From Phyllosticta citribraziliensis (Eukaryota): a DNA stretch of 64,000 bases. Shown one piece after another: positions 1-64,000 of this stretch. Both the position numbers and the translations under genes were made by a program. The stretch lies in NCBI RefSeq assembly GCF_038025025.1, contig NW_027117345.1:1302001-1366000 (forward strand). The letters run 5' to 3'. Under the pieces are notes generated by a model. It searched no databases. It saw only the letters and a list, made by a program, of their open reading frames with translations, and was not told where the DNA came from. The number at the start of each line of letters is the position of its first letter. The stretch's first letter is position 1.

Positions 1-1569
1 GTAGCCCTCCTCAATGCCTGCCTCGGGGAATTCGGCCTCGATGCCAACGTCAACAGCCCACTTCTGGCCGTTGTTTCGGAAGTCGGCCTTGATTCTGTTT
101 TCAAAGTCCATGATGCACTTGGCGTAGACTTTTCCGGCCGTCTTGGAGCCATCGGGAAGCTTCATCTTGCGAATCTTGGCACGCAGGATGTTGCTAAAGT
201 TGCGGTTCAATGCCGTAGAACCGCACGAGTCTCCGGAGCCAGTGGTACACTCCGCGACTGAAAACGGCTGCTCCTCTTCAACCTCGTAGGCAATCAAGTC
301 CACCGTGCCACCACCGCAGTCAACAATCAGCACAGCGTCGTGCACCTTGAGGTTGAGCAAGCCCGTCTTGGAGCAGAACATGGCCGCCGCTTCGGGCTCG
401 GAAACCAGCGTCAGACGGTTGTCATTTTCGTCGCGCAGAAAACCAGCTTGAATGGCGGCCGCCCTGGTTGCGGCTTTTCCGGCATCGTTCCAGATGGCAG
501 GAACAGTGAGGTAGTACCGGATGTTCCGCTCTTCTCTGTTGAATACCTCACCCAAGGTCTTTTGCAAATAATTGCGCATGGCCTGACGGAGGTGGAAGAG
601 GTAATCGGCGGCAACATCAATCTCGGACTTGCCCGGAGGAAGGGGCGGCAGGTTGATGGGGTCGATGTATGTGTTGCCCGACAGCATCAGCTGCAGCTTG
701 AACCATTCGACCTTCTGGACCCCTGGCTTGGGATAGCCGGTGTGGGCTAGAGCATCGGCAATATCTGGCCCCCACCCAACGACCTTTTGGTATTGGTCGT
801 AGTACAGCACCGTCGGGATCTAGCAATTTGTCAGGATTACCAACCAGCCAATGTTCAGCCTTGGGAAAATGGCACCTTGTGTTTTGTCTGGTTTCCGGCG
901 CCGGGCCACTCGGTGATGATGTCCTCCTTGGCCTCGTTGTTTGTTGCAAAAGCAAAGGCTACACCGGAGAAGGTGGTTCCCTGAAGATGCATCAGTCGAC
1001 GCGAATCCACAAATTCCGTGTGCGTGGCAACCTACAAAGTCTATGCCAACAATCAACTGCGCCTTACTCCGCCCCTGGCCGTCAGCCTCGACTGGAGCCG
1101 GCCTTGTAAAGGATTGAGGACCGGCTGGAGGAGCATTTGGATAGGTAGGGTAGCCCGGGTGCTGCGCGTGGGGAGGGTATCCGGGAGGACCGGCGGCAGG
1201 CTGGTATATCTGGCCCTGCGGATGCGAATAGTGACCCTGGGCGGCGGTGTTGATGGGTGGGGGCGGCATTGGACTCGCGGTGCGACCAGCGTTTTGTTGT
1301 TGGGCGCCCAGGTGCGCGGTGCCAGGTGGAGCAAGCGTGTACGAGGGCGGTCTTCCTGCGGGAACGGAGGGATTGGGGTGGTTCATCGTGGGGAGAGAGG
1401 TCGACGAGGAGCTGCCAGGGTTGGACGGGGATAACGAGCTCGCGCTTCCCGGAGGCGGGGTAGTATTGGTGGCTCCTCCTTGGGCCGCAAGGTTTTGCGT
1501 GGACCGGCGGTGAGAATCTCTATCTCTCGAGAGGAAGCTCTTGAGCCTGGAGTTCATGGAGAGGGACAT
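1..1569 (-). CDS. Hsp70-superfamily (HSPA12-like) protein, 3' end outside the window
   Basis: ATG at 1569 (or 1557), then a P/Q/S-rich extension and IVGIDF|GTTFSGVAF (phosphate-1 motif). Introns at 1035-981 and 875-820. Downstream motifs LTVPAIWND, VSEPEAAA, IVDCGGGTVD and GDSCGST; the frame stays open to position 1. Confidence 0.92.
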
Positions 1570-1830
1570 GGAAGACGAAAAGGAGGACGAGGAGGGAGAG
1601 TAAAAGGGCTGGAGGGGAACCAAGAGGTGGGCGTTTTGGGGGCGCAAAGCGAGGTCAGACGCTCGCTCGGCAGGCAGACGGGCAGGCGGGCGCAGACGAG
1701 GGACGAGTCGAGTCGCCTGGGGCTGCGGCTGAGGGCGACGAAGCAAAATTAGCGAGCGTCAGCCTTGGACGAAGAGACATGCAGGCTCACCTTCTGGACG
1801 GCGTCTGGAGGGTCGAGGGCGGCTGGACGG

Positions 1831-1863
1831 TTGCGTTGCGCTGCGCTGCGCTGCGCTGCGCTG
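1831..1863. repeat. (GCGCT)n/(TTGCG)n pentanucleotide microsatellite upstream of the Hsp70 gene
   Basis: ttgcgttgcgctgcgctgcgctgcgctgcgctg read directly. Confidence 0.85.
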
Positions 1864-2600
1864 TGTCTGGTCTGGCGGAAGGGCAGGCCGTGGGCGGTGA
1901 GGTGTGAGGTGGGAGGTGGGTCGTGAGGTCAGGTCGGCTCAGCTCTTTGATGAAGGAAATGGACGGCTGCGAGGACAAAGGACGACCTGGACGAGGCAAA
2001 GACTGGAGAGGCATCAAGGAGGGAGGAGAGGCCATGTGCTTTTGAATCTAGGCCTGAGGTGGGCTTGCCCCAGTCTGCTCTTGCGCTCGTCCTGTCCTGT
2101 CCTGTCTGACTGCGGCCGACTGAGCCACTGCTCCCTTTGGGTTAGGACATCGTCCACCCTCAACCAACACAACTCTCCACAAACGCATGCATGCCACCCA
2201 CGCGTCTGAGCTCAGCCTGCTCGACCCTCCATCCACCTATTTCCCTATTTCTCCGCGACACCCTCACCTCTCTCGTCAACCCTCGCCCATCAATGGCCCC
2301 CAGTACACGCCCCATCGACGTGGGGTCCTTGGGTCCGCGCCGGCCGCGCCTCATGACGCCGACCCTCATCTCAATCTGATCGTGCTTGCGGTTTTGCCAA
2401 CAACTTGTCGCCATTTGAATCTTGAAATCTTGTCTAATCAGACATGCTGCACCACCATCCGAGGATAAAACTTCGTAACCAACAAACAGGTGCGCCACGG
2501 CTACATGTGCCCACCGGCGCCCATTACATGTCCCCATTGGAAGCCCAGGCCACCGCACCGACCAGAATGCGCCAATACGCCAACCGCTCGCTACTCTGCG

Positions 2601-4326
2601 TCAGAAGCATTCCGACTCTCCCAAGGTTTCTTGCAGTAAATTCCCTTTGCCATGGAACGTGTCTTCGAGCGACGCGCTGTCCCCCGACTCGTCCAGGTCC
2701 TCGTAGTTGGTCGAATCTTCCAGCCCTGGCACCGGCGTCCGCCCCGTCAGAATGTTGTACAGCGAGTCGTCGCTGTCGTTGGCGCTTCCCGGGGTCCCTG
2801 GCCGGCTGTCCGAGCGGTCAAACTTGAGGATCGTGTCTTTGCCGTCTGGCCATAGCGTTATGAAGCCGTGAAGATCCCCGAACAGCAGCGCCGGCTTGCG
2901 CTGAATGTTTCCTGCAAGCCAACCCGCCTCCAGCTTCCCACTCGACTTTTTAAATGGCGTCTTGACGATCCGTGGTCGGTTCTCCGAAGCCTCCCACAAA
3001 TACACCACCGGCTCGTCGTGCGCGCATTGTATCAGGAGCAGGTTTGGAATGTTTGGATGCCAAGATAAGCTCTTGACCGGTGCGTGCTGGATGAGCACCG
3101 TCCGGGCGGCAAGCCGGGCGAGATCCCATATCCAGACGCAGGTCGGCATCGAGTCGTCGCGAGTGGCCACCAGAGTCCCATTTCCGTTGAAAATTACTAC
3201 GGATATCCCCACTTTTGACAGCGGCTCGGATGCTGGAGCTGATACCACCGGAGCTTCAATCGGCTGAGGTGCAATGGTATAGTCGCGCTTCGATGTTGCT
3301 GGTACTTGTTCTTGCCACACATCTCCTCCAGCAAGCTGCACCAAAGGCGTATGATCGAGGAATACTGTTGGCGAAAACTGCGACTAAATCAGCCAACTCT
3401 GGGTTCCTCTCTGCATGGGACTAGTCTCTCTGCGGGGACCATCTTACTGTGCGAGTTCCAAGTAGCGTGACTCTACTACCATAGCCTCCAACGGCGAGGA
3501 AATCCGACTTGGGGCTCCAGCTAACTCTTTTGATTCCCAATCCTCGCAGTCCGCCGTCGTCTTCGCCGGTATAGGTCCTGTACAGATAGCCGTCCGCCGT
3601 GTAGATGAATATGCGCAGACCCAGGCTCGGAGTGTCCCATATAGCCAACCACCGGCCGTCAGGACTCCATTTCAGGCCCTGGGCATCGGTGCTCGGCAGC
3701 GCCACCGTCTTGAGCACAAGGTACGTCTTTGGGGCGTGCAGCGTGAGCGTATCCTGCGCCCCGGGTCTCGACAGCAGCGCCAAAATGCCGTCGCGCGGCT
3801 TGTATGATATACTCTTCGTGTCCTTGGAGAACTTGGGGTCCTTGATTTCGACGCTGCGCCCGCCGCTGAGCGACCAGACGGTCAGTCGCGCCGCAAAGTC
3901 TGAAAAGACCAGCACCTCGTCTGCCGAAGGGCCGAACTCGGCATTGACAATCTTGCCCATGCCTCCGCTGCCATTGTTTATGACGGCCGCCCACTGGCTA
4001 TCCATCAGATCCCAGACGCGAACGTTTGTCTCGTCGGCGAGCAGCACCCTATGTATGCGATCGGACGGGCTGTGCAGCGGCGACCACCGCACCAGCGGCG
4101 GGTTCTTGACGTTCAGCGTCGAGGGCAGCGGTATGCTTCGGACGATGGAGAGGGAGCAGGTCGCGCGAATCTGCAGACGCGATCCGAGCAGCGATGCGAC
4201 GTAGGCGCCATCGGACGAGGCGACGGGGCGAGAAAGAGCTGTCGCAGACTAGTGAGCAATGCCTTGAGCGAGGGCTTCTGGTCAGTTGTTCTCACCCTTG
4301 GCCTGCTGCGATGGTTCAATGTCCAT
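2601..4326 (-). CDS. wdr8: WD40 repeat protein, WDR8/WRAP73 family (spindle pole body)
   Basis: ATG 4326 (MDIEPSQQAK), intron about 4295-4240, then SSDGAYVASLLGSRLQIR. ORFs 3421-4092 and 2601-3344 are joined by an intron at about 3447-3384. Motifs VLVFSDF, VEIKDPK, LKWSPDGRWLAIWD and ATRDDSMPTCVWIWD are typical of WRAP73. Confidence 0.82.
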
Positions 4327-5162
4327 GGTGTGGGGGTCTGTTGTTTACATTTCGGCCTCGGTTGCGGCGGGTTTGACCGGGCGATGACGACAGCCGAATC
4401 CGATCCAAAACACGCTGCACGTGATGGCGTGATGACGTGAATAACTCTTCTGCCACCCTGTCCACCTGGACCACACAACTGCTTCATCTCCCATTTAGCG
4501 ACACTCGACGCTCCTCCTTGAAAATCAAGAGAATGGCCTGATCCAGTTGATCCGGTGAGTAGACACGAGGCGTGCCAAACCCGTGGCACACCCAATACAA
4601 AGCCAGGGCCACATGAGGAGCGTTCACAATCTTCAACATGGACCTCATGGGAGTATTTAATCTCATGCACATCAAAATCTTTGCGAGCATTCAAGCTCCC
4701 AAGGTCTCTCCAAAGGATAAATTAACGAGGAGCATTCAAAAGACTTGTTGTCGCTGGTACCCTCTGCTTGCAGCCACCCCTTTGGTACAGCCGTCCGTCC
4801 CATGGAAACAAAACCGAAAAGTTTGCGTCCCCCCCTCGACTACCAGGACACCATTTTGCGCGGCACCACCAACAGCAACAAGTCTCAAAGGCTCCCATCC
4901 ATCCAGTGTCCCTGCTCGTCTCTCTCTAGGATACCAACTTCCGACTCACGAAAGGCACACCACCACATTGATTATCTTCATTCTTCTTTGCAGCAGCAGC
5001 GAATTGTACACAAAATCAAACGATAGCTATTAAGGTTGTCCAATTGGGCGAATGGACAGCAAGCCATATCCGCCTTGAAACGAAGAAGGATCCAGTCGAG
5101 ACGGCGACGCAAAAGACCAAATCCAGTGGCTGAGACTAGTGCGACATCAATCAGGACCCCAT

Positions 5163-7457
5163 TCACTCACGCGGACGCGGTGGTGGGGTCGTTTGTGCAG
5201 CCCGATCCTCAATGACTGGGTCGTGCGGTCCACTCTCGATCAGGTCCTCTTTGTGGTATTTGCCAATGTCGTCGTGTCGGCGATTGTACCAGAAGCTCGA
5301 CACAACCTTTTGGCCGCCGACTTTCTGCGCCAGGTTGGGCTTCGGCGCGTTTGGCGCCGAGGTCCAGAAGGAGCAGGTAAAGCTGGTGGGCCCCGTGGCG
5401 GCCGTCTGGAAGATGTTGAAGAAGTTGCAAGGACGGTACCGCCCCTTGACGCCGTGCTGCGTGTCGTTCTTGATGTCGAACTTGTGGTTCTGGAAGGCGG
5501 CGCCACGGTCGGCGGCGTTGAGCCTGTCGCACGTGTTGATGCAGACCGCAGGGTCGATCTCTCCTGGGAACGTCTGCTGGTTAAGGAATTGACCGCGACC
5601 CTGGCCAAGCAGAGTGTCAGAAGTGGGCCTGTACACTCCGGGGGCCGCCGCAGGACCTGTCCAGTTTGCGTACGAGGGAAGCTGGTCGTAACCGTTTGAA
5701 GCCGTGTAGACACGCTGGAAGCGTTCCAGGCCAACAAAGTTACCTGCAACACCGCGACCCAGGCTCGAAACACCCACGTTGAACAGCGCGCAGTGGGCAC
5801 TCGCTTGGTGTGGAGGGTTGCGGCAGCTTGGGCTCAGCTCGGCTGACGGATCGCGTTGAATGAAGACGTTGAAGCCCTTGCATTCGCGGACCTTGGAACA
5901 CATGATAGCGCAGGTCAATGGGTCGTATCGCTGGAGGGCAAGGGTGCGCAAAAGGTGTCTGGATGAATCGGTGCGACTCTTCCTGTTGATGAAAGCAGCC
6001 TTGTACCCCGGAACCTTCGCATTGGACTGGCTGATCTCTGAGTAGAGAGGAAAGTTGACGAACGCACCGGGATCGTTTGCTGCGGGTCGGGGCAAGTTTC
6101 CAGTGCTCGGAAGTGGTCTGCATGATGGAGACAGGCCGAGAGCACTAGGGGTCTTGGTCGGACGGTGCGGTGTTGGATGATGGTCCCCAGGGTGTCCGGT
6201 CGGCCGAGGCGCGCTAATCACGGGGGGGAGAGTTGAGTGGTGCTTAGACTGGTGGTGCTCGTCGTGGTGATGCTTGGACTTGGGCGGTACCGCGACAAAG
6301 GCAGTAGAGATGTGCCCATGGTCGCTGACCAGGACAGGAATATAGGTCGGAGCCGGGTCAGAGTGGCGGTGCTTTGAGGTGTGACCGTGATGGTGCCCAG
6401 TCGGCTTTGATTTATGGTCATCATGGTGCTGTCCGGTAGGCTTTGATTTATGGTCATCATGGTGCTGTCCAGTAGGCTTTGAGTGATGGTTATCATGGTG
6501 CTTTGAAGTCGGCGTTGGCTGGCCGTGGCGGTGCTCAGTAGGCTTGTTTCCGATGACCGAGACGTGGCCTTGGTCGTCAATATCCAACGGGACCGAGAGC
6601 GTCGTTGGGAAGGAAACAACGGTGGAGTGCTGCGTGGGTCGATGTGGTTTACAGCTAGGGCAAGACCGGGAGGGCGATGAAGACGGACGACGGGTAGGGA
6701 GCGCAGCTCCTCCGGCCAAGGTGATGCCAATGGTGAAATCAATTTCCTCGGCGTGATCCTCTCTTTTCACAACCGCTTTGTGATCTTTGGATTTGTCTTT
6801 GCCGACATTTTCGTCATGGTGGTGATGATTCCCGCCATTGTGGTGGTGGTGGTCGTCATTCCCCCTTTTAACCACCTCTTTCAGGTCTGTGCGGTGGTGC
6901 CCCTTCGACTCGGCCGAATACAGGTCGTGGTATTTATCAGCGAGGTCTTTCAGTTCTCCGTGGGTCATTTGTTCCATCTTCTTCTTGAGCTCTGCCTGAT
7001 AAAAGTTTATCTTCTTTGTGTCCCGAAGAGCATCTCCCTCCTTCTTCATCGCCTCCCTCATATAGATAGCGCCGAACAGCTCCAGAAGAGGCTTCTCCTC
7101 GGGCTGCCCCCTGATTTCCGGATGATCTTTTCTTTCTTTGTACACTTGTTCGACAACCTTTTTCACTATCCCTTCGATTGTGTGCTTTCCGAAAGGAAAA
7201 GACTCCTTGCTGTGCTTCGGAGTTGAAATTGCCACCGGGACGGTTTTGATGTAGGACTTGGTTGGTGGAGTTGGGAAAGTTCCGAATGGCACGAAGTGCG
7301 TGTGGTTGCGAGAGATGGTGCCATACGCCGACTTGGTAGGCCTTTGCCCTTCAATGGGCTGAGGAGCCCGCGACGCTTGGGGCTCGTTGTTCTCCAAGGG
7401 CACTGCAACAGCCCCTCCAAAGAGGAGGCATATTGCCGCAACGAGCGTGGGTTTCAT
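5163..7457 (-). CDS. Secreted His-rich protein with Kex2-type KR sites and two C-terminal apple/PAN-like Cys domains
   Basis: Intronless ORF with a signal peptide from ATG 7457 (MKPTLVAAICLLFGGAVAVP), two VVKR sites and KPTGQHHDDHKS repeats. YDPLTCAIMC..CKGFNVFIQRDPS..C.NP..CALF..SNGY and IDPAVCINTC..CNFFNIF..CSFW match a fungal apple-like domain pattern. Confidence 0.8.
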   Translation of the reverse strand: MKPTLVAAICLLFGGAVAVPLENNEPQASRAPQPIEGQRPTKSAYGTISRNHTHFVPFGTFPTPPTKSYIKTVPVAISTPKHSKESFPFGKHTIEGIVKKVVEQVYKERKDHPEIRGQPEEKPLLELFGAIYMREAMKKEGDALRDTKKINFYQAELKKKMEQMTHGELKDLADKYHDLYSAESKGHHRTDLKEVVKRGNDDHHHHNGGNHHHHDENVGKDKSKDHKAVVKREDHAEEIDFTIGITLAGGAALPTRRPSSSPSRSCPSCKPHRPTQHSTVVSFPTTLSVPLDIDDQGHVSVIGNKPTEHRHGQPTPTSKHHDNHHSKPTGQHHDDHKSKPTGQHHDDHKSKPTGHHHGHTSKHRHSDPAPTYIPVLVSDHGHISTAFVAVPPKSKHHHDEHHQSKHHSTLPPVISAPRPTGHPGDHHPTPHRPTKTPSALGLSPSCRPLPSTGNLPRPAANDPGAFVNFPLYSEISQSNAKVPGYKAAFINRKSRTDSSRHLLRTLALQRYDPLTCAIMCSKVRECKGFNVFIQRDPSAELSPSCRNPPHQASAHCALFNVGVSSLGRGVAGNFVGLERFQRVYTASNGYDQLPSYANWTGPAAAPGVYRPTSDTLLGQGRGQFLNQQTFPGEIDPAVCINTCDRLNAADRGAAFQNHKFDIKNDTQHGVKGRYRPCNFFNIFQTAATGPTSFTCSFWTSAPNAPKPNLAQKVGGQKVVSSFWYNRRHDDIGKYHKEDLIESGPHDPVIEDRAAQTTPPPRPRE
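6370..6545 (-). repeat. In-frame 36-nt tandem repeat encoding KPTGQHHDDHKS
   Basis: ggctttgatttatggtcatcatggtgctgtcc occurs twice 36 nt apart, with degenerate flanking copies. Confidence 0.85.
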
Positions 7458-7954
7458 GGCTGGAAAGGAAAGATGGAGCAAGCTTTGCGTCGGTGGGGGG
7501 TGAGTTGTAGAGGTTTCGAGGAAATCTGGTTTTCCACGCGGAGAGGAATGACTTATACTGGGTGAGAAGGAAGAGGAGTGGAAGAAAGGAGGGTTCCCAG
7601 GGGTCCTCGTATGCTGGATCAGCATGACTTCATTACATGAAAAATCTATACTTTTGAACCCTAGCCGTTGTTGGCTTCGTCAACTTTTGTGGCTGTTGGG
7701 ACCGGACGGGCCAGTCCAATATCCCCATCGAGAATACGACACTAAATAAGTTAGTGCATGGAAAGCCTTCGTGTGTTTGAATAGAGAGTCTGTGGTGAGC
7801 ATTGAAGTCGACCTAGATCCCAGTGCTGTAGCATCCAATCATCCAAGAGGGATGGTCAAAGAATCGAAGCCACAGTTCGCGGCATGTCACAGTGGTGTGC
7901 CCTGACTTTGACTTACAATTCTTGGATTACTGCTTCCACATGGTAACTTCATGA

Positions 7955-9259
7955 CTACCACACTCTGCCTCCAACCTCGACTCTCACGCCCCTCTCTACC
8001 TTCTCTCCCCTGTCCCCGACTAAACCAATGACGAGTGGCTCATCCACCGCCCTGCCATCCCTCGGCAGCGTCCCCAAGAAGCCCCAGCGCACATGATCTT
8101 TCCATCCGCAGTCTTTCCACCCGTTGAGCGATCCGTCAGGGAACCAAGGTACAACGCCGCGCAAACTCTCGTCGTGCGCTATGGCGACGAGCACGCGCGG
8201 ATCAGCGTCGAAGCGTTGCAGTAGGTCGACGCTATGCTGGGCCGTTGGCGGGTCCGCGTACCATGCGTCACCGGCTTGGGGAATGGTGTAGAACGGCGTG
8301 TTGTGGGCGGAGCCAACGGCGTCGATATCTGCGTCGAGCGGAGGCGTAGGCGGGCCGTTGGCTGTAGTGCCCTTCGTTTTTGTGTTGGCCAAAAAAGAAG
8401 AGGAAGAGGAAGGCTTATGTTGTGGGTGGCAGGCCGTGAAGAAGGAGCAGGGACACGGCATTTGAAGACCGTTGCGGTTCAAAGGGAGAGAAAGCGACGC
8501 AGGGATGGTATCAGGGAGCGGTTTGGACGAGGTGGGTCGAAAAACGCCGCTAAAGTGGCAAATATCGCCCCCGAGAAAGACGAATGAGTGATCGCCCGCC
8601 GTCGTCGTACGCGCAAGGGCAGAGATGTGACCAGTGGCGTGGCCTGGCGTGTTCAGTATGTAGAACGAGCCGTCGCCGAAGAAGTCGTGCGCTTCGAGCC
8701 CACCAATCGTGGTTGTCGGGTCGAAGAGCACTTCGCGCACAGCGCGACCGCTGAACATGGAATCAAGGAGGTGCGCATCCGGGTTGGCTGGATAGCCTGG
8801 CATGAGGGTTTCCTTGAAGCCTGGACCGACTACCAGTTCGGCGTTCGAGGGGAAGCGTGATGGGTCGCCAATGTGATCCCAATGCCAATGGCTAATGATG
8901 AGCGAACTGATGCAGTTCACGTCGACGCCCCCTTCGGTCAAAATCTCGTCGATGCCCTTCTGCACCTTTATGCCGAGCATGCTCTTTTTGATTGCGCCCA
9001 AAGCGGACGGCGTCGTCGTCCACCAATCCTTGCGCGCGCCGAGATCGAAGAGAATCTCTTTTCCAGACGGATGTTTAATATAAAAGGCCCAGGTGGGCAT
9101 GTTGATGGCTTCATGGCCTTGGAGGACCGGACTGACAAATTGGGCCGCAGGGCAGACAATATCGGTCGTGGTGTCGATTATCGAAATTTCTACCGCAGTC
9201 GACGATAGGGGAATATCGAGAGGGGGGAGTGTCTCTGACTTGATGCCACTCTGTGCCAT
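7955..9259 (-). CDS. Metallo-beta-lactamase-fold hydrolase (AHL-lactonase/lactamase-like)
   Basis: Single-exon 434-aa ORF with ILFDLG, SHWHWDHIG (HxHxDH), DFFGDGSFYILNTPGHATGH, LGGDICH and IAHD motifs. Confidence 0.9.
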   Translation of the reverse strand: MAQSGIKSETLPPLDIPLSSTAVEISIIDTTTDIVCPAAQFVSPVLQGHEAINMPTWAFYIKHPSGKEILFDLGARKDWWTTTPSALGAIKKSMLGIKVQKGIDEILTEGGVDVNCISSLIISHWHWDHIGDPSRFPSNAELVVGPGFKETLMPGYPANPDAHLLDSMFSGRAVREVLFDPTTTIGGLEAHDFFGDGSFYILNTPGHATGHISALARTTTAGDHSFVFLGGDICHFSGVFRPTSSKPLPDTIPASLSLPLNRNGLQMPCPCSFFTACHPQHKPSSSSSFLANTKTKGTTANGPPTPPLDADIDAVGSAHNTPFYTIPQAGDAWYADPPTAQHSVDLLQRFDADPRVLVAIAHDESLRGVVPWFPDGSLNGWKDCGWKDHVRWGFLGTLPRDGRAVDEPLVIGLVGDRGEKVERGVRVEVGGRVW

Positions 9260-10238
9260 TGTTGACGGTGAGTGCTCGGAAGCTGAAGTCGGCGTTGACA
9301 GATCAGGCTGCTGAAGCCTTCTCGGCCTTATTTATCCACTCGGCGGGTCCAGTACCATCGGGATTTGCAAAATGATTTCATGGCGTCTTTGTGACACCTA
9401 TGGGTGGGGTAGGGGATGATGCGGGGACAGAGCTGATACTCCCCAACCACGGACCAGCGGATTCAGAGATGAGCACTGACCCAAAAGTGGAGGAGTCTTC
9501 TTTCACTGCTATTACCAACTGTCGTCATCGCGGAGGCTGATCCAGTGCTCATTGGAGAAGAATTTTGATTTCCTTTTGACTCCGGGCTGTTCGCTTGTTT
9601 GTTCCGTCGTTGGTGACACACATTACCATGTTGAAGACGGGCGCCTCTCATATCACTTCCGAGGATTAATTTCGACAACAGATCGTCGTTTCGTGTCACG
9701 TGGAAAGATAGCCGCACGAGCGCTGTTCTGTCCGGCGGAGGAAGATCCAGCCAAAAGCTCGGCTTTGTAAGACGCATGTCTGAACTCGTGAAAAGGTACG
9801 ACGATAAGTAAATGAAAGGTGAGATGAATCAAGAATCGTCGATTTCTGTCTGCTTTCACGACACAGAAATTGAAATCAGCCAGTAGGCAAGCAGCTCTCG
9901 TAGAGGAGGCAATGGACATACCTCATTGATTCTGCGACGCAAACTGGTGTGTTTTGTCAGTAAGATCACTGCTAAATATGTGACAACAATTGATGGAAGA
10001 TAAAATTGCATCTGATCGCATTAGAAGTGTACTTTGTCTCCCTCCCACCCATGTGTAATTCTCTGGTATTCATCAAGCAATTCTGTGCGCAGCATCCCAG
10101 ACATTAGGAAAATTGAAGCAAAAGTTGGCCACTGAAAAGGTAATAGAAAGCATGTAAGCAAGTGGCCTCCACGGCCATCTCATTCGCGACTCAGCAAAGA
10201 CGCATGGTATCGACTTGCGAAAGTTGGCTCGGATGGCT

Positions 10239-12982
10239 CTAGAAAGCCGTGTGCGCGTTGCTTCCGGCAACATTTGGAACCGTGCCGCCTCGCTGCAGAG
10301 CGCGCTCACGCTCCTCTTCATTCGAGTATCCGTAGCCGTAGCGATTGTAGTCGTAATCATTGCCATAGCCGTAACTTCCGCTTGGGTCATGAGGATCATC
10401 CGATGGACCAACTCCAGGGCCATATCCATGGCTTGGATACTCGGCTGAATGCTTCTCATCACTACCGGAGTCAGCAAGAACAGTCACCACCATCAAGCTG
10501 TATCCAAGGCCAAGGTGAGAGTCAGTGAGTAAAAGACGATGCCTTTGCAGACACCGAGAACGAGACACAAAAATCAAACGTACTGAACAGCCTGGCCATT
10601 TCCGTGTCCATTGCCCTGGGCTGCCTTGGCGGCAAAGTCCTTCGGCGGGTCCTTGTGCAGCCTGTTGCGTCCACTCAAGCTAGACACGCGGGTAGGCGTG
10701 GGATTGCCAACGATGGGTATCTCGGCGGGCGTGGCAGCAGCTCCACTGGCGCCATCTACATCATCGTGGGTTCCATCCAGCTGATCGCCCTGGCCTTCAC
10801 TGTCCTTGTGTTTGTCCCGGTGTAGAAAGCCAAGCAGGCCGTGGTGGTGCTTCTTCTCCTCTTTGGCGAGAATTTTTTCCTGTTCTTTTTCGGCCTTCTT
10901 TTGCTCCTTGGCGAGTTCCTTTTCGCGTTTTTTGGCCTCCTTGGCAAGTTCCTTTTCGTACTTCTTCTCTTCCTTGGAGCGTTCTTTGTCAGACTTCGGA
11001 GATGTGACAGAGGGATCAGAGCTGTCGGATGGGTTGGAAGAGTGCTTTGACGCCACCGCACCCGCTGCGCTGGCACCTCCAATAGCCGCGTCGCGACCGT
11101 AGTGGTGCTTGTCAGGAGACGTGGTAGCTTGCGGGGAGGTCGATGTGGGTTGGGCAGTGGATGTATCCAGCTGACCAGGGCTAGCATCTTGAGAGCCATG
11201 GTCCGCCTTGTGAGATTTGTGCTTTTCATACTCGTAAACGGCTGCCGCACCCGCTAGAGCGCCTCCTCCGGCGAGAGCAGGACCGGGTTCAAAATGTGGC
11301 TGCGCAGTGTGCGCACCCTCTTGTCCCGGCGATTTGGGAGACGAGTTACTGTGAGTGGGTGAGTTGCCTGCAGCTGCAACAGCAGTCCCCGTAGGACCTC
11401 CGTGCCAACCGCGACCTGCTGTAGTCGCAATCATGGGCGGCTGCGAAGTTGGAGCGTTCGTGGTGCCAGCATTCTGAAAGGTTTGAGGGGTCTCATGGTG
11501 AGTCTTGTCCGCTGTATAAGCCCCGGCGGCAGAAGCACCGACACCAGCTGCCACTGCAGCATCTTTGCCGTCTACAGTCTGTTCATCCTTTGACTGGCTC
11601 GACTTGACCCGGGGGTCCAGACGGTTGAGCATGTCAGACTTATGAGGTCCAGACGTGACATGTTTCGTCTGCTTCTCAGGCTGTGGTAGAACTGTGGGGT
11701 CGATAACGTTGGCGATGTTTGAGCTGTGTCGTCCTACAGTTTTTGAGGCTGGACCAGTGCCCGTCTCGGTAGATGGAATGGCATGGTGGCCCTTTTGCTT
11801 ATCGGGCTGGGGCAGCACGGTGGGGTCAAGGACATTGGCCACATTGGAGTGATGCTTGCCAACAGTCTTTGACGCTGGACCAGTATCTTCATGCGCTGCA
11901 GTTGCTGCTGCTGTAGCAACACCTGCACCCACAACTCCAGCAGCAGCAGCATCATGCGCGTAGTGATTGCCAGAGTCGGTCTGGGTGGACCCTGAATCGT
12001 GGCCAGGGACAGCAGAGACACCGGCAGTGCCTGAACCGCTGCGATGGTCATCGTAGAGAGCATGGCCAGTGATGTTTTCCGTCTGTCCAGCAGGATCAAT
12101 TGTAGCATCCCTGATTCCTAGCTGACGGTCTTGGGCGTAGGGCTGAGGCGTGATGGGAAACGCGCCGGGAATGTAAGGTCCGGGTGTAGGCGCGTCTGGC
12201 TGCCAAGTTTCGGCGCTTCGATTGCTGTCCAGGTTGTCATGTTGGAGAAAATCGGCTTGACGATCGGAACTCCTCAAGGGTGTAGAGGGCTCCTTTGACG
12301 TGGACAAGGAATCGTCAGCGGCGATTGGCAGGCTTGTTCCAGCAGATCCAACTGGTACTTCGGAATCAGTGAGTTTCTTGACCTGGGGTGCTTCTCCAAT
12401 GACGCCAGATCTGACGCTAGCGGCGCTAGTGCCGTCGGTGGCGGGCTGGGCTGGTGTTGACAATTTACCTGCATGACGTTCAGCATTGGTCGCCCCTGTG
12501 GTGGGGTCAGACGCGTGAGCAGTACCCGTACCACTCACAACACTCGTGGCTTCGAGAGGGGTAGTGTTGGCATGGCGCGATTCTTCAGGTTCGACTGCCT
12601 TGTTTCTGGATGGCGCACAGATTAGTATCCGGGCAGACAGTTGGGCGAGACTGGGCGCTACTCTCGTGCAGCATACCCAAGGTCCATCATGTTCCTTGAA
12701 GCGATTCTCAAAGAGCCAAAGGCGTCGACGCTGGCGCGGGATTGCGATGCAGAGGGGTGTACGTACAAGCTGTCTTGGGGTTGAGCAGAGCCATCGGCGG
12801 CAGGCTTGGTGAGAGCACGGCCTGCGGTGGGAGAGTCGGGGCGCTGAGCAGAGGGAGAGCCATAGAGGATCTCTTCGTCCTGCTTGTGGCCGGGATTGCT
12901 AGCAAGGGTCAGGCAGGTCAGCTAAGCGAGGGTGGAGCAGGGTCGGCGGGGAGACTTGCAATATGTTTTTAATCTTTTCCAT
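10239..12982 (-). CDS. Hydrophilic, disordered repeat protein (GPHxSxxxNxxDPRV-type repeats, K/E coiled segment); probable stress/hydrophilin-like protein
   Basis: ATG 12982 MEKIKNIF|NPGHKQDEEILYG via a GC-AG intron (12959-12899); intron 12766-12606 joins in frame to ORF 10574-12538. A GTACGT donor at 10583 can splice in frame to a terminal exon ending at 10239; unspliced, the stop is at 10574. Confidence 0.78.
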
Positions 12983-13907
12983 GGTGTCGCGATGGTGATG
13001 TGATGCGATGCAGAGAGAGGGGAGAGGAATGGAGAGATGGAGTGAGTGGTCAATGGCAGAAAGTTATTGCAGGTGACGGGCATGCGCCGTTGACCTCATG
13101 GGGCAGGAACGTCATTGTTTGTTGCAAGCGTCCAGTCCAGTGGCTGGCTGCAGTGCAGGTGCTACCTGAATGACTTTCTGGAGAGCGGAGGTGACATTCA
13201 GCAATGACGCAACACAAGGAAGGGACATGAGTCTGGAGAGACACAGCACAGAGAGTCTAGATCGCCGGCGACGCCAAACATGGCACTGGCTTGAAACGCC
13301 AAACATTGTGTCAACCATGGAATTGCAGACCTGACGGGACAGGAGTCGTCTCTCCACGTGATGCCTGCTGAATGCATCGCAAAGGAACCTTGCCTCCCTG
13401 GCCTTGTGCTACTCTGCTCGTCCGTCCATAGGAAACATTCAACACCACCGCACCCGCTCTCGTGCTCCCATCCGTCTTCCACCGCACTGTCCACACCATC
13501 ACCATCACCACCACCACCACCTGGTCGCCATCTCTTGGCTCGCGCTGCTCCTCAGTGCCGCGCCTCGAGCGACCTCCAAACAGTCGGCGTGAACTAGGCT
13601 GCCCTATGCTCCATCGGGTCCCACTGCCGCCCGCCGCCTCCATGGCATCCATCCAACGGCCGCTCCTCTCCGCCCTCCCTCTTCCTTTCAGCGCTTTCAG
13701 GGACCTCCCATCATCTCACTTTTCCATCCTCCATCCTTCCACTTCTCTTTTCCTCCTCCCATTCACCTCGACCCGTCTCCCCACCCCTCCGAAACCCTCC
13801 CGTCCGTGCTCGCTCCGGCAGTGCCGCACGACTCTACTACTCTCTCTTCAATTGTCGACAAACAACACCATCAATCTCGCCAATCTCGCCCGTCTCTCCC
13901 TTGCACC

Positions 13908-14647
13908 ATGGCTTTTCGCGACCGCGTCAAGCGCGTCCTCGGCCGCAAGTCGTCCTCCAATTCCTCGTCAACCTCTTCGGTGAAAAAGACGTCTTCGGGC
14001 CGCCGAGATAGCAGCGTCTGGTACCAGCCCGGCGAGAAGCTGCCGCCCCTCAAATATCGCCGCCCCGTGACAAAAGAACACAAGGAGCTGCTCGACTCGT
14101 TTTCTTTCCAAAAGGCATGGCGCCGCAGGAGCGACACGAGCCAGTACAGCCCCATGGGCAGCCGTTTGCCCAGCCGCAGAAATAGTCGCAAGAGCACAAC
14201 CGCTCCGGCGCCGGCAAGGAGGACCCAGCACGAGCTCATTGAGGACGTATCCGAAGACCAGGACCTCGCCAACGGTAAGTTTTTTTGAATTCCGAGACAA
14301 GTCCCCTCAAGTCGCTCCGAGCGGCCCGTTAAGCCTTCTTTTTTCCATCTACAGCTTGGGAGCGGTACTGGTACTGAAACAGCTGCGTCGCAGTCGGTCT
14401 CTCTCCTCAACGCTCCCGCGACAACGCCGACGCCCATCGCCGCTTGACCCTCTCTGCCCTGACAAACGAAGGCGCTGCCCGCCAGTCGTCGCCCTCGACG
14501 GCCAACACACGGCCCCCGTCCAGCGGCACCACTGATAGCACCACCAACAATGATACCAACACCGACGACGACGACGCCTTCTCCCACCAAGCCTTCGCTC
14601 AAGACTTGCTCCACGCCCTCAACCACTCGCGCATCGCCGTCGCATAG
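13908..14647 (+). CDS. Small basic Ser/Arg-rich fungal hypothetical protein
   Basis: ATG 13908 MAFRDRVKRVLG..WYQPGEKLPPLKYRRPV..SQYSPMGSRLPSRRNS. Intron 14275-14393 (gtaagt..cag) restores frame (DLANVGLSPQR) into ORF 14444-14647. Many RRxS sites. Confidence 0.78.
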
Positions 14648-16474
14648 CCGCTGCGTCATGGCTGTTGTCGCATAGCCTTCTTCGCAGGGAGAGGGCGGGG
14701 ATGCCCCCGCTTCCCCCGCTCCCGCGACTCAGGCACGCGCAGCACGTCTTTCCGCCCTGTCATCATCTTGCATATTTGGAACCGTTCCTCGCATCGCACC
14801 ACGCATCTAGACCAGCCCTGTCTGCTTTTGTACATGTTGAAGATGGCGTAGGTCCATTTCTTTCTCCCGGCGCCTTGCACATAATCGCGGTTGTGACTTC
14901 TCCTGTCTCTTTTGTACTTGCATAGCTTGCATCTTGGCTGGCTGCACGTCGGTATTGGCTTGTCCAAAACCATTTTTCCCTTTTTGCATTTCCTTGCTTT
15001 CGCTTCCACGGCTTCACTTCACATCAACAAGGGCGGGACTCCTACTTGGCGAATCATCATCATCATCTTCTTCTTCCCGGCGCATGGAAGCATTTGGCGT
15101 TAACTGGACTTTCAATTTCTGACTTTTCTTGGTCTCATTCTTGGGTCGGGAGCAGCGGGGAGTCTTGTCTTTCCATCTGCTCTTTCTACATGCATTAGAG
15201 ATACCGAAACCTCTCCTATAGACTTGTCAATTTTCTGTCGACATGTGCCTCATGGCACCAACTGTCAAAGCGAAACACCCACTGTTGCGTGTGCCGGACG
15301 GACGGGACGGGACGGGACGAGGCGAGGCGAGGCAAAGTAATCGATGCATGCTGTAACTTATTAGGCTAATCAGGGATCGGTCGGAGTGACTGGAAGAGGC
15401 CAGGAAGACGATGCAGATGTGCGTGTTTCTAGAAGTACTCCTAGAACTCATACGGCGAGGTAGAGCAGATGTTGCGTGTGAAGGCGCTAGGTTGCCTGCT
15501 AGTCTACAACGCACTACACTGCTTTGTGCAGCGCGAAGTGTAGAAGATCAAATCGCGAAATGAAGTTGCGCACTGCCCTGGGTACATAGATTGGGCACAA
15601 CGTCTACACAAGAAATCCTATTGCCGCGATGTTTGTTCAATTCATGTCTAAATAAACGAAATAGGCTGGAATGGATGGGGATGAATGGAATGAGATGGTG
15701 CCGTCTGTCGTGGGAGAGCCAGTCGCCAATGGCTGCGAGAATCGCAACGCTGACGCCTCGTGTAGCCGCTCTGTGCAAAATGCCACGCCACGATGCTGCC
15801 CCTTGTCAGTGGCCATGGCCGTGGCCGTTGGCGATGTGCGGCTGCGATTGACAGGGGTTATGGAGGGCGTGGTAGGGGATGGAAAAAGGGGGGTGCGGGT
15901 TTGGCGCAGAACTAGAATGCATGTCAGAAGAACATTAGGGGGGGGGACAGAGGTAGACAGACTCGCGCTCAGCACAACACCCTCCTATTCTTCCGTTCCA
16001 AGCGCCGCAGGGGCAAGGCAAAAAAATGTCCCGCGCTGCGCTGCGCTGCGTCTGCCCTGGTCGAGATCCAAACACATACATGTGAAAAGGCCGCAAAGTC
16101 TGGCACGCTAGCTGCAAATGCCGGGGAAAGCCTCTGGCGGAGGTTTTTATTGAGCCCAGGGGCGAGGAGCCGTTGGCCCACGAGATTGATTAGAGAGAAG
16201 GGAGAAGCCGTGAGGTGATGAACGCGTGCCATGTCTATTACTTTCTAGAGATATTATGTGTGTGTGTGTGTACTAATCGCTTTTTGGAATGCATCGAGCA
16301 GAGCTAGCCGAAATGGTGGGAGGTGTGTATTTTGAGCCATGTGTGGAGTTCTGACAGGAGGAGGTGGAGGAGGATGAAGATGGATATGGTGGTGGTGATG
16401 GTGGTCGAAGGCCAGGAAGCGTTGAAGCGCGTACCAGACACGCCCGCGTCAAGAGACCAGCTCGTTCGCCTCCT

Positions 16475-17250
16475 CTAGTTGGACCCAGGCCGGCTGGTCG
16501 CAGCTGCTCGGTACAGGTACCGCTGTATTGTGGACAGATCCGGATCCTCGTCCAACCACTTGCCCTGCAGTAGATCTTCGGCGCGGAGGCAGTAGTCGAC
16601 GTAATCGTCTGTGATGTTCTCTAGTTCCTGAGATAGCCGCCGTGTAAGTGGATTGACAACTTGGCTGATTTGCGTGTGTTGTTGTTTATTGACAATGGAG
16701 ATGCGTGGGGAGCTTCTATACATACCGCCCTCAGTTCTCGATCAATCGCTTGGAGCCTTTGGACCTGACAGCCTCGAGGCTTTTGGTTGCTGAGCAGCTT
16801 GTCGCGCGAGTTGACCCAGCGTCGCGTGGCACTTGCGCGTAGGTATATGCGCTGGCATTTGAAGCGCCGCAAGCTGGCATCGCAGATGATCCTATGCACG
16901 CTCTGCTCAGCAGATGGCCTCGATGCAAGTGGTAAATCTCTGCACTAACGCTTTGAGCTGTCTCTTCTCCAGTTCGAGGTTGCTCTCCATGTCGGTTGTG
17001 TTGCAGGATGGCGCAATCAACACGTTCCTGGCCTCGACTGCGCATTGTTGAAGTATGCTGCAAGCTTCTATGTTGGACTGTTGTAACGGTTGGCATGAAG
17101 TGATCTCTGCAATCTGATGCTGCAGTCTTCGAAAGTCGTTCATGATTTCTGCGATGCGAATGGCGCGTACGTGGTTCACTGAGCTCATGTTAGCTTCAAA
17201 TACTGTCAATCGTGCAGGTTGATGGACTGCTACTTACTTCCGTCAGCCAT
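16475..17250 (-). CDS. Fungal hypothetical protein (about 180 aa, helical), 3 introns
   Basis: ATG 17250 MADG|MNHVRAIRIAEIMNDFRRLQ. Donors gtaagt, gttagt and gtatgt with acceptors join ORF pieces 16907-17209, 16621-16899 and 16475-16723 into one frame (..IICDASLRRFK..LRA|ELENITD..GKWLDEDP). Confidence 0.75.
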
Positions 17251-18354
17251 GGTTTGCACTCACAAACGCCTGGCGTCGAAGAATCTGTAAAAGGCAAGTA
17301 GCTGAGACTGACAAGAAAGCTATCATGAGATGATACTCAAGATCAAGTCTCCTGATTTTCATCTGAAGGGGTCCACCCGTTGCTATAAACGCCCGGCAAG
17401 TCCGAAGCGCGTACAGGATCCGACTCAAGGAGAGCCACACAAACAATTGTAGCAACACACACATTCGTCCCGAAAGCTCGCCGCTCCCGTCGCCAACGAG
17501 TGCTTGCCGGCGCCTAAGCTACCGGTGGTGGCCAAAGCTCAGCACGGCTATGTGTGGACAATGTGGCAAGGCTCTACCAGCTGGACGACGTCTTGGTGTG
17601 GCGTGCGGCAATGGTCTAGGGGGAAAAGTCATTTCGACCGTAACGGTGTGCGCGAATGGAGAGGTGGGAAAAATGGAGTTGCGACGGACGGGAGCTGCAT
17701 GATGCAGGAACAGAGGCAAGGTACCATTCGAAGCTGAAAGTGATGCCACACGAGCATGGCCTTTACGGCCGCTGAGGGATGACATGGTGCATCGCTCGCG
17801 GTAGCAATGGGCCTTTGCAAAGCCATCGGCGGCCGCCACAACCACAAGCAGAGCATGACCCGAATTGCTGTTCAATTGGTCATGTGTTTGGCTTTGTTAC
17901 CGCCCACGTTATTGTCATGGGAATGGAGCTGAAGGTTGGCTGCCACGCGCAAAATTAGCAGCACCGCCATAGCCTCCCTTCTGTTGTGCTACGCCATGCG
18001 GCCAAGGCATTTTCCGAGTAGAGCCGTGGATCGTCATCCTACGCAATGGCGGCCAAACTCAGGGCCGTGGAATCGGTTCTCGCCTAATTGCGCAATCACT
18101 GGTGACCCATGGAGATTTGGCCCAAGACTTGGAATGCTCAACTTGGTTTTGTTCGACCTGAGTGCAAAGTATTGGTACACACACCGTTCGCCTTTACCGA
18201 CAGCCGCACCCGCACGATGACGCGCTCATGCACCGTTGCACTACTCTGAAAACTGTGACCAGCGTCGTAAGCATTATGATGTGGTACCAGCAAGCCAAGC
18301 ATATTGCTCAACTCCCGCGAGACGACGGGACTCGTCTCATTCGCGGCGTGTTTC

Positions 18355-19406
18355 TCAGTCCTTCTCGGCAATGGCCTGCAGCCGCTCGTCGATCTGATCC
18401 TCGGTCAGCACCCTAAACTGCGGGTCGACGCCCTCCTTGCCATCCGCACGGGGACCTCCGACAATGCCAATCTCCAGCTCGCCCTTCTTGAAGTCGACGC
18501 TCAGCACTTGACTCAGCGTCGAGATTCCAAGCTCCACAACCTCTTGCCAGTCACCCTCCGCGTAGTCCTTGTTCTTCAGCTTCTTCTCGAGGTAGTTCAG
18601 CGCCTCCTGCGTCTTGGGTCCCGATGCGGTGGCCTTGTAGCCGACGTAGTAGCCCGCCGGATCGCACTTGTAGAGCTGAGGTCCGAATTCCGAGTCGAGG
18701 GAGATGAGAGTCGTCGCAACACCCAGCGGACGCATGTAAGCCTGAGGTGGGTCAGCAATACGAAAATACGGCATTATTCAAGGAGCGCGTACCCTCTGAG
18801 TGTAGACTTGGTTGATGTTGGCTATCCTCTTTGCAAGGACGTCACAGGGCATCTCGTAGCCGTACTTGTAACGGAACTCAGCAGCCTCGCCTTGAGCCCT
18901 CTGGACGCCGGCGCGAGCGTCCGCAATCGATCCAGTCATGACACATCCGACAGAGGACGACAATCTGAAGACGTAGGAGACGGATGAGGGGTCGATGAGC
19001 TTGTCCTGTAAATGTGTTGGTCAGATGTGAAACATGGGAGGTTCGTTGGTCTGCTGCTTACAGGCACCTTCTTTTGCGTCAAGACGACGGCGCAGTTTTT
19101 GCCCCTCACACCCACCGACGTGATGTTTGCTGCAGTGATTGCCTTGAATGCATACTCTGGATTGGAGACAGATTGTCAGCGGTCTGAAGTTGGGTGTGGC
19201 CAAGCGTGTTGCCATCCAGAATGCGTCTAGTTTTGGGGCGAATATGTCCAGGATGATGACGTACCGACTTGGTAGAGGCGACCTTGGTCCGAGAAGATGG
19301 TAATGTGTCTGTCGTAGCCGGCGCTTCCTGACAAATGCAAGCTCCGTTAGCTGTTCAAGCTCTTTGGCAGGTGGTTGACTTTGAGCGATGTGTACGCACC
19401 AGACAT
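18355..19406 (-). CDS. SCL1: 20S proteasome subunit alpha type 1 (PSMA6/SCL1)
   Basis: [30 protein letters not shown].., [38 protein letters not shown]; multi-intron gene, stop at 18355. Confidence 0.95.
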
Positions 19407-19735
19407 GTTGGGCGCAGTCTATGAGGTTGTAGAAACAGGTGAGGGAGAGGTATCGGGAGGTCGCTCGAGGGAAGGGCGAAGAGGTAGATGGGTGGAGGCG
19501 GAGGGATAGGGTGTGGTTGATGGAGAGTGAAGCTATGTCAACGCACGCGTTGCTGTTCGGAGCCTGGTCGGGAGCTCGCACCGACCGCCAAGGCGGATCG
19601 CCCTAGTGGCACCCTGCGACCAATCAGCGTGAGCCCTGGATTTTTTCAAACATCACGGCCTCTGAGCTTCACGTCTCTCCATTTCCTGTCTACATCGTTT
19701 CGCAGACCAGATATTGAGTTGCACGAGTACCGATC
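19407..19735. promoter_or_regulatory. Bidirectional promoter SCL1/WKF gene with GGAGCT, AGTGGCA and CCAAT motifs
   Basis: About 330 bp between divergent ATGs. GGAGCT at 19571, AGTGGCA (PACE-like) at 19605, CCAAT at 19620. Confidence 0.55.
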
Positions 19736-21226
19736 ATGGTTGACAGTCCAGCCTCAACTCCCCGGGTCCCGGCCTGGAAAAAACTCGGGTTGAAGCTGAA
19801 ATACGCCAAAGATGAGGTTCAATCGCCAGTCAGCACCCCGGAGAATGCTTCAGCTTCAAAAAAGAGATCGCGGCCTATTGAGGGCCAAGAAGATGGCAAA
19901 TCCGGTCACGTGAGAGAGAATGGTGCCCAGAGCGAGGGTAAGAGCGAGGATAAGAAGAGCAAGAAGCGGAAAATATCCCAAGACGACGCAGCCGCTACAT
20001 CAAACTCAAGGAGCGTGGCCGACGAGTCCACAACGCCAGACCAGCCATCCAAGAAGGAGAAAAAACAAAAGAAGTCTGAGAAATCCAAAACCAAGGAACA
20101 AAACTCTGAGGCCGCCCCGACTTCCAAGCCAAAGCCTTCAATTCCAGATCACGCCGTCTCAACTCCCATCAAAACGTTGAAGCGCAAAAAGTCCGTGAGC
20201 TTCACGCCAGACACCAAGGCTATCGACGGTGACCAGCATCTCGTCAAGGCTTGGTCCAGCTCACTTCGCCAAGAGGAACCATCAATCCCCTCATCCGAAA
20301 CCACAGAGCCAGCCACCTCTGCAGGCAAAGACGCAAACAAGCCTTCCAAAGCCGAGCTCAAACAGGCCAAAAAGGAAGCCAAGCGCAAAGCCAAAAACGA
20401 CGCCGCAACCTCCGCATCCACAGCTTCGACCGTTCCCGCGGACGTTCCACCCTTCGTCACCTACCTCCAGCAGTACTACACGGACCGCGCCAACTGGAAG
20501 TTCAACAAAGTCAAGCAAGGCGCCCTTTTCGACAACTTGTTCAAAATCCAGCGCTTGCCGGCGTCCTACGACGGAGCTCTGAGAGCGTATCTCGAGGGGC
20601 TGAAGGGCGACGCCGTGCGCCAGCGTCTGCAGGAGCAAGCAAGCGAGATCCTCGAAAAGACGAAAGACGCACAACCAAACGGCGCCGACGCCAACTCGGA
20701 CACTTCCGGTGCCAGCAGCTCGTCAGACTCCGACTCGGAATCGTCGAGCGACTCATCATCGGATTCTGACGCCGACGCCGACGCCGACTCGAGCTCGGGC
20801 TCGCCAACCCCTTCTGCAGCGACTGCTACTTCCGGCGACGAGAAGATGGCGCTGAGTCCCGCCAAATCCGCCGCGCTGAAGCGTCAGCTCTCGCGCTCGG
20901 CTGCACGCCGCCGCGAAGAGCACATCAAGAAGGACGCGAGCGGAGCCGGCACTTCTGCCGACCAACAGTTGCTGCTTGCGCAGAGGTGCCGCGCGCAGAT
21001 GATTGTCGAAGTGCTGGGACGAAAGGAGGCGCAGCTGGTCAAGGCGCAGAAGGAGTGGGAGGATAAGAGGAAGAAGGAGGCCGAAAGCGAAAGTAGCGAT
21101 GAGAGCTCGGTCGTGAGCAGCAGTAGCGAGGGTAGCGACAGTGAGGAAGACAGTAGCAGTGAAGATGACAGTGGCAGCGAAGACGATAACAGCAGCAGCA
21201 GTAGCAGCGAGGATGACAGCGACTGA
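19736..21226 (+). CDS. WKF-domain nucleolar-type protein (C7orf50/YCR016W-like)
   Basis: Intronless 496-aa ORF: N-terminal RVPAWKKLGLKLK, Lys-rich region, KKSVSF, YLQQY..NWKFNKVKQ..YLEGLKG..R (WKF domain), acidic S/D/E tail. Confidence 0.85.
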   Translation: MVDSPASTPRVPAWKKLGLKLKYAKDEVQSPVSTPENASASKKRSRPIEGQEDGKSGHVRENGAQSEGKSEDKKSKKRKISQDDAAATSNSRSVADESTTPDQPSKKEKKQKKSEKSKTKEQNSEAAPTSKPKPSIPDHAVSTPIKTLKRKKSVSFTPDTKAIDGDQHLVKAWSSSLRQEEPSIPSSETTEPATSAGKDANKPSKAELKQAKKEAKRKAKNDAATSASTASTVPADVPPFVTYLQQYYTDRANWKFNKVKQGALFDNLFKIQRLPASYDGALRAYLEGLKGDAVRQRLQEQASEILEKTKDAQPNGADANSDTSGASSSSDSDSESSSDSSSDSDADADADSSSGSPTPSAATATSGDEKMALSPAKSAALKRQLSRSAARRREEHIKKDASGAGTSADQQLLLAQRCRAQMIVEVLGRKEAQLVKAQKEWEDKRKKEAESESSDESSVVSSSSEGSDSEEDSSSEDDSGSEDDNSSSSSSEDDSD

Positions 21227-21399
21227 AGATGTTGCAGGGAAGAAAAGCTACAGCAGGGGAAAATGTCCCAGACGAAGATTACATTATACTAGTCCAAATT
21301 TCATCAAAAGATTCCCTGGTCATCCAAGTCATCCATCGGACAAAAGCGCATCCATATTTCTCAATCCTTCGTCAGGAGGCGCCTCAGCCACGCAAGCAC

Positions 21400-23238
21400 T
21401 CAGTTCTTCCGCCAAAATCGACTCAAACCCCTATGCTTCGTCTCTCTTCTTGCCGCCCCATCCACCACGACCTCGGCCTCAAACTCTTCGGAAGCTCCCA
21501 CATTCGCATCTTCTTTACCCTTCCATCGCTTCTCCATCTTCAGTGCCAGCACCATTACGCCCGCCGCCACAATACTGGCAGCCAAAATGCCAATCATGAC
21601 CAAGTTGCTCTTGCGGTACGGGTGCTTAGCAGCCGCATCAGCCGGCCAGCCGGAGTACAGTGCGTACGTGGTAAGGATGCTGCCGAGGTTTCCGAGGCCA
21701 GAGACGAGGGCTGACGCGGCGGCGACGCCGACCTCGCCGTGGCGCGGCTGAAAGAGCTCGTTGGTCCACGCCATGGTCAGGGGAACGGTAGGGCCCAGGC
21801 CGAAGCCGACGAGCAGCAGTCCGCCGTAGCGCGCCCACGGCTGCGGCTGCGGCGGTGCAAACGTGGTGACGAGGAGGCCGGTGATTTGGAGGAGCACGGC
21901 GAGGGAGAAGAAGAGGGCGCGGTGTTGGTTGTAGCGGTCTGAGAGGGGGGTGATGAGGAGGATCGCGATGAGATCCATCTGGGCTCAATGTTAGCGGCGC
22001 GGTTTGGTGAGAGTTGGGTGGCTTACAATCCAGATGGGCGCTGTGATAAGGGACAGATCGACGCCAGAAAGGCTTGGGTTGATGGCTTCTATGATGACAG
22101 TCGCGTAGAGTTGCACGCCGATGCCAACGCCCACCACACCGAAGTACATGATGGTGAGGGGCCAGACACGCCAGTCAATCAGGACTTGCCAGAGGTCACG
22201 CGCCGTCCAAGGTTTGTGGTGATATACCCGAGTGAGGTCCTCGTAATGGATGCGGGCGTCCTCGCCAGTCAAGGCGGGCTTGCTCACAGGAATCCATTTA
22301 CGCCAGCCGCTGCGATTTGGTGCCTCTCCAGGAGCTAGCGGGCGGTCTGGAAGCCACCAAAGTAGGGAGATGCCCACGGCAATGGTGATGACGCCGTAGA
22401 CCAGGAACATCCACTGGAAGCCAACGTATCCGTAGATGCCATCCATTTTTTGGAAGCCGGCAGAGACGAGACCAACTACAGCAGCCGAGACTTGGGCGGC
22501 CGTGAAGTAGTTGCCAATCCGCTTGCCGGTGCGGGAGGGAGGATAGAAAAGGGTGAGATAGTAAGACATTCCCGGCCACATTCCCGCAATAACGACTCCG
22601 AGAAGAAGTCGTAGTAGGCTGAGACGATGTGTAAGTCGAAGGGAATCAAGACAGACAGATGAGAAGGCGTACTAGAAACTCCATTCGGCCTTCATGGCTG
22701 TCATGCAAGTGCCAATGATGCCAACGCCAACGACGATTCTGCTCATCCATACATGTGGACTAAGCCTTGACATGATCAAATTGGACGGAAAATCGAAGAT
22801 GACGTAGCAAACGTAGAACAGGGCAAGACCGGTCGAGATTTGCTTGGAATTGATGTTCAAGACGGAACCCAAGTCGTGGCCGGACGAGCTGTTCATGGTT
22901 TGGGCAAGGCCCACGTTGGAGCGGATTGCTGAGCATAGGAAATACAAAACCCAAAAGGCTACACGGATAGGTGGTCAGTTGCAAGACGTGTGGAATTCGG
23001 CGGTGGGGGCGCGACCTGGTAGAATTCTACGATCCAACTTCCTGGAGCTGGTCAGCGGTCGAAGTAGGGTACATATATGACCGACTATGACTTACTTGTA
23101 GACCTTTTCTATTCTGTCGAAGTCGACCATATCCTGGCCAACCTCTCGGTCCTCCTCGACCTCGCCGTGCTTGTCCTGCGACCCAGCAGGCGGCTCGACA
23201 TAGTAGCGGCTGCTTCGATCGGCCTGTTCTTCCGCCAT
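21400..23238 (-). CDS. MFS transporter, Dal5/allantoate-nicotinate permease (anion:cation symporter) family
   Basis: ATG 23238 MAEEQ..IEKVY|KLDRRILP|FWVLYFLCSAIRSNVGLA, FYVCYVIFDFPSN, AGMWPGMSYYLTLFYP, FQWMFLVYG, WLPDRP; several introns; hydrophobic helices continue to the stop at 21400. Confidence 0.9.
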
Positions 23239-23944
23239 GGCTGACACGCGTGGCGATGGTTTGAAAGTCACTCCTCGAAGCTAGGAGAAGAAAAGACCAG
23301 ATTCAAACGAAAAGCCGAGTCGTGTCATTCGCGCAAAGACAGTGACTCTAAAAGCAAGCAGCCAGAAAAAAGCGGAAAACTAGCGACGCCAACTCCGAAG
23401 TCGGAAATCGAGCTCGCCCAAGCTCTTTTGGGGCATAGATCCTCTGTTTCCTCTGTGCCAAGCGCCGCGTCAGTAGTAGCATAGCAAAGAAATTTGTTCG
23501 TTGGGCTTGGAAGCGATTCAGCCGATGATAACCATGAAGGCTTCGTCGGTCTGGTGGGTCAACCGTCAGCAATCACCCCGCGGCCACCTGATGGGGCGTG
23601 CTTTGAGCTGCATGGTGGCTGTCCTGCCGGCGTCCGCCTCATTCTGCTGGCACGCCGGCGTTGCATTTGGCAATACATGGAAGAAGTCCACCGTGATGAT
23701 TGAAGAGGAGAGCAAAGTGAACTCAGGCCAAACTTTTGGTTGACCTGACAGAGCGGTCGGTTGTAAAGTCCGTGCGAAGCTTTCACGGCCGAGACACTGA
23801 GCTCGAGCTATGACCTCACCAACCCGCGACACCATGACCACCCCAATCGTCGACGACAGCACTTCGACGTCCGGAATCGCAAGCCTCTAGCCCAATGCTT
23901 TGACACCTGGCCCACTAAAGATACTCGATCGCTGTTCCACCACG

Positions 23945-24865
23945 ATGTTGCTCCTCCGTGCGTCAAGACCTTTTGCCCTGCGCTCGTCAAGGTCACCAGG
24001 CCGCCACGCGCGCCTCGTCTCAACGCTCCCAAACAATCGCAATGTCGTATGTCTTCGCATCTGTGTCTTTTCATACTTTCAGGCTAACTCACAACTACAG
24101 TATGTCCATCCAACAACCTCGCAGTCCTCTCCTCACGACACCTACACCCTGACCCTCACGCCAACCTCTCCACCCCACCCACACCTCGCCCTCGGCACCA
24201 CGACCGCTATCCCCGTAACACCGCGCTCCTTTTCCGAAAATCCACACTTCCTCAAGCTCGTCCACTCCGTCCTGCGTACACATGCAATCCACGACCCAAC
24301 CGTGCGCGGCGCAGCGGCCGCCTACGCCAGCACGGCAGGCGCCACGCTGGGCTCTGGGGGCGCGGGATTCATAGCCGGTGGCGGCGGATCCAGCGGTGCA
24401 GGAGGACTGCCCCCAAACCACCCGGCAGCGCAAGCAGCGCGTCAAGCAGCCAAGCGGGCGCGGCCGTCCAACATCCCGGGCAGCGCCCGGTCGCCCACCA
24501 CGCCATCACCGTCGCCCTCGTCAACGCCTTACTCGGCGTACGGTGGCGGAGGCGGAGCTGGTGGAGACGGCGCGGGCGGAGCGTCTGCGCAGGGCGGCGC
24601 TGGAGGCGGCGGGCGTGGCGGCTGGGTCCATGTGAGCGACGAGCGGCGGGCGCCTGAGTACGGACGGATAGCATGGCCGGAGGACATTTTCGGCAGTGTC
24701 GAAGTGGATGGCAAGGGCGAGTTCGTCGGCGAAGGCGGCAACTATCAAGAGAGTGGGACGTATCGCATCGTCACAAATGAAGGGGTGCTGGGACTCAGTG
24801 GATATCTGATGGAAAAGGTAAGGGCCGCCGTAGAAGAGCTTGAGAAACATGGAGTAGGAAGATGA
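23945..24865 (+). CDS. Conserved-looking fungal hypothetical protein, probable mitochondrial presequence
   Basis: ATG 23945 MLLLRASRPFALRSSRSPGRHARLVS (Arg/Ser-rich, no acidic residues); 54-nt intron 24047-24100; Gly-rich linker; C-terminal GWVHVSDERRAPEYGRIAWPEDIFGSVEVDG..YQESGTYRIVT. Confidence 0.8.
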   Translation: MLLLRASRPFALRSSRSPGRHARLVSTLPNNRNVVCLRICVFSYFQANSQLQYVHPTTSQSSPHDTYTLTLTPTSPPHPHLALGTTTAIPVTPRSFSENPHFLKLVHSVLRTHAIHDPTVRGAAAAYASTAGATLGSGGAGFIAGGGGSSGAGGLPPNHPAAQAARQAAKRARPSNIPGSARSPTTPSPSPSSTPYSAYGGGGGAGGDGAGGASAQGGAGGGGRGGWVHVSDERRAPEYGRIAWPEDIFGSVEVDGKGEFVGEGGNYQESGTYRIVTNEGVLGLSGYLMEKVRAAVEELEKHGVGR

Positions 24866-25281
24866 GGCTTTTGCCCAGGGAAGTAAAAAGGCTTCGATGA
24901 AGATATGATGGCGTGCAGTGTGTAAACAATTGAGTGCGTGCAGGCTGCTGCACCAGGGGAAAGCGGCGATGAACGAACTCGGCACGTAGATACCCACAGC
25001 GAAGAACAAAATGATACTCTCCTCTCTCTATCCGCCGGTTTGGAATATGGCAGTCCCTAAGTGCACAACTGCGCCCATACAGTTTCGGACGTTCAGGGCG
25101 CGCAAAGTGATCCAACACTCTGGTCTGGCTGAAGTAACAATGACTGCTTCTTAAGCGCGCCTATAGCAACAAGACGACACTGATACAAGCACATACAGAC
25201 CGGGAAATGACGTTGGACTGGAGGACGAACGAAGATCGTGAAGGAGTCTTTCTGAAGAATGTGAACGAATGGAATGAACAG

Positions 25282-27072
25282 TCAAATAGGCCAATCCTCT
25301 AGCAACCACTTGGTGGTGTTCTCTGCGTGTTTGGTCGCTGGGATCGCAAGGGTCTCCGAATTGTCTGAACCTGAATTCTCTCCATCCGAACTGTCGCCAG
25401 CACTGTCGTCGTTATTTTCTTGGTCCATATAGGGTCCCGGGTCCGGCTTTCTCCCGTAAATGACGAAGCTATGCAACAGTCAGTTAGCCAGCTAGCCAAC
25501 GACATCATCACCAAGGCCGAGAGTAAAGAAGACGTGGTGGAAGATAGGAGAAGAATGCACGAGCGCACCAAGACAGGTAAGCATGAATGCCCCCGTCCAG
25601 CAAGGCGTCGCGAAAACTCTCAAGAAAGTAACTCCTCATCATTTCAGACCAGCCCAAGCGCTCAAAGACTGGATCAAAGGACGTGTGATTGTCGACGCTG
25701 GCCAACGCGTGGTACCGCAGCCAGCGGCCAGCCTCGCTGAGGCGCTTGTTGCTGGACCACGGGCCGAGGGGGATCTTCATGCGTCGCTCGACAATGTCGA
25801 CGAAGCCTGCGTCAATTAAGCCTTGGCGATGTGCGTCGAAGGACGTGGAGGCTCCCGTAGGTACGGCCGGAGAGGCCAAAGCCGCAGCGATTTGTAAGTC
25901 GCGCCAGTCGTGGAAGACGTGGTCATCGGGGACAGATCCATCATCGCTCGTGAAGAAGTAGGAGAATTCCTTTTGCTCGTAATATCCGTTAGGTCTGAGG
26001 TGGCTGTGAAGCTTTCACTGTCAGCGCCGCGGCTTCCATGCCAGCGTGGACTTGAACTGCGTACGCAAAAACCCGAGCGTAGTGCGTGGCCCAATCGACA
26101 ATGATGTTGCTCACAGAGCGGGCGTGGATGAAGTCGTAACAATTCAGTGGCAGGCCCCGAGACCAGTCAATGCGCTCCACGCAGAAGTACAATCTACCTG
26201 ACAATCTACCCGGCCACCAGGCGGATGGGTTCCAAGTAACCTCGGAGTCTATGCCATCGACCGTGGTCGTCCGGTATGTTGAGACAAAATCCCTAAACTG
26301 CAGTGAGTTGGTAGTCTCTGGGGTTGTCTCCAGGACTCACTTGGCCCAAGTCCCTGTGGCCAATTAGCGCCGAATGACTCGACTGATTACGTGGTCGATG
26401 GTTTGCACCGTACCTTTCCCTCTCTTGATGTCCACGATTTCCTGAAATATGTCAGTTCGGTGGTTTTGTTTAACTTCATCAATGTCATATTACGGTCTCA
26501 AACGTTCGAACTGGAGCAGCGCAGAGTGCGCCGTTCAGCATGAGCAACCAGATCTGATGGCTGTGAGGCGATCATCAGCCGCTGTTCCGGGGATTGCGTC
26601 ATCCCTCTGATACTCACATGGGGTCGATGGCTTCGAGAGCCCTATTGAAAGAGAGATGAGACCGGAGCAAGACTTCATGTCGGTCGAAACTTACTGGTCG
26701 CGACCGGTGGGTATATTGAGTCTGCGTTTATTCTCGACGGGATATTTGTGTGCCAACGAGGCCAATCTTCCAAGCTCATCGTTCCTGTTGAGACAATATG
26801 AGCATCCAGGCTGAGAATGGCGGCTTTGAGACAGACAGGTCATGTCCGCTGTGTTCTGAATGATAGTTTGGCGGTTCTGTTGCCTGAATATCTGTCAACA
26901 CAGAAAGAGCACGACACTGTGACCTGGATCTCACGATTGGAATATGGTCGTCCAGGGATGGATCTGCTCCGACCGAGGTGTAGTCTTCCTCGAAGATGTT
27001 GAGGATCAGTGCTCGAAATGGACGATGTTTGTCACGACGAATACAGGTCGGACGTCCATAAAAGGTCTTCAT
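25282..27072 (-). CDS. LaeA/TAM-like class I SAM-dependent methyltransferase, highly divergent, about 9 introns; start uncertain
   Basis: Hand-spliced path: ..KYPVENKRR..DQ|ALEAIDPI|HQIWLLMLNGALCAAPV..|EIVDIKRGKG|TWAK|DF..VDGIDS..YDFIHARS..FA|HLRPNGYYEQKE..SDDGS..DAGFVDIVERRMKIPLGPW..LGWS..IHAY|FVIYGRKP. This follows the family layout. Confidence 0.75.
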
Positions 27073-28348
27073 CTTAATGATTGCAAATGATGCGTGCGGT
27101 TGTTTCGAGACGATAAGCAGGAAGAGGCAGAAATGGAAATCTCTGTTCTATCCTTGGCTGCCGCATCGCGACTGAAGCGTGTCGTTGCAGAAGAGGAAGT
27201 CGCAGTCCCCGTGCGGCGGTCCACATGGTTGGTCAAGTTTCGAGACACTTTTTTCCCAACGCAAAGATTCAACTTTCTTGGGAAACGATCGAGTCCGGTG
27301 GTTATAGCTGGATCGTGGGCTCGCTGGTCTCTTCAAATTTTAATGCAGGTCGATTCGAAACACTGAAGCTGGTCGTCAAAGTTCAACCGGTGGATATAAC
27401 CCGTGGCCCCTAGAACCAATGTCATGTTTAAGGAGCGAGCGATCGATTTCTTCACGCTTAGTCGCCGATGGGCAGTGATGATTCCGTCAGGTCCGTCTGA
27501 CATGTGTCTAGCGCCTGCATTTCAGTTCGAATTCGACCCTCAAATCGCGCCATCCATGGTAGCTTGTGCCACAACCCGCTCGAAGTTTTCTGCAAGGGAC
27601 AACAGCAGTGGCGGAGCTGAAGCAGCTCAAGTCACCGAAGGAGTCATGGCTGAAGCGTGCTGACTCGACGGCTGATGAGAGCAGTCGGAGTTATGGACAA
27701 ACACCAGGCAAGACCGAGTCAAGAGTCGCGATGATGTCGATTCCGATGGGTATGAGCAGCGGGACCAAGAGTCAAGAAACGATTTGGCGTGCAGGGACCG
27801 ACTAAGGTCCGATTCAGGAAGCGGAGGGTGAAAGGATTATTCATGGCAGGGTCTTCACGAGGCCAGCGTCCTCGGATATCGGAAGGGCATCGTTCAGCAT
27901 CTTGGGGTCAAGCGAGGGTTCCTGCGACTGAGGTAGTATTTGGTTTGTCACACGCCGATCGCGATGCGGATCCAGGCCGTGAGGAGGCCTGAGATGGTGC
28001 GGAGAGGGGACGGAGCGTGAGGGCAGGATGGCGAGAGCGGTGGTCAAGAAATAGAGAGAGGAAGAAGGAGGCTCAAGTAGCGGTAGCAGTAGCAGCAGCA
28101 AGACGTGGTCGGCGCCAGGGGGTAGTGGTAGTCCGGGTTCAGGGCGCGGGGCAGGCCAGGGGGCTGTGGCAGAGAAGATCCAAGCTTCCAGGCTAGCGGT
28201 GCCGGCAGATGTGTGCGAGAAAACGCGTACATAATTTGAACTGGACGAGGGACCTTTAAAAGACACGTAGAGGCCGTCAGCCCTTTGTCAAGGAAACCAG
28301 CCGTTCAACACAGGTGAAGCTCCCGGGCCCGGTCTAGCTTCGAACAAG

Positions 28349-31300
28349 ATGCCGATCCGTACCACCACTCGCACACGAATCCTCCCACGCTCGCTCGCGC
28401 GGGGCTCGTCGAGAATATTTTCTGCCACTAGGCCTCCTCGGCCCACGACCCTGCACCTCGAGCACCGCAATGCGCCGCTGCTAGCCCTGAGCCTGAGCTT
28501 GAGCACGCCATCTACTTCCTCTTCCTCCTTCTCCAACGCTGCTCGCTTTTTCTCCAGCAGTCCCATCCCCATGGCTGCCCAGAAGATTGACGGCAACGCC
28601 GTCGCCAAGAGCATCCGCGAGAAGCTCAATGCCGAAATCCACGACAAGCAGCAGCTCAACCCGCGCTACAAGCCTGCCTTGAGGATCATTCAGGGTATGT
28701 CCACGTCTCCCGACCCCATGTGCTCTGCAATCCGCTGACTTTCCCACCAGTTGGCGACCGCTCCGATTCCAGTAAGTCGTCTGTCACAACAAACACCGCC
28801 GAGCCTCAATTGACCCGGCTCGTCCAGGCACCTATGTGCGCATGAAGCTCAAGGCCGCTGAAGAGGTTTGCGCGCTCTCTGCCTCGTCCTAGCATGCGCT
28901 GACTTTCCCAGGCCGGAATCGACTGCCAGCTCGTCAAGCTGCCTGAAGAAATCACCGAGCCCGAACTGCTCCAACAAATCACTCACTTCAACAACGACCC
29001 GGCCGTCCACGGCATCCTCGTCCAGCTGCCCGTCCCCAAGCACATTTCCGAGTACAACATCACCTCTGCTGTGGCCGAGGAGAAGGATGTCGACGGATTC
29101 GGCGTCGCCAACATTGGAGAGCTCGCCAAGCGCGGCGGAAAGCCTCTCTTCACTCCATGCACCCCCAAGGGTGTCATGGTTCTGTTGGAGAGCACCGGCG
29201 TGGATCTCCAGGGCAAGGACGCTGTCGTGATTGGTCGCAGCGATATCGTCGGCAGCCCTGTCAGCTATCTGCTGAAAAACGCCGACGCCACGGTCACCGT
29301 GTGCCACTCGCGGACCAAGAACCTCGCCGACATTGTCAAAAAGGCCGATATCGTCGTCGCCGCCATTGGCAAGGCCGGCTTCGTCAAGGGCGACTGGATC
29401 AAGCCCGGCGCCGTTGTCATTGACGTCGGTACCAACTACATTCCTGACGAGACCAAGAAGTCTGGCCAGAGACTTGTTGGTGATGTCGAGTACGAGGCCG
29501 CTGCGGCCGTCGCCTCCTACATCACGCCTGTTCCCGGCGGTGTTGGTCCCATGACGGTTGCTATGCTCTTGCAAAACGTCGTTGACTCTGCGGACCACTA
29601 CTTTGCGGAGCAAAAGGCGCGCCACATTACTCCTCTTCCGCTTAAGCTGAAGGAGCCTGTCCCCTCTGACATTGCCATCTCCCGTGCCCAGCAACCCAAG
29701 CTCATCAACAATGTCGCCCATGAGATTGGTATCGCAATTCACGAGCTGGAGCCGTACGGCCCATTCAAGGCCAAGGTCGACCTGTCCCTGCTGAAGCGCC
29801 TTGAGCACCGCCGTGATGGTCGTTACATTGTCGTCACTGGAATTACTCCCACGCCTCTCGGTGAGGGCAAGTCTACCACGACCATGGGCTTGACCCAGGC
29901 CCTGGGTGCTCACCTTGGCCGTGTGTCATTCGCCAACGTGCGTCAGCCCAGCCAGGGTCCGACGTTTGGTATCAAGGGTGGAGCTGCCGGAGGTGGTTAC
30001 AGCCAGGTCATCCCTATGGATGAATTCAACATGCACTTGACTGGTGACATCCACGCCGTCACTGCGGCCAACAACTTGCTCGCGGCTGCCATTGAGACCA
30101 GGATTTTCCACGAAAACACCCAAAAGGACGGCCCTCTGTACAAGCGTCTCGTGCCCACCAAGAAGGGCACGAGGGAGTTTGCTCCCGTCATGTTCCGTCG
30201 TCTCAAGAAGCTTGGAATCAACAAGACGAACCCCGACGACCTGACTCCCGAGGAGATCACCCGCTTCGCCAGACTGGACATTGACCCGGACACCATTACT
30301 TGGAGGCGCGTCCTCGACGTCAACGACAGGCACTTGCGCGGCGTCACCGTTGGCACTGCCCCCACCGAAAAGGGCCAGACCCGCGAGACCGGTTTTGATA
30401 TTTCCGTCGCCAGTGAGTGTATGGCCGTCTTGGCTCTGAGCAACGACCTCAAGGACATGCGTGAGCGTCTCGGCCGCATGGTCGTCGCCAGCTCCCGCAG
30501 CGGCGAGCCCATCACCGCCGATGACATTGGTGCCGGTGGTGCTCTCACTGCTCTCATGAAGGACGCCATCAAGCCCAACCTCATGCAGACTCTTGAGGGT
30601 ACTCCCGTCTTTGTCCACGCTGGACCTTTTGCCAACATCTCGATTGGCGCCTCGTCTGTCCTTGCTGACAAGCTCGCTATGAAGCTTGCCGGTACTGAGC
30701 CTGACGAGAACCACAACGAAAAGGTCGGTTTCGTCGTCACCGAGGCTGGCTTCGACTTCACTATGGGTGGTGAGCGCTTCTTCAACATCAAGTGCCGTTC
30801 GTCCGGCCTTGTTCCCGACACGGTCGTGATTGTCGCTACCGTTCGCGCCCTCAAGGTGCACGGCGGTGGTCCCAAAATCACCCCCGGTGCCCAGCTTCCC
30901 GAGGTCTACCGTACTGAAAACGTCGATGTCCTCCGGGCTGGCTGCGTCAACCTCAAGAAGCACATTGCGAACGCCAAACAGTTTGGCGTTCCCGTCGTTG
31001 TCGCTATCAACAAGTTTGAGACCGACACTGAAGCCGAAGTCGCCGTTATCCGCGAGGAGGCTCTTGCGGCTGGCGCCGAAGACGCCATCTCGTCCAACCA
31101 CTGGGCCGAGGGTGGCAAGGGTGCCATTGATCTCGCCAAGGGCGTCATTGCTGCCAGCGAGAAGCCCAAGGACTTCAAGCTGCTGTACGACCTCGAGGGC
31201 AGCGTCCAGGAGCGCATCGAGAAGATTGGCAAGATCATGTACGGCGCCGAGAAGGTCGAGTTCAGCGAGCTGGCCCAGCAGAAGGTCGACTCGTACGTCA

Positions 31301-31548
31301 AGCAGGGCTTTGGAAACCTGCCCATCTGCATCGCGAAGACGCAGTACAGCTTGTCGCACGACCCCGAGCTCAAGGGCGCGCCGACGGGCTTCACGGTCCC
31401 CATCCGCGACGTCCGCATGGCTGCTGGTGCTGGCTACCTGTACGCCCTTGCCGCCGACATCCAGACCATCCCTGGTCTGCCCACTGCTCCCGGCTACTTG
31501 AACGTCGACGTCGACTCTGACTCTGGCGAGATCGAGGGCCTGTTCTAA
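28349..31548 (+). CDS. ADE3: C1-tetrahydrofolate synthase (trifunctional dehydrogenase/cyclohydrolase/formyl-THF synthetase)
   Basis: MAAQKIDG at ATG 28571, with an in-frame upstream ATG at 28349. Introns 28695-28750, 28772-28827 and 28866-28911. Motifs [64 protein letters not shown] and VHAGPFANI. Confidence 0.97.
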
Positions 31549-33636
31549 GCCACTTGATTCCTTCTGATTCTCAGGAACTGCTTTCTCTGTTGATATCCGG
31601 GTTGCCATTGCCCTCTTAACAGCGCAATGGACCCTTGTTTATTTCTTTCAAAATCGTGTTTTTCTTGCGACTTGGCGTGTATTCGCTTCGTTGTCCTTTC
31701 TTCCTACCTATCTACCTCTCGAAGCGCGTTGCAGCGTGCGTCGACCTTTTCTTCTTCTGCGCCATCACAAAAAAAGCGGAGGACACGGGATGGCCACGAA
31801 TGATGGACGAGTTTACGGAATACATGCATGCAGTCTCTTCAACGACGGACGCATGGCGGGGGTCATGGAGTTTTGTTTCTCTTTTGGGTGCATCGTTCGT
31901 CTCAACCAACGAACATGCCAGGCACAACAACTGCCGTGGGTGGGGTGAAGAGTCTTGGTTCATCACCAGGGGGACATCCATCTCTCTCGGAGAGGGATGC
32001 GCTGACACGCAATAGCAGAGAATGAAGACGTATATATGTCGTGCCCGCTTCATCAGCGGGTGAAATCACCAAATCATCCACCAATCGTGCATCGGTCTAT
32101 ATGAGTTGCCCGTGTGCTGTAACAGCCTAGGAGTAAGGACGACAGAGTGATGGAGCAGTGACAGGACAAAGGAGCAGGAGGGTATCTAGGTGGCTGGGGA
32201 GGAGAAGCAGCAACGCGGTGCCGGTACTGACTGGCAGGGTTGCTTTGCAGCACCACACCAACCCTCTCTACTGCTCGCTTATCCACATGTCCACATGCAC
32301 ATCCCACATGCCAACTACCTACATGCTACGTGCCACTATGCGCGCCGTGAAAGCTGTGGCTGGTCATATCTGGCGCATGTACGAGCCAGTCGGAGCAATC
32401 AATCCATATATGCTCAAAGGGAACATGCGTACGCGAATGTTTTGTTTTTTGTTTTGGCTACGCGCTGCTGTTGCTTTCTTTTGTGTGCCCCATTAGTTTC
32501 CTGGTTTTGCCCAGGCTCTCGTGCGCTTGTTTTCATGATACTGCTTGCGATGTAGAGAGGGAGGAGTGCTTGGTTGATGGGTGGTTGGTAAGTGCGCAAG
32601 TGACTCGTTATTCCCGGACAGGGTTGCGCTCCAAGCACCTTGTTTTTTGGGGGCGGAGGTATAACTGATAGGTATGGGAGGGTAGAGACAGCTGAAAGCT
32701 TCGGGCTGGCATTTGCTTGGCCGTTTGGCTTAGCAACTCTGCCCGCTCACTCTTCTTGGCCGTCTTGATTACAGTCGAGCTGGAGTTGGCACGGTTAGAC
32801 AGGACATGCTCAGGAGGCTGGTTCGTCGAGCTGCGCCATATCTGCACTGGACTCTACGGCCGGAGACAGCGTGGCGTCGACGAGAAACGCAAAGTCAGGC
32901 CAAGGCGACATGCCAACCCGCCGACCACCGACCCAAGTGAGCCGAGAGAAGAGAAGTCTTGCCCCTCCTGTTCGCTGTACAAGCCATGGCAATCGACATT
33001 ACTAGCCACCGGAGATGATGGCGCATCTCGCAGCGGGGCAAATCAATCGCCAGTTTGGGAGGGCAGCCCGTTCAATAATCGACGGATTGGGGCATGGGTG
33101 GGCAAGTTGGAAGGAAAATCTCATCGACAGCAATAAATTTTGCTCCGCCCCGCCCGCCCGCCGCCGCTGACAGGCCGAACAGTGTCGAGCATGCCTGGAT
33201 GCACGCGGTAGCGACGGGCGATGAGCGATGAGCGGTGGCACGATTGACGACGAGTCGTCGATGGCGGTACGATGAGGGAGGGCAGCTCAGGAACGTTTGT
33301 CGCTCAGGGTTAGCGGGCCTGCAGCTTCCCGGTCGATCCCTTTGGGGCCCAGGGCCGTCAAGCCACAGACGGCAGCCGATGGAGCGTGGCCCACGAGAAA
33401 AACCTACGAACACGAGGCCCTTGGTTGCCGTTTGCCAGCCGGACGGACAGACAGACGCAATGCATGCATGCATGTTCTCGTTGTTTGCTTCGTGCGTCGC
33501 TTCTGCATGGTGCCCTGTGAAGGATGAGTCGCGTGGTTTCAAGGCTCGAAAAAAGTCCCGGTTCTTGCATGATGAACGAATGCCAGCCTGCTCTGTTCTG
33601 CACATGTGAAAGCGAGCAGATGGCATTTAGGCCAAC

Positions 33637-33657
33637 GGGGGGGGGGGGGGGGGGGGG
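33637..33657 (+). repeat. G21 homopolymer
   Basis: 21 consecutive G, read directly. Confidence 0.9.
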
Positions 33658-35168
33658 CGATTTTTCGTTGCATGGAATTCGACGACATACGTGACATGGA
33701 GGCGGGCAGGGCGGTTGAATGCGTGTCAGTCACCATGACTGACGTCTCTAAGGGGCCTCTGCCCGCGTTCCCCAGGAAAACACGCAAGAGCTTCCAAAAA
33801 AAATTGAGAAACTCGTTGGCGCACGCTCAAACGGTCCGAGTGGGTCGAGTCAAAGAGTCAGCGCGGAAGCTTATTGATTCTGCCAGCTTCCAAATGTAGC
33901 TGTCAAGAGGGAACCAGGACCGGAGAGACGGATGACTAACGACAGGGGCCCGTCCGATTGTGAAGGGACTAGCAGGAATCGGGTGCCACGGTGGTGGTGG
34001 TGGTGGTACTCCTAGTGGTGCAACCAAGTCGGGTCAGCGCGTGCGGGTGATGGATCATGGAATGCAGTCTTCAGGGGAATGGGACATGGAAGGAATCAGC
34101 CAATGGGAGGGCGTGACGGGTCAGAGGTGGTTCGGAGCAGGCTACGGTTGAGGAGAGGTTCTCCCGCAGCTTTCTCCTCGTCCTGCGTCTGCAAGTTGCA
34201 CTGAAACGGCCGACCCAGTGGGTGGTGGAGAGGGCGTTCAAGGCCCTGCAATGTTAATCTCACAGCGCTGAGCCTAGAGCTCGGCGCACAAGCCAGAGGT
34301 GCTGAAGGGACCTGGCAAGCAATCTCGCTCGTCAGGCCACCACGGGCGCGCCCGCTGTAATCAGGCAAAGGCATCGAGGGAGGGTGGTTCCTTTGTTGTC
34401 GTCGAAAGAGCGATGATGAACAAAGAGCAGATTGACGGTTGACGACGATTGTGGACGACGATTGTGGCTCTGCTCTGCCGGGCGCGAGGGGTCGTGGGCG
34501 GCCTGCAAAACAAAAATAGCAAGCTTGCCAATCATTTGTCTTTTATGCCTATGCCATGTGGCGCCGCCATGAGATGCACTGAGGGTGAGGGGGGTGAGGG
34601 TGAGGGTGAGTCCCAGCAGCAGAGCGAAGAGAATGGGATGAAGCACAGCCAGACGCTCACAATGCAAAAGCAACGAACGCAGAGCAACCTGGACGAGAAA
34701 AATCAACGTCAAGGTCGGCGAGATTGACCAAGCCCAGGCCGCCCAGGTCTGGACTTTTGTGGAATTGGGTGGTGGAGCTGCGCGTCCCCGGGTGGGCGGC
34801 CTGCGCCATGGACAAGGGCATCCTGCTCGCCTTCTCGTCCGGCACCGCCATCACCTCTCTCTCTCCGCTCTCCCCCAAGCCATGCATCCCATCCCACCCA
34901 CCCATCCTCCTCTCCTCGTTCTCCAACTCAACTCTACCTTTGCCTTTGCCGCGCCCCGGCTCTGTGCAACTTTACTTGCTTATCCAGTCGCTCGTTACCC
35001 CAAGAGTCCCTCCTTGCTACCACCCACCGCCCCGGCCACCCGACCCGACCAAAATCCCCGATTATAGCCTACCGTTCCTGCACTTAGACCTGCACCCCTC
35101 GCGCCAGTCCCGCTGCCCCTGCGACCTCGACTCTCCGCCCGTTCGACTATCCTTCTTAGCCGGGCCAC

Positions 35169-35192
35169 ATGGTCGTCACGACGTCGCTCTGA
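35169..35192 (+). promoter_or_regulatory. 7-codon uORF (MVVTTSL*) just upstream of OPY2
   Basis: ATG GTC GTC ACG ACG TCG CTC TGA, ending 37 nt before the OPY2 ATG. Confidence 0.5.
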
Positions 35193-35229
35193 TCTTCAGT
35201 CGACTTGTCTCCCTACCGTATCCGCCACC

Positions 35230-36690
35230 ATGGCGGTCTCCCGTACGCACTGCCCAACCCTTTGCCTCGCTCTGCCTCGCTGACTGTGTCCAGCTGTCGT
35301 CCAAAACTCGCTGCGCCAGCTCTTCAAGCGCTGCGTGCAATGTCCAAATGAGACCCCGTCCTGCCCCGCCTGCGATGATGACGAGTACTGCTCGCAAATG
35401 CTGTCGTCATGCACCACCTGTGCCTCGGCCGTCTGCGTCAAGATGGACGGCTCCTCGTCGGACGGAGGGGCCAAGGGCGGACCCAATGTTGGCGCCATTG
35501 CCGGTGGTGTCGTAGGAGGTGTTGCGTTTGTGCTGATTTTGGCCTTTCTCATCTGGAGATTTTACGTCAAGAGAAGGCGAGACGGAGAACAGTCTGAGCA
35601 GTGGTCGCAGATTGAGCATGAAAAGGCCAACAACAGCGATTTTGCCATGCAAAGAGACGCTCGCGCTTCGACACACACCGTCGGCTCCATGGCTTCGACC
35701 GTTCTGACCCGCGCCTCGAACATCATCCAAATCGCCTACATTCCTGGCGTCACAAATCGTTCCGCTCCTCAGTCTCCCGGCCACCTTGCTCCACCTGTTC
35801 CTCCGATCCCCGCAGCGCACTCGCAACGGACCAGTCCCGGTTCCGAGGAGCAACACTTCTTCGTCCCAGGAGACCTCCGCGATTCCACGTACTCTGGCCT
35901 CTCCGACCCCCGTACCAGCTATGCCCGGAGCAGCGTCGCCACCACCATTTACCGCGACAATGCTGTCGTATCTCCTCTTCCGGCCCAGACCATCGTGCGC
36001 GGCAAGGCTGCTGTTGTGAGCGTGAAATCCAGCAACACAAGCTCCCCGTCCCCGACGCCTGGAAGCACGACTCCTCCGGTCCCCGCGATAGACTACGGCA
36101 AGCTGGAAGAGGAGGGCAAGGTCCAGACGCCAACCCCGAAGAGCAAATTTAAAATCCAGATGCCTCACTCATCGGACGGCCCCAGCTTAAGGCCCGGTGT
36201 CAGCCCGTCGGGATCGGTCAGGAGCTTCCAAATCGCCAAACCAAAGGCTCTCAATTTGGTAAAGGGCAAGACTTCCAACTCGTCATTGCTTAGCTCGACG
36301 AGCAGGGGTGCCAGTGATTCTATTTCGACTGCGTCGACCCCTTCGAAAGAGAGGTCTGAAAACAGCGCCGATCGGATTCCCATCACATTACGTCCGCTCA
36401 CCGAGGTATCTGTCACGGACTCGATCGAAACCGCGCCAGAGGACCCAGTGAGCCGCATTTCGGACGACTCGTCGGATGATGAGCCGTCAACCCGCCACCA
36501 AGGCGCGTACGTCTCCACCCATCACAAGGGATCGGCCACTTCCTCGTCAAGCGGACTTCAAAGTCCATTTGCCGATGCCCAAACTGGCGAGGAAAACGTC
36601 GACGCCAAGACGAAGACCAAGGCATCAGAGGGCGATTCGGGCCGGGCACGGAGCCCTTTTGGCGATGAACACGCGGTCAAGGATGATTAA
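35230..36690 (+). CDS. OPY2: Opy2 membrane anchor (HOG/filamentous-growth MAPK signalling)
   Basis: ATG 35230 in gccaccATGg context; intron 35243-35293 gives MAVSPVVQNSLRQLFKRCVQCP. Eight-Cys N-terminal domain, TM helix GAIAGGVVGGVAFVLILAFLIW, and ARASTHTVGSMASTVLTRASNIIQIAYIPGVTNR. Confidence 0.9.
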
Positions 36691-38537
36691 GAAGGAGTAA
36701 AAGCGGGCACTTTCATTTGTGAGCGGAGCGTGGCGTTGATACCTTTCAACTTCTTCAAGGCCTAGGCACTGGTCTTCCATTTTTCTCATGTTGCTTCTGG
36801 AAACCCCAAGACGGCTGGCTCGCTCTTACGGATCCCGAGGCAAATTTTCCACGTCACGACACTTATCACGACGAGCTTCGGGAGCGACTCATTGCCGCGT
36901 CTAGTGGTTCACCAAGTCAAGTCTTGGGGGGTTTCCCCTTATCGCTCTCAGTCTTTGATGAAGGGCATAGCCGCTCCTTGTGGGTTTTACGATCATATCT
37001 AGTTTGCTTGTACGGGAGGATTGCGACTGAACTGCGACATACCACTACCCCATTTTTCATACGTTGGACAGACAGAGGCAAGGTGCGAAAAGAATGCTTT
37101 CACCTCGTGTTCCAATTTCCTTCCTTTATGTAGCGGCCTACAATTGCCGTGCATGTTTCGTAGGTAGCTTCCAAGTCGCCAATAGGGTCTAGTAATGGCT
37201 AGCCTTTTCTTCTCTCTGCTTTCTTTTTCTCTTGTTTCTTTTTCGACGTGCCTTGTTTCAGCAGCGTGCCGTGCCGGGCTGTCGAGGCGAGTGGGGCCCT
37301 GTTGACAAGACAAACAAACGATTGACGGTTGCACCAATGCCAGAAGAGCGGTGAAGTGGACGAAGGTGAGACGGCGGCGTCTAGTGCCAGCGATGGAATT
37401 TTGGGCCGGGCGAGGGCGTATCATGGCAACCATAGTGGTGTTGGGCGATCAAACGGCGTCGACGTGTTTCAGTTGGCATCCCGGTGCAGGCACCCGCTCT
37501 TCCGGAAAAGTCAGCCTTATGCGACACGACATGCCCCGATCGCAACACCCCCCAGTCTGTTCCTGAATCCTGTCTCCCTCCGAGTCCTGACGTCGCCGCT
37601 CAGTGAGCAAAGTCAGTTTGCTGACTCTCACGCCTCTCAGACTCTGCCTGGGGTCAACCAAGTAACTCTACTCGACCCCGCCCGGGTCAGGCAGGCCCAA
37701 CGACCGGACACCGACACGATGCAATGACGCGCGCTGTGCTACCAACGGCGCTCGGTCGACGACACATGCAGTATGTGAGCTGGCTGGCTGGCACGCCACT
37801 ATCGATGCAATGCATCCACTATGCACGGCATTTTGGACTAGGCTTGGGCGCGGTGGCGCGTCAATGGTGTAGCGTTGGGCTCCCCCGCGGACCGGCTCCC
37901 GTCAGTAAAGTCAGGCTCGTTGGAGGGATGACCAAGGCAAGCAAGAGAAGGGATGCCGGCACTCTGAGATTGGCCTTTCATCGTTCGATCGTTTCTGGCG
38001 CTCGCAATGTCAACTTTGAGCATTGCTAGTGCTGATGGCGCCATGCGCATTGTCGCTCACGTCCGAGAGAGCGTGCAGCCAGGCAGCGCGCGCGCGCGCT
38101 CCGTCGTGGAGGGCCGACGATGCGGTTGAAGTGTTGAAGTGTCCTTGGCCGGGCAGGGACAGCATGAGCGCGTCGGGCGGTGGTGCAGTCGCTAAATCAA
38201 CTTGCCACTATTTCGGATGCTGCGTTTGACGTTTGCATGGTGTATCCGCTGCGACAGCTCGTTGGTTGGCTCTATTAATTTCAGACAGCCTCCGCTTCTG
38301 CGTCGAAACACAACAGCGCGCCGTTCAACCTTCTTTCTGCCTCTTTGCTCGGTCCGCAGAAAAGGAATTAATGTCCCGTGCCCATTGGATGACTGCGCCC
38401 AGAATCGGTCCTCCAATATCCCACCTGTCGATCAACCTCAGAAATTGCTTAGGCTTGTACTCCGATATCAACAATTTGCAGCCAACATCTTCCATTCCTC
38501 ACCAATCGACGTTTGACCACGCTGCATCACGGTCCAG

Positions 38538-41500
38538 ATGGCGACCATGGTAGCTGCAAACGCGGTGACGCCGCCTCGCCGCCAGCAGCAGCAATACTAC
38601 ATGAGCAAGTTGGAAAGCACCAATCATTTGTCCTCTCACCACGCCTCAACCACGTCTTCGCCGTCCACCGATGTTGGTGCTACATTCAGCACTTCCCCTC
38701 CCTCGCCTTCAGAGGCATCGACCGCGCCTACGTCATACTCACCGTCCGTTGATGGCTCCCCGTCATCGACAACGCACCCGGTACCGAAGTATCATCCGCA
38801 TTCAAGCCCTGGGCCTCACCGCATACCGGCGCCTCCTATTCCCCTTCTCCAGCCAAGTCGTCCTGCGCCAGTTCCATCGCGAGCACCGTCTCAACTCTCC
38901 TCGACAACTCAAAAGGATATTACTAGGGATTCTCAATCAACGCCCAGGCATGGCGACTCTGCATCGAAGCAGGATGCTGCTGACAACAAGGTCTCGTGGA
39001 ATGACCGTTCGCGCAGCCGAAGCCTTTTTGGGTTCCGTTCGGGGCGGGGACACTCATCCCGCTCCTCGTGGGGAAAGCCACTAGGATCAAAGACGAGCAG
39101 GGGAGACTTGCAGTCGTCGGCGAAACCACTTTCTGCTAGCAAGAGCTTGGGAGAAGTTGAGTCCAAGAAAGCGGCTCAGAGGAAGCGTCAAGACAATCCT
39201 GATAGATCAGGCCGGGTCTTCCAGGATGGTGAAGGCGATGCGCTCCCAGAACCACCCACCACGTCAGAACTCCGGGCAAGTCCTGAGGCGAAATCAAAGG
39301 CCGGTCACCGCAAGCGGTGGAGTTTATCGACAGGATACAACGCCATCGCAGGTCAAAACACTTCATCGCCAGTTACAAAATCCACAAATTCGCCACCACG
39401 TCATGACCGTCGGGCCACGTCTCCCGTAAATCGAAGCCCCAGCTTCTTTTCCAATCCTCGAAATGCTGCTCCGACCACGGCAGTTGCTGCCGGAACAGTT
39501 ACACCTTCTACAAGCACCAGCAGCCGAGGCCAAGCCAGTGTTTTTTCACGCACTCATACTCGCAGCAGCAGCGCCAACACGGCTGCAACCACGCCTTCTA
39601 CAATTAGCACGACAAACATGAACAGTTCAACTGCAGCCGCAGCCGCTGCCGCCGCGGTCATGACTAGCCCAACAGGCTTTTCTGTTGAGCCTGACGCCAA
39701 CCCCACCCTGCAAACTTTGCAACCCGAGCCCCTTAATGTTTCTAGCCGGACCACCATTGTTCCCGATACGGATCCCATCACCCCTGGTCGGACGCTTATG
39801 CCTTCTATGCCGTATTCTGCGACTGGATTAAACGCGGCATCGTCTTCAACCACGTCTTTAACCAGCGGAGGCGGTCGGCGGCTACGCCCCCGTGGCTTTT
39901 CACTGACTGGTGGGACTTCTTCGCCATCGGCATCGGTCGGCCGATTGGGCAGCTTGACTGGGGGATGGACTTCTGGGTGGACCAGTGGTAATGGATGGAA
40001 TCCTGGTGGGTGGAGTAATGGACTGCGCGCGACCAGACAGGCTCCAGGGTCGCCGGTTGGCGGGTCCTGTACGGTGAATCCAGGAATCGTCACTGGAGCA
40101 GTGTCGAGCAGCGTTGTCAATGGCTACGGTGAACATAGCCCCAGCCCAAGCGGCAGAGGCAAAGTCAGGATGCGGGATGTGGGAAACGGGTGCGAACTCG
40201 ACAGGAGGCGTGAGCGGTCAGCCGGAAAACGAGGACGCAGCAGCAGCGCAACACTACGACCTTCTCCCGATTCGACCGTTTCGCTGCAATCTCGTTCCAG
40301 GAAGCCTTCGCCTCCGTCGGACTCGTCGAAACCCTCCCCAATCACTTCCCCATCATCCAACACGGAGGCATTCCCACCGCTGAGCGCAACACCCTCGACG
40401 ACCACGCTCACCTCTCCCACTTCACCGAATGTCGGGTCCAATTTGAATAAGCCGTGGCCACCGCTTCCCTTACACCTCCGTCGGCGTCGCGCGAGCACGC
40501 CAGCATCTCCGTCTCGACCGCGTCCTCTCGTCTCCGGGGACGCAGTTCCCTTCGTGCCGCCGCCGCAAACCACAGGCGCTGGCATTGTGACAACGGGGAC
40601 GACGTTGAGCAGTTCTGCGGCAACGCCCACGTCGCAAACACCGCTCCCACAGACCCCCATGTCGACCACGTCCATGTCCACCACGGGCACGGCGTCTACG
40701 ATTCGCGGCCACGCACGCGACTCTCAATCCTCGACGGCGCTTCTGTTGCCCAAAGAGACAGCTCCACAGCCCGCCACGACGACGTCTGCGCCATCTCATG
40801 CGCCTCTGTCGGCACCGCCCAAAGCCGCGACTGTGCCGCCTACGGATCTCAAGCAGCCACCGCGCCGGACGTCGTTCTCATCGCTGGCAGCACGCGAGGC
40901 ACGAGCTTCGTTCCAAATGAATCGACGAGGTGCCAACGAAGGTCCAGCCTCCAACAGCGGCGGAAGCTCGTCCGGAAGCGGATTCCGCTGGCGCCGTCCA
41001 CATGGTGACAACTCGGCGCGTGCCAACAACACAGCGACGTCTTCCACAGCCGGTAGCCGCTCTGCGAGTCGGGGCCGTGGTCGCCGGTCTATCAGCGAGA
41101 GCCGTGGACGTGGACTGAGCAGTGGCCGCGCGAGCGATGACAGCTATAGGGGCATCGGCGGTGTCAAGAGGGAGGGGAGCACGCGTACTGTGCAGGCGGC
41201 GGTGATGCCGGCGTTGTTGCTGCTGGGCACGGAGCTGTTTACACCTGGCAAGCGGCCAGAAGACGTCGGCTTTGGCAAGGCGGTGGCGGCTGGTGGAGCG
41301 GTGCGAGGCGTTGGCGGAGCAGGGAGGGCCGTAGGCGTGTTGGATGTGGACGATGTCGATGACGAAGAACACGAAGGCGAGGCTGGAGAAAAGCGTGGTG
41401 TTGCGGGTGTGAGGGCAAGGGCTGCGACAACGACGGCGATGGAGAACAAACCGACGAACCGTCCTCGTCATCAGCATACGTCGTCCGCGTTCTCCTACAC

Positions 41501-41999
41501 GCACACGCCCTCGCACTCCCTATCGCGCATCCAACACGCGCCATCAACAGCCACCTCGTCCTCCCTGTCTATCCCATCCACCTCCACCCACCACTACCCC
41601 CTCAAATCGCACGCCCCACAGCAACCCCTCTTCCCTAACCCCCCTCCCAAAACGCAACCCTCTTTCTCCCTCCTCCCGCCAATCCCACAATCGCAATCGC
41701 ACACGCCCATCCCGCAGTCACCCTCGCCGAAGCCCCCTTCGTCCCACGCGTCCCCTAAACCGGCCCAGGCGTCGCCCGTCCCGGCGCCCGCCCCCTTCAT
41801 CTCGCGCCTCGACCCGGGCTCATCGTGCCCCTTCACCGTCGACGCGACGAATGGCCACTTCGACCCGCCCAACATGCGCGAGGCCAACTCGCCGTTCCGC
41901 CGCTCGCTCAGCCCGCCGGTCAAGGACTTGGGGCGTGAGGGCGACCTCATGGCTGGCATGGAGGCCGTGTGGCGCAAGTGGGAGATGGGCGTTGCGTAA
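38538..41999 (+). CDS. 1153-aa intronless S/T/P/R-rich disordered protein of unknown function
   Basis: 3.46-kb ATG-initiated open frame with no recognisable folded domain. The only hydrophobic patches are QAAVMPALLLLGTELFTPG and the C-terminal GDLMAGMEAVWRKWEMG. Confidence 0.65.
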   Translation: MATMVAANAVTPPRRQQQQYYMSKLESTNHLSSHHASTTSSPSTDVGATFSTSPPSPSEASTAPTSYSPSVDGSPSSTTHPVPKYHPHSSPGPHRIPAPPIPLLQPSRPAPVPSRAPSQLSSTTQKDITRDSQSTPRHGDSASKQDAADNKVSWNDRSRSRSLFGFRSGRGHSSRSSWGKPLGSKTSRGDLQSSAKPLSASKSLGEVESKKAAQRKRQDNPDRSGRVFQDGEGDALPEPPTTSELRASPEAKSKAGHRKRWSLSTGYNAIAGQNTSSPVTKSTNSPPRHDRRATSPVNRSPSFFSNPRNAAPTTAVAAGTVTPSTSTSSRGQASVFSRTHTRSSSANTAATTPSTISTTNMNSSTAAAAAAAAVMTSPTGFSVEPDANPTLQTLQPEPLNVSSRTTIVPDTDPITPGRTLMPSMPYSATGLNAASSSTTSLTSGGGRRLRPRGFSLTGGTSSPSASVGRLGSLTGGWTSGWTSGNGWNPGGWSNGLRATRQAPGSPVGGSCTVNPGIVTGAVSSSVVNGYGEHSPSPSGRGKVRMRDVGNGCELDRRRERSAGKRGRSSSATLRPSPDSTVSLQSRSRKPSPPSDSSKPSPITSPSSNTEAFPPLSATPSTTTLTSPTSPNVGSNLNKPWPPLPLHLRRRRASTPASPSRPRPLVSGDAVPFVPPPQTTGAGIVTTGTTLSSSAATPTSQTPLPQTPMSTTSMSTTGTASTIRGHARDSQSSTALLLPKETAPQPATTTSAPSHAPLSAPPKAATVPPTDLKQPPRRTSFSSLAAREARASFQMNRRGANEGPASNSGGSSSGSGFRWRRPHGDNSARANNTATSSTAGSRSASRGRGRRSISESRGRGLSSGRASDDSYRGIGGVKREGSTRTVQAAVMPALLLLGTELFTPGKRPEDVGFGKAVAAGGAVRGVGGAGRAVGVLDVDDVDDEEHEGEAGEKRGVAGVRARAATTTAMENKPTNRPRHQHTSSAFSYTHTPSHSLSRIQHAPSTATSSSLSIPSTSTHHYPLKSHAPQQPLFPNPPPKTQPSFSLLPPIPQSQSHTPIPQSPSPKPPSSHASPKPAQASPVPAPAPFISRLDPGSSCPFTVDATNGHFDPPNMREANSPFRRSLSPPVKDLGREGDLMAGMEAVWRKWEMGVA

Positions 42000-43876
42000 A
42001 TGGACGCCAAACAGCGGATACGGTACCGCAGTACGTCGCTGAGGAGGCTGGCCATCATGCCAGACGGGAAGTAAGCGCACTTTGCGTGGTGACGATGATG
42101 TGTCGGAGTGCGTGCGCCCTGGTGGTCAGGTGATGCGGCGGTTTTACGCGTGTAATTCTAGTCTCTCTCCACTTTCTTTTCTTTCCTTTCTCTTCGTTCT
42201 TACCCCTTCTGCTCATTCATTTCGCCGCTCCTCCCGTCATGGCGGCCTCGACGGCTGCGACGGGGGGAGAGGCAAGCAACGATATTTTGCATCTTCTACG
42301 CGGGAAACGAAAAAGGAATGGCAAGGCCACCGACGAAGAGAGGATTGCGCGTGCGCATTTTTCTCCTTTTTCTCCGGGCTAATATGGAGGTTGAGAGTGT
42401 GTAGTGAGTTGGGTGGCGGGTGGAGGGAGCATGTAAATTTGGCGGGGTTGAATAAAAAGGTCAGGCTGTAAGCAGCAACATGATGGCAATGGAAGGGAAG
42501 GATATCAAAGTAAATGAAGTCGACCAAGTGTTACATGACTAAGGATGATCTGTGGTCGTCGTGATCAATGTAATTGGTGGGCTGGCTCGTCTCACGCCGA
42601 CCTCCATATACACGAAATGGGGGAGAAGCATGGCGACATCTACATTCATAGTCTCAACGGAGACGGAAATGGAGCATCTTGGGGCCCAATTGCGTCGCCC
42701 AAATGGGCTAGGAAATTAATACCCATGCTTTCGTTCCTGTCGATAGATGTCCGCATAGAGATGGGACCACCGATGCTTGAGAAACCGTCCCAGGAGCACT
42801 GGCAGCGTCCAACGCCACGAACCACGCTGCTCTCACGACAGCGGAAGAACAGCAAGAATCACGACGCGCACGTGGAGCACAGAAAGCCGGGGAGGGTCGA
42901 CCACGTGGTTTTCAAATGGTCTGAGCTCCGTACAGACTGAAAGCGGGGACGTCGTGGTGATCCAACTGACGGGGGCAGGATTCGTTTGCAAGAGACCGGG
43001 GAGTTCACAGTAGTTCTCAGAGTGCAAACGTCCGATGTCGACGAAAAGCAGACGAGCCATCAATGGTGTGCAACCCGAATTGTCGACTGTAAGAAAGCAG
43101 TGGTGAGTAAGGTTCAGAGGGTGCTCTGTCAACAGAAGCTGCTGCCACGGCAGGTCTCATGGCTCCGGTAAAAGGCAGAGGTTAGGCGGGATGGATGATG
43201 ACTCGAAGAGCCTGGCGAGAAGCCGATTTCGGGACTCGTTTGAACGGGTTTACTGCCAAACATCAGGCCACGGGGGACGTGGTGCCATTTGCGTGCCCCC
43301 CTGATGCTGCTGGGAACCCCTCGCAGGTAGGTAGCGACGAGACATGTCCGTTTGTTGCAATCAGACTGTGTTCCTTTTGAGCCTCCCTTTGCTGTGCCGT
43401 CGGTGGAGGCGGGGAAAGACGTGGGCCTCTGAGCGGTCTGGCGGTCCAATCTCAGCACTGAGATTTTCGTGACGTGATGCTTATGCGCTGCGCTCCATGA
43501 TCAACGACAGTCAACATTGCCCGGGGATTGTTGAAGTGTTTGCCTGGCAGTACGGCGACCGCTGTCCAAGGTCAACAAACGGACTATGACGATAGCGGAC
43601 GGATTCTGAGGCTGACGGACGTCAGATGGCGTGACAAGTTCATGTCGTTGGCGCAAACCGCGGGGAGAGGAAGCGGGGCAGGGTGAGGTCGAAGTGGGTT
43701 TGACGGGGGAGACCGACATTCAGCCGCCCTGTTGCTATTCCCGCCTGCCCAGCTCTCGATTCAACGCCTGAGCCCTCAACATCATCGAGCCAGCCGGCCT
43801 TGAATGCATGCGATAACCCCGCCCTTTTGGGTCTCCTGGCTCTAGCCATCATGCAGCCCTCGGCCCTCGACAAACT

Positions 43877-45676
43877 ATGTGGACGAAACCAATCTGCATC
43901 CCTAGAGCCACCACCATTCCTGGCCGGCGCCGCTCAACAATCACCTCGTTCTCCTCGTCTCCCTCCTCCTCCTCCTCCTCCGTCGTCCTTCGCCCCCAAC
44001 GCCGCCTCTTCCATGATTATTTTGTAACTCACCTTCCCTCTTCTTCGCTCCATCCAGACTCGCGTTCGTCCGTCGGTCCCGGCCACAAGCTTCCACGGGA
44101 CAAGTCGATACCTCACAATGTCAGCGACAGCGACAGGTCTCCCGCGGCCATGGCGCTCCTGGGAGCGCAGCGGGAGATGACAGTCGTGCGGATACCGCTC
44201 AAGAGTGCAAAGCACCACTTCGGCGTAACCTTGTCGAGAGGCACGAGACCTTACAACGAAGATGCATTCCAGGCCGGCACCATAGAAATACCCGCTTTTG
44301 CAAAGAGGCAGCCCATCTCCTTGACCACGAGCACCAGGGACAAGCCCGGCGGCAACACATCGGACAAGGCTACGGGAGATCCTCAAGTGTTTTACTTTGC
44401 CGTCTTCGACGGTCACGGCGGAAGCGAGTGCAGCGACTTTTTGCGCGAACGGCTGCACGAGTACCTGGAAGATGCCGCCAGGAAATTCGAGCTCAAGAGC
44501 AGTTTGCACAAAGACGGCGTAGCATTCAAGCAAGACGAGCCTCAACCTGTACAGTCATACGAAACATCGCAAAGTAAAAAGGAAAGTCTTGACGCTGTCA
44601 AAACGGACAAGTCGTCGGACAGCAAACCTACCAAAATACCCGACGTGAGCACCGGCGAGAAGCCGCCGAGCGCCAGCAAGGACGGAGAGCCCCCGTTGGA
44701 CGGCGTCGAGTCGGTGACACAGTCGGGAAACATTCAAAAGGCAGAAGACCTGGAGCGAAGTCTGATCATTTCGTGGAAGCAGCTCGTTGGCGGATACTTT
44801 AAGCGGTTCAAGCCAGACTTCTTCTCCACATCTGCCGGCGGCAAAGGACACAGTCTCGGGGAAGGAGTGGGCATAGAGACTGTTCTTACCTGGTCGTTTC
44901 TCAAGGCTGACTTTGACTTTGTATCAGCTCAAGTCAACAAGGCTGAAGAAGACCCAGTCTCATCAGACCGCGCCATCAATGAGCAGGACATCCTAGACCG
45001 GCCATCAGCTGTCAACAAGAAAATTGGCGGACCAAAGCGCTTCAAGGGAGGCAGCACGGCGAGCCTAGCCATGATCTCGACAGCCTCTCCCGCACCCTAC
45101 TGGGGCCCCAGTTCTCACTGCACAATAGTCACGGCACACGTGGGCGACACGCGCATCCTGTTGTGCGAGACGGCTACTGGGCTCGCGGTCCCATTGACGT
45201 CGAATCACCACCCCTCGTTGCCCTCGGAAGCGGAGCGACTGCGACGATATGCCGCGACGTTTGTCACCGACTCGTTTGGCGAGGAGCGCATCACTGGGCT
45301 TGCCAACACGCGGGCGTTTGGGGACATGGCTTCCAAAAGAGTGGGCGTATCGGCTGAGCCCGAGATTCGGCGCGTCGAGTTGAGCCCGGCGGAATACTCG
45401 TTCATGGTGATGGTGTCGGACGGGGTATCCGGGCCGCTGAGCGACCAAGAGATTGTCGACATAGTCAAGGAGGCGCGCACGCCGGAGCAGGCGTCGCGAG
45501 ATGTGGTCAGCTTTGCGACAGAGACGTCGCGTGACGCGGACAATGCGACTGGGCTGGTGGTGCGGTTGGGCGGGTGGGAGCGACGGAGCGAGGGGGGTGT
45601 TGGAAGCCTGGGTACCAAGGAGTTGAGGGATTGGAGGAAGAGGGAGGCAGAGGACCCGCGCAAAGGTCGGAGGTGA
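43877..45676 (+). CDS. PTC6: Mitochondrial PP2C phosphatase, Ptc6/Aup1-like
   Basis: Arg/Ser-rich presequence-like N-terminus; SRGTRPYNED, YFAVFDGHGG, GSTA, AHVGDTR, LANTRAFGD, SAEPE, VSDGVS and DNAT PP2C motifs; WKQLVGGYFKRF insert. Confidence 0.88.
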   Translation: MWTKPICIPRATTIPGRRRSTITSFSSSPSSSSSSVVLRPQRRLFHDYFVTHLPSSSLHPDSRSSVGPGHKLPRDKSIPHNVSDSDRSPAAMALLGAQREMTVVRIPLKSAKHHFGVTLSRGTRPYNEDAFQAGTIEIPAFAKRQPISLTTSTRDKPGGNTSDKATGDPQVFYFAVFDGHGGSECSDFLRERLHEYLEDAARKFELKSSLHKDGVAFKQDEPQPVQSYETSQSKKESLDAVKTDKSSDSKPTKIPDVSTGEKPPSASKDGEPPLDGVESVTQSGNIQKAEDLERSLIISWKQLVGGYFKRFKPDFFSTSAGGKGHSLGEGVGIETVLTWSFLKADFDFVSAQVNKAEEDPVSSDRAINEQDILDRPSAVNKKIGGPKRFKGGSTASLAMISTASPAPYWGPSSHCTIVTAHVGDTRILLCETATGLAVPLTSNHHPSLPSEAERLRRYAATFVTDSFGEERITGLANTRAFGDMASKRVGVSAEPEIRRVELSPAEYSFMVMVSDGVSGPLSDQEIVDIVKEARTPEQASRDVVSFATETSRDADNATGLVVRLGGWERRSEGGVGSLGTKELRDWRKREAEDPRKGRR

Positions 45677-45720
45677 TGGACTGGAGGAAGAGGGAGGCAG
45701 AAGACGGCGGCGGTGATGGA
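45628..45720 (+). repeat. Imperfect tandem duplication (about 50-nt period) spanning the PTC6 stop codon
   Basis: gga(t/c)tggaggaagagggaggcaga(g/a)gac..ggtgatgga starting at about 45628 and 45678. Confidence 0.85.
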
Positions 45721-46483
45721 GTTGTGGTGGTGGAGTGCGGGGGGGATTCAGGAACAGGAAGCGATAGGGCTGCAAGGCGGGTAGGGTAGAGTACATGTAG
45801 GTTGGAGTACTTGAAGGTAGGTGGGCGGGCAAGTGGTATATGGTTATAGTAGACTGGGGGGGCATTGGTAGCCATAGTGGTAGGTAGCACGCAGGCATAT
45901 ACGCACACACTGAAGCAGATGTTCTCCATGTTGTGTTGGTGACCCGACGAAAGGACGGGCCGGGACCTCAAGGAGGGTCGGGCCGCCTAATTCTCCGGGC
46001 GCCGCGGCCTCGCGGCTGTGATTGGCTGAGGTGCAGGCGGCGGCGGTGCCCCTCTGGCCTTCCCGTCAGGTCTTGCCCTCATCAACCTGACGACGCACAC
46101 CTGTGCTTCCTTGACCCGCACCCGCACTCTTGTCCTTCTCTCTGCTGCTCTCTGCAATCATTCCACTGCATTCCCTTGTTTTCACCGCTGGCCTCTGCTG
46201 CTACCACCACAACACCTCGCCCGCCCGCCCGCCAGCCCGCCGTTTGCAAATCCCGTCGTCGGAAAAACCTCGCGAGCTGGCCCGTCAAGCCGTCAAAATA
46301 ACCCGCTCAGGCTTCCTTTCACGTGTTTTGTCAACTTACTTCCTCGCTTGGCCGAGTAGCTACGCAACCGCCGTCGCAGAGCCTCAAAACTCAACACCCC
46401 ACTGCAGCGCCTCTGGCCAGCTACCTCTCCCGCTGCACCTTGTTCCCCGCCTCTAGACACAGGTACTAGCTCCTCACGCGACC

Positions 46484-49400
46484 ATGAACGTCAACCAGGT
46501 GCTTGAGGGGACCTTGTCTCCAGGTATACGCCCATCCCAACCCTAGCCCGCACCCCGCCCACCCACTGACTTTGCTCTCCAGATGCTGCCATCCGCTCAA
46601 ATGCCGAGCAGCAGCTCACCCAGGCCGCTGAAGCCGATTTCGTGAGTTTCCTCAACCCGCCGTTGCGAGCACGGCGCCCCGCAGTTGCCAGGCGAAATTT
46701 GCTGACTCGATCTATCAAAGTCGGGCTACCTCTCGACCCTCGCCACAGAACTCGCAAATGAACAGGCGCAACCTCACATCCGAACCGCCGCTGCCCTCGC
46801 CCTGAAAAACTCCTTCACCGCGCGCGAGTACACCAGGTTACGGGAAGTCCAGGCAAGATGGCTGAGCCAGCCCGACCAAGTCAGAGTAAACGTCAAGAAC
46901 CTCGCATTGGGAACTCTTGCCTCGACCGATGCCCGTGCAGGAAACTCGGCGGCGCAATTCATTGCTGCCATCGCCGCCATTGAAATCCCGCAAAACATGT
47001 GGCCAGAGCTGATGCCCACCTTGGTTGAAAACGTGGGCAAGGGCGCAGACCACCAAAAGGAAGCCTCGTTGACCGCCATCGGCTTCATTTGCAACACCGA
47101 TGATGGGGAGCTCCGAGAAGCCTTGGCGCATCACTCCAATGCCATCTTGACCGCTGTCGTTCAGGGCGCGCGCAAGGAGGAGCCCAACCCCAATGTCCGT
47201 AACAAGGCCATTTCCGCCCTCAGCGACTCGCTCGAATTCGTGCGCACCAACTTCGACAATGAGGGCGAGCGCAACTACATCATGCAGGTCATTTGCGAGG
47301 ACACGCAAGACCCAGACACCCGCATCCAGCAAAACGCCTACGGCTGCCTGAACAGGGTCATGGGTCTCTACTATGACAAGATGAGCTTCTACATGGAAAA
47401 GGCCCTCTTCGGCCTCACCATCCAGGGAATGAAGAGTGAAGAAGAGGACGTTGCCAAGCTTGCGATCGAGTTCTGGTGCACGGTTTGTGAGGAGGAAATC
47501 TCGATAGAGGACGACAACCAGCAGGTACACAGCAATCTCATCGACCCCATTGTCAGGTGGACAATGGGGCCAGACGCATTTGACAGGCTGACTTTTCACC
47601 AGGCCAACGCCGAGGGATCCACCGAGCTGCGCGAGTACTTCAACTTTGCCCGAGTCGCTACCCAAGAAGTCGTTCCCGTTCTCCTCGAGCTGCTCACCAA
47701 GCAGGACGAAGATGCCGACGACAACGAGTACAACGTCTCGCGCGCCGCATACCAGTGTTTGCAATTGTGGGCTCAGTGTGTTGGCAGCGCCGTCGTTCCC
47801 CCCGTGCTCGCCTTTGTCGAGAAGAACCTTCGCGCTGAGGACTGGCACTTCCGTGACGCTGCTGTCTCTGCCTTTGGCGCCATTATGGAGGGTCCCGAGG
47901 AGAAGATGCTTGATCCTTTGGTCAAGCAGGCTCTCCCCGTCCTTGTTGGCATGATGGAAGACCCCGAGATCCACGTAAGAGATTCGACCGCCTACGCCCT
48001 TGGCCGGATTTGCGAGACCTGCTCCGAGTCCATCGACCCCTCGACGCACCTGCAGCCCCTCATCTCATCGCTGTTTGCCGGTCTTGCCAGCCACCCCAAG
48101 ATGGCATCTTCTTGCTGCTGGGCGTTGATGAACCTGGCAGACCGCTTTGCGGGCCAACCTGGCTGCCAAACCAACCCGCTCTCGGGTCACTTCCAGGCTA
48201 GCGTAACGCATTTGCTCCAGGTCACTGAGCGGTACGTATTGCCTTGAATGACATGCAGCGAGATCTAATGCGTTGCAGTGCCGATGCCGACAACCAACTG
48301 CGTACCGCCGCGTACGAGGTTCTCAACTCCTTCACCATGAACTCTGCCAACGACAGTCTCAACATGGTTGGCCACCTTTCCCTTGTCATCCTCGAGCGCC
48401 TTGAGAAGACTGTTCCACTCCAACAGCAAGTCGTAAGCGTCGAGGACAAGATGACTTTGGAGGAGATGCAGACAAGCTTGGTCAGCGTTATCATGGTAAG
48501 AAGACTCAGCTGCGCCACGTGATGACTTACTAACGTCTTGTCAAGGCCATCGTCCAAAGGCTCGAGGCGGAGATTAAGCCTCAGGCCGATCGTATCATGC
48601 AGGTGCTGCTGTCGCTGCTCCAATCCGCTGGAAACAAGTCGAGCGTTCCTGACGCTGTCCTCGCAGCAATCGGATCCCTCGCCAACGCATTGGAAGAGGA
48701 TTTCATCAAGTACATGGAAGCGTTTGCACCCTACCTGTACAACGCCCTTGGCAACCAAGAGGAGCCGGCCATCTGCTCCATGGCCATCGGTCTTGTTAGC
48801 GACATTACCCGCGCTCTGAATGAGAAGGTGCAGCCTTACTGCGATGCCTTCATGAACTACCTTTTGAACAACTTGCGTGTAAGTTACTCTCGGTCCCCAA
48901 TCAAGACAGCACTGACCGCGAACAGAGCCCTACGCTTGGCAACCAATTCAAGCCAGCCATCTTGCAGTGCTTTGGCGACATTGCGCAGGCCATCAACGGA
49001 GCCTTCGAGACTTACCTCAGCGTGGTCGCTCAGGTCCTTGTTCAAGCTGCTCAGGTCGTCCTTACTTCTGAGACTTCTTTCGAGATGCTCGACTACGTCG
49101 TGTCGCTTCGCGAAGGCATCATGGACGCATGGGACGGCGCTATTGTCGCCATGAAGACTGGCGGCAAGCAGAACCTGCTCGTCCCTTACGTCGAGGCTAT
49201 TTTCTCGCTGTTGCACACGGTGCAGTCCGACCCGAACCGCACTGAGGCCCTGATGCGCTCTTCTATGGGTGTGATTGGGTATGTTTCTCTCTTTAGTTGG
49301 GGATAATCTCACTGACTTTGTAAAGCGACCTCGCGGATACATTCCCAGAGGGAGAGTTCGCTGAGCTTTTCCGCGCCGACTGGATTATGGCGATGGCCAA

Positions 49401-49590
49401 GGAGACTAGGTCAAACCGTGACTTTTCGAGCCGGACTATTGAGACCGCTCGCTGGGCGCGCGAGCAAATTAAGCGCCAAATTGGTAAGAGCTCTCTCCAA
49501 TACGGGCTTTATCAAACCGAAAGCATCCCCCACATTTGACCTTGGCTAACACGAGATTCCACAGGCGGTGCTGCAGGCCAGCTGGCTTGA
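46484..49590 (+). CDS. KAP95: Importin beta-1 (karyopherin beta)
   Basis: MNVNQVLEGTLSP|DAAIRSNAEQQL, ALALKNS, WPELMP, AILTAVVQGARKEE, EGERNYIMQVICE, IEFWCTVCEEE, RDAAVSAFGAIMEGP, VRDSTAYALGRI, KPAILQCFGDIA; multi-intron; last exon ends GGAAGQLA* at 49590. Confidence 0.95.
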
Positions 49591-52500
49591 AGGAATTCAT
49601 CGAGAGGAACTTGAGCGCCCTCCTTGGACGACCCACCGACACAGCGCCCTTGCAGCTGCCTGATGCGCGACCGACAATCGGCGAGTTGACACAAGGACGG
49701 CATTGTCCAGCGGCCTCAAGATATCCATGCAGTCGCCTATTCGACACCCACGCTGGAATGCGAACACGGTGAGCCATTGGACAAGCAATGGAAGTGAACA
49801 CTTCCCAAAATAAACCTCTCCGTGCAGATGGCCGCTGCAATCGGTTGGTCAATTAGACTCTGCGTCGACTGCGCCACACCTCGGAGCTCGCCAATGGCTG
49901 CGGACGAGGAGAGCAATTCCGACCGCCGGAATCTGCGACTTCTTCTTCGGACGGGCATCGAATCCACCCCGGCAAACACCAATACCCACCCACCCTCGCC
50001 CCGAACACATCATACAACAGTCCAACCCCGTACTCCCAACACGTCCTAATGAACACCACATACACCGCACAACAGGAAGTCATGTATGCCCCGAGTTCAT
50101 GTAAAGAGGAAGCCCGACTCTTTCATCAAGAGTTGGAACCTCTGCCCCCCATCCATCCCCTACACTCCGCTGTTTTCTGTCGTTGGCGAGCACTCAATTC
50201 ACATCATGATTCCCACTCCTATGCTTGCATTTTCCCAGTTTCTCTCTCCTCCTGAAACCTGGCACCAGTCACATATAGTAACTCAGTCGCCCCGTCTCCC
50301 ATCAAAACATTCACACTCACGTCGTTCCTCTTCACGATTGATGCCACATGTGTTGTCTCGCTCCAAGTGTTGTGACGTTTGGCTTGTCTATCACTTCTAC
50401 GTCCACCTGTTTTTCCAAAGGAGATGGAGGAACCGTGACAAGGCAGGCTTTTCAGGCGTTCTCGTCATACCAGCAATGGCTTCATGTCCGCAACGGCCCC
50501 AAAGAGATGAATCAAGATGGAGGAAATGGTGTAGTCTTTTGACGTCTTTGCCCTAGTCTCACAACTTTTCCCCTTTCGCTTCCTAACACTCCCCGGTTTC
50601 TTTCCTCGCGTTCACCAACTGGAACAATGGGCCGGCAAAGGGTTCGTTCATGTCCTTCAATACTGGATCGCTTTCAAACTTATTTACCTCTCCGCGGATG
50701 CTGTTGCTAGGGAAATGGCACACCGCCAAGCGATAGAAAGGTTCGCTAAGAATGCTATTCACTGTTTCATGAGGTTGAAGTTGGACCACGTGAACGGAAT
50801 GGAGTTGACACACGAAGGAATCGATCTCGGCTCTACCGCACCGCTGCATCACCGTCCAGACCAACACACACCAGGTCCTACGCCGTACCCGTTGCCAACC
50901 GTCAGTCAGCTGAGGCAAGCTTCCAAATGCTTGTTGCGGCTGGAACACAATTCTCAAAGAAGCAGTGCGACCCTCACGCTCCAGTCAGGTAAGATCCTCC
51001 TCGGGTCATGCAGCCGACGGCGACGGCATTATTGATTGATCAGCGCCAGGGAGAGGGAGGCACCGAGCCGGCTTCCTTATTTTTATTTCATTCGCCGCGA
51101 TCAGCCTGCCCTACCTTGCATCCTACGAGGCGGCTTCAAAAAAGCTCTCCGTTTACGTAAATTTGGCAACAGGCGACGGTGGTTGGCTACAGGTCAAAAG
51201 AGGGTTGGGAAGCAAGTCTTGCCCAAGCTTCATTATGCTCATGACCCTGCTCTGCTCATGCCGCCGTGAGAGGAGGAGGGGGGGCTCTGCCGTCACGCAT
51301 GACTAGACCTGGCCTGACAGCCGGCACTGTGTTTGCATGGTCTGCACCTCTTTCCATCTATTATGCATGTACGCTATGTTTATCTTCGAGGCCCAGGTCA
51401 GGCCAACCAGAGTCGTTTTGATCTATTCTGATGTCCGGCACATGAGACATCTTTTGATATTCCATGTCAAGACATTCACAGTCTCCTCGTCGACTTGGCC
51501 AGTTTTGTGTCCACGACGTCAGAGGCGCGGACAAGCAAACAACGATCCCGCGTCTCAAGACTTGCTCCATCTGAAACTGGCGCATCGCCCCGTACCGTAT
51601 CGCCGTCTGCGCGCCATCTTGTACTGCGGCGTCAGAGGAGCCGCGGTCGCTGCTTTTCATAGAGACGAGGGGAGACCACATCACCGATCGACGAGAGAGC
51701 AGTGACGATGACAACAAAAACGACGGCATAGTAAACACGATGCTCATGGGAGCTGAGATGTAGTCAACAGCCTCTCAGCCCGCTCGCCTTGTTGCTTGGT
51801 TGACGGCAAAATGCCCTGCAGATTCCACAAAGCCGCCTACTTCTTGCCCACGAAAATCGGCTCGGAGAACCGCAGTCGCGGCCGCGGGCTCAAACTCCTC
51901 CACACGGCAGTGGCCTCTTACCTTCTGAATCGTCACCGCGCTAAGCATCTTGTTTAGAGCCAAACTTTAGCTTCGCATACGGGAAAAAGAGGTTCACTTG
52001 ACTGATACACTGACGACGAGGCGCCGCCGAGTCCTTCGTTGCACTCTCTCTTCGCCCCGTCTTGGCCTTTGTGCTTGTCTGCAGGCTTGCTTGCTTGCTT
52101 GCTCGCCTTGGAACGCTTCTGAAGGTGGTGACCAGGGGGGCGAAGCTGTACGTGCAGACGGGCGCGTGTATGCAAGGCCTTCAGGAACGGGACGATGGAT
52201 CCTGAACCGACTAGGGGAAGGGGAAGCTTGGAGAAAGGTGAGTGAGTCGTACTCGTGGCGAAGAGAAACGGTACGGTCGACCGGTTGTTGTGTCTGAGGC
52301 AACAAGGCCATGAGGCAAAAGGGGAGGGGGACAGTCCGCCTGATATGTGCGGAAGAAGGTTATTGTTGACGAGACGATCAGGTAGGGTTTCGCGCGGTGT
52401 CGGGCACCGATTGAATCAAGCGCATGCCGGCCCGGCAAGAGGATTGCATCATGAGGTGGTCAGTCGGGGTGGTTTCGGATAGTCGTTGTTGCTGTCCACG

Positions 52501-53992
52501 ATTGAAGGGCATCTCCTGAACCCTTCTTTTGCTCCTACCAGAGGCGAACAGGGCGAATTCAGGACACGAACGTGGAACGAGCTATCAATCCGAATTTTCG
52601 GGAATAAGTCGACCGCTCAGCCCAACACAGCCACAGGGTCGATGGTTTGCGGCTCAAAAAAGGCACCCCTCAGTAGGTTCGTATACACACGCCCGTCCTA
52701 GGAGACGACGCATGTTTTGTCCGCCGTCAAACAAGCTCCCGCACCACACTCGTACCAGTCTCAAGCCGGGGGGTCGCCCATCTCGTGTTCAGAGGTGGAG
52801 GGGAAACACGACCGACACGATGTTTCTGGTGACCTCTCCCTCGCACCGCTGATCTTCTTAGCATAGGCATTTTAGACTTCCGACCCGTTTGGATAAAGTA
52901 TGGATGAAGCTGGCCGGACGTCACTCTTGGCGGCTTTGGATCGACCCGACTAGCCTGAGTGGGTCCTGCCCATGGCTCCTGACTATTGGTCCTGCAGGTC
53001 ATCGACCCAAACGCTACTCGTGGGTGCGCCGTGTGTGTGTTGTTGTTGTTGCCTCAATGGCCCGAAGCGTAAACCGATCAAGGAACCTGGCAAACTCAAC
53101 TCGGCCGGCCAAACTGCGGGGCGCTGCCGATTTCTATTTCGGTAGGGCAGTGCAGAGTTTTCTACTCGAGAAGCGCAGAGTTGCATTGACAGACACCATG
53201 TTTGGTCTGTGTCGAGCCAGGAGCTTTGAAGTGATGGAGTGCTTTGACGGCAAATTCGGTGGCGGTGTGGTGCGTAGAAATTGGACACTAGCCACAGCGC
53301 AGATCAACTGACGATGTCATAGAAACGTGACACGGTCAAATTCGAGTGAAGCGGAAGTTTTCGGCGACCGCCTCGACCGCCGTCCGCAGGCAAACTCGCA
53401 TGAAGCAGAGGAGTTGGTCGGGAGAGGGCGGAGCGGCTCGCGCCTCCACCCTTGACCATGCAGCCAGCACCCGGACTACTTTTTTTAGTTCCAGGAACAA
53501 CATGTCGCAAACCTTGAACACAAACAACCACGACGCCAAGCTATACCACACGAACGGTTCATTTCTAGGCCCACACGACCTCGTTGACTAGATGCTTTTT
53601 TGCTACGCAAAGCCTAAACCCGCGTGCCGCTAGGCTTGACATCTCAGACTCAACCAACCGAGTGGTACACTCCGTAGTTTTTCGAGCAGGAATTGGTCCG
53701 GAGCAGCGCGGATTGTACCGGGGCCTTTCGACTCAACCCCTCGCCATGGCACCGAATGCAGAATACGGACAACATGCTTCTATACAGGCAAGCTTTTAGC
53801 CAGCGGCTCGTCTGGCATGAATCGTGACGGCACGACCGTCTGGTGGCCGTAGAGCCATCTTGCAGCGCCGTTGGGCGTCACTAGATTGCCTTTGGTGGAC
53901 GGGGGAAGATCGCACCACTGACTTCTGAGTATTTAGTCCGTCATGTCTCCCTTTGCGAACATCAGGAAGGCCAGAGTTTTGTCTTCATCGCC

Positions 53993-55799
53993 ATGTCTTT
54001 CACCACGCCCACCTCCCGAATCTTTACAGCCCTTCTGGCTGCTGGCACAGCTCTTGCCAAGCCCATTGCGAAGCCGCAGTCCGCATCTCCCGATCTAGGC
54101 AGTGGCATTCCAACTGCCTCTGGGCTCACCATCACCAGCCTCACCTACTATGGCGACGGATGTCCTGAGGGCACCCTGCAGGGACAGTTTTGTCCAGAGA
54201 CGTCTTCTTTCAACGTAACAATAACCGAATTGAAAGCGATTCTCCGTAAGTGCAAAATCACTTCATGGCACTTGGTTGAGAAGGGTACTGACAGCATCCA
54301 GAGGATGGAAAGCCCAGCGATGACGCCAGCTGCCATATCGAAGTCGGTTTCAAGACCGAATCTCAGATTCAACTCAATCTCCTCCAGTATGTTCCCGAGA
54401 TTGCCCTCATCTAACGAAACTAACCGTATCCAGGGGTGACTTTTACGGCTCGTGTTATCTGGAGTCTGCTGGTATGACTGCTTTGGCACATAGCAGTGTA
54501 TCCTTCGCCGGCAACTCCGGTGGCTCCAACATTCCCTGGCTTTTCTACGGTCCGGTCGACGCCAAGGCAGTATACGAGCATAATTTGCTTGAAGTTTTCG
54601 TCTCCCAGTGCTCGACAGGCGGCGACTTTCTCATGCTGGTCGACCTCGTTTTGCACGTAACTCGTGGACCCGCCGCTGCCGACGCCGTTGGGTATATCGA
54701 CATCGACCAGTTGACTGGTGCCATCAGCCAAGCCTACGTTCTCCAGCCAAGCCCTTGCGGCAAGACCATTGAAGCCAAGCCGCCTTCATCTACACAGCAG
54801 CAGTACGGCGGCAGCTACGGCAAGGAGGCCGCCGAAGAGACCAAAAAGAAGGGCAAGACCAGCAAGACCTCGGGCGGTTACTCCACTAATACGAACGAGG
54901 AGGAGGAGAAGAAGAAGAGCACTAGCGGAGGCGGTGGCGGGTACACAACCAACAGCAACAGCGGAGAAGAGGAAAAGAAGAAGAAGGAAGAAGAAGAAGC
55001 GGCGAAGAAGACAACGACGAGTGGCGGTGGCGGTGGCAGCAGCTACACGACCAACAGCAACAGCGGAGAAGAGGAAAAGAAGAAGAAGGAAGAAGAAGAA
55101 GCGGCGAAGAAGACAACGACGAGTGGCGGTGGCGGCGGCAGCAGCTACACGACCAACAGCAACAGCGGAGAAGAGGAAAAGAAGAAGGAAGAAGAAGAAG
55201 CGGCGAAGAAGACAACGACGAGTGGCGGTGGCGGCGGCAGCAGCTACACGACCAACAGCAACAGCGGAGAAGAGGAAAAGAAGAAGAAGAAGGAAGAGGA
55301 ATCGAAGAAGTCGACGTCGTGTGGCGGCGGAAGTGGAAGCAGCAGCGGCGGCGGCTGCACTTACAACAAGGAGGAAATTGAGTACAAGAAGAATGGTGGT
55401 GAATGCGGTCAGAAGTGTTCCTACAAACCGTGCTCACAGGAAGAAGAAGACAACAAGGTGAATAGCTTTTCTGATTACGAGAAAAAGCTGTACTACGAGG
55501 CGAAGGAGCACTACAAGCTGAGCCTGGAACTTGAGTACAACAAGGACACCAAGTACGGTTACGAAGAGTCAAAGAACCAGGGTGGCGGCGAGAAGAAGCC
55601 CGAGGCAGCCAGCTACCAGGAGCAAAAGACACCCACTGAAGGCGACAACAAGTACCTCAAGTATGATCAAGGCACAACCGACTACAACGACTACCTTTTC
55701 AGGACAAGATTGTTGGCTGAGCAAAACAAGGGCGAGAGTGAGGAGGACAAGAAGAAGAAGAAGGACAAGTGCAAGCGCGATGGTGATTGTGGACATTGA
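53993..55799 (+). CDS. Secreted DUF4360-like protein with a C-terminal G/S/T-E/K tandem repeat tail
   Basis: Signal peptide (RIFTALLAAGTALA). ITSLTYYGDGCPEG..SFNVT..C.IEVGF..GDFYGSCYL resembles DUF4360. Introns 54246-54301 and 54387-54433 join in frame to ORF 54474-55799. Confidence 0.75.
54921..55320 (+). repeat. In-frame 102/102/99-nt tandem repeat (YTTNSNSGEEEKKKKEEEEAAKKTTTSGGGGGSS)
   Basis: accaacagcaacagcggagaagag starts at 54948, 55050, 55152 and 55251; copies are nearly identical. Confidence 0.95.
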
Positions 55800-56863
55800 G
55801 CGAAGGTTCAGGTGGATGGTGGGATTAATTGGTCGATCTAATGCAGAGGTAGGAGGCTTCATCATCATCAAAGGCTGCATTCGCCAGCCAACCGGATCGA
55901 CTAGACTTCCTGGTAATCGGTCATTCAAAAGGATATCAATCGGTGTTAATATGGCGCCTCTCCTTGGTAAATCTAATACACTCCTTGAGTAGACAGCAAT
56001 GGTAATCTACATTATGAACTCACTTCCTTTCCATCTTCATCGTGATGTCGCAACCGCTTGAGACATATCAAGCCTGCGGTTTTGCCTCATGGCTTGGTTT
56101 TGACCGTCTGGTGAATCGAAATCTTCCAGGACGCGTGGGTGTGGCAGTGCGCAGGAGAAACACCGACCGGAGAAGACGACCATGGGAGCGAGGGGTAAAG
56201 TGTTCAGATCTTGACGTCAGGCCACCAAATGCGGTCGTTCGCAGGCTGTTGGGAGATTCTTCAGCGCTCGACTCCTGGCTGATGCATTTTGTCCAGGTGG
56301 CTGTGGTGTCGGGTTGTTGTGGTGATGGCGGTTCCGTTCTGGCGCCGAAGGAGGCCACCGCACCTTCAAACCGTGGGTGGGGACCGACGGCATCGGCCCG
56401 CGGCAGAATTCCCCAACTCTGACGCCGACCGCCTGCGCGCACCTCGACGACAAACCCCTCCTGCAGAACCTTGAGTCTATGAAACAAGCGGCAGGTCGAA
56501 ATCGCAGTTGGAGTTCGACAGCGAAAACCATGATGGAAATGAACAAACTGACTCTCTTCCGAGCTTGTCCCCGTTCAAGTTCCGTGTGGCCTCACCACTC
56601 AAAGGGGAGGGACCAGTATCATGAAGTTCCATGTTTAATCCAGGGCCAGGTTGTTGAGGTGAATATCAGGTTGCTTTGCGCGGACGACCACCGTAAAAAA
56701 AGGAGAAAGGACCCCAACACGGGATTTCTTGTTCTCCAGAGCCCCCTTCCTTCCAACCAACTTTCCTTCTCGGTAGATACATATATCAACGCAAGTATCT
56801 TTCCGATTCACAACCTGCAGCTTCTCCATCTGTTCCCCCAATGCCTGATCTCCCAGAGTAGCC

Positions 56864-59800
56864 ATGCGATCTCTTGCAGTCATCACGGCAACATTGCTTC
56901 TCTCCGTAGGGGTTCTCTCAAATCCTCTGCGAACTCCTCCGTCCATTGAAGAGGGGCAACACTCCATCGCTTCCATCGAGGATGTCACTCGGTACATTCC
57001 AGTCAACACCTCATCACTCTCATACGATAGCCAGGATGTTCCAGTGGAAACCCCATCTGTCCAATACGGAAGTCAACATGGTCCAGTTGAGTCTTCATCT
57101 CTCCCGTTAGTGGAAACTCCGGGAACACTATCTGTTCAATACGAAAGTCACTACGGTCCGGTCAAGACATCATCTATTCCGTACGACATTCAGTACGTTA
57201 CGGTGAGAGCTCAATGGTCTATCCAATACGGCAGCCGACATGTTTCATTGGAAACCCTCTCTTCGCATTCCAATAGTCAACACTTCTCTGTCACAAACAC
57301 CTCGACACCCTCGGCCAACCTCTCGTCCTTCGTCACAGGATCCGGTGGGAGTATGGACGCGCGAAGTGGTGCACACGGATCTTGGACAGCGACGCTCAGG
57401 AAGCCATCTTACACTCCGATCCTCGCTGGATGGGACATGTCGATTCGCTCAACGCGTCCCTCCCGATTCCTCGCCTTACCATCCAACACCTCGATCGCCA
57501 CTGGATGGAACTTGTTGACCGGCATTCTGCCCTCATTGGTACCTACTCCACCATCTAACACCTCAACCCCCGCTAGATGGGGCCTACCAACCGGCATGTC
57601 TCCCTTGTTGTTACCCACCCCATCGTCCAATGGCTCAATACCCGTTAGATGGAACATGTCGACCGGCATGTCTCCCTCATTGTTACCCACCCCATCGTCT
57701 AATGGCTCAATACCCGTTGGATGGAACATGTCGACTAGCATATCGTCCTCGTCGATACTCGCCCCACTATCCGATAGCTCGATCCCCGTTGGATGGAACA
57801 TATCGACCGGCATGTCTCCCTCATTGTTACCCACCCCATCGTCTAATGGCTCAATACCCGTTGGATGGAACATGTCGACTAGCATATCGTCCTCGTCGAT
57901 ACTCGCCCCACTATCCAACAGCTCGATCCCCGTTAGATGGAGCATATTGACCGGCATGCCTCCCTCGTTGTTACCCACCCCGCCGTCTAATGGCTCAATC
58001 CCCGCTGGATGGAATACATCGACTAGCATGTCGCCCTCGTCAATACTCGCCCCACTATCCAACATGTCGAACCCCGCTGGATGGAATATGTCGACCGGCA
58101 TTTCACCCTCGTTGGTACCCACCCCACCATTCAACACCCTGACTGGTTGGAACATTCCAGCCAGCTCAATGCGTCCCTCCTTTCCGGCCACAGCAACCTA
58201 TTCGTCTCCATGTGAATTGAGCTCAAAGTCGACCGACTGCAAGTTGTACACATTTATGACGCGGGATCAACCTCGCGGCCGGTGCATGGCCCCAGCCTTC
58301 GAGAAGCATAAAAGGTGCTCAACGGAGGAGAAGGCGCGAGATAAGACCCAGGAGAAAAGGAAGAAATGCGACAGCAGACTCGAACGAGAGGTGTTCCATT
58401 GCTTGACTAAACCGCCCCTGAAATGCCGTCAACTCCGTCAAGTCCACGAGACCTTAAGCCTTCTCCCCATGGTTTCGGAAGCTTTGACCCTGGGAATCGA
58501 AACCTGCAACGCTGTCAAAGACAAAGACTCCGCAGACACGATTTGGGACAGGCTGTCCGGCGCCATTTCGAAACAGGACAACATGGGTGTGGTCATGGAA
58601 CTCTCGAAACCAAGCAAGCAGTCACAAACGGTCATGCAACAAGTTTTCAAGCCAAAAGACCTCAAAAAACATCAGCCGTCCTTAGCAGGTGTCTTCGGCA
58701 AGCCGCGTCGTCCAAAAAGTCACGGATCCTTCATTCCACCCATCGTTTTCGGTGGGGTCGGTCTCGGAGGAATCGGAATCAATATTGGAGGAGGAGCCGG
58801 AATTTTTGGTGAAGGCGGAATTTTTGGAGGAGGCGGAGGCGGAGGCGGAGGTGGAGGCGGAGGTGGAGGTGGAGGCGGAGGCGTGATTCCGCCGCTGCCG
58901 CCTCACTCTGTTCCTCCCTCTAATCCATCCAATCCGTCGTCGATCCCTCCGTCCAATCCGTCGTCGATCCCTCCATCGGGTCCGTCGTCAATCCCTCCAT
59001 CTGGTCCGTCGTCGATCCCTCCATCTGGTCCTTTATCTACCCCTTTATCTGTTCCTACAACACCAATACCCACGCCGCGTACCATAACGAGTACCACGTC
59101 AAGTACCTCATCAAGCACCACTGCTCAGGATCAGTTATGGCACGACGAACAGGCAGAACACTCCCGTATTTACACCATGGCAATTCAAGCAATGACAGAC
59201 CCGGACCGGGACCAAAACCTGCAGACCGCCTCGAAAAAGGCCTCGTCTTGGACAGCCAGACTCCAGGAGAAATATGACAAGAAACAGAAAAAGAAGGCTG
59301 ATGCGAAGGCCGCAAAGGACATATCATCATGGCGCAAGGGCGTTGTCAGAAGCACTTCAGCATGGTGGGACTTCCTGTCTTCAGTGCAAAAGACAAAAAC
59401 GAAGGTGAACACCGCCTTGAAAAAGCTTTCCCGGTCTGACCAAAGGAAAAAGTACTACGAGTCAAGGGACTACAGGACGCAGGTGGACTCATCAGTGAAG
59501 TCGTTCGGAAAATTCGTGGACGGATATTACTCTCCTTCTTTCTCAGACCCGGAAGTAGCAGCATGGGAACAATCTCTATACGACAAAGTTATCAACAGAT
59601 TACGCCAGCAAATGAGGGATGCAGAGGATATAAATCCGCCTGACAAGCGGAATGAACGTCTCGCCTTTCTATGGATTGTATACGACAAAGTTCAAGAGAG
59701 CGCAGAAGAGGCGTGGACTAGGTGGCTTAGCGCCAAATTTGAACAAACCATACGACCAAAGGATCGTCTCATGTTGGGTCCGTATGGCCCTCATGGTGGA

Positions 59801-61831
59801 ACTTCGAATCCCGAGTCTCCATTTCGGTCGTGGGCGAGTTCTTTTGACGGTGATATTTACGATCCTGTATGGAATGTACCTCCCGGTGGAATCGATATAC
59901 CTCCAGGAGCACTCGATTCACCACCTTTCAGTGGAATCAGCGAAGGAGGTGGACTTGACCAATTGACTGATTCAGAGGACGAAGTATTTCTCACGCCGCC
60001 GGAGCAGCAGCCGGACATTGATTGCGACGAGAATCCCGGACCAGAAGAGCCGCAAGAAGTAACGCCGGATCCGCAGTCGGTCATTGATTGCGACGAGAAT
60101 TCCGGACAAGAAGAGCCGGAAGAAGTAACGCCGGATCCGCAGTCGATCATGAATTGGGTCATTGATTGCGAAACGCCAAAGGCATATCCACTTCCGGCCA
60201 CGTGGTGTTCAGATACCGAGCAGTGTCAGCCGCGCAAGTCGTGTCCGATTCACTGGAGGGGAGCGCCAAACCCGTGTCTGGATTTTTTCCGGGAGTGTAA
60301 TAGTAAGCGGAATTGTTGGTCGCCTATGTTGTGTGAGCTGCATAAAGCGCCAGAAGAACCGCCAGGAGAACCGCCAGGAGAACCGCCAGGAGAACCGACA
60401 GGAGAAATGTCCGGAGAGTGGTCATGGCCAGGAATGTGGGAAGGAGAATCGCCAATAGAAACGCCAGAAGAATGGTCATGGCCACCAATATGGCCAGGAG
60501 AATCGCCAGAAGTAGACCCACCAGAGTGCCCATCTGAGGTCAAAGAGTTCACGTGGGGTGCGGGTGCCAGCGATTGTTGGCCGCCCCAGTGGTGTCGGCA
60601 GGGCAATCCAACAAAATCACTCGACTACCTGTGTACCTTTGATAAACGGGGCTGTATGGCTCCGTGGGGATACTCGACGCCAACTGAAGACAAGACGGGA
60701 GTATGTATGGATTGGCCGCAGTGTAAGGAAAGGGGGTGTAAGAACCACAAGCCTAAAAACCCATTTTCAGGGCTACCAGGGCTTCGCCGGGACAGGCCAA
60801 AAAGTCCAATTAAAGTGTACTGTTGTTTATGGTACAGGCGTTCGGATATGTCACCTCGACCGTCGCCAGCACGAGTAAAACCACAGAAGTGTCCACCTCG
60901 GTCTGAGTGGTGTGAGAGTTCTAAGGACTGTCGGTCGCCGAAGACGTGTCGGGAGCATAAGCACAAAGAGCCAGCAGGAGTAAAACCACAGAAGTGTCCA
61001 CCTCGGTCTGAGTGGTGTGAAAGTTCTAAGGACTGTCGGTCGCCCAAGACGTGTCGGCAGCACAAGCATAAAGAGCCAGAAGAACCGTCAGGAGAACCGC
61101 CAAGAGAACCGCCAGAAGAACCGCCAAAAGCGTGCCCACCTGAGGTCATAGAGTCACAAGAATCGGCTGAAGCGTGCTCACCTGAGGTCAAAGGGTCAGG
61201 AAATTCGACAGACTCAGTGCTATACTGGGGTCCACCACATAATCCCCGCTACCAATGGTGTCAGGTAGATCCGCAGCCGCCAAAAAAGATTGGAAGATGC
61301 AAACACTGCACCGGACACTGCCCCGATGCTTGGCCATGGAACATTCAATGGTGCGTCACATGCAAAAAGCACTGCGGCCTAAGCGAACACCAGAAGTGCG
61401 GACGTTGCCCAAAACACTGCTGGAGGAATGGAAGGTGGGAAGGTCCACCTCGAGATCACAAACCAAGAAGACCAAGAAGACGACCAAAACCACCAAAGGA
61501 GCCGAAGCCGCCAAAACCGCCAAAAGAACCAAACCCGCCAAAGGAACCGAAACCGCCAAAGGAACCGAAACCGCCAAAGGAACCGAAACCGCCAAAGGAA
61601 CCGAAACCGCCAAAAGTGCCGAAACCGCCAAAAGTGCCAAAACCGCCAAAACCAGAACCAGAGTGCCGAAGATGCCTCACACACTGCCTGGGCGGTTTCA
61701 GAAAAGACCGCAGGTGTAAACGTTGCCCAAAACACTGCACCCTTTGGGCAAGGTTCGGTAGTCCTTGGAATATCCTGAAAGGTGCATCCAAATCTATATG
61801 GAATCTTGTTAAGAAAACACGTAAGTGCTAG
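56864..61831 (+). CDS. 1655-aa secreted multi-repeat, Cys-rich protein of unknown function
   Basis: Uninterrupted 4.97-kb ORF, signal peptide MRSLAVITATLLLSVGVLS, and several independent in-frame repeat arrays, which indicates selection to keep the frame open. Confidence 0.8.
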   Translation: MRSLAVITATLLLSVGVLSNPLRTPPSIEEGQHSIASIEDVTRYIPVNTSSLSYDSQDVPVETPSVQYGSQHGPVESSSLPLVETPGTLSVQYESHYGPVKTSSIPYDIQYVTVRAQWSIQYGSRHVSLETLSSHSNSQHFSVTNTSTPSANLSSFVTGSGGSMDARSGAHGSWTATLRKPSYTPILAGWDMSIRSTRPSRFLALPSNTSIATGWNLLTGILPSLVPTPPSNTSTPARWGLPTGMSPLLLPTPSSNGSIPVRWNMSTGMSPSLLPTPSSNGSIPVGWNMSTSISSSSILAPLSDSSIPVGWNISTGMSPSLLPTPSSNGSIPVGWNMSTSISSSSILAPLSNSSIPVRWSILTGMPPSLLPTPPSNGSIPAGWNTSTSMSPSSILAPLSNMSNPAGWNMSTGISPSLVPTPPFNTLTGWNIPASSMRPSFPATATYSSPCELSSKSTDCKLYTFMTRDQPRGRCMAPAFEKHKRCSTEEKARDKTQEKRKKCDSRLEREVFHCLTKPPLKCRQLRQVHETLSLLPMVSEALTLGIETCNAVKDKDSADTIWDRLSGAISKQDNMGVVMELSKPSKQSQTVMQQVFKPKDLKKHQPSLAGVFGKPRRPKSHGSFIPPIVFGGVGLGGIGINIGGGAGIFGEGGIFGGGGGGGGGGGGGGGGGGGVIPPLPPHSVPPSNPSNPSSIPPSNPSSIPPSGPSSIPPSGPSSIPPSGPLSTPLSVPTTPIPTPRTITSTTSSTSSSTTAQDQLWHDEQAEHSRIYTMAIQAMTDPDRDQNLQTASKKASSWTARLQEKYDKKQKKKADAKAAKDISSWRKGVVRSTSAWWDFLSSVQKTKTKVNTALKKLSRSDQRKKYYESRDYRTQVDSSVKSFGKFVDGYYSPSFSDPEVAAWEQSLYDKVINRLRQQMRDAEDINPPDKRNERLAFLWIVYDKVQESAEEAWTRWLSAKFEQTIRPKDRLMLGPYGPHGGTSNPESPFRSWASSFDGDIYDPVWNVPPGGIDIPPGALDSPPFSGISEGGGLDQLTDSEDEVFLTPPEQQPDIDCDENPGPEEPQEVTPDPQSVIDCDENSGQEEPEEVTPDPQSIMNWVIDCETPKAYPLPATWCSDTEQCQPRKSCPIHWRGAPNPCLDFFRECNSKRNCWSPMLCELHKAPEEPPGEPPGEPPGEPTGEMSGEWSWPGMWEGESPIETPEEWSWPPIWPGESPEVDPPECPSEVKEFTWGAGASDCWPPQWCRQGNPTKSLDYLCTFDKRGCMAPWGYSTPTEDKTGVCMDWPQCKERGCKNHKPKNPFSGLPGLRRDRPKSPIKVYCCLWYRRSDMSPRPSPARVKPQKCPPRSEWCESSKDCRSPKTCREHKHKEPAGVKPQKCPPRSEWCESSKDCRSPKTCRQHKHKEPEEPSGEPPREPPEEPPKACPPEVIESQESAEACSPEVKGSGNSTDSVLYWGPPHNPRYQWCQVDPQPPKKIGRCKHCTGHCPDAWPWNIQWCVTCKKHCGLSEHQKCGRCPKHCWRNGRWEGPPRDHKPRRPRRRPKPPKEPKPPKPPKEPNPPKEPKPPKEPKPPKEPKPPKEPKPPKVPKPPKVPKPPKPEPECRRCLTHCLGGFRKDRRCKRCPKHCTLWARFGSPWNILKGASKSIWNLVKKTRKC
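57425..58155 (+). repeat. 72-nt (24-aa) repeat array, about 10 copies, GWNMSTGMSPSLLPTPSSNGSIPV
   Basis: (g/a)gatggaaca starts at 57647, 57719, 57791 and 57863 and recurs on both sides; two subtypes alternate. Confidence 0.92.
61484..61655 (+). repeat. 18-nt repeat encoding PKPPKE/PKPPKV, about 9 copies
   Basis: ccgaaaccgccaaaggaa tandem array. Confidence 0.92.
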
Positions 61832-61849
61832 ACAAGAGATTGACTCTAG

Positions 61850-62420
61850 TCCATTAATAGAAATACTGTTACTAATAGGGTATATCTAGCCGACTTTATT
61901 TTTCTTAGGATAGGCTGGCTCACATAGGCTATAAGTACTAAGGCTAGTATAGATAAACCTAGTATTATATAGTTATAAGGTACTAGCTACTATAGCCTTA
62001 GGCTAAATACTAGCTATACCTTAGGCTACTACTAGCTACTATAGCCTTAGGTAGAGATAGTATAATAACCTATTAATACCTTACCTTTAGGAATAACCTA
62101 ATAATAACTATTAACCCTTATATAAAGGTTAGAAAGCTAGTATTACGCGACGCGGCGCGCGCAGCTTGCATTTTATAGTGTCCGGCGCTTAGCGTTTACT
62201 TCTTCCGTGTACGCTAGCTGTTTCTAGTTAGCTTAAGAGTAGATAGTCGTTCCGCGCAGGCCGCGCGACGACTACTCTTACTCCTCACCTATTGATCGTT
62301 AGTAGTCTGCATCGATTCGCTCTGCTAGGCGCCGTGACAGCTAGAAAGGTATAAAGGGAAGGCTAGGAAATAGATAGGAAGTAAGTATCTTTTATATTTT
62401 ATTCTTTTAACTTATTATAT
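61850..62420. repeat. RIP-like AT-rich degenerate tract (TpA-rich, CpA/TpG-poor)
   Basis: Abrupt switch to dense ta/tag/cta words and stops in all frames; internal repeat tactagctactatagccttagg occurs twice. Confidence 0.8.
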
Positions 62421-62459
62421 TTAATCAAGATACATACACATTCTCTAGCAGTTCACCTT

Positions 62460-62628
62460 CGGCCCTAACCTGCAAAACGAGAACTTTGCGAGTTGTGACA
62501 TATAACGCAATTCGATCGGCCTAGTTAATTGCGCAATTAAAGCAATACAATTGCCGCAGGTGATTACGCTGCGCAATGCAATCCAATAGATATAGATATT
62601 GCGTTGCGTTGCGTTGCGCTCACCTCTG
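62460..62628 (-). mobile_element. Probable terminus of a DNA transposon (hAT-like) with subterminal repeats
   Basis: The minus strand begins CAGAGGTGAGCGCAACGCAACGCAACGCAAT (YARNG-type end), followed by many GCAAT/ATTGC motifs, next to the RIP-like tract. The partner TIR was not found. Confidence 0.5.
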
Positions 62629-62933
62629 GTATGGGTGGCGTATTTGTTGCGTAATATACTGAATCCACTTTATTATTTCACCAAATTTTATTGAACTATG
62701 GTGTTTTACATACATCTCATTGTCCGCGTCAATCTTGAGTGACTCGTCCAGTTACTAGCCAACCGCAGTCCGTCTTGACCCGAGCACCAACAGAAAAAAT
62801 GCACCAGTCTTTGACGAGCCCAACGCCCATCTCCTTGACAGAACCCAGGGGAGTGCATCGTCTTTGCCTCAACTGACGGAGAACCAACCAATCCAGGAAA
62901 AGACGATGCATCGAAACCAAATCAAATCGAATT

Positions 62934-64000
62934 TCACTCGACGCGGAAGATGCTGCTCTCCCCGTCAAATGCCGTTACCTTCCCGCTGACCGATTTTGCG
63001 TCTCCAAAATACCTCAGACGATACTCTCCCTTGGGCGTCTGCGGGCTCGTCTCCCATGTCACCGTGACGCGGCTGGTGCCCAAGACCGTTGACGCGCGCT
63101 TCCACTCGTACACCAACTCCCAGTCGGCGTCGTCCAGGACCGGGATCCAGGTGACCGTGTCGTTAGCGAGCCGCTCGACTGCCGCGAACGTCCCCTCCAG
63201 CCGCAGGTTGTTGCGGGGGTTGGCGCCGACGAAGACGGCCGAGACGGCGGCACCACCGGCGCGGTAGGCTGAATTGGTGTTGACGTCTGCGACCACGTCG
63301 CCAAACGAGCGCCCGAAGCCCGGGTTGTCGTAGACGACGCCCGTGATGAAGCTCATGCTCGCGTTGCGGTTGTCTGGAGGAGACGGACCAGGGGGCGGCG
63401 CCGACGAGGATTCTGGGGCGAGGTAGGGCAGGTATGTCAGGGTGAGGTTGATGTAGGCAGGAAGGGTATGAGGCCCGTAGAGCGTAGATGCGCCCTCGTA
63501 GCGCTGGACGGTGTACTCTTCAGGAGTGGCAATGTAGTGTGTGTACGAGTTTGCAGGAGCGCCGAGGACCACCAAAGGCGAAGGACTGCCTTCAGACGAG
63601 AGCAGATCAGTGGAGACAACCTCCTTGGTAAGAGCTTCCCGCCATCGTCGGCCGGACATGGTGGTTGCCTCACCGGGAGAAACAATGATGAAGAACTGAC
63701 CAACACGCAGAAGCTGAATGTCAACAATATTTGGAGTCCAGGGGTAGGGCTTCTTGGATGCACCGACGTCGAGGAGGACGGGCTTGGGCATCTGGCAAGC
63801 CCGTTGCTCATCACTTGGCTTGTGGAGGAAGCCGCCAATCGTGTTCCAGAACGGATTGTTGGAGGAATCATTTTGCGTAAAGTCAAATGCACCGGGACCA
63901 TCCGTGGTGCCAGCAGCAAAAGAATTACCCAAGGCCGCAGAACAAGTCTTGACGTAGCTACCATTAGCAAGAGGAAACGAGTACCCGTCGAGGTCGACGA
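62934..64000 (-). CDS. Neutral/alkaline non-lysosomal ceramidase, C-terminal part (5' end outside the window)
   Basis: TCSAALGNSFAAGTTDGPGAFDFTQ, PKPVLLDVG..PYPWTP, PGEATTMSGRRW, NSYTHYIATPEEYTVQRYEGASTLYGP, FVGANPRNNLR, GEYRLRYFGD. Confidence 0.93.
   Translation of the reverse strand, partial: VDLDGYSFPLANGSYVKTCSAALGNSFAAGTTDGPGAFDFTQNDSSNNPFWNTIGGFLHKPSDEQRACQMPKPVLLDVGASKKPYPWTPNIVDIQLLRVGQFFIIVSPGEATTMSGRRWREALTKEVVSTDLLSSEGSPSPLVVLGAPANSYTHYIATPEEYTVQRYEGASTLYGPHTLPAYINLTLTYLPYLAPESSSAPPPGPSPPDNRNASMSFITGVVYDNPGFGRSFGDVVADVNTNSAYRAGGAAVSAVFVGANPRNNLRLEGTFAAVERLANDTVTWIPVLDDADWELVYEWKRASTVLGTSRVTVTWETSPQTPKGEYRLRYFGDAKSVSGKVTAFDGESSIFRVE

What the first reader, a model, noticed from the sequence alone, without database searches (positions are those of the whole stretch)
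56864..61831. Giant modular secreted protein with no recognisable family: glycosylated stalk, Gly hinge, helical core, Cys modules, Pro rod and cationic amphipathic tip
Seen: one 1655-aa ORF with a signal peptide, then ~15-aa SVQYGS repeats, ~10 x 24-aa W-containing repeats (usually two N-glycosylation sequons each), and a Cys/basic segment. These are followed by a hydrophobic glycine-zipper-like stretch plus poly-Gly (about 58745-58882), PPSxPSSI repeats, a Lys/Arg-rich predicted-helical region, and acidic EEPPG repeats. The C-terminal third has two kinds of Cys modules, a PKPPKE rod and the terminus PWNILKGASKSIWNLVKKTRKC. Inference: a surface-exposed adhesin, structural protein or processed polyprotein (many KR/RR/KK sites) delivering small Cys-rich or membrane-active peptides. 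I recognise no described family with this layout.
Basis: partly seen in the sequence, partly recalled or inferred. Interest (0 to 1): 0.8.

Follow-up and report, generated by a model that had tools for sequence, protein, structure and literature searches.

The report
Orphan giant secreted fungal repeat protein
A real, transcribed 5-kb gene of a citrus-leaf fungus (Phyllosticta), for which no gene model turned up, encodes a huge secreted, probably sugar-coated, repeat-built protein with no detectable relatives; it is most likely a surface or slime-layer scaffold, but its role is untested.

Summary
One correction: a contig of run X4 joins 61820 to 61890 across a canonical 69-nt GT..AG intron. 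The mRNA therefore drops the last three codons, adds 12 residues, and stops at 61925-61927, giving 1664 aa. The window is from Phyllosticta, most likely P. citribraziliensis.

No relative or family was found:
- Pfam, whole protein and 8 segments
- word-indexed searches of 5.8 billion clusters
- phmmer of residues 456-1655 against 1.84 billion representatives: 15 hits, all E >= 9e-5; the 4 I read were Gly/Pro/Lys low complexity
- PDB sequences, the protein atlas and fold searches

No gene model for the ORF turned up either, although its neighbours are annotated.

A diverged relative (run X3) keeps the frame. All 5 evaluable indels inside the ORF are multiples of 3, against 1 of 8 upstream.

KR/RR sites are not enriched (14 seen, 14.0 expected) and none lies in a repeat array, so the polyprotein idea is unsupported.

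Best reading: a fast-evolving, lineage-restricted extracellular scaffold or adhesive glycoprotein. Function is inferred only.

The parts
56864..61820 (+). Exon 1 of the gene: codons 1-1652 plus the first base of codon 1653. The uninterrupted genomic ORF runs on to a TAG at 61829-61831.
   Evidence: ORF; X4 contig joins 61820 to 61890
56864..56920 (+). Signal-peptide-like N-terminus, residues 1-19: one basic residue, a 16-residue hydrophobic core, V-L-S before N-P.
   Evidence: Kyte-Doolittle 1.84; inference, no SignalP available
57026..57268 (+). Ser/Tyr/Gln-rich degenerate repeats: four S-V/I-Q-Y-G/E-S motifs spaced 14-25 residues.
57419..58183 (+). About 10 x 24-aa W-containing repeats with a 48-aa higher-order period. 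They carry 14 N-x-S/T sequons. Residues 23-440 are 31% Ser+Thr. Likely a glycosylated stalk.
   Evidence: X3 carries one extra 72-nt unit
58184..58723 (+). Basic segment with 8 Cys, residues 441-620. AF2 predicts helices at about 457-579, pLDDT 59-71.
58724..58882 (+). Gly-rich hydrophobic stretch (G-x-G / GIFG-like; Kyte-Doolittle maximum 1.64) followed by 19 consecutive Gly.
58883..59128 (+). Pro/Ser/Thr-rich linker with 8-aa PPSxPSSI repeats; 42% Ser+Thr and 30% Pro. A likely O-glycosylated extended rod.
59129..59773 (+). Lys-rich, non-repetitive helical core, residues 756-970. Five long predicted helices; best pLDDT block 81-84, near residues 760-800.
   Evidence: only generic helical fold matches
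59997..60150 (+). 2.3 x 22-aa acidic repeats, each with one Cys (I-D-C-D-E-N).
60167..60334 (+). Cys module with 8 Cys (1102-1157) ending in C-x6-C-x5-C-x5-C at 1138-1157. A minor X3 contig lacks exactly this 20-residue unit (net -60 nt).
60348..60508 (+). Acidic EPPG repeats (period 12 nt) and E-E-W-S-W-P repeats (period 54 nt).
60527..60742 (+). 8-Cys module, residues 1222-1292.
60865..61079 (+). Two 35-aa repeats, 94% identical in DNA (4 synonymous and 2 non-synonymous codon differences). Each holds a C-x6-C-x5-C-x5-C module.
61259..61420 (+). Cys cluster, residues 1466-1519, with three C-x2-C-x2-H-C motifs.
61454..61663 (+). Basic Pro-Lys rod of PKPPKE-type hexapeptides (TRF period 18 nt x 7.7 copies). 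A minor X3 contig is 54 nt, or 3 units, shorter.
61664..61738 (+). Two more C-x2-C-x2-H-C motifs, residues 1601-1625.
61760..61819 (+). Cationic amphipathic segment, residues 1633-1652. Hydrophobic moment 0.51, among the highest in the protein.
   Evidence: AF2 helix at about 1643-1651 with low pLDDT
61821..61889 (+). 69-nt intron: GTAAGT donor, TACTAAT branch-like site, TAG acceptor.
   Evidence: X4 contig of 462 nt, depth 35.7, 0 other letters, skips 69 nt with GT..AG ends; sequence
61890..61927 (+). Exon 2 coding part: 12 residues ending in a short hydrophobic tail, then the TAG stop at 61925-61927. The X4 contig runs on to 62115, so the 3' UTR is at least 188 nt.

Best explanation
This is a genuine protein-coding gene of two exons (56864-61820 and 61890-61927). 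It belongs to a Phyllosticta species, most likely the citrus endophyte P. citribraziliensis. It is transcribed and spliced, and I found no gene model for it in the protein collections searched.

Its 1664-aa product enters the secretory pathway through an N-terminal signal peptide. I read it as a non-enzymatic extracellular scaffold or adhesive glycoprotein of the cell surface or extracellular matrix. The proposed working parts are:
- Residues about 23-440: a Ser/Thr/Asn-rich repeat brush that becomes N- and O-glycosylated.
- Two helical regions, 457-579 and 754-969.
- A series of small disulfide-bonded Cys modules. These are held apart by extended Pro-rich rods (PPSxPSSI, EPPG, PKPPKE) and a flexible Gly hinge.
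- Alternating acidic and strongly basic blocks, which would allow electrostatic self-association or binding to charged wall polymers.
- A cationic amphipathic C-terminal segment plus a short hydrophobic tail, which would attach the end to a membrane, wall or hydrophobic surface.

The protein evolves fast and changes repeat or module number between relatives, as surface proteins do.

Shown: the ORF, the repeats, splicing, frame conservation, and the lack of relatives. Inferred: secretion, glycosylation, disulfides, location and role.
For: Gene is real:
- 1655 stop-free codons.
- The forward frame has the best codon score of six frames: 0.04 per codon against -0.05 to -0.33.
- A spliced X4 contig has a canonical intron on the + strand.
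- In the diverged X3 relative, all 5 evaluable ORF indels are multiples of 3: -3, -3, +72, -60, -54. Upstream of the ATG only 1 of 8 is.
- Three of those indels match repeat or module units: +72 nt is one W repeat, -54 nt is 3 PKPPKE units, and -60 nt is the 20-residue four-Cys module.

Secreted or extracellular:
- Hydrophobic N-terminus.
- 17 of 18 sequons lie in residues 48-408, and sequons are enriched.
- Ser+Thr is 31% and 42% in the two stalk regions.
- The spliced product has an even 54 Cys, arranged in recurring spacings.
- The upstream neighbour is also a secreted repeat protein.

Non-enzymatic and orphan:
- No Pfam family for the whole protein or for 8 segments.
- No relatives.
- Only generic helical fold matches: Foldseek best E 0.66; VIA best Z 8.8, below the tool's own ~13 guide value for helical models.

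Fast evolution:
- GC3 is 0.518 against 0.615-0.711 in 7 neighbouring ORFs.
- Of the 14 listed X3 substitutions in the ORF, 6 are synonymous and 8 are not.
Against: - No experiment or predictor places the protein outside the cell. SignalP and GPI predictors were not available.
- Both AF2 models are poor, with mean pLDDT 51 and 42 from single sequences. Helices and modules are therefore weakly supported.
- Codon bias is weak, and absent in the C-terminal third.
- Listed substitution density in the first 163 coding nt (7.4%) equals that of the upstream non-coding DNA (7.1%). Only 40 of 355 differences were shown, so this is a small and selected sample. It allows very relaxed constraint.
- X4 depth over most of the ORF is low (0-11) and contigs cannot show strand. 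Only the 3' end is firmly shown as RNA.
- The layout is the reverse of classical fungal adhesins, which have the binding domain at the N-terminus and the stalk towards the C-terminus.
- The hydrophobic C-terminal tail is only 11 residues and contains Arg and Asp, so a GPI signal is doubtful.
Confidence: 0.5

Rival explanations
1. It is a host-facing repetitive effector. The secreted protein coats hyphae inside the plant and shields the fungus from, or binds, host defence proteins, in the manner of Ustilago maydis Rsp3.
For: - Plant-associated fungus.
- Secreted-looking, repetitive and Cys-containing.
- Repeat-number differences between relatives. The Rsp3 abstract likewise reports length polymorphism and decoration of hyphae (PMC5923269, abstract start seen in the listing).
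- Fast evolution, and no relatives outside the lineage.
Against: - No sequence relation to any protein, Rsp3 included.
- No in-planta expression data.
- The likely source species is reported as an endophyte from healthy leaves (PMC6859488, passages).
- This reading overlaps with the best explanation and differs only in the partner: host versus the fungus's own matrix.
Confidence: 0.15
2. It is a Kex2-processed polyprotein. The protein is cut at dibasic sites in the Golgi and releases small Cys-rich or membrane-active peptides.
For: - 14 KR/RR sites exist.
- Some flank Cys-rich stretches, for example 1308, 1325 and 1535-1539.
- The C-terminal segment is cationic and amphipathic.
- KEPs are a recognised fungal class (PMC6339444 and PMC9769878, abstract starts seen in the listing).
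Against: - KR/RR count is 14 against 14.0 +/- 3.1 in local shuffles; 1116 of 2000 shuffles reach it. All dibasic pairs number 32 against 35.8 +/- 4.6.
- 0 of 14 KR/RR sites lie in any tandem-repeat array, so repeats are not flanked by cleavage sites.
- Four sites sit inside Cys motifs: C-R-R-C and C-K-R-C, and before Cys in two modules.
Confidence: 0.05
3. It is a type I membrane protein, a signalling-mucin-like sensor. The glycosylated N-terminal part is outside, the Gly-rich hydrophobic stretch (about 621-641) spans the membrane, and the C-terminal 1000 residues, including the C-x2-C-x2-H-C motifs as metal sites, are cytoplasmic.
For: - Kyte-Doolittle 19-residue mean reaches 1.64 at residues 623-641.
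- 17 of 18 sequons lie on the N-terminal side of it.
- C-x2-C-x2-H-C looks like a metal-binding motif (recalled chemistry, not tested).
- An Opy2 gene, a partner of signalling mucins in yeast (recalled), lies in the same window at 35335-36690. That is probably coincidence.
Against: - The basic residues (K-P-R-R-P-K) lie on the N-terminal side of the stretch and none follow it for about 100 residues. This is opposite to the positive-inside rule for a stop-transfer anchor.
- The stretch is more than half Gly and runs into 19 Gly.
- The region after it is Ser/Thr/Pro-rich, like O-glycosylated stalks.
- It also holds 46 Cys in regular spacings typical of disulfide modules.
Confidence: 0.07
4. It is a young, weakly constrained ORF built by repeat expansion. 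It is transcribed at a low level and makes little or no functional protein.
For: - No relatives anywhere and no gene model found.
- Low GC3 and a weak codon signal.
- A third of the ORF is tandem repeats.
- Listed substitution density matches the flanking non-coding DNA, and synonymous to non-synonymous changes are 6:8.
- Low X4 depth over most of the ORF.
Against: - 1655 open codons cannot persist by chance.
- The frame is kept in a relative that is 2.5-12% diverged, through 5 of 5 in-frame indels, while the flank has 7 of 8 out-of-frame indels.
- The two 35-aa Cys repeats differ by 4 synonymous and 2 non-synonymous codons, with all Cys kept.
- Two thirds of the ORF is non-repetitive, with ordered-looking Cys spacings.
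Confidence: 0.1

Closest known systems
Repeat-rich fungal cell-surface adhesins and wall glycoproteins (Als, Flo and Epa type; recalled knowledge)
   Same: Signal peptide, long Ser/Thr-rich glycosylatable tandem repeats that vary in copy number, and a hydrophobic C-terminal end.
   Different: No known ligand-binding domain (Pfam none). The stalk is N-terminal rather than central or C-terminal. The C-terminal hydrophobic tail is short and charged, so a GPI signal is doubtful. No sequence relation.
Ustilago maydis Rsp3, a repetitive secreted effector (PMC5923269; abstract start seen)
   Same: A secreted, repetitive, lineage-restricted protein of a plant-associated fungus, with length variation between isolates or relatives.
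   Different: No sequence similarity. A different phylum, about twice the size (Rsp3 size recalled), and a different module set. No expression or localisation data here.
Kex2-processed repeat proteins, KEPs (PMC6339444, PMC9769878; abstract starts seen)
   Same: Secreted fungal proteins with tandem repeats and some dibasic sites.
   Different: The repeats here are not flanked by KR/RR: 0 of 14 sites lie in repeat arrays. Dibasic sites are not enriched.
Plant structural wall proteins (extensins, proline-rich proteins, glycine-rich proteins) and the TonB-type Glu-Pro/Lys-Pro rod (recalled knowledge)
   Same: Extended Pro-rich hexa- or octapeptide repeats, Lys-Pro and Glu-Pro runs, and a Gly-rich block. 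The composition suggests rigid polyproline-II rods and flexible hinges in an extracellular scaffold.
   Different: Resemblance of composition only. The extensin S-P-P-P motif is absent, 0 matches. All phmmer hits are low-complexity, E >= 9e-5.
Signalling mucins (Msb2 and Hkr1 type; recalled knowledge)
   Same: Signal peptide followed by a long glycosylated Ser/Thr-rich repeat region and then one hydrophobic stretch.
   Different: The hydrophobic stretch is Gly-rich with charges on the wrong side. The long C-terminal part is Cys- and Pro-rich like extracellular modules. No family match.

Membership tests
Kex2-processed repeat proteins (KEPs) | Tandem repeats each separated by KR/RR (Kex2) sites | tested here: not met
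   0 of 14 KR/RR sites lie in any of 10 repeat arrays. No enrichment: 14 against 14.0 +/- 3.1.
Kex2-processed repeat proteins (KEPs) | N-terminal signal peptide | tested here: inconclusive
   Hydrophobic N-terminus with small -3/-1 residues. No signal-peptide predictor was available.
GPI-anchored fungal adhesins (Als, Flo, Epa) | Recognised N-terminal ligand-binding domain (PA14, Als Ig-like, flocculin) | tested here: not met
   Pfam gives 0 families for the whole protein at E <= 1. It also gives none for residues 1-185 and 186-440 at E <= 10.
GPI-anchored fungal adhesins (Als, Flo, Epa) | Ser/Thr-rich tandem repeats with copy-number variation | tested here: met
   24-aa repeats x about 10, with 31% Ser+Thr. 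X3 has one extra 72-nt unit.
GPI-anchored fungal adhesins (Als, Flo, Epa) | C-terminal GPI-attachment signal: small omega residues, spacer, uncharged hydrophobic tail | tested here: inconclusive
   The spliced C-terminus has G-A-S, a 9-10 residue spacer and an 11-residue tail, but the tail contains Asp and Arg. No GPI predictor was available.
Rsp3-like repetitive effectors | Sequence homology to Rsp3 | tested here: not met
   phmmer of residues 456-1655 against 1.84 billion representatives returned 15 hits, all E >= 9e-5; the 4 read were low complexity. None for residues 1-455.
Rsp3-like repetitive effectors | High expression in planta and decoration of hyphae | not testable with these tools
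   No listed run is on record as RNA. Contigs cannot give expression levels.
PIR cell-wall proteins | PIR repeat (PF00399; the D-G-Q core is recalled) | tested here: not met
   No Pfam hit at E <= 10 for the N-terminal segments. 0 D-G-Q motifs.
CFEM domain proteins | 8-Cys CFEM pattern including a C-x-C pair (pattern recalled) | tested here: not met
   The 8 Cys at 450-548 have spacings 8, 14, 10, 16, 10, 7 and 26. 0 C-x-C in the protein. No Pfam hit at E <= 10 for residues 441-620.
Hydrophobins | 8 Cys with two adjacent CC pairs (pattern recalled) | tested here: not met
   Only one CC, at residue 1320. No Pfam hit.
Signalling mucins (type I membrane) | A single transmembrane helix after the mucin region, with basic residues on its cytoplasmic (C-terminal) side | tested here: inconclusive
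   The only candidate, 623-641, has Kyte-Doolittle 1.64, is over half Gly, and has its basic residues on the N-terminal side. No TM predictor was available.
Extensins / plant HRGPs | Ser-(Pro)3-5 motifs (recalled) | tested here: not met
   0 S-P-P-P matches.

The most novel reading that the evidence does not exclude
The protein is a main proteinaceous scaffold of the mucoid layer and apical appendage of Phyllosticta conidia, and of the mucoid caps of its ascospores. These structures define the genus, and I did not search for what is known of their molecular make-up.

In this reading, a gene with no detectable relatives outside the lineage builds a lineage-specific structure. The glycosylated brush holds water. 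The Gly hinge and Pro rods give extensibility. The alternating acidic and basic Cys modules cross-link the gel. The amphipathic tip fixes it to the spore or to the hydrophobic leaf surface.

A side claim is better supported: a 5-kb gene appears to have been missed by the annotations of the sequenced citrus Phyllosticta genomes.
Probability: 0.1. Interest if true: 0.7.

Novelty: new variant of a known kind. Interest (0 to 1): 0.4.

Why it matters
If the reading is right, this is a large surface or matrix protein missing from the protein sets I searched. It may therefore also have been missing from published Phyllosticta secretome and effector comparisons; I did not check those protein sets directly. 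The genus includes the citrus black spot pathogen as well as endophytes.

The protein carries two recurring Cys motifs, C-x6-C-x5-C-x5-C and C-x2-C-x2-H-C, that match no Pfam family. It changes repeat and module number between close relatives, which makes it a candidate strain marker and a candidate for surface interactions.

It is also a practical warning: repeat-rich, homology-free genes can drop out of fungal annotations.

The limits are plain. Orphan repeat-rich secreted proteins are common in plant-associated fungi, and no function is shown here.

Tried and rejected
Searches that found nothing useful:
- Whole-genome search of the window's own assembly: no genome is held.
- Protein atlas, whole protein and residues 745-1010: no usable hit.
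- PDB sequence search: 36 rows at E <= 1. Nearly all are Gly-linker matches to scFv constructs, plus collagen-like peptides on the Pro-Lys rod. Rejected as low complexity.
- phmmer hits P0021, P0024, P0028 and P0033, read in full: Gly/Pro/Ser or Pro-Lys-Glu runs only.
- JGI metagenome scan with the helical core: 92 pattern matches, none confirmed by tblastn.
- Pfam on 8 segments at E <= 10: only sub-threshold rows, all far below their cut-offs. They were DUF2935 0.13, Dickkopf_N 0.4, CPCFC 0.23, DUF6022 0.28, LprI 1.5 and Med26_M 1.5.

Structure:
- AF2 on residues 440-1010 gave mean pLDDT 51; on residues 1040-1655 it gave 42.
- Foldseek against PDB: best E 0.66, apoA-IV.
- VIA-align wide: best Z 8.8, on long helices. 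That is under the tool's own guide value for helical models, so no fold is assigned.
- The second model was too poor to search.

Sequencing runs:
- No RNA holder is listed among the 4 runs.
- X4 has no depth in 14 of 30 bins, and X1 has none beyond about 61718. I draw no conclusion from either.
- Four X3 joints marked 'between: not known' could not be scored for frame.

Other:
- Literature: passages of PMC9073689 held nothing on this gene, repeats or mucoid structures.
- Whole-window repeat search: no copies of the gene's modules elsewhere in the 64 kb.
- Complex prediction was not used, because no binding partner is claimed.
Full report
**Observation**

The window holds one uninterrupted ORF at 56864..61831 on the + strand, 1655 aa with an ATG start. 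An in-frame TGA lies 18 nt upstream of the ATG.

- Signal-peptide-like start: a hydrophobic N-terminus with Kyte-Doolittle mean up to 1.84.
- Four degenerate S-V-Q-Y-G-S-type motifs at residues 65-119.
- About ten 24-aa W repeats. TRF reports period 72 nt x 9.2 copies, better fitted as 144 nt x 4.6. W recurs every 24 residues from 215 to 407.
- An 8-Cys basic segment at residues 450-548.
- A Gly-rich hydrophobic stretch followed by 19 Gly.
- PPSxPSSI repeats.
- A Lys-rich region predicted helical at 754-969.
- EPPG repeats at two places.
- C-x6-C-x5-C-x5-C three times and C-x2-C-x2-H-C five times.
- A PKPPKE-type rod, period 18 nt x 7.7 copies.
- An amphipathic cationic C-terminal segment with hydrophobic moment 0.51, reached by 9 of 2000 shuffles.

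Tandem arrays cover 1644 of 4968 nt. N-glycosylation sequons number 18 against 9.2 +/- 2.7 in local shuffles (4 of 2000), and 17 of them lie at residues 48-408. Repeat copies are not independent, so this enrichment is overstated.

**Correction to the gene end**

Of the four public runs that hold the stretch, X4 contains a 462-nt contig at depth 35.7 with no differences. It joins 61820 directly to 61890, skipping 69 nt with GT..AG ends. The skipped DNA starts GTAAGT, contains TACTAAT and ends TAG, which makes it a canonical fungal intron on the + strand.

X3, a diverged relative, has a contig that runs through this stretch unspliced (61604-61896). The joined form is therefore best read as RNA.

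Splicing removes the last three codons of the genomic ORF and adds 12 residues with a short hydrophobic end. The stop moves to 61925-61927 and the product becomes 1664 aa. The 3' UTR reaches at least 62115. The spliced product has 54 Cys, an even number; the unspliced ORF has 55.

**Organism and context**

Neighbouring ORFs carry fungal families: Opy2, WKF, PP2C and neutral ceramidase. Five of seven long ORFs are found letter for letter in the protein collection, and four of those five sit in clusters named from Phyllosticta species.

The ORF just upstream (54474-55799) is 100% identical, over all its 441 residues, to a 567-aa protein named from P. citribraziliensis. That protein lies on a contig of 2,410,793 nt, the same length recorded for the window's other proteins. 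The window is therefore most likely P. citribraziliensis. This species is reported as an endophyte from healthy citrus leaves (PMC6859488, passages).

That neighbour has a signal peptide, a DUF4360 domain and its own 34-aa Gly/Glu/Lys repeats. Two secreted repeat proteins thus sit side by side on the same strand.

**Is the gene real?**

A run of 1655 open codons cannot arise by chance at 52% GC. The forward frame has the best codon score of the six frames, though only weakly: 0.04 per codon against -0.05 to -0.33. The signal fades in the C-terminal third.

In run X3 the stretch is covered in all 30 bins by contigs differing by about 2.5-12%. Inside the ORF, every indel whose size can be worked out is a multiple of three:

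| Place | Net change | Note |
|---|---|---|
| 58578 | -3 | |
| 60989 | -3 | |
| 57678/57629 | +72 | one W repeat |
| 60274->60337 | -60 | the 20-residue four-Cys module 1138-1157; minor contig, depth 14.6 |
| 61542->61604 | -54 | three PKPPKE units; depth 14.2 |

In the 450 nt upstream of the ATG, only 1 of 8 indels is a multiple of three (sizes 6, 1, 4, 11, 2, 1, 2, 2). Four further joints could not be scored, and 3 indel rows were not shown.

The two 35-aa Cys repeats differ by 4 synonymous and 2 non-synonymous codons, with all Cys kept.

Constraint is nevertheless loose:
- GC3 is 0.518 against 0.615-0.711 in seven neighbouring ORFs.
- Of the 14 listed X3 substitutions in the ORF, 6 are synonymous and 8 are not.
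- Their density in the first 163 coding nt (7.4%) matches the upstream non-coding DNA (7.1%). This sample is small and selected: only 40 of 355 differences were printed.

**No relatives and no gene model**

| Search | Result |
|---|---|
| Pfam, whole protein, E <= 1 | 0 families |
| Pfam, 8 segments, E <= 10 | only rows far below cut-off |
| Word-indexed search of 5.8 billion clusters, lengths 910-2897 | nothing |
| Same, residues 1-455, lengths 30-909 | nothing |
| phmmer, residues 456-1655, against 1.84 billion representatives | 15 hits, all E >= 9e-5, none <= 1e-10 |
| Exact-sequence look-up | absent |
| Metagenome scan | no relatives |
| PDB sequences | no relatives |
| Protein atlas | no usable hit |

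The four phmmer hits I read are Gly/Pro/Ser or Pro-Lys-Glu low complexity.

The annotated proteins of this genome and of several other Phyllosticta species are in the collection. Even a partial in-frame gene model should have scored far better than anything found. It follows that the ORF has no gene model there. This is an inference from negative searches, not a look at the annotation files.

**Structure**

Single-sequence AF2 gives weak models.
- Residues 440-1010: mean pLDDT 51. Helices fall at about 457-579 and 754-969; the best block scores 81-84.
- Residues 1040-1655: mean pLDDT 42.
- Foldseek against PDB: best E 0.66.
- VIA-align against 48,161 chains: best Z 8.8, on long helices. This is below the tool's stated level for helical models.

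No fold is assigned.

**What it most likely does**

I read the protein as a secreted, non-enzymatic scaffold or adhesive glycoprotein of the cell surface or extracellular matrix. Its parts would be a glycosylated N-terminal brush, two helical regions, and small disulfide modules spaced by Pro-rich rods and a Gly hinge. Acidic and basic blocks alternate, and an amphipathic, partly hydrophobic end closes the chain.

What is shown is the gene, its repeats, its splicing, its frame conservation and its module-level length variation. Secretion, glycosylation, disulfides, location and role are inferred. I put this reading at about 0.5.

**Rivals**

- A host-facing Rsp3-like coat protein, 0.15. This overlaps with the best reading. 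There is no homology and no in-planta data.
- A young, barely constrained ORF, 0.1. The in-frame indels speak against it.
- A type I membrane 'mucin' with a Gly-rich anchor, 0.07. The charges lie on the wrong side of the hydrophobic stretch, and the C-terminal part looks extracellular.
- A Kex2 polyprotein, 0.05. KR/RR sites number 14 against 14.0 +/- 3.1 expected, none lies in a repeat array, and four lie inside Cys motifs.

**Comparison with known kinds**

It works most like the repeat-rich fungal surface glycoproteins and repetitive secreted effectors, but it belongs to none of their families. It has no known binding domain. It also lacks PIR, CFEM, hydrophobin and extensin signatures. A GPI signal can be neither confirmed nor excluded.

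**Most novel reading**

[quoted passage not shown] PMC6859488 describes a mucoid layer, an apical appendage and mucoid ascospore caps (passages). A gene with no detectable relatives that encodes a giant glycosylated, hinge-and-rod protein is a fair candidate for the scaffold of that matrix. Nothing here tests this, and I give it 0.1.

**Verdict**

The finding is real and correctly described apart from the C-terminus and the dibasic-site claim. It is an orphan, apparently unannotated, fast-evolving secreted repeat protein. That makes it a new variant of a known kind, of moderate interest, with its function open.

Noticed in passing
window 54474-55799 (+), with an upstream exon not delimited here: The gene just upstream encodes a secreted DUF4360 (PF14273) protein with four 99-102-nt (34-aa) Gly/Glu/Lys-rich repeats and a Cys-containing tail. 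It is 100% identical to a 567-aa protein named from P. citribraziliensis. The two other relatives found (named from P. paracitricarpa and P. capitalensis) align over only 29-33% of it, so its repeat tail also looks variable.
   Followed up: partly
window 61916-62300: AT-rich stretch just after the gene, with a 22-nt tandem repeat at 61990-62038. It has a depth of 3646-4732 in run X3 against about 65-110 over most of the ORF, and 49.9 against 0-5 in X2. It is a high-copy repeat or mobile element, and the gene's 3' UTR runs into it.
   Followed up: no
window 58177-58820: Run X3 holds two different versions of this part of the ORF. One has 16 differences in 644 nt (depth 79.9). The other has 65 in 527 nt plus a 3-nt deletion (depth 116.3). 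These could be two relatives, alleles or paralogues in that run.
   Followed up: no
window 56400-62300: A run labelled 'surface metagenome' (X2) holds 0.39 of the sampled words. 15 of its 38 laid contigs are at least 99% alike, at depth 0-5, so this fungus or a near-identical strain is present in that sample.
   Followed up: no
window 56490-56639: An X4 contig (depth 16) lies 225-374 nt upstream of the ATG. It could be a 5' UTR or a separate upstream transcript; contigs do not show strand.
   Followed up: no
window 38538-41999 (+): An 1153-aa ORF with no Pfam family and an unusually high second-position GC (0.663). It lies in the window's GC peak (0.645 at 40001-42000). It clusters with hypothetical proteins named from P. 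citrichinensis.
   Followed up: no
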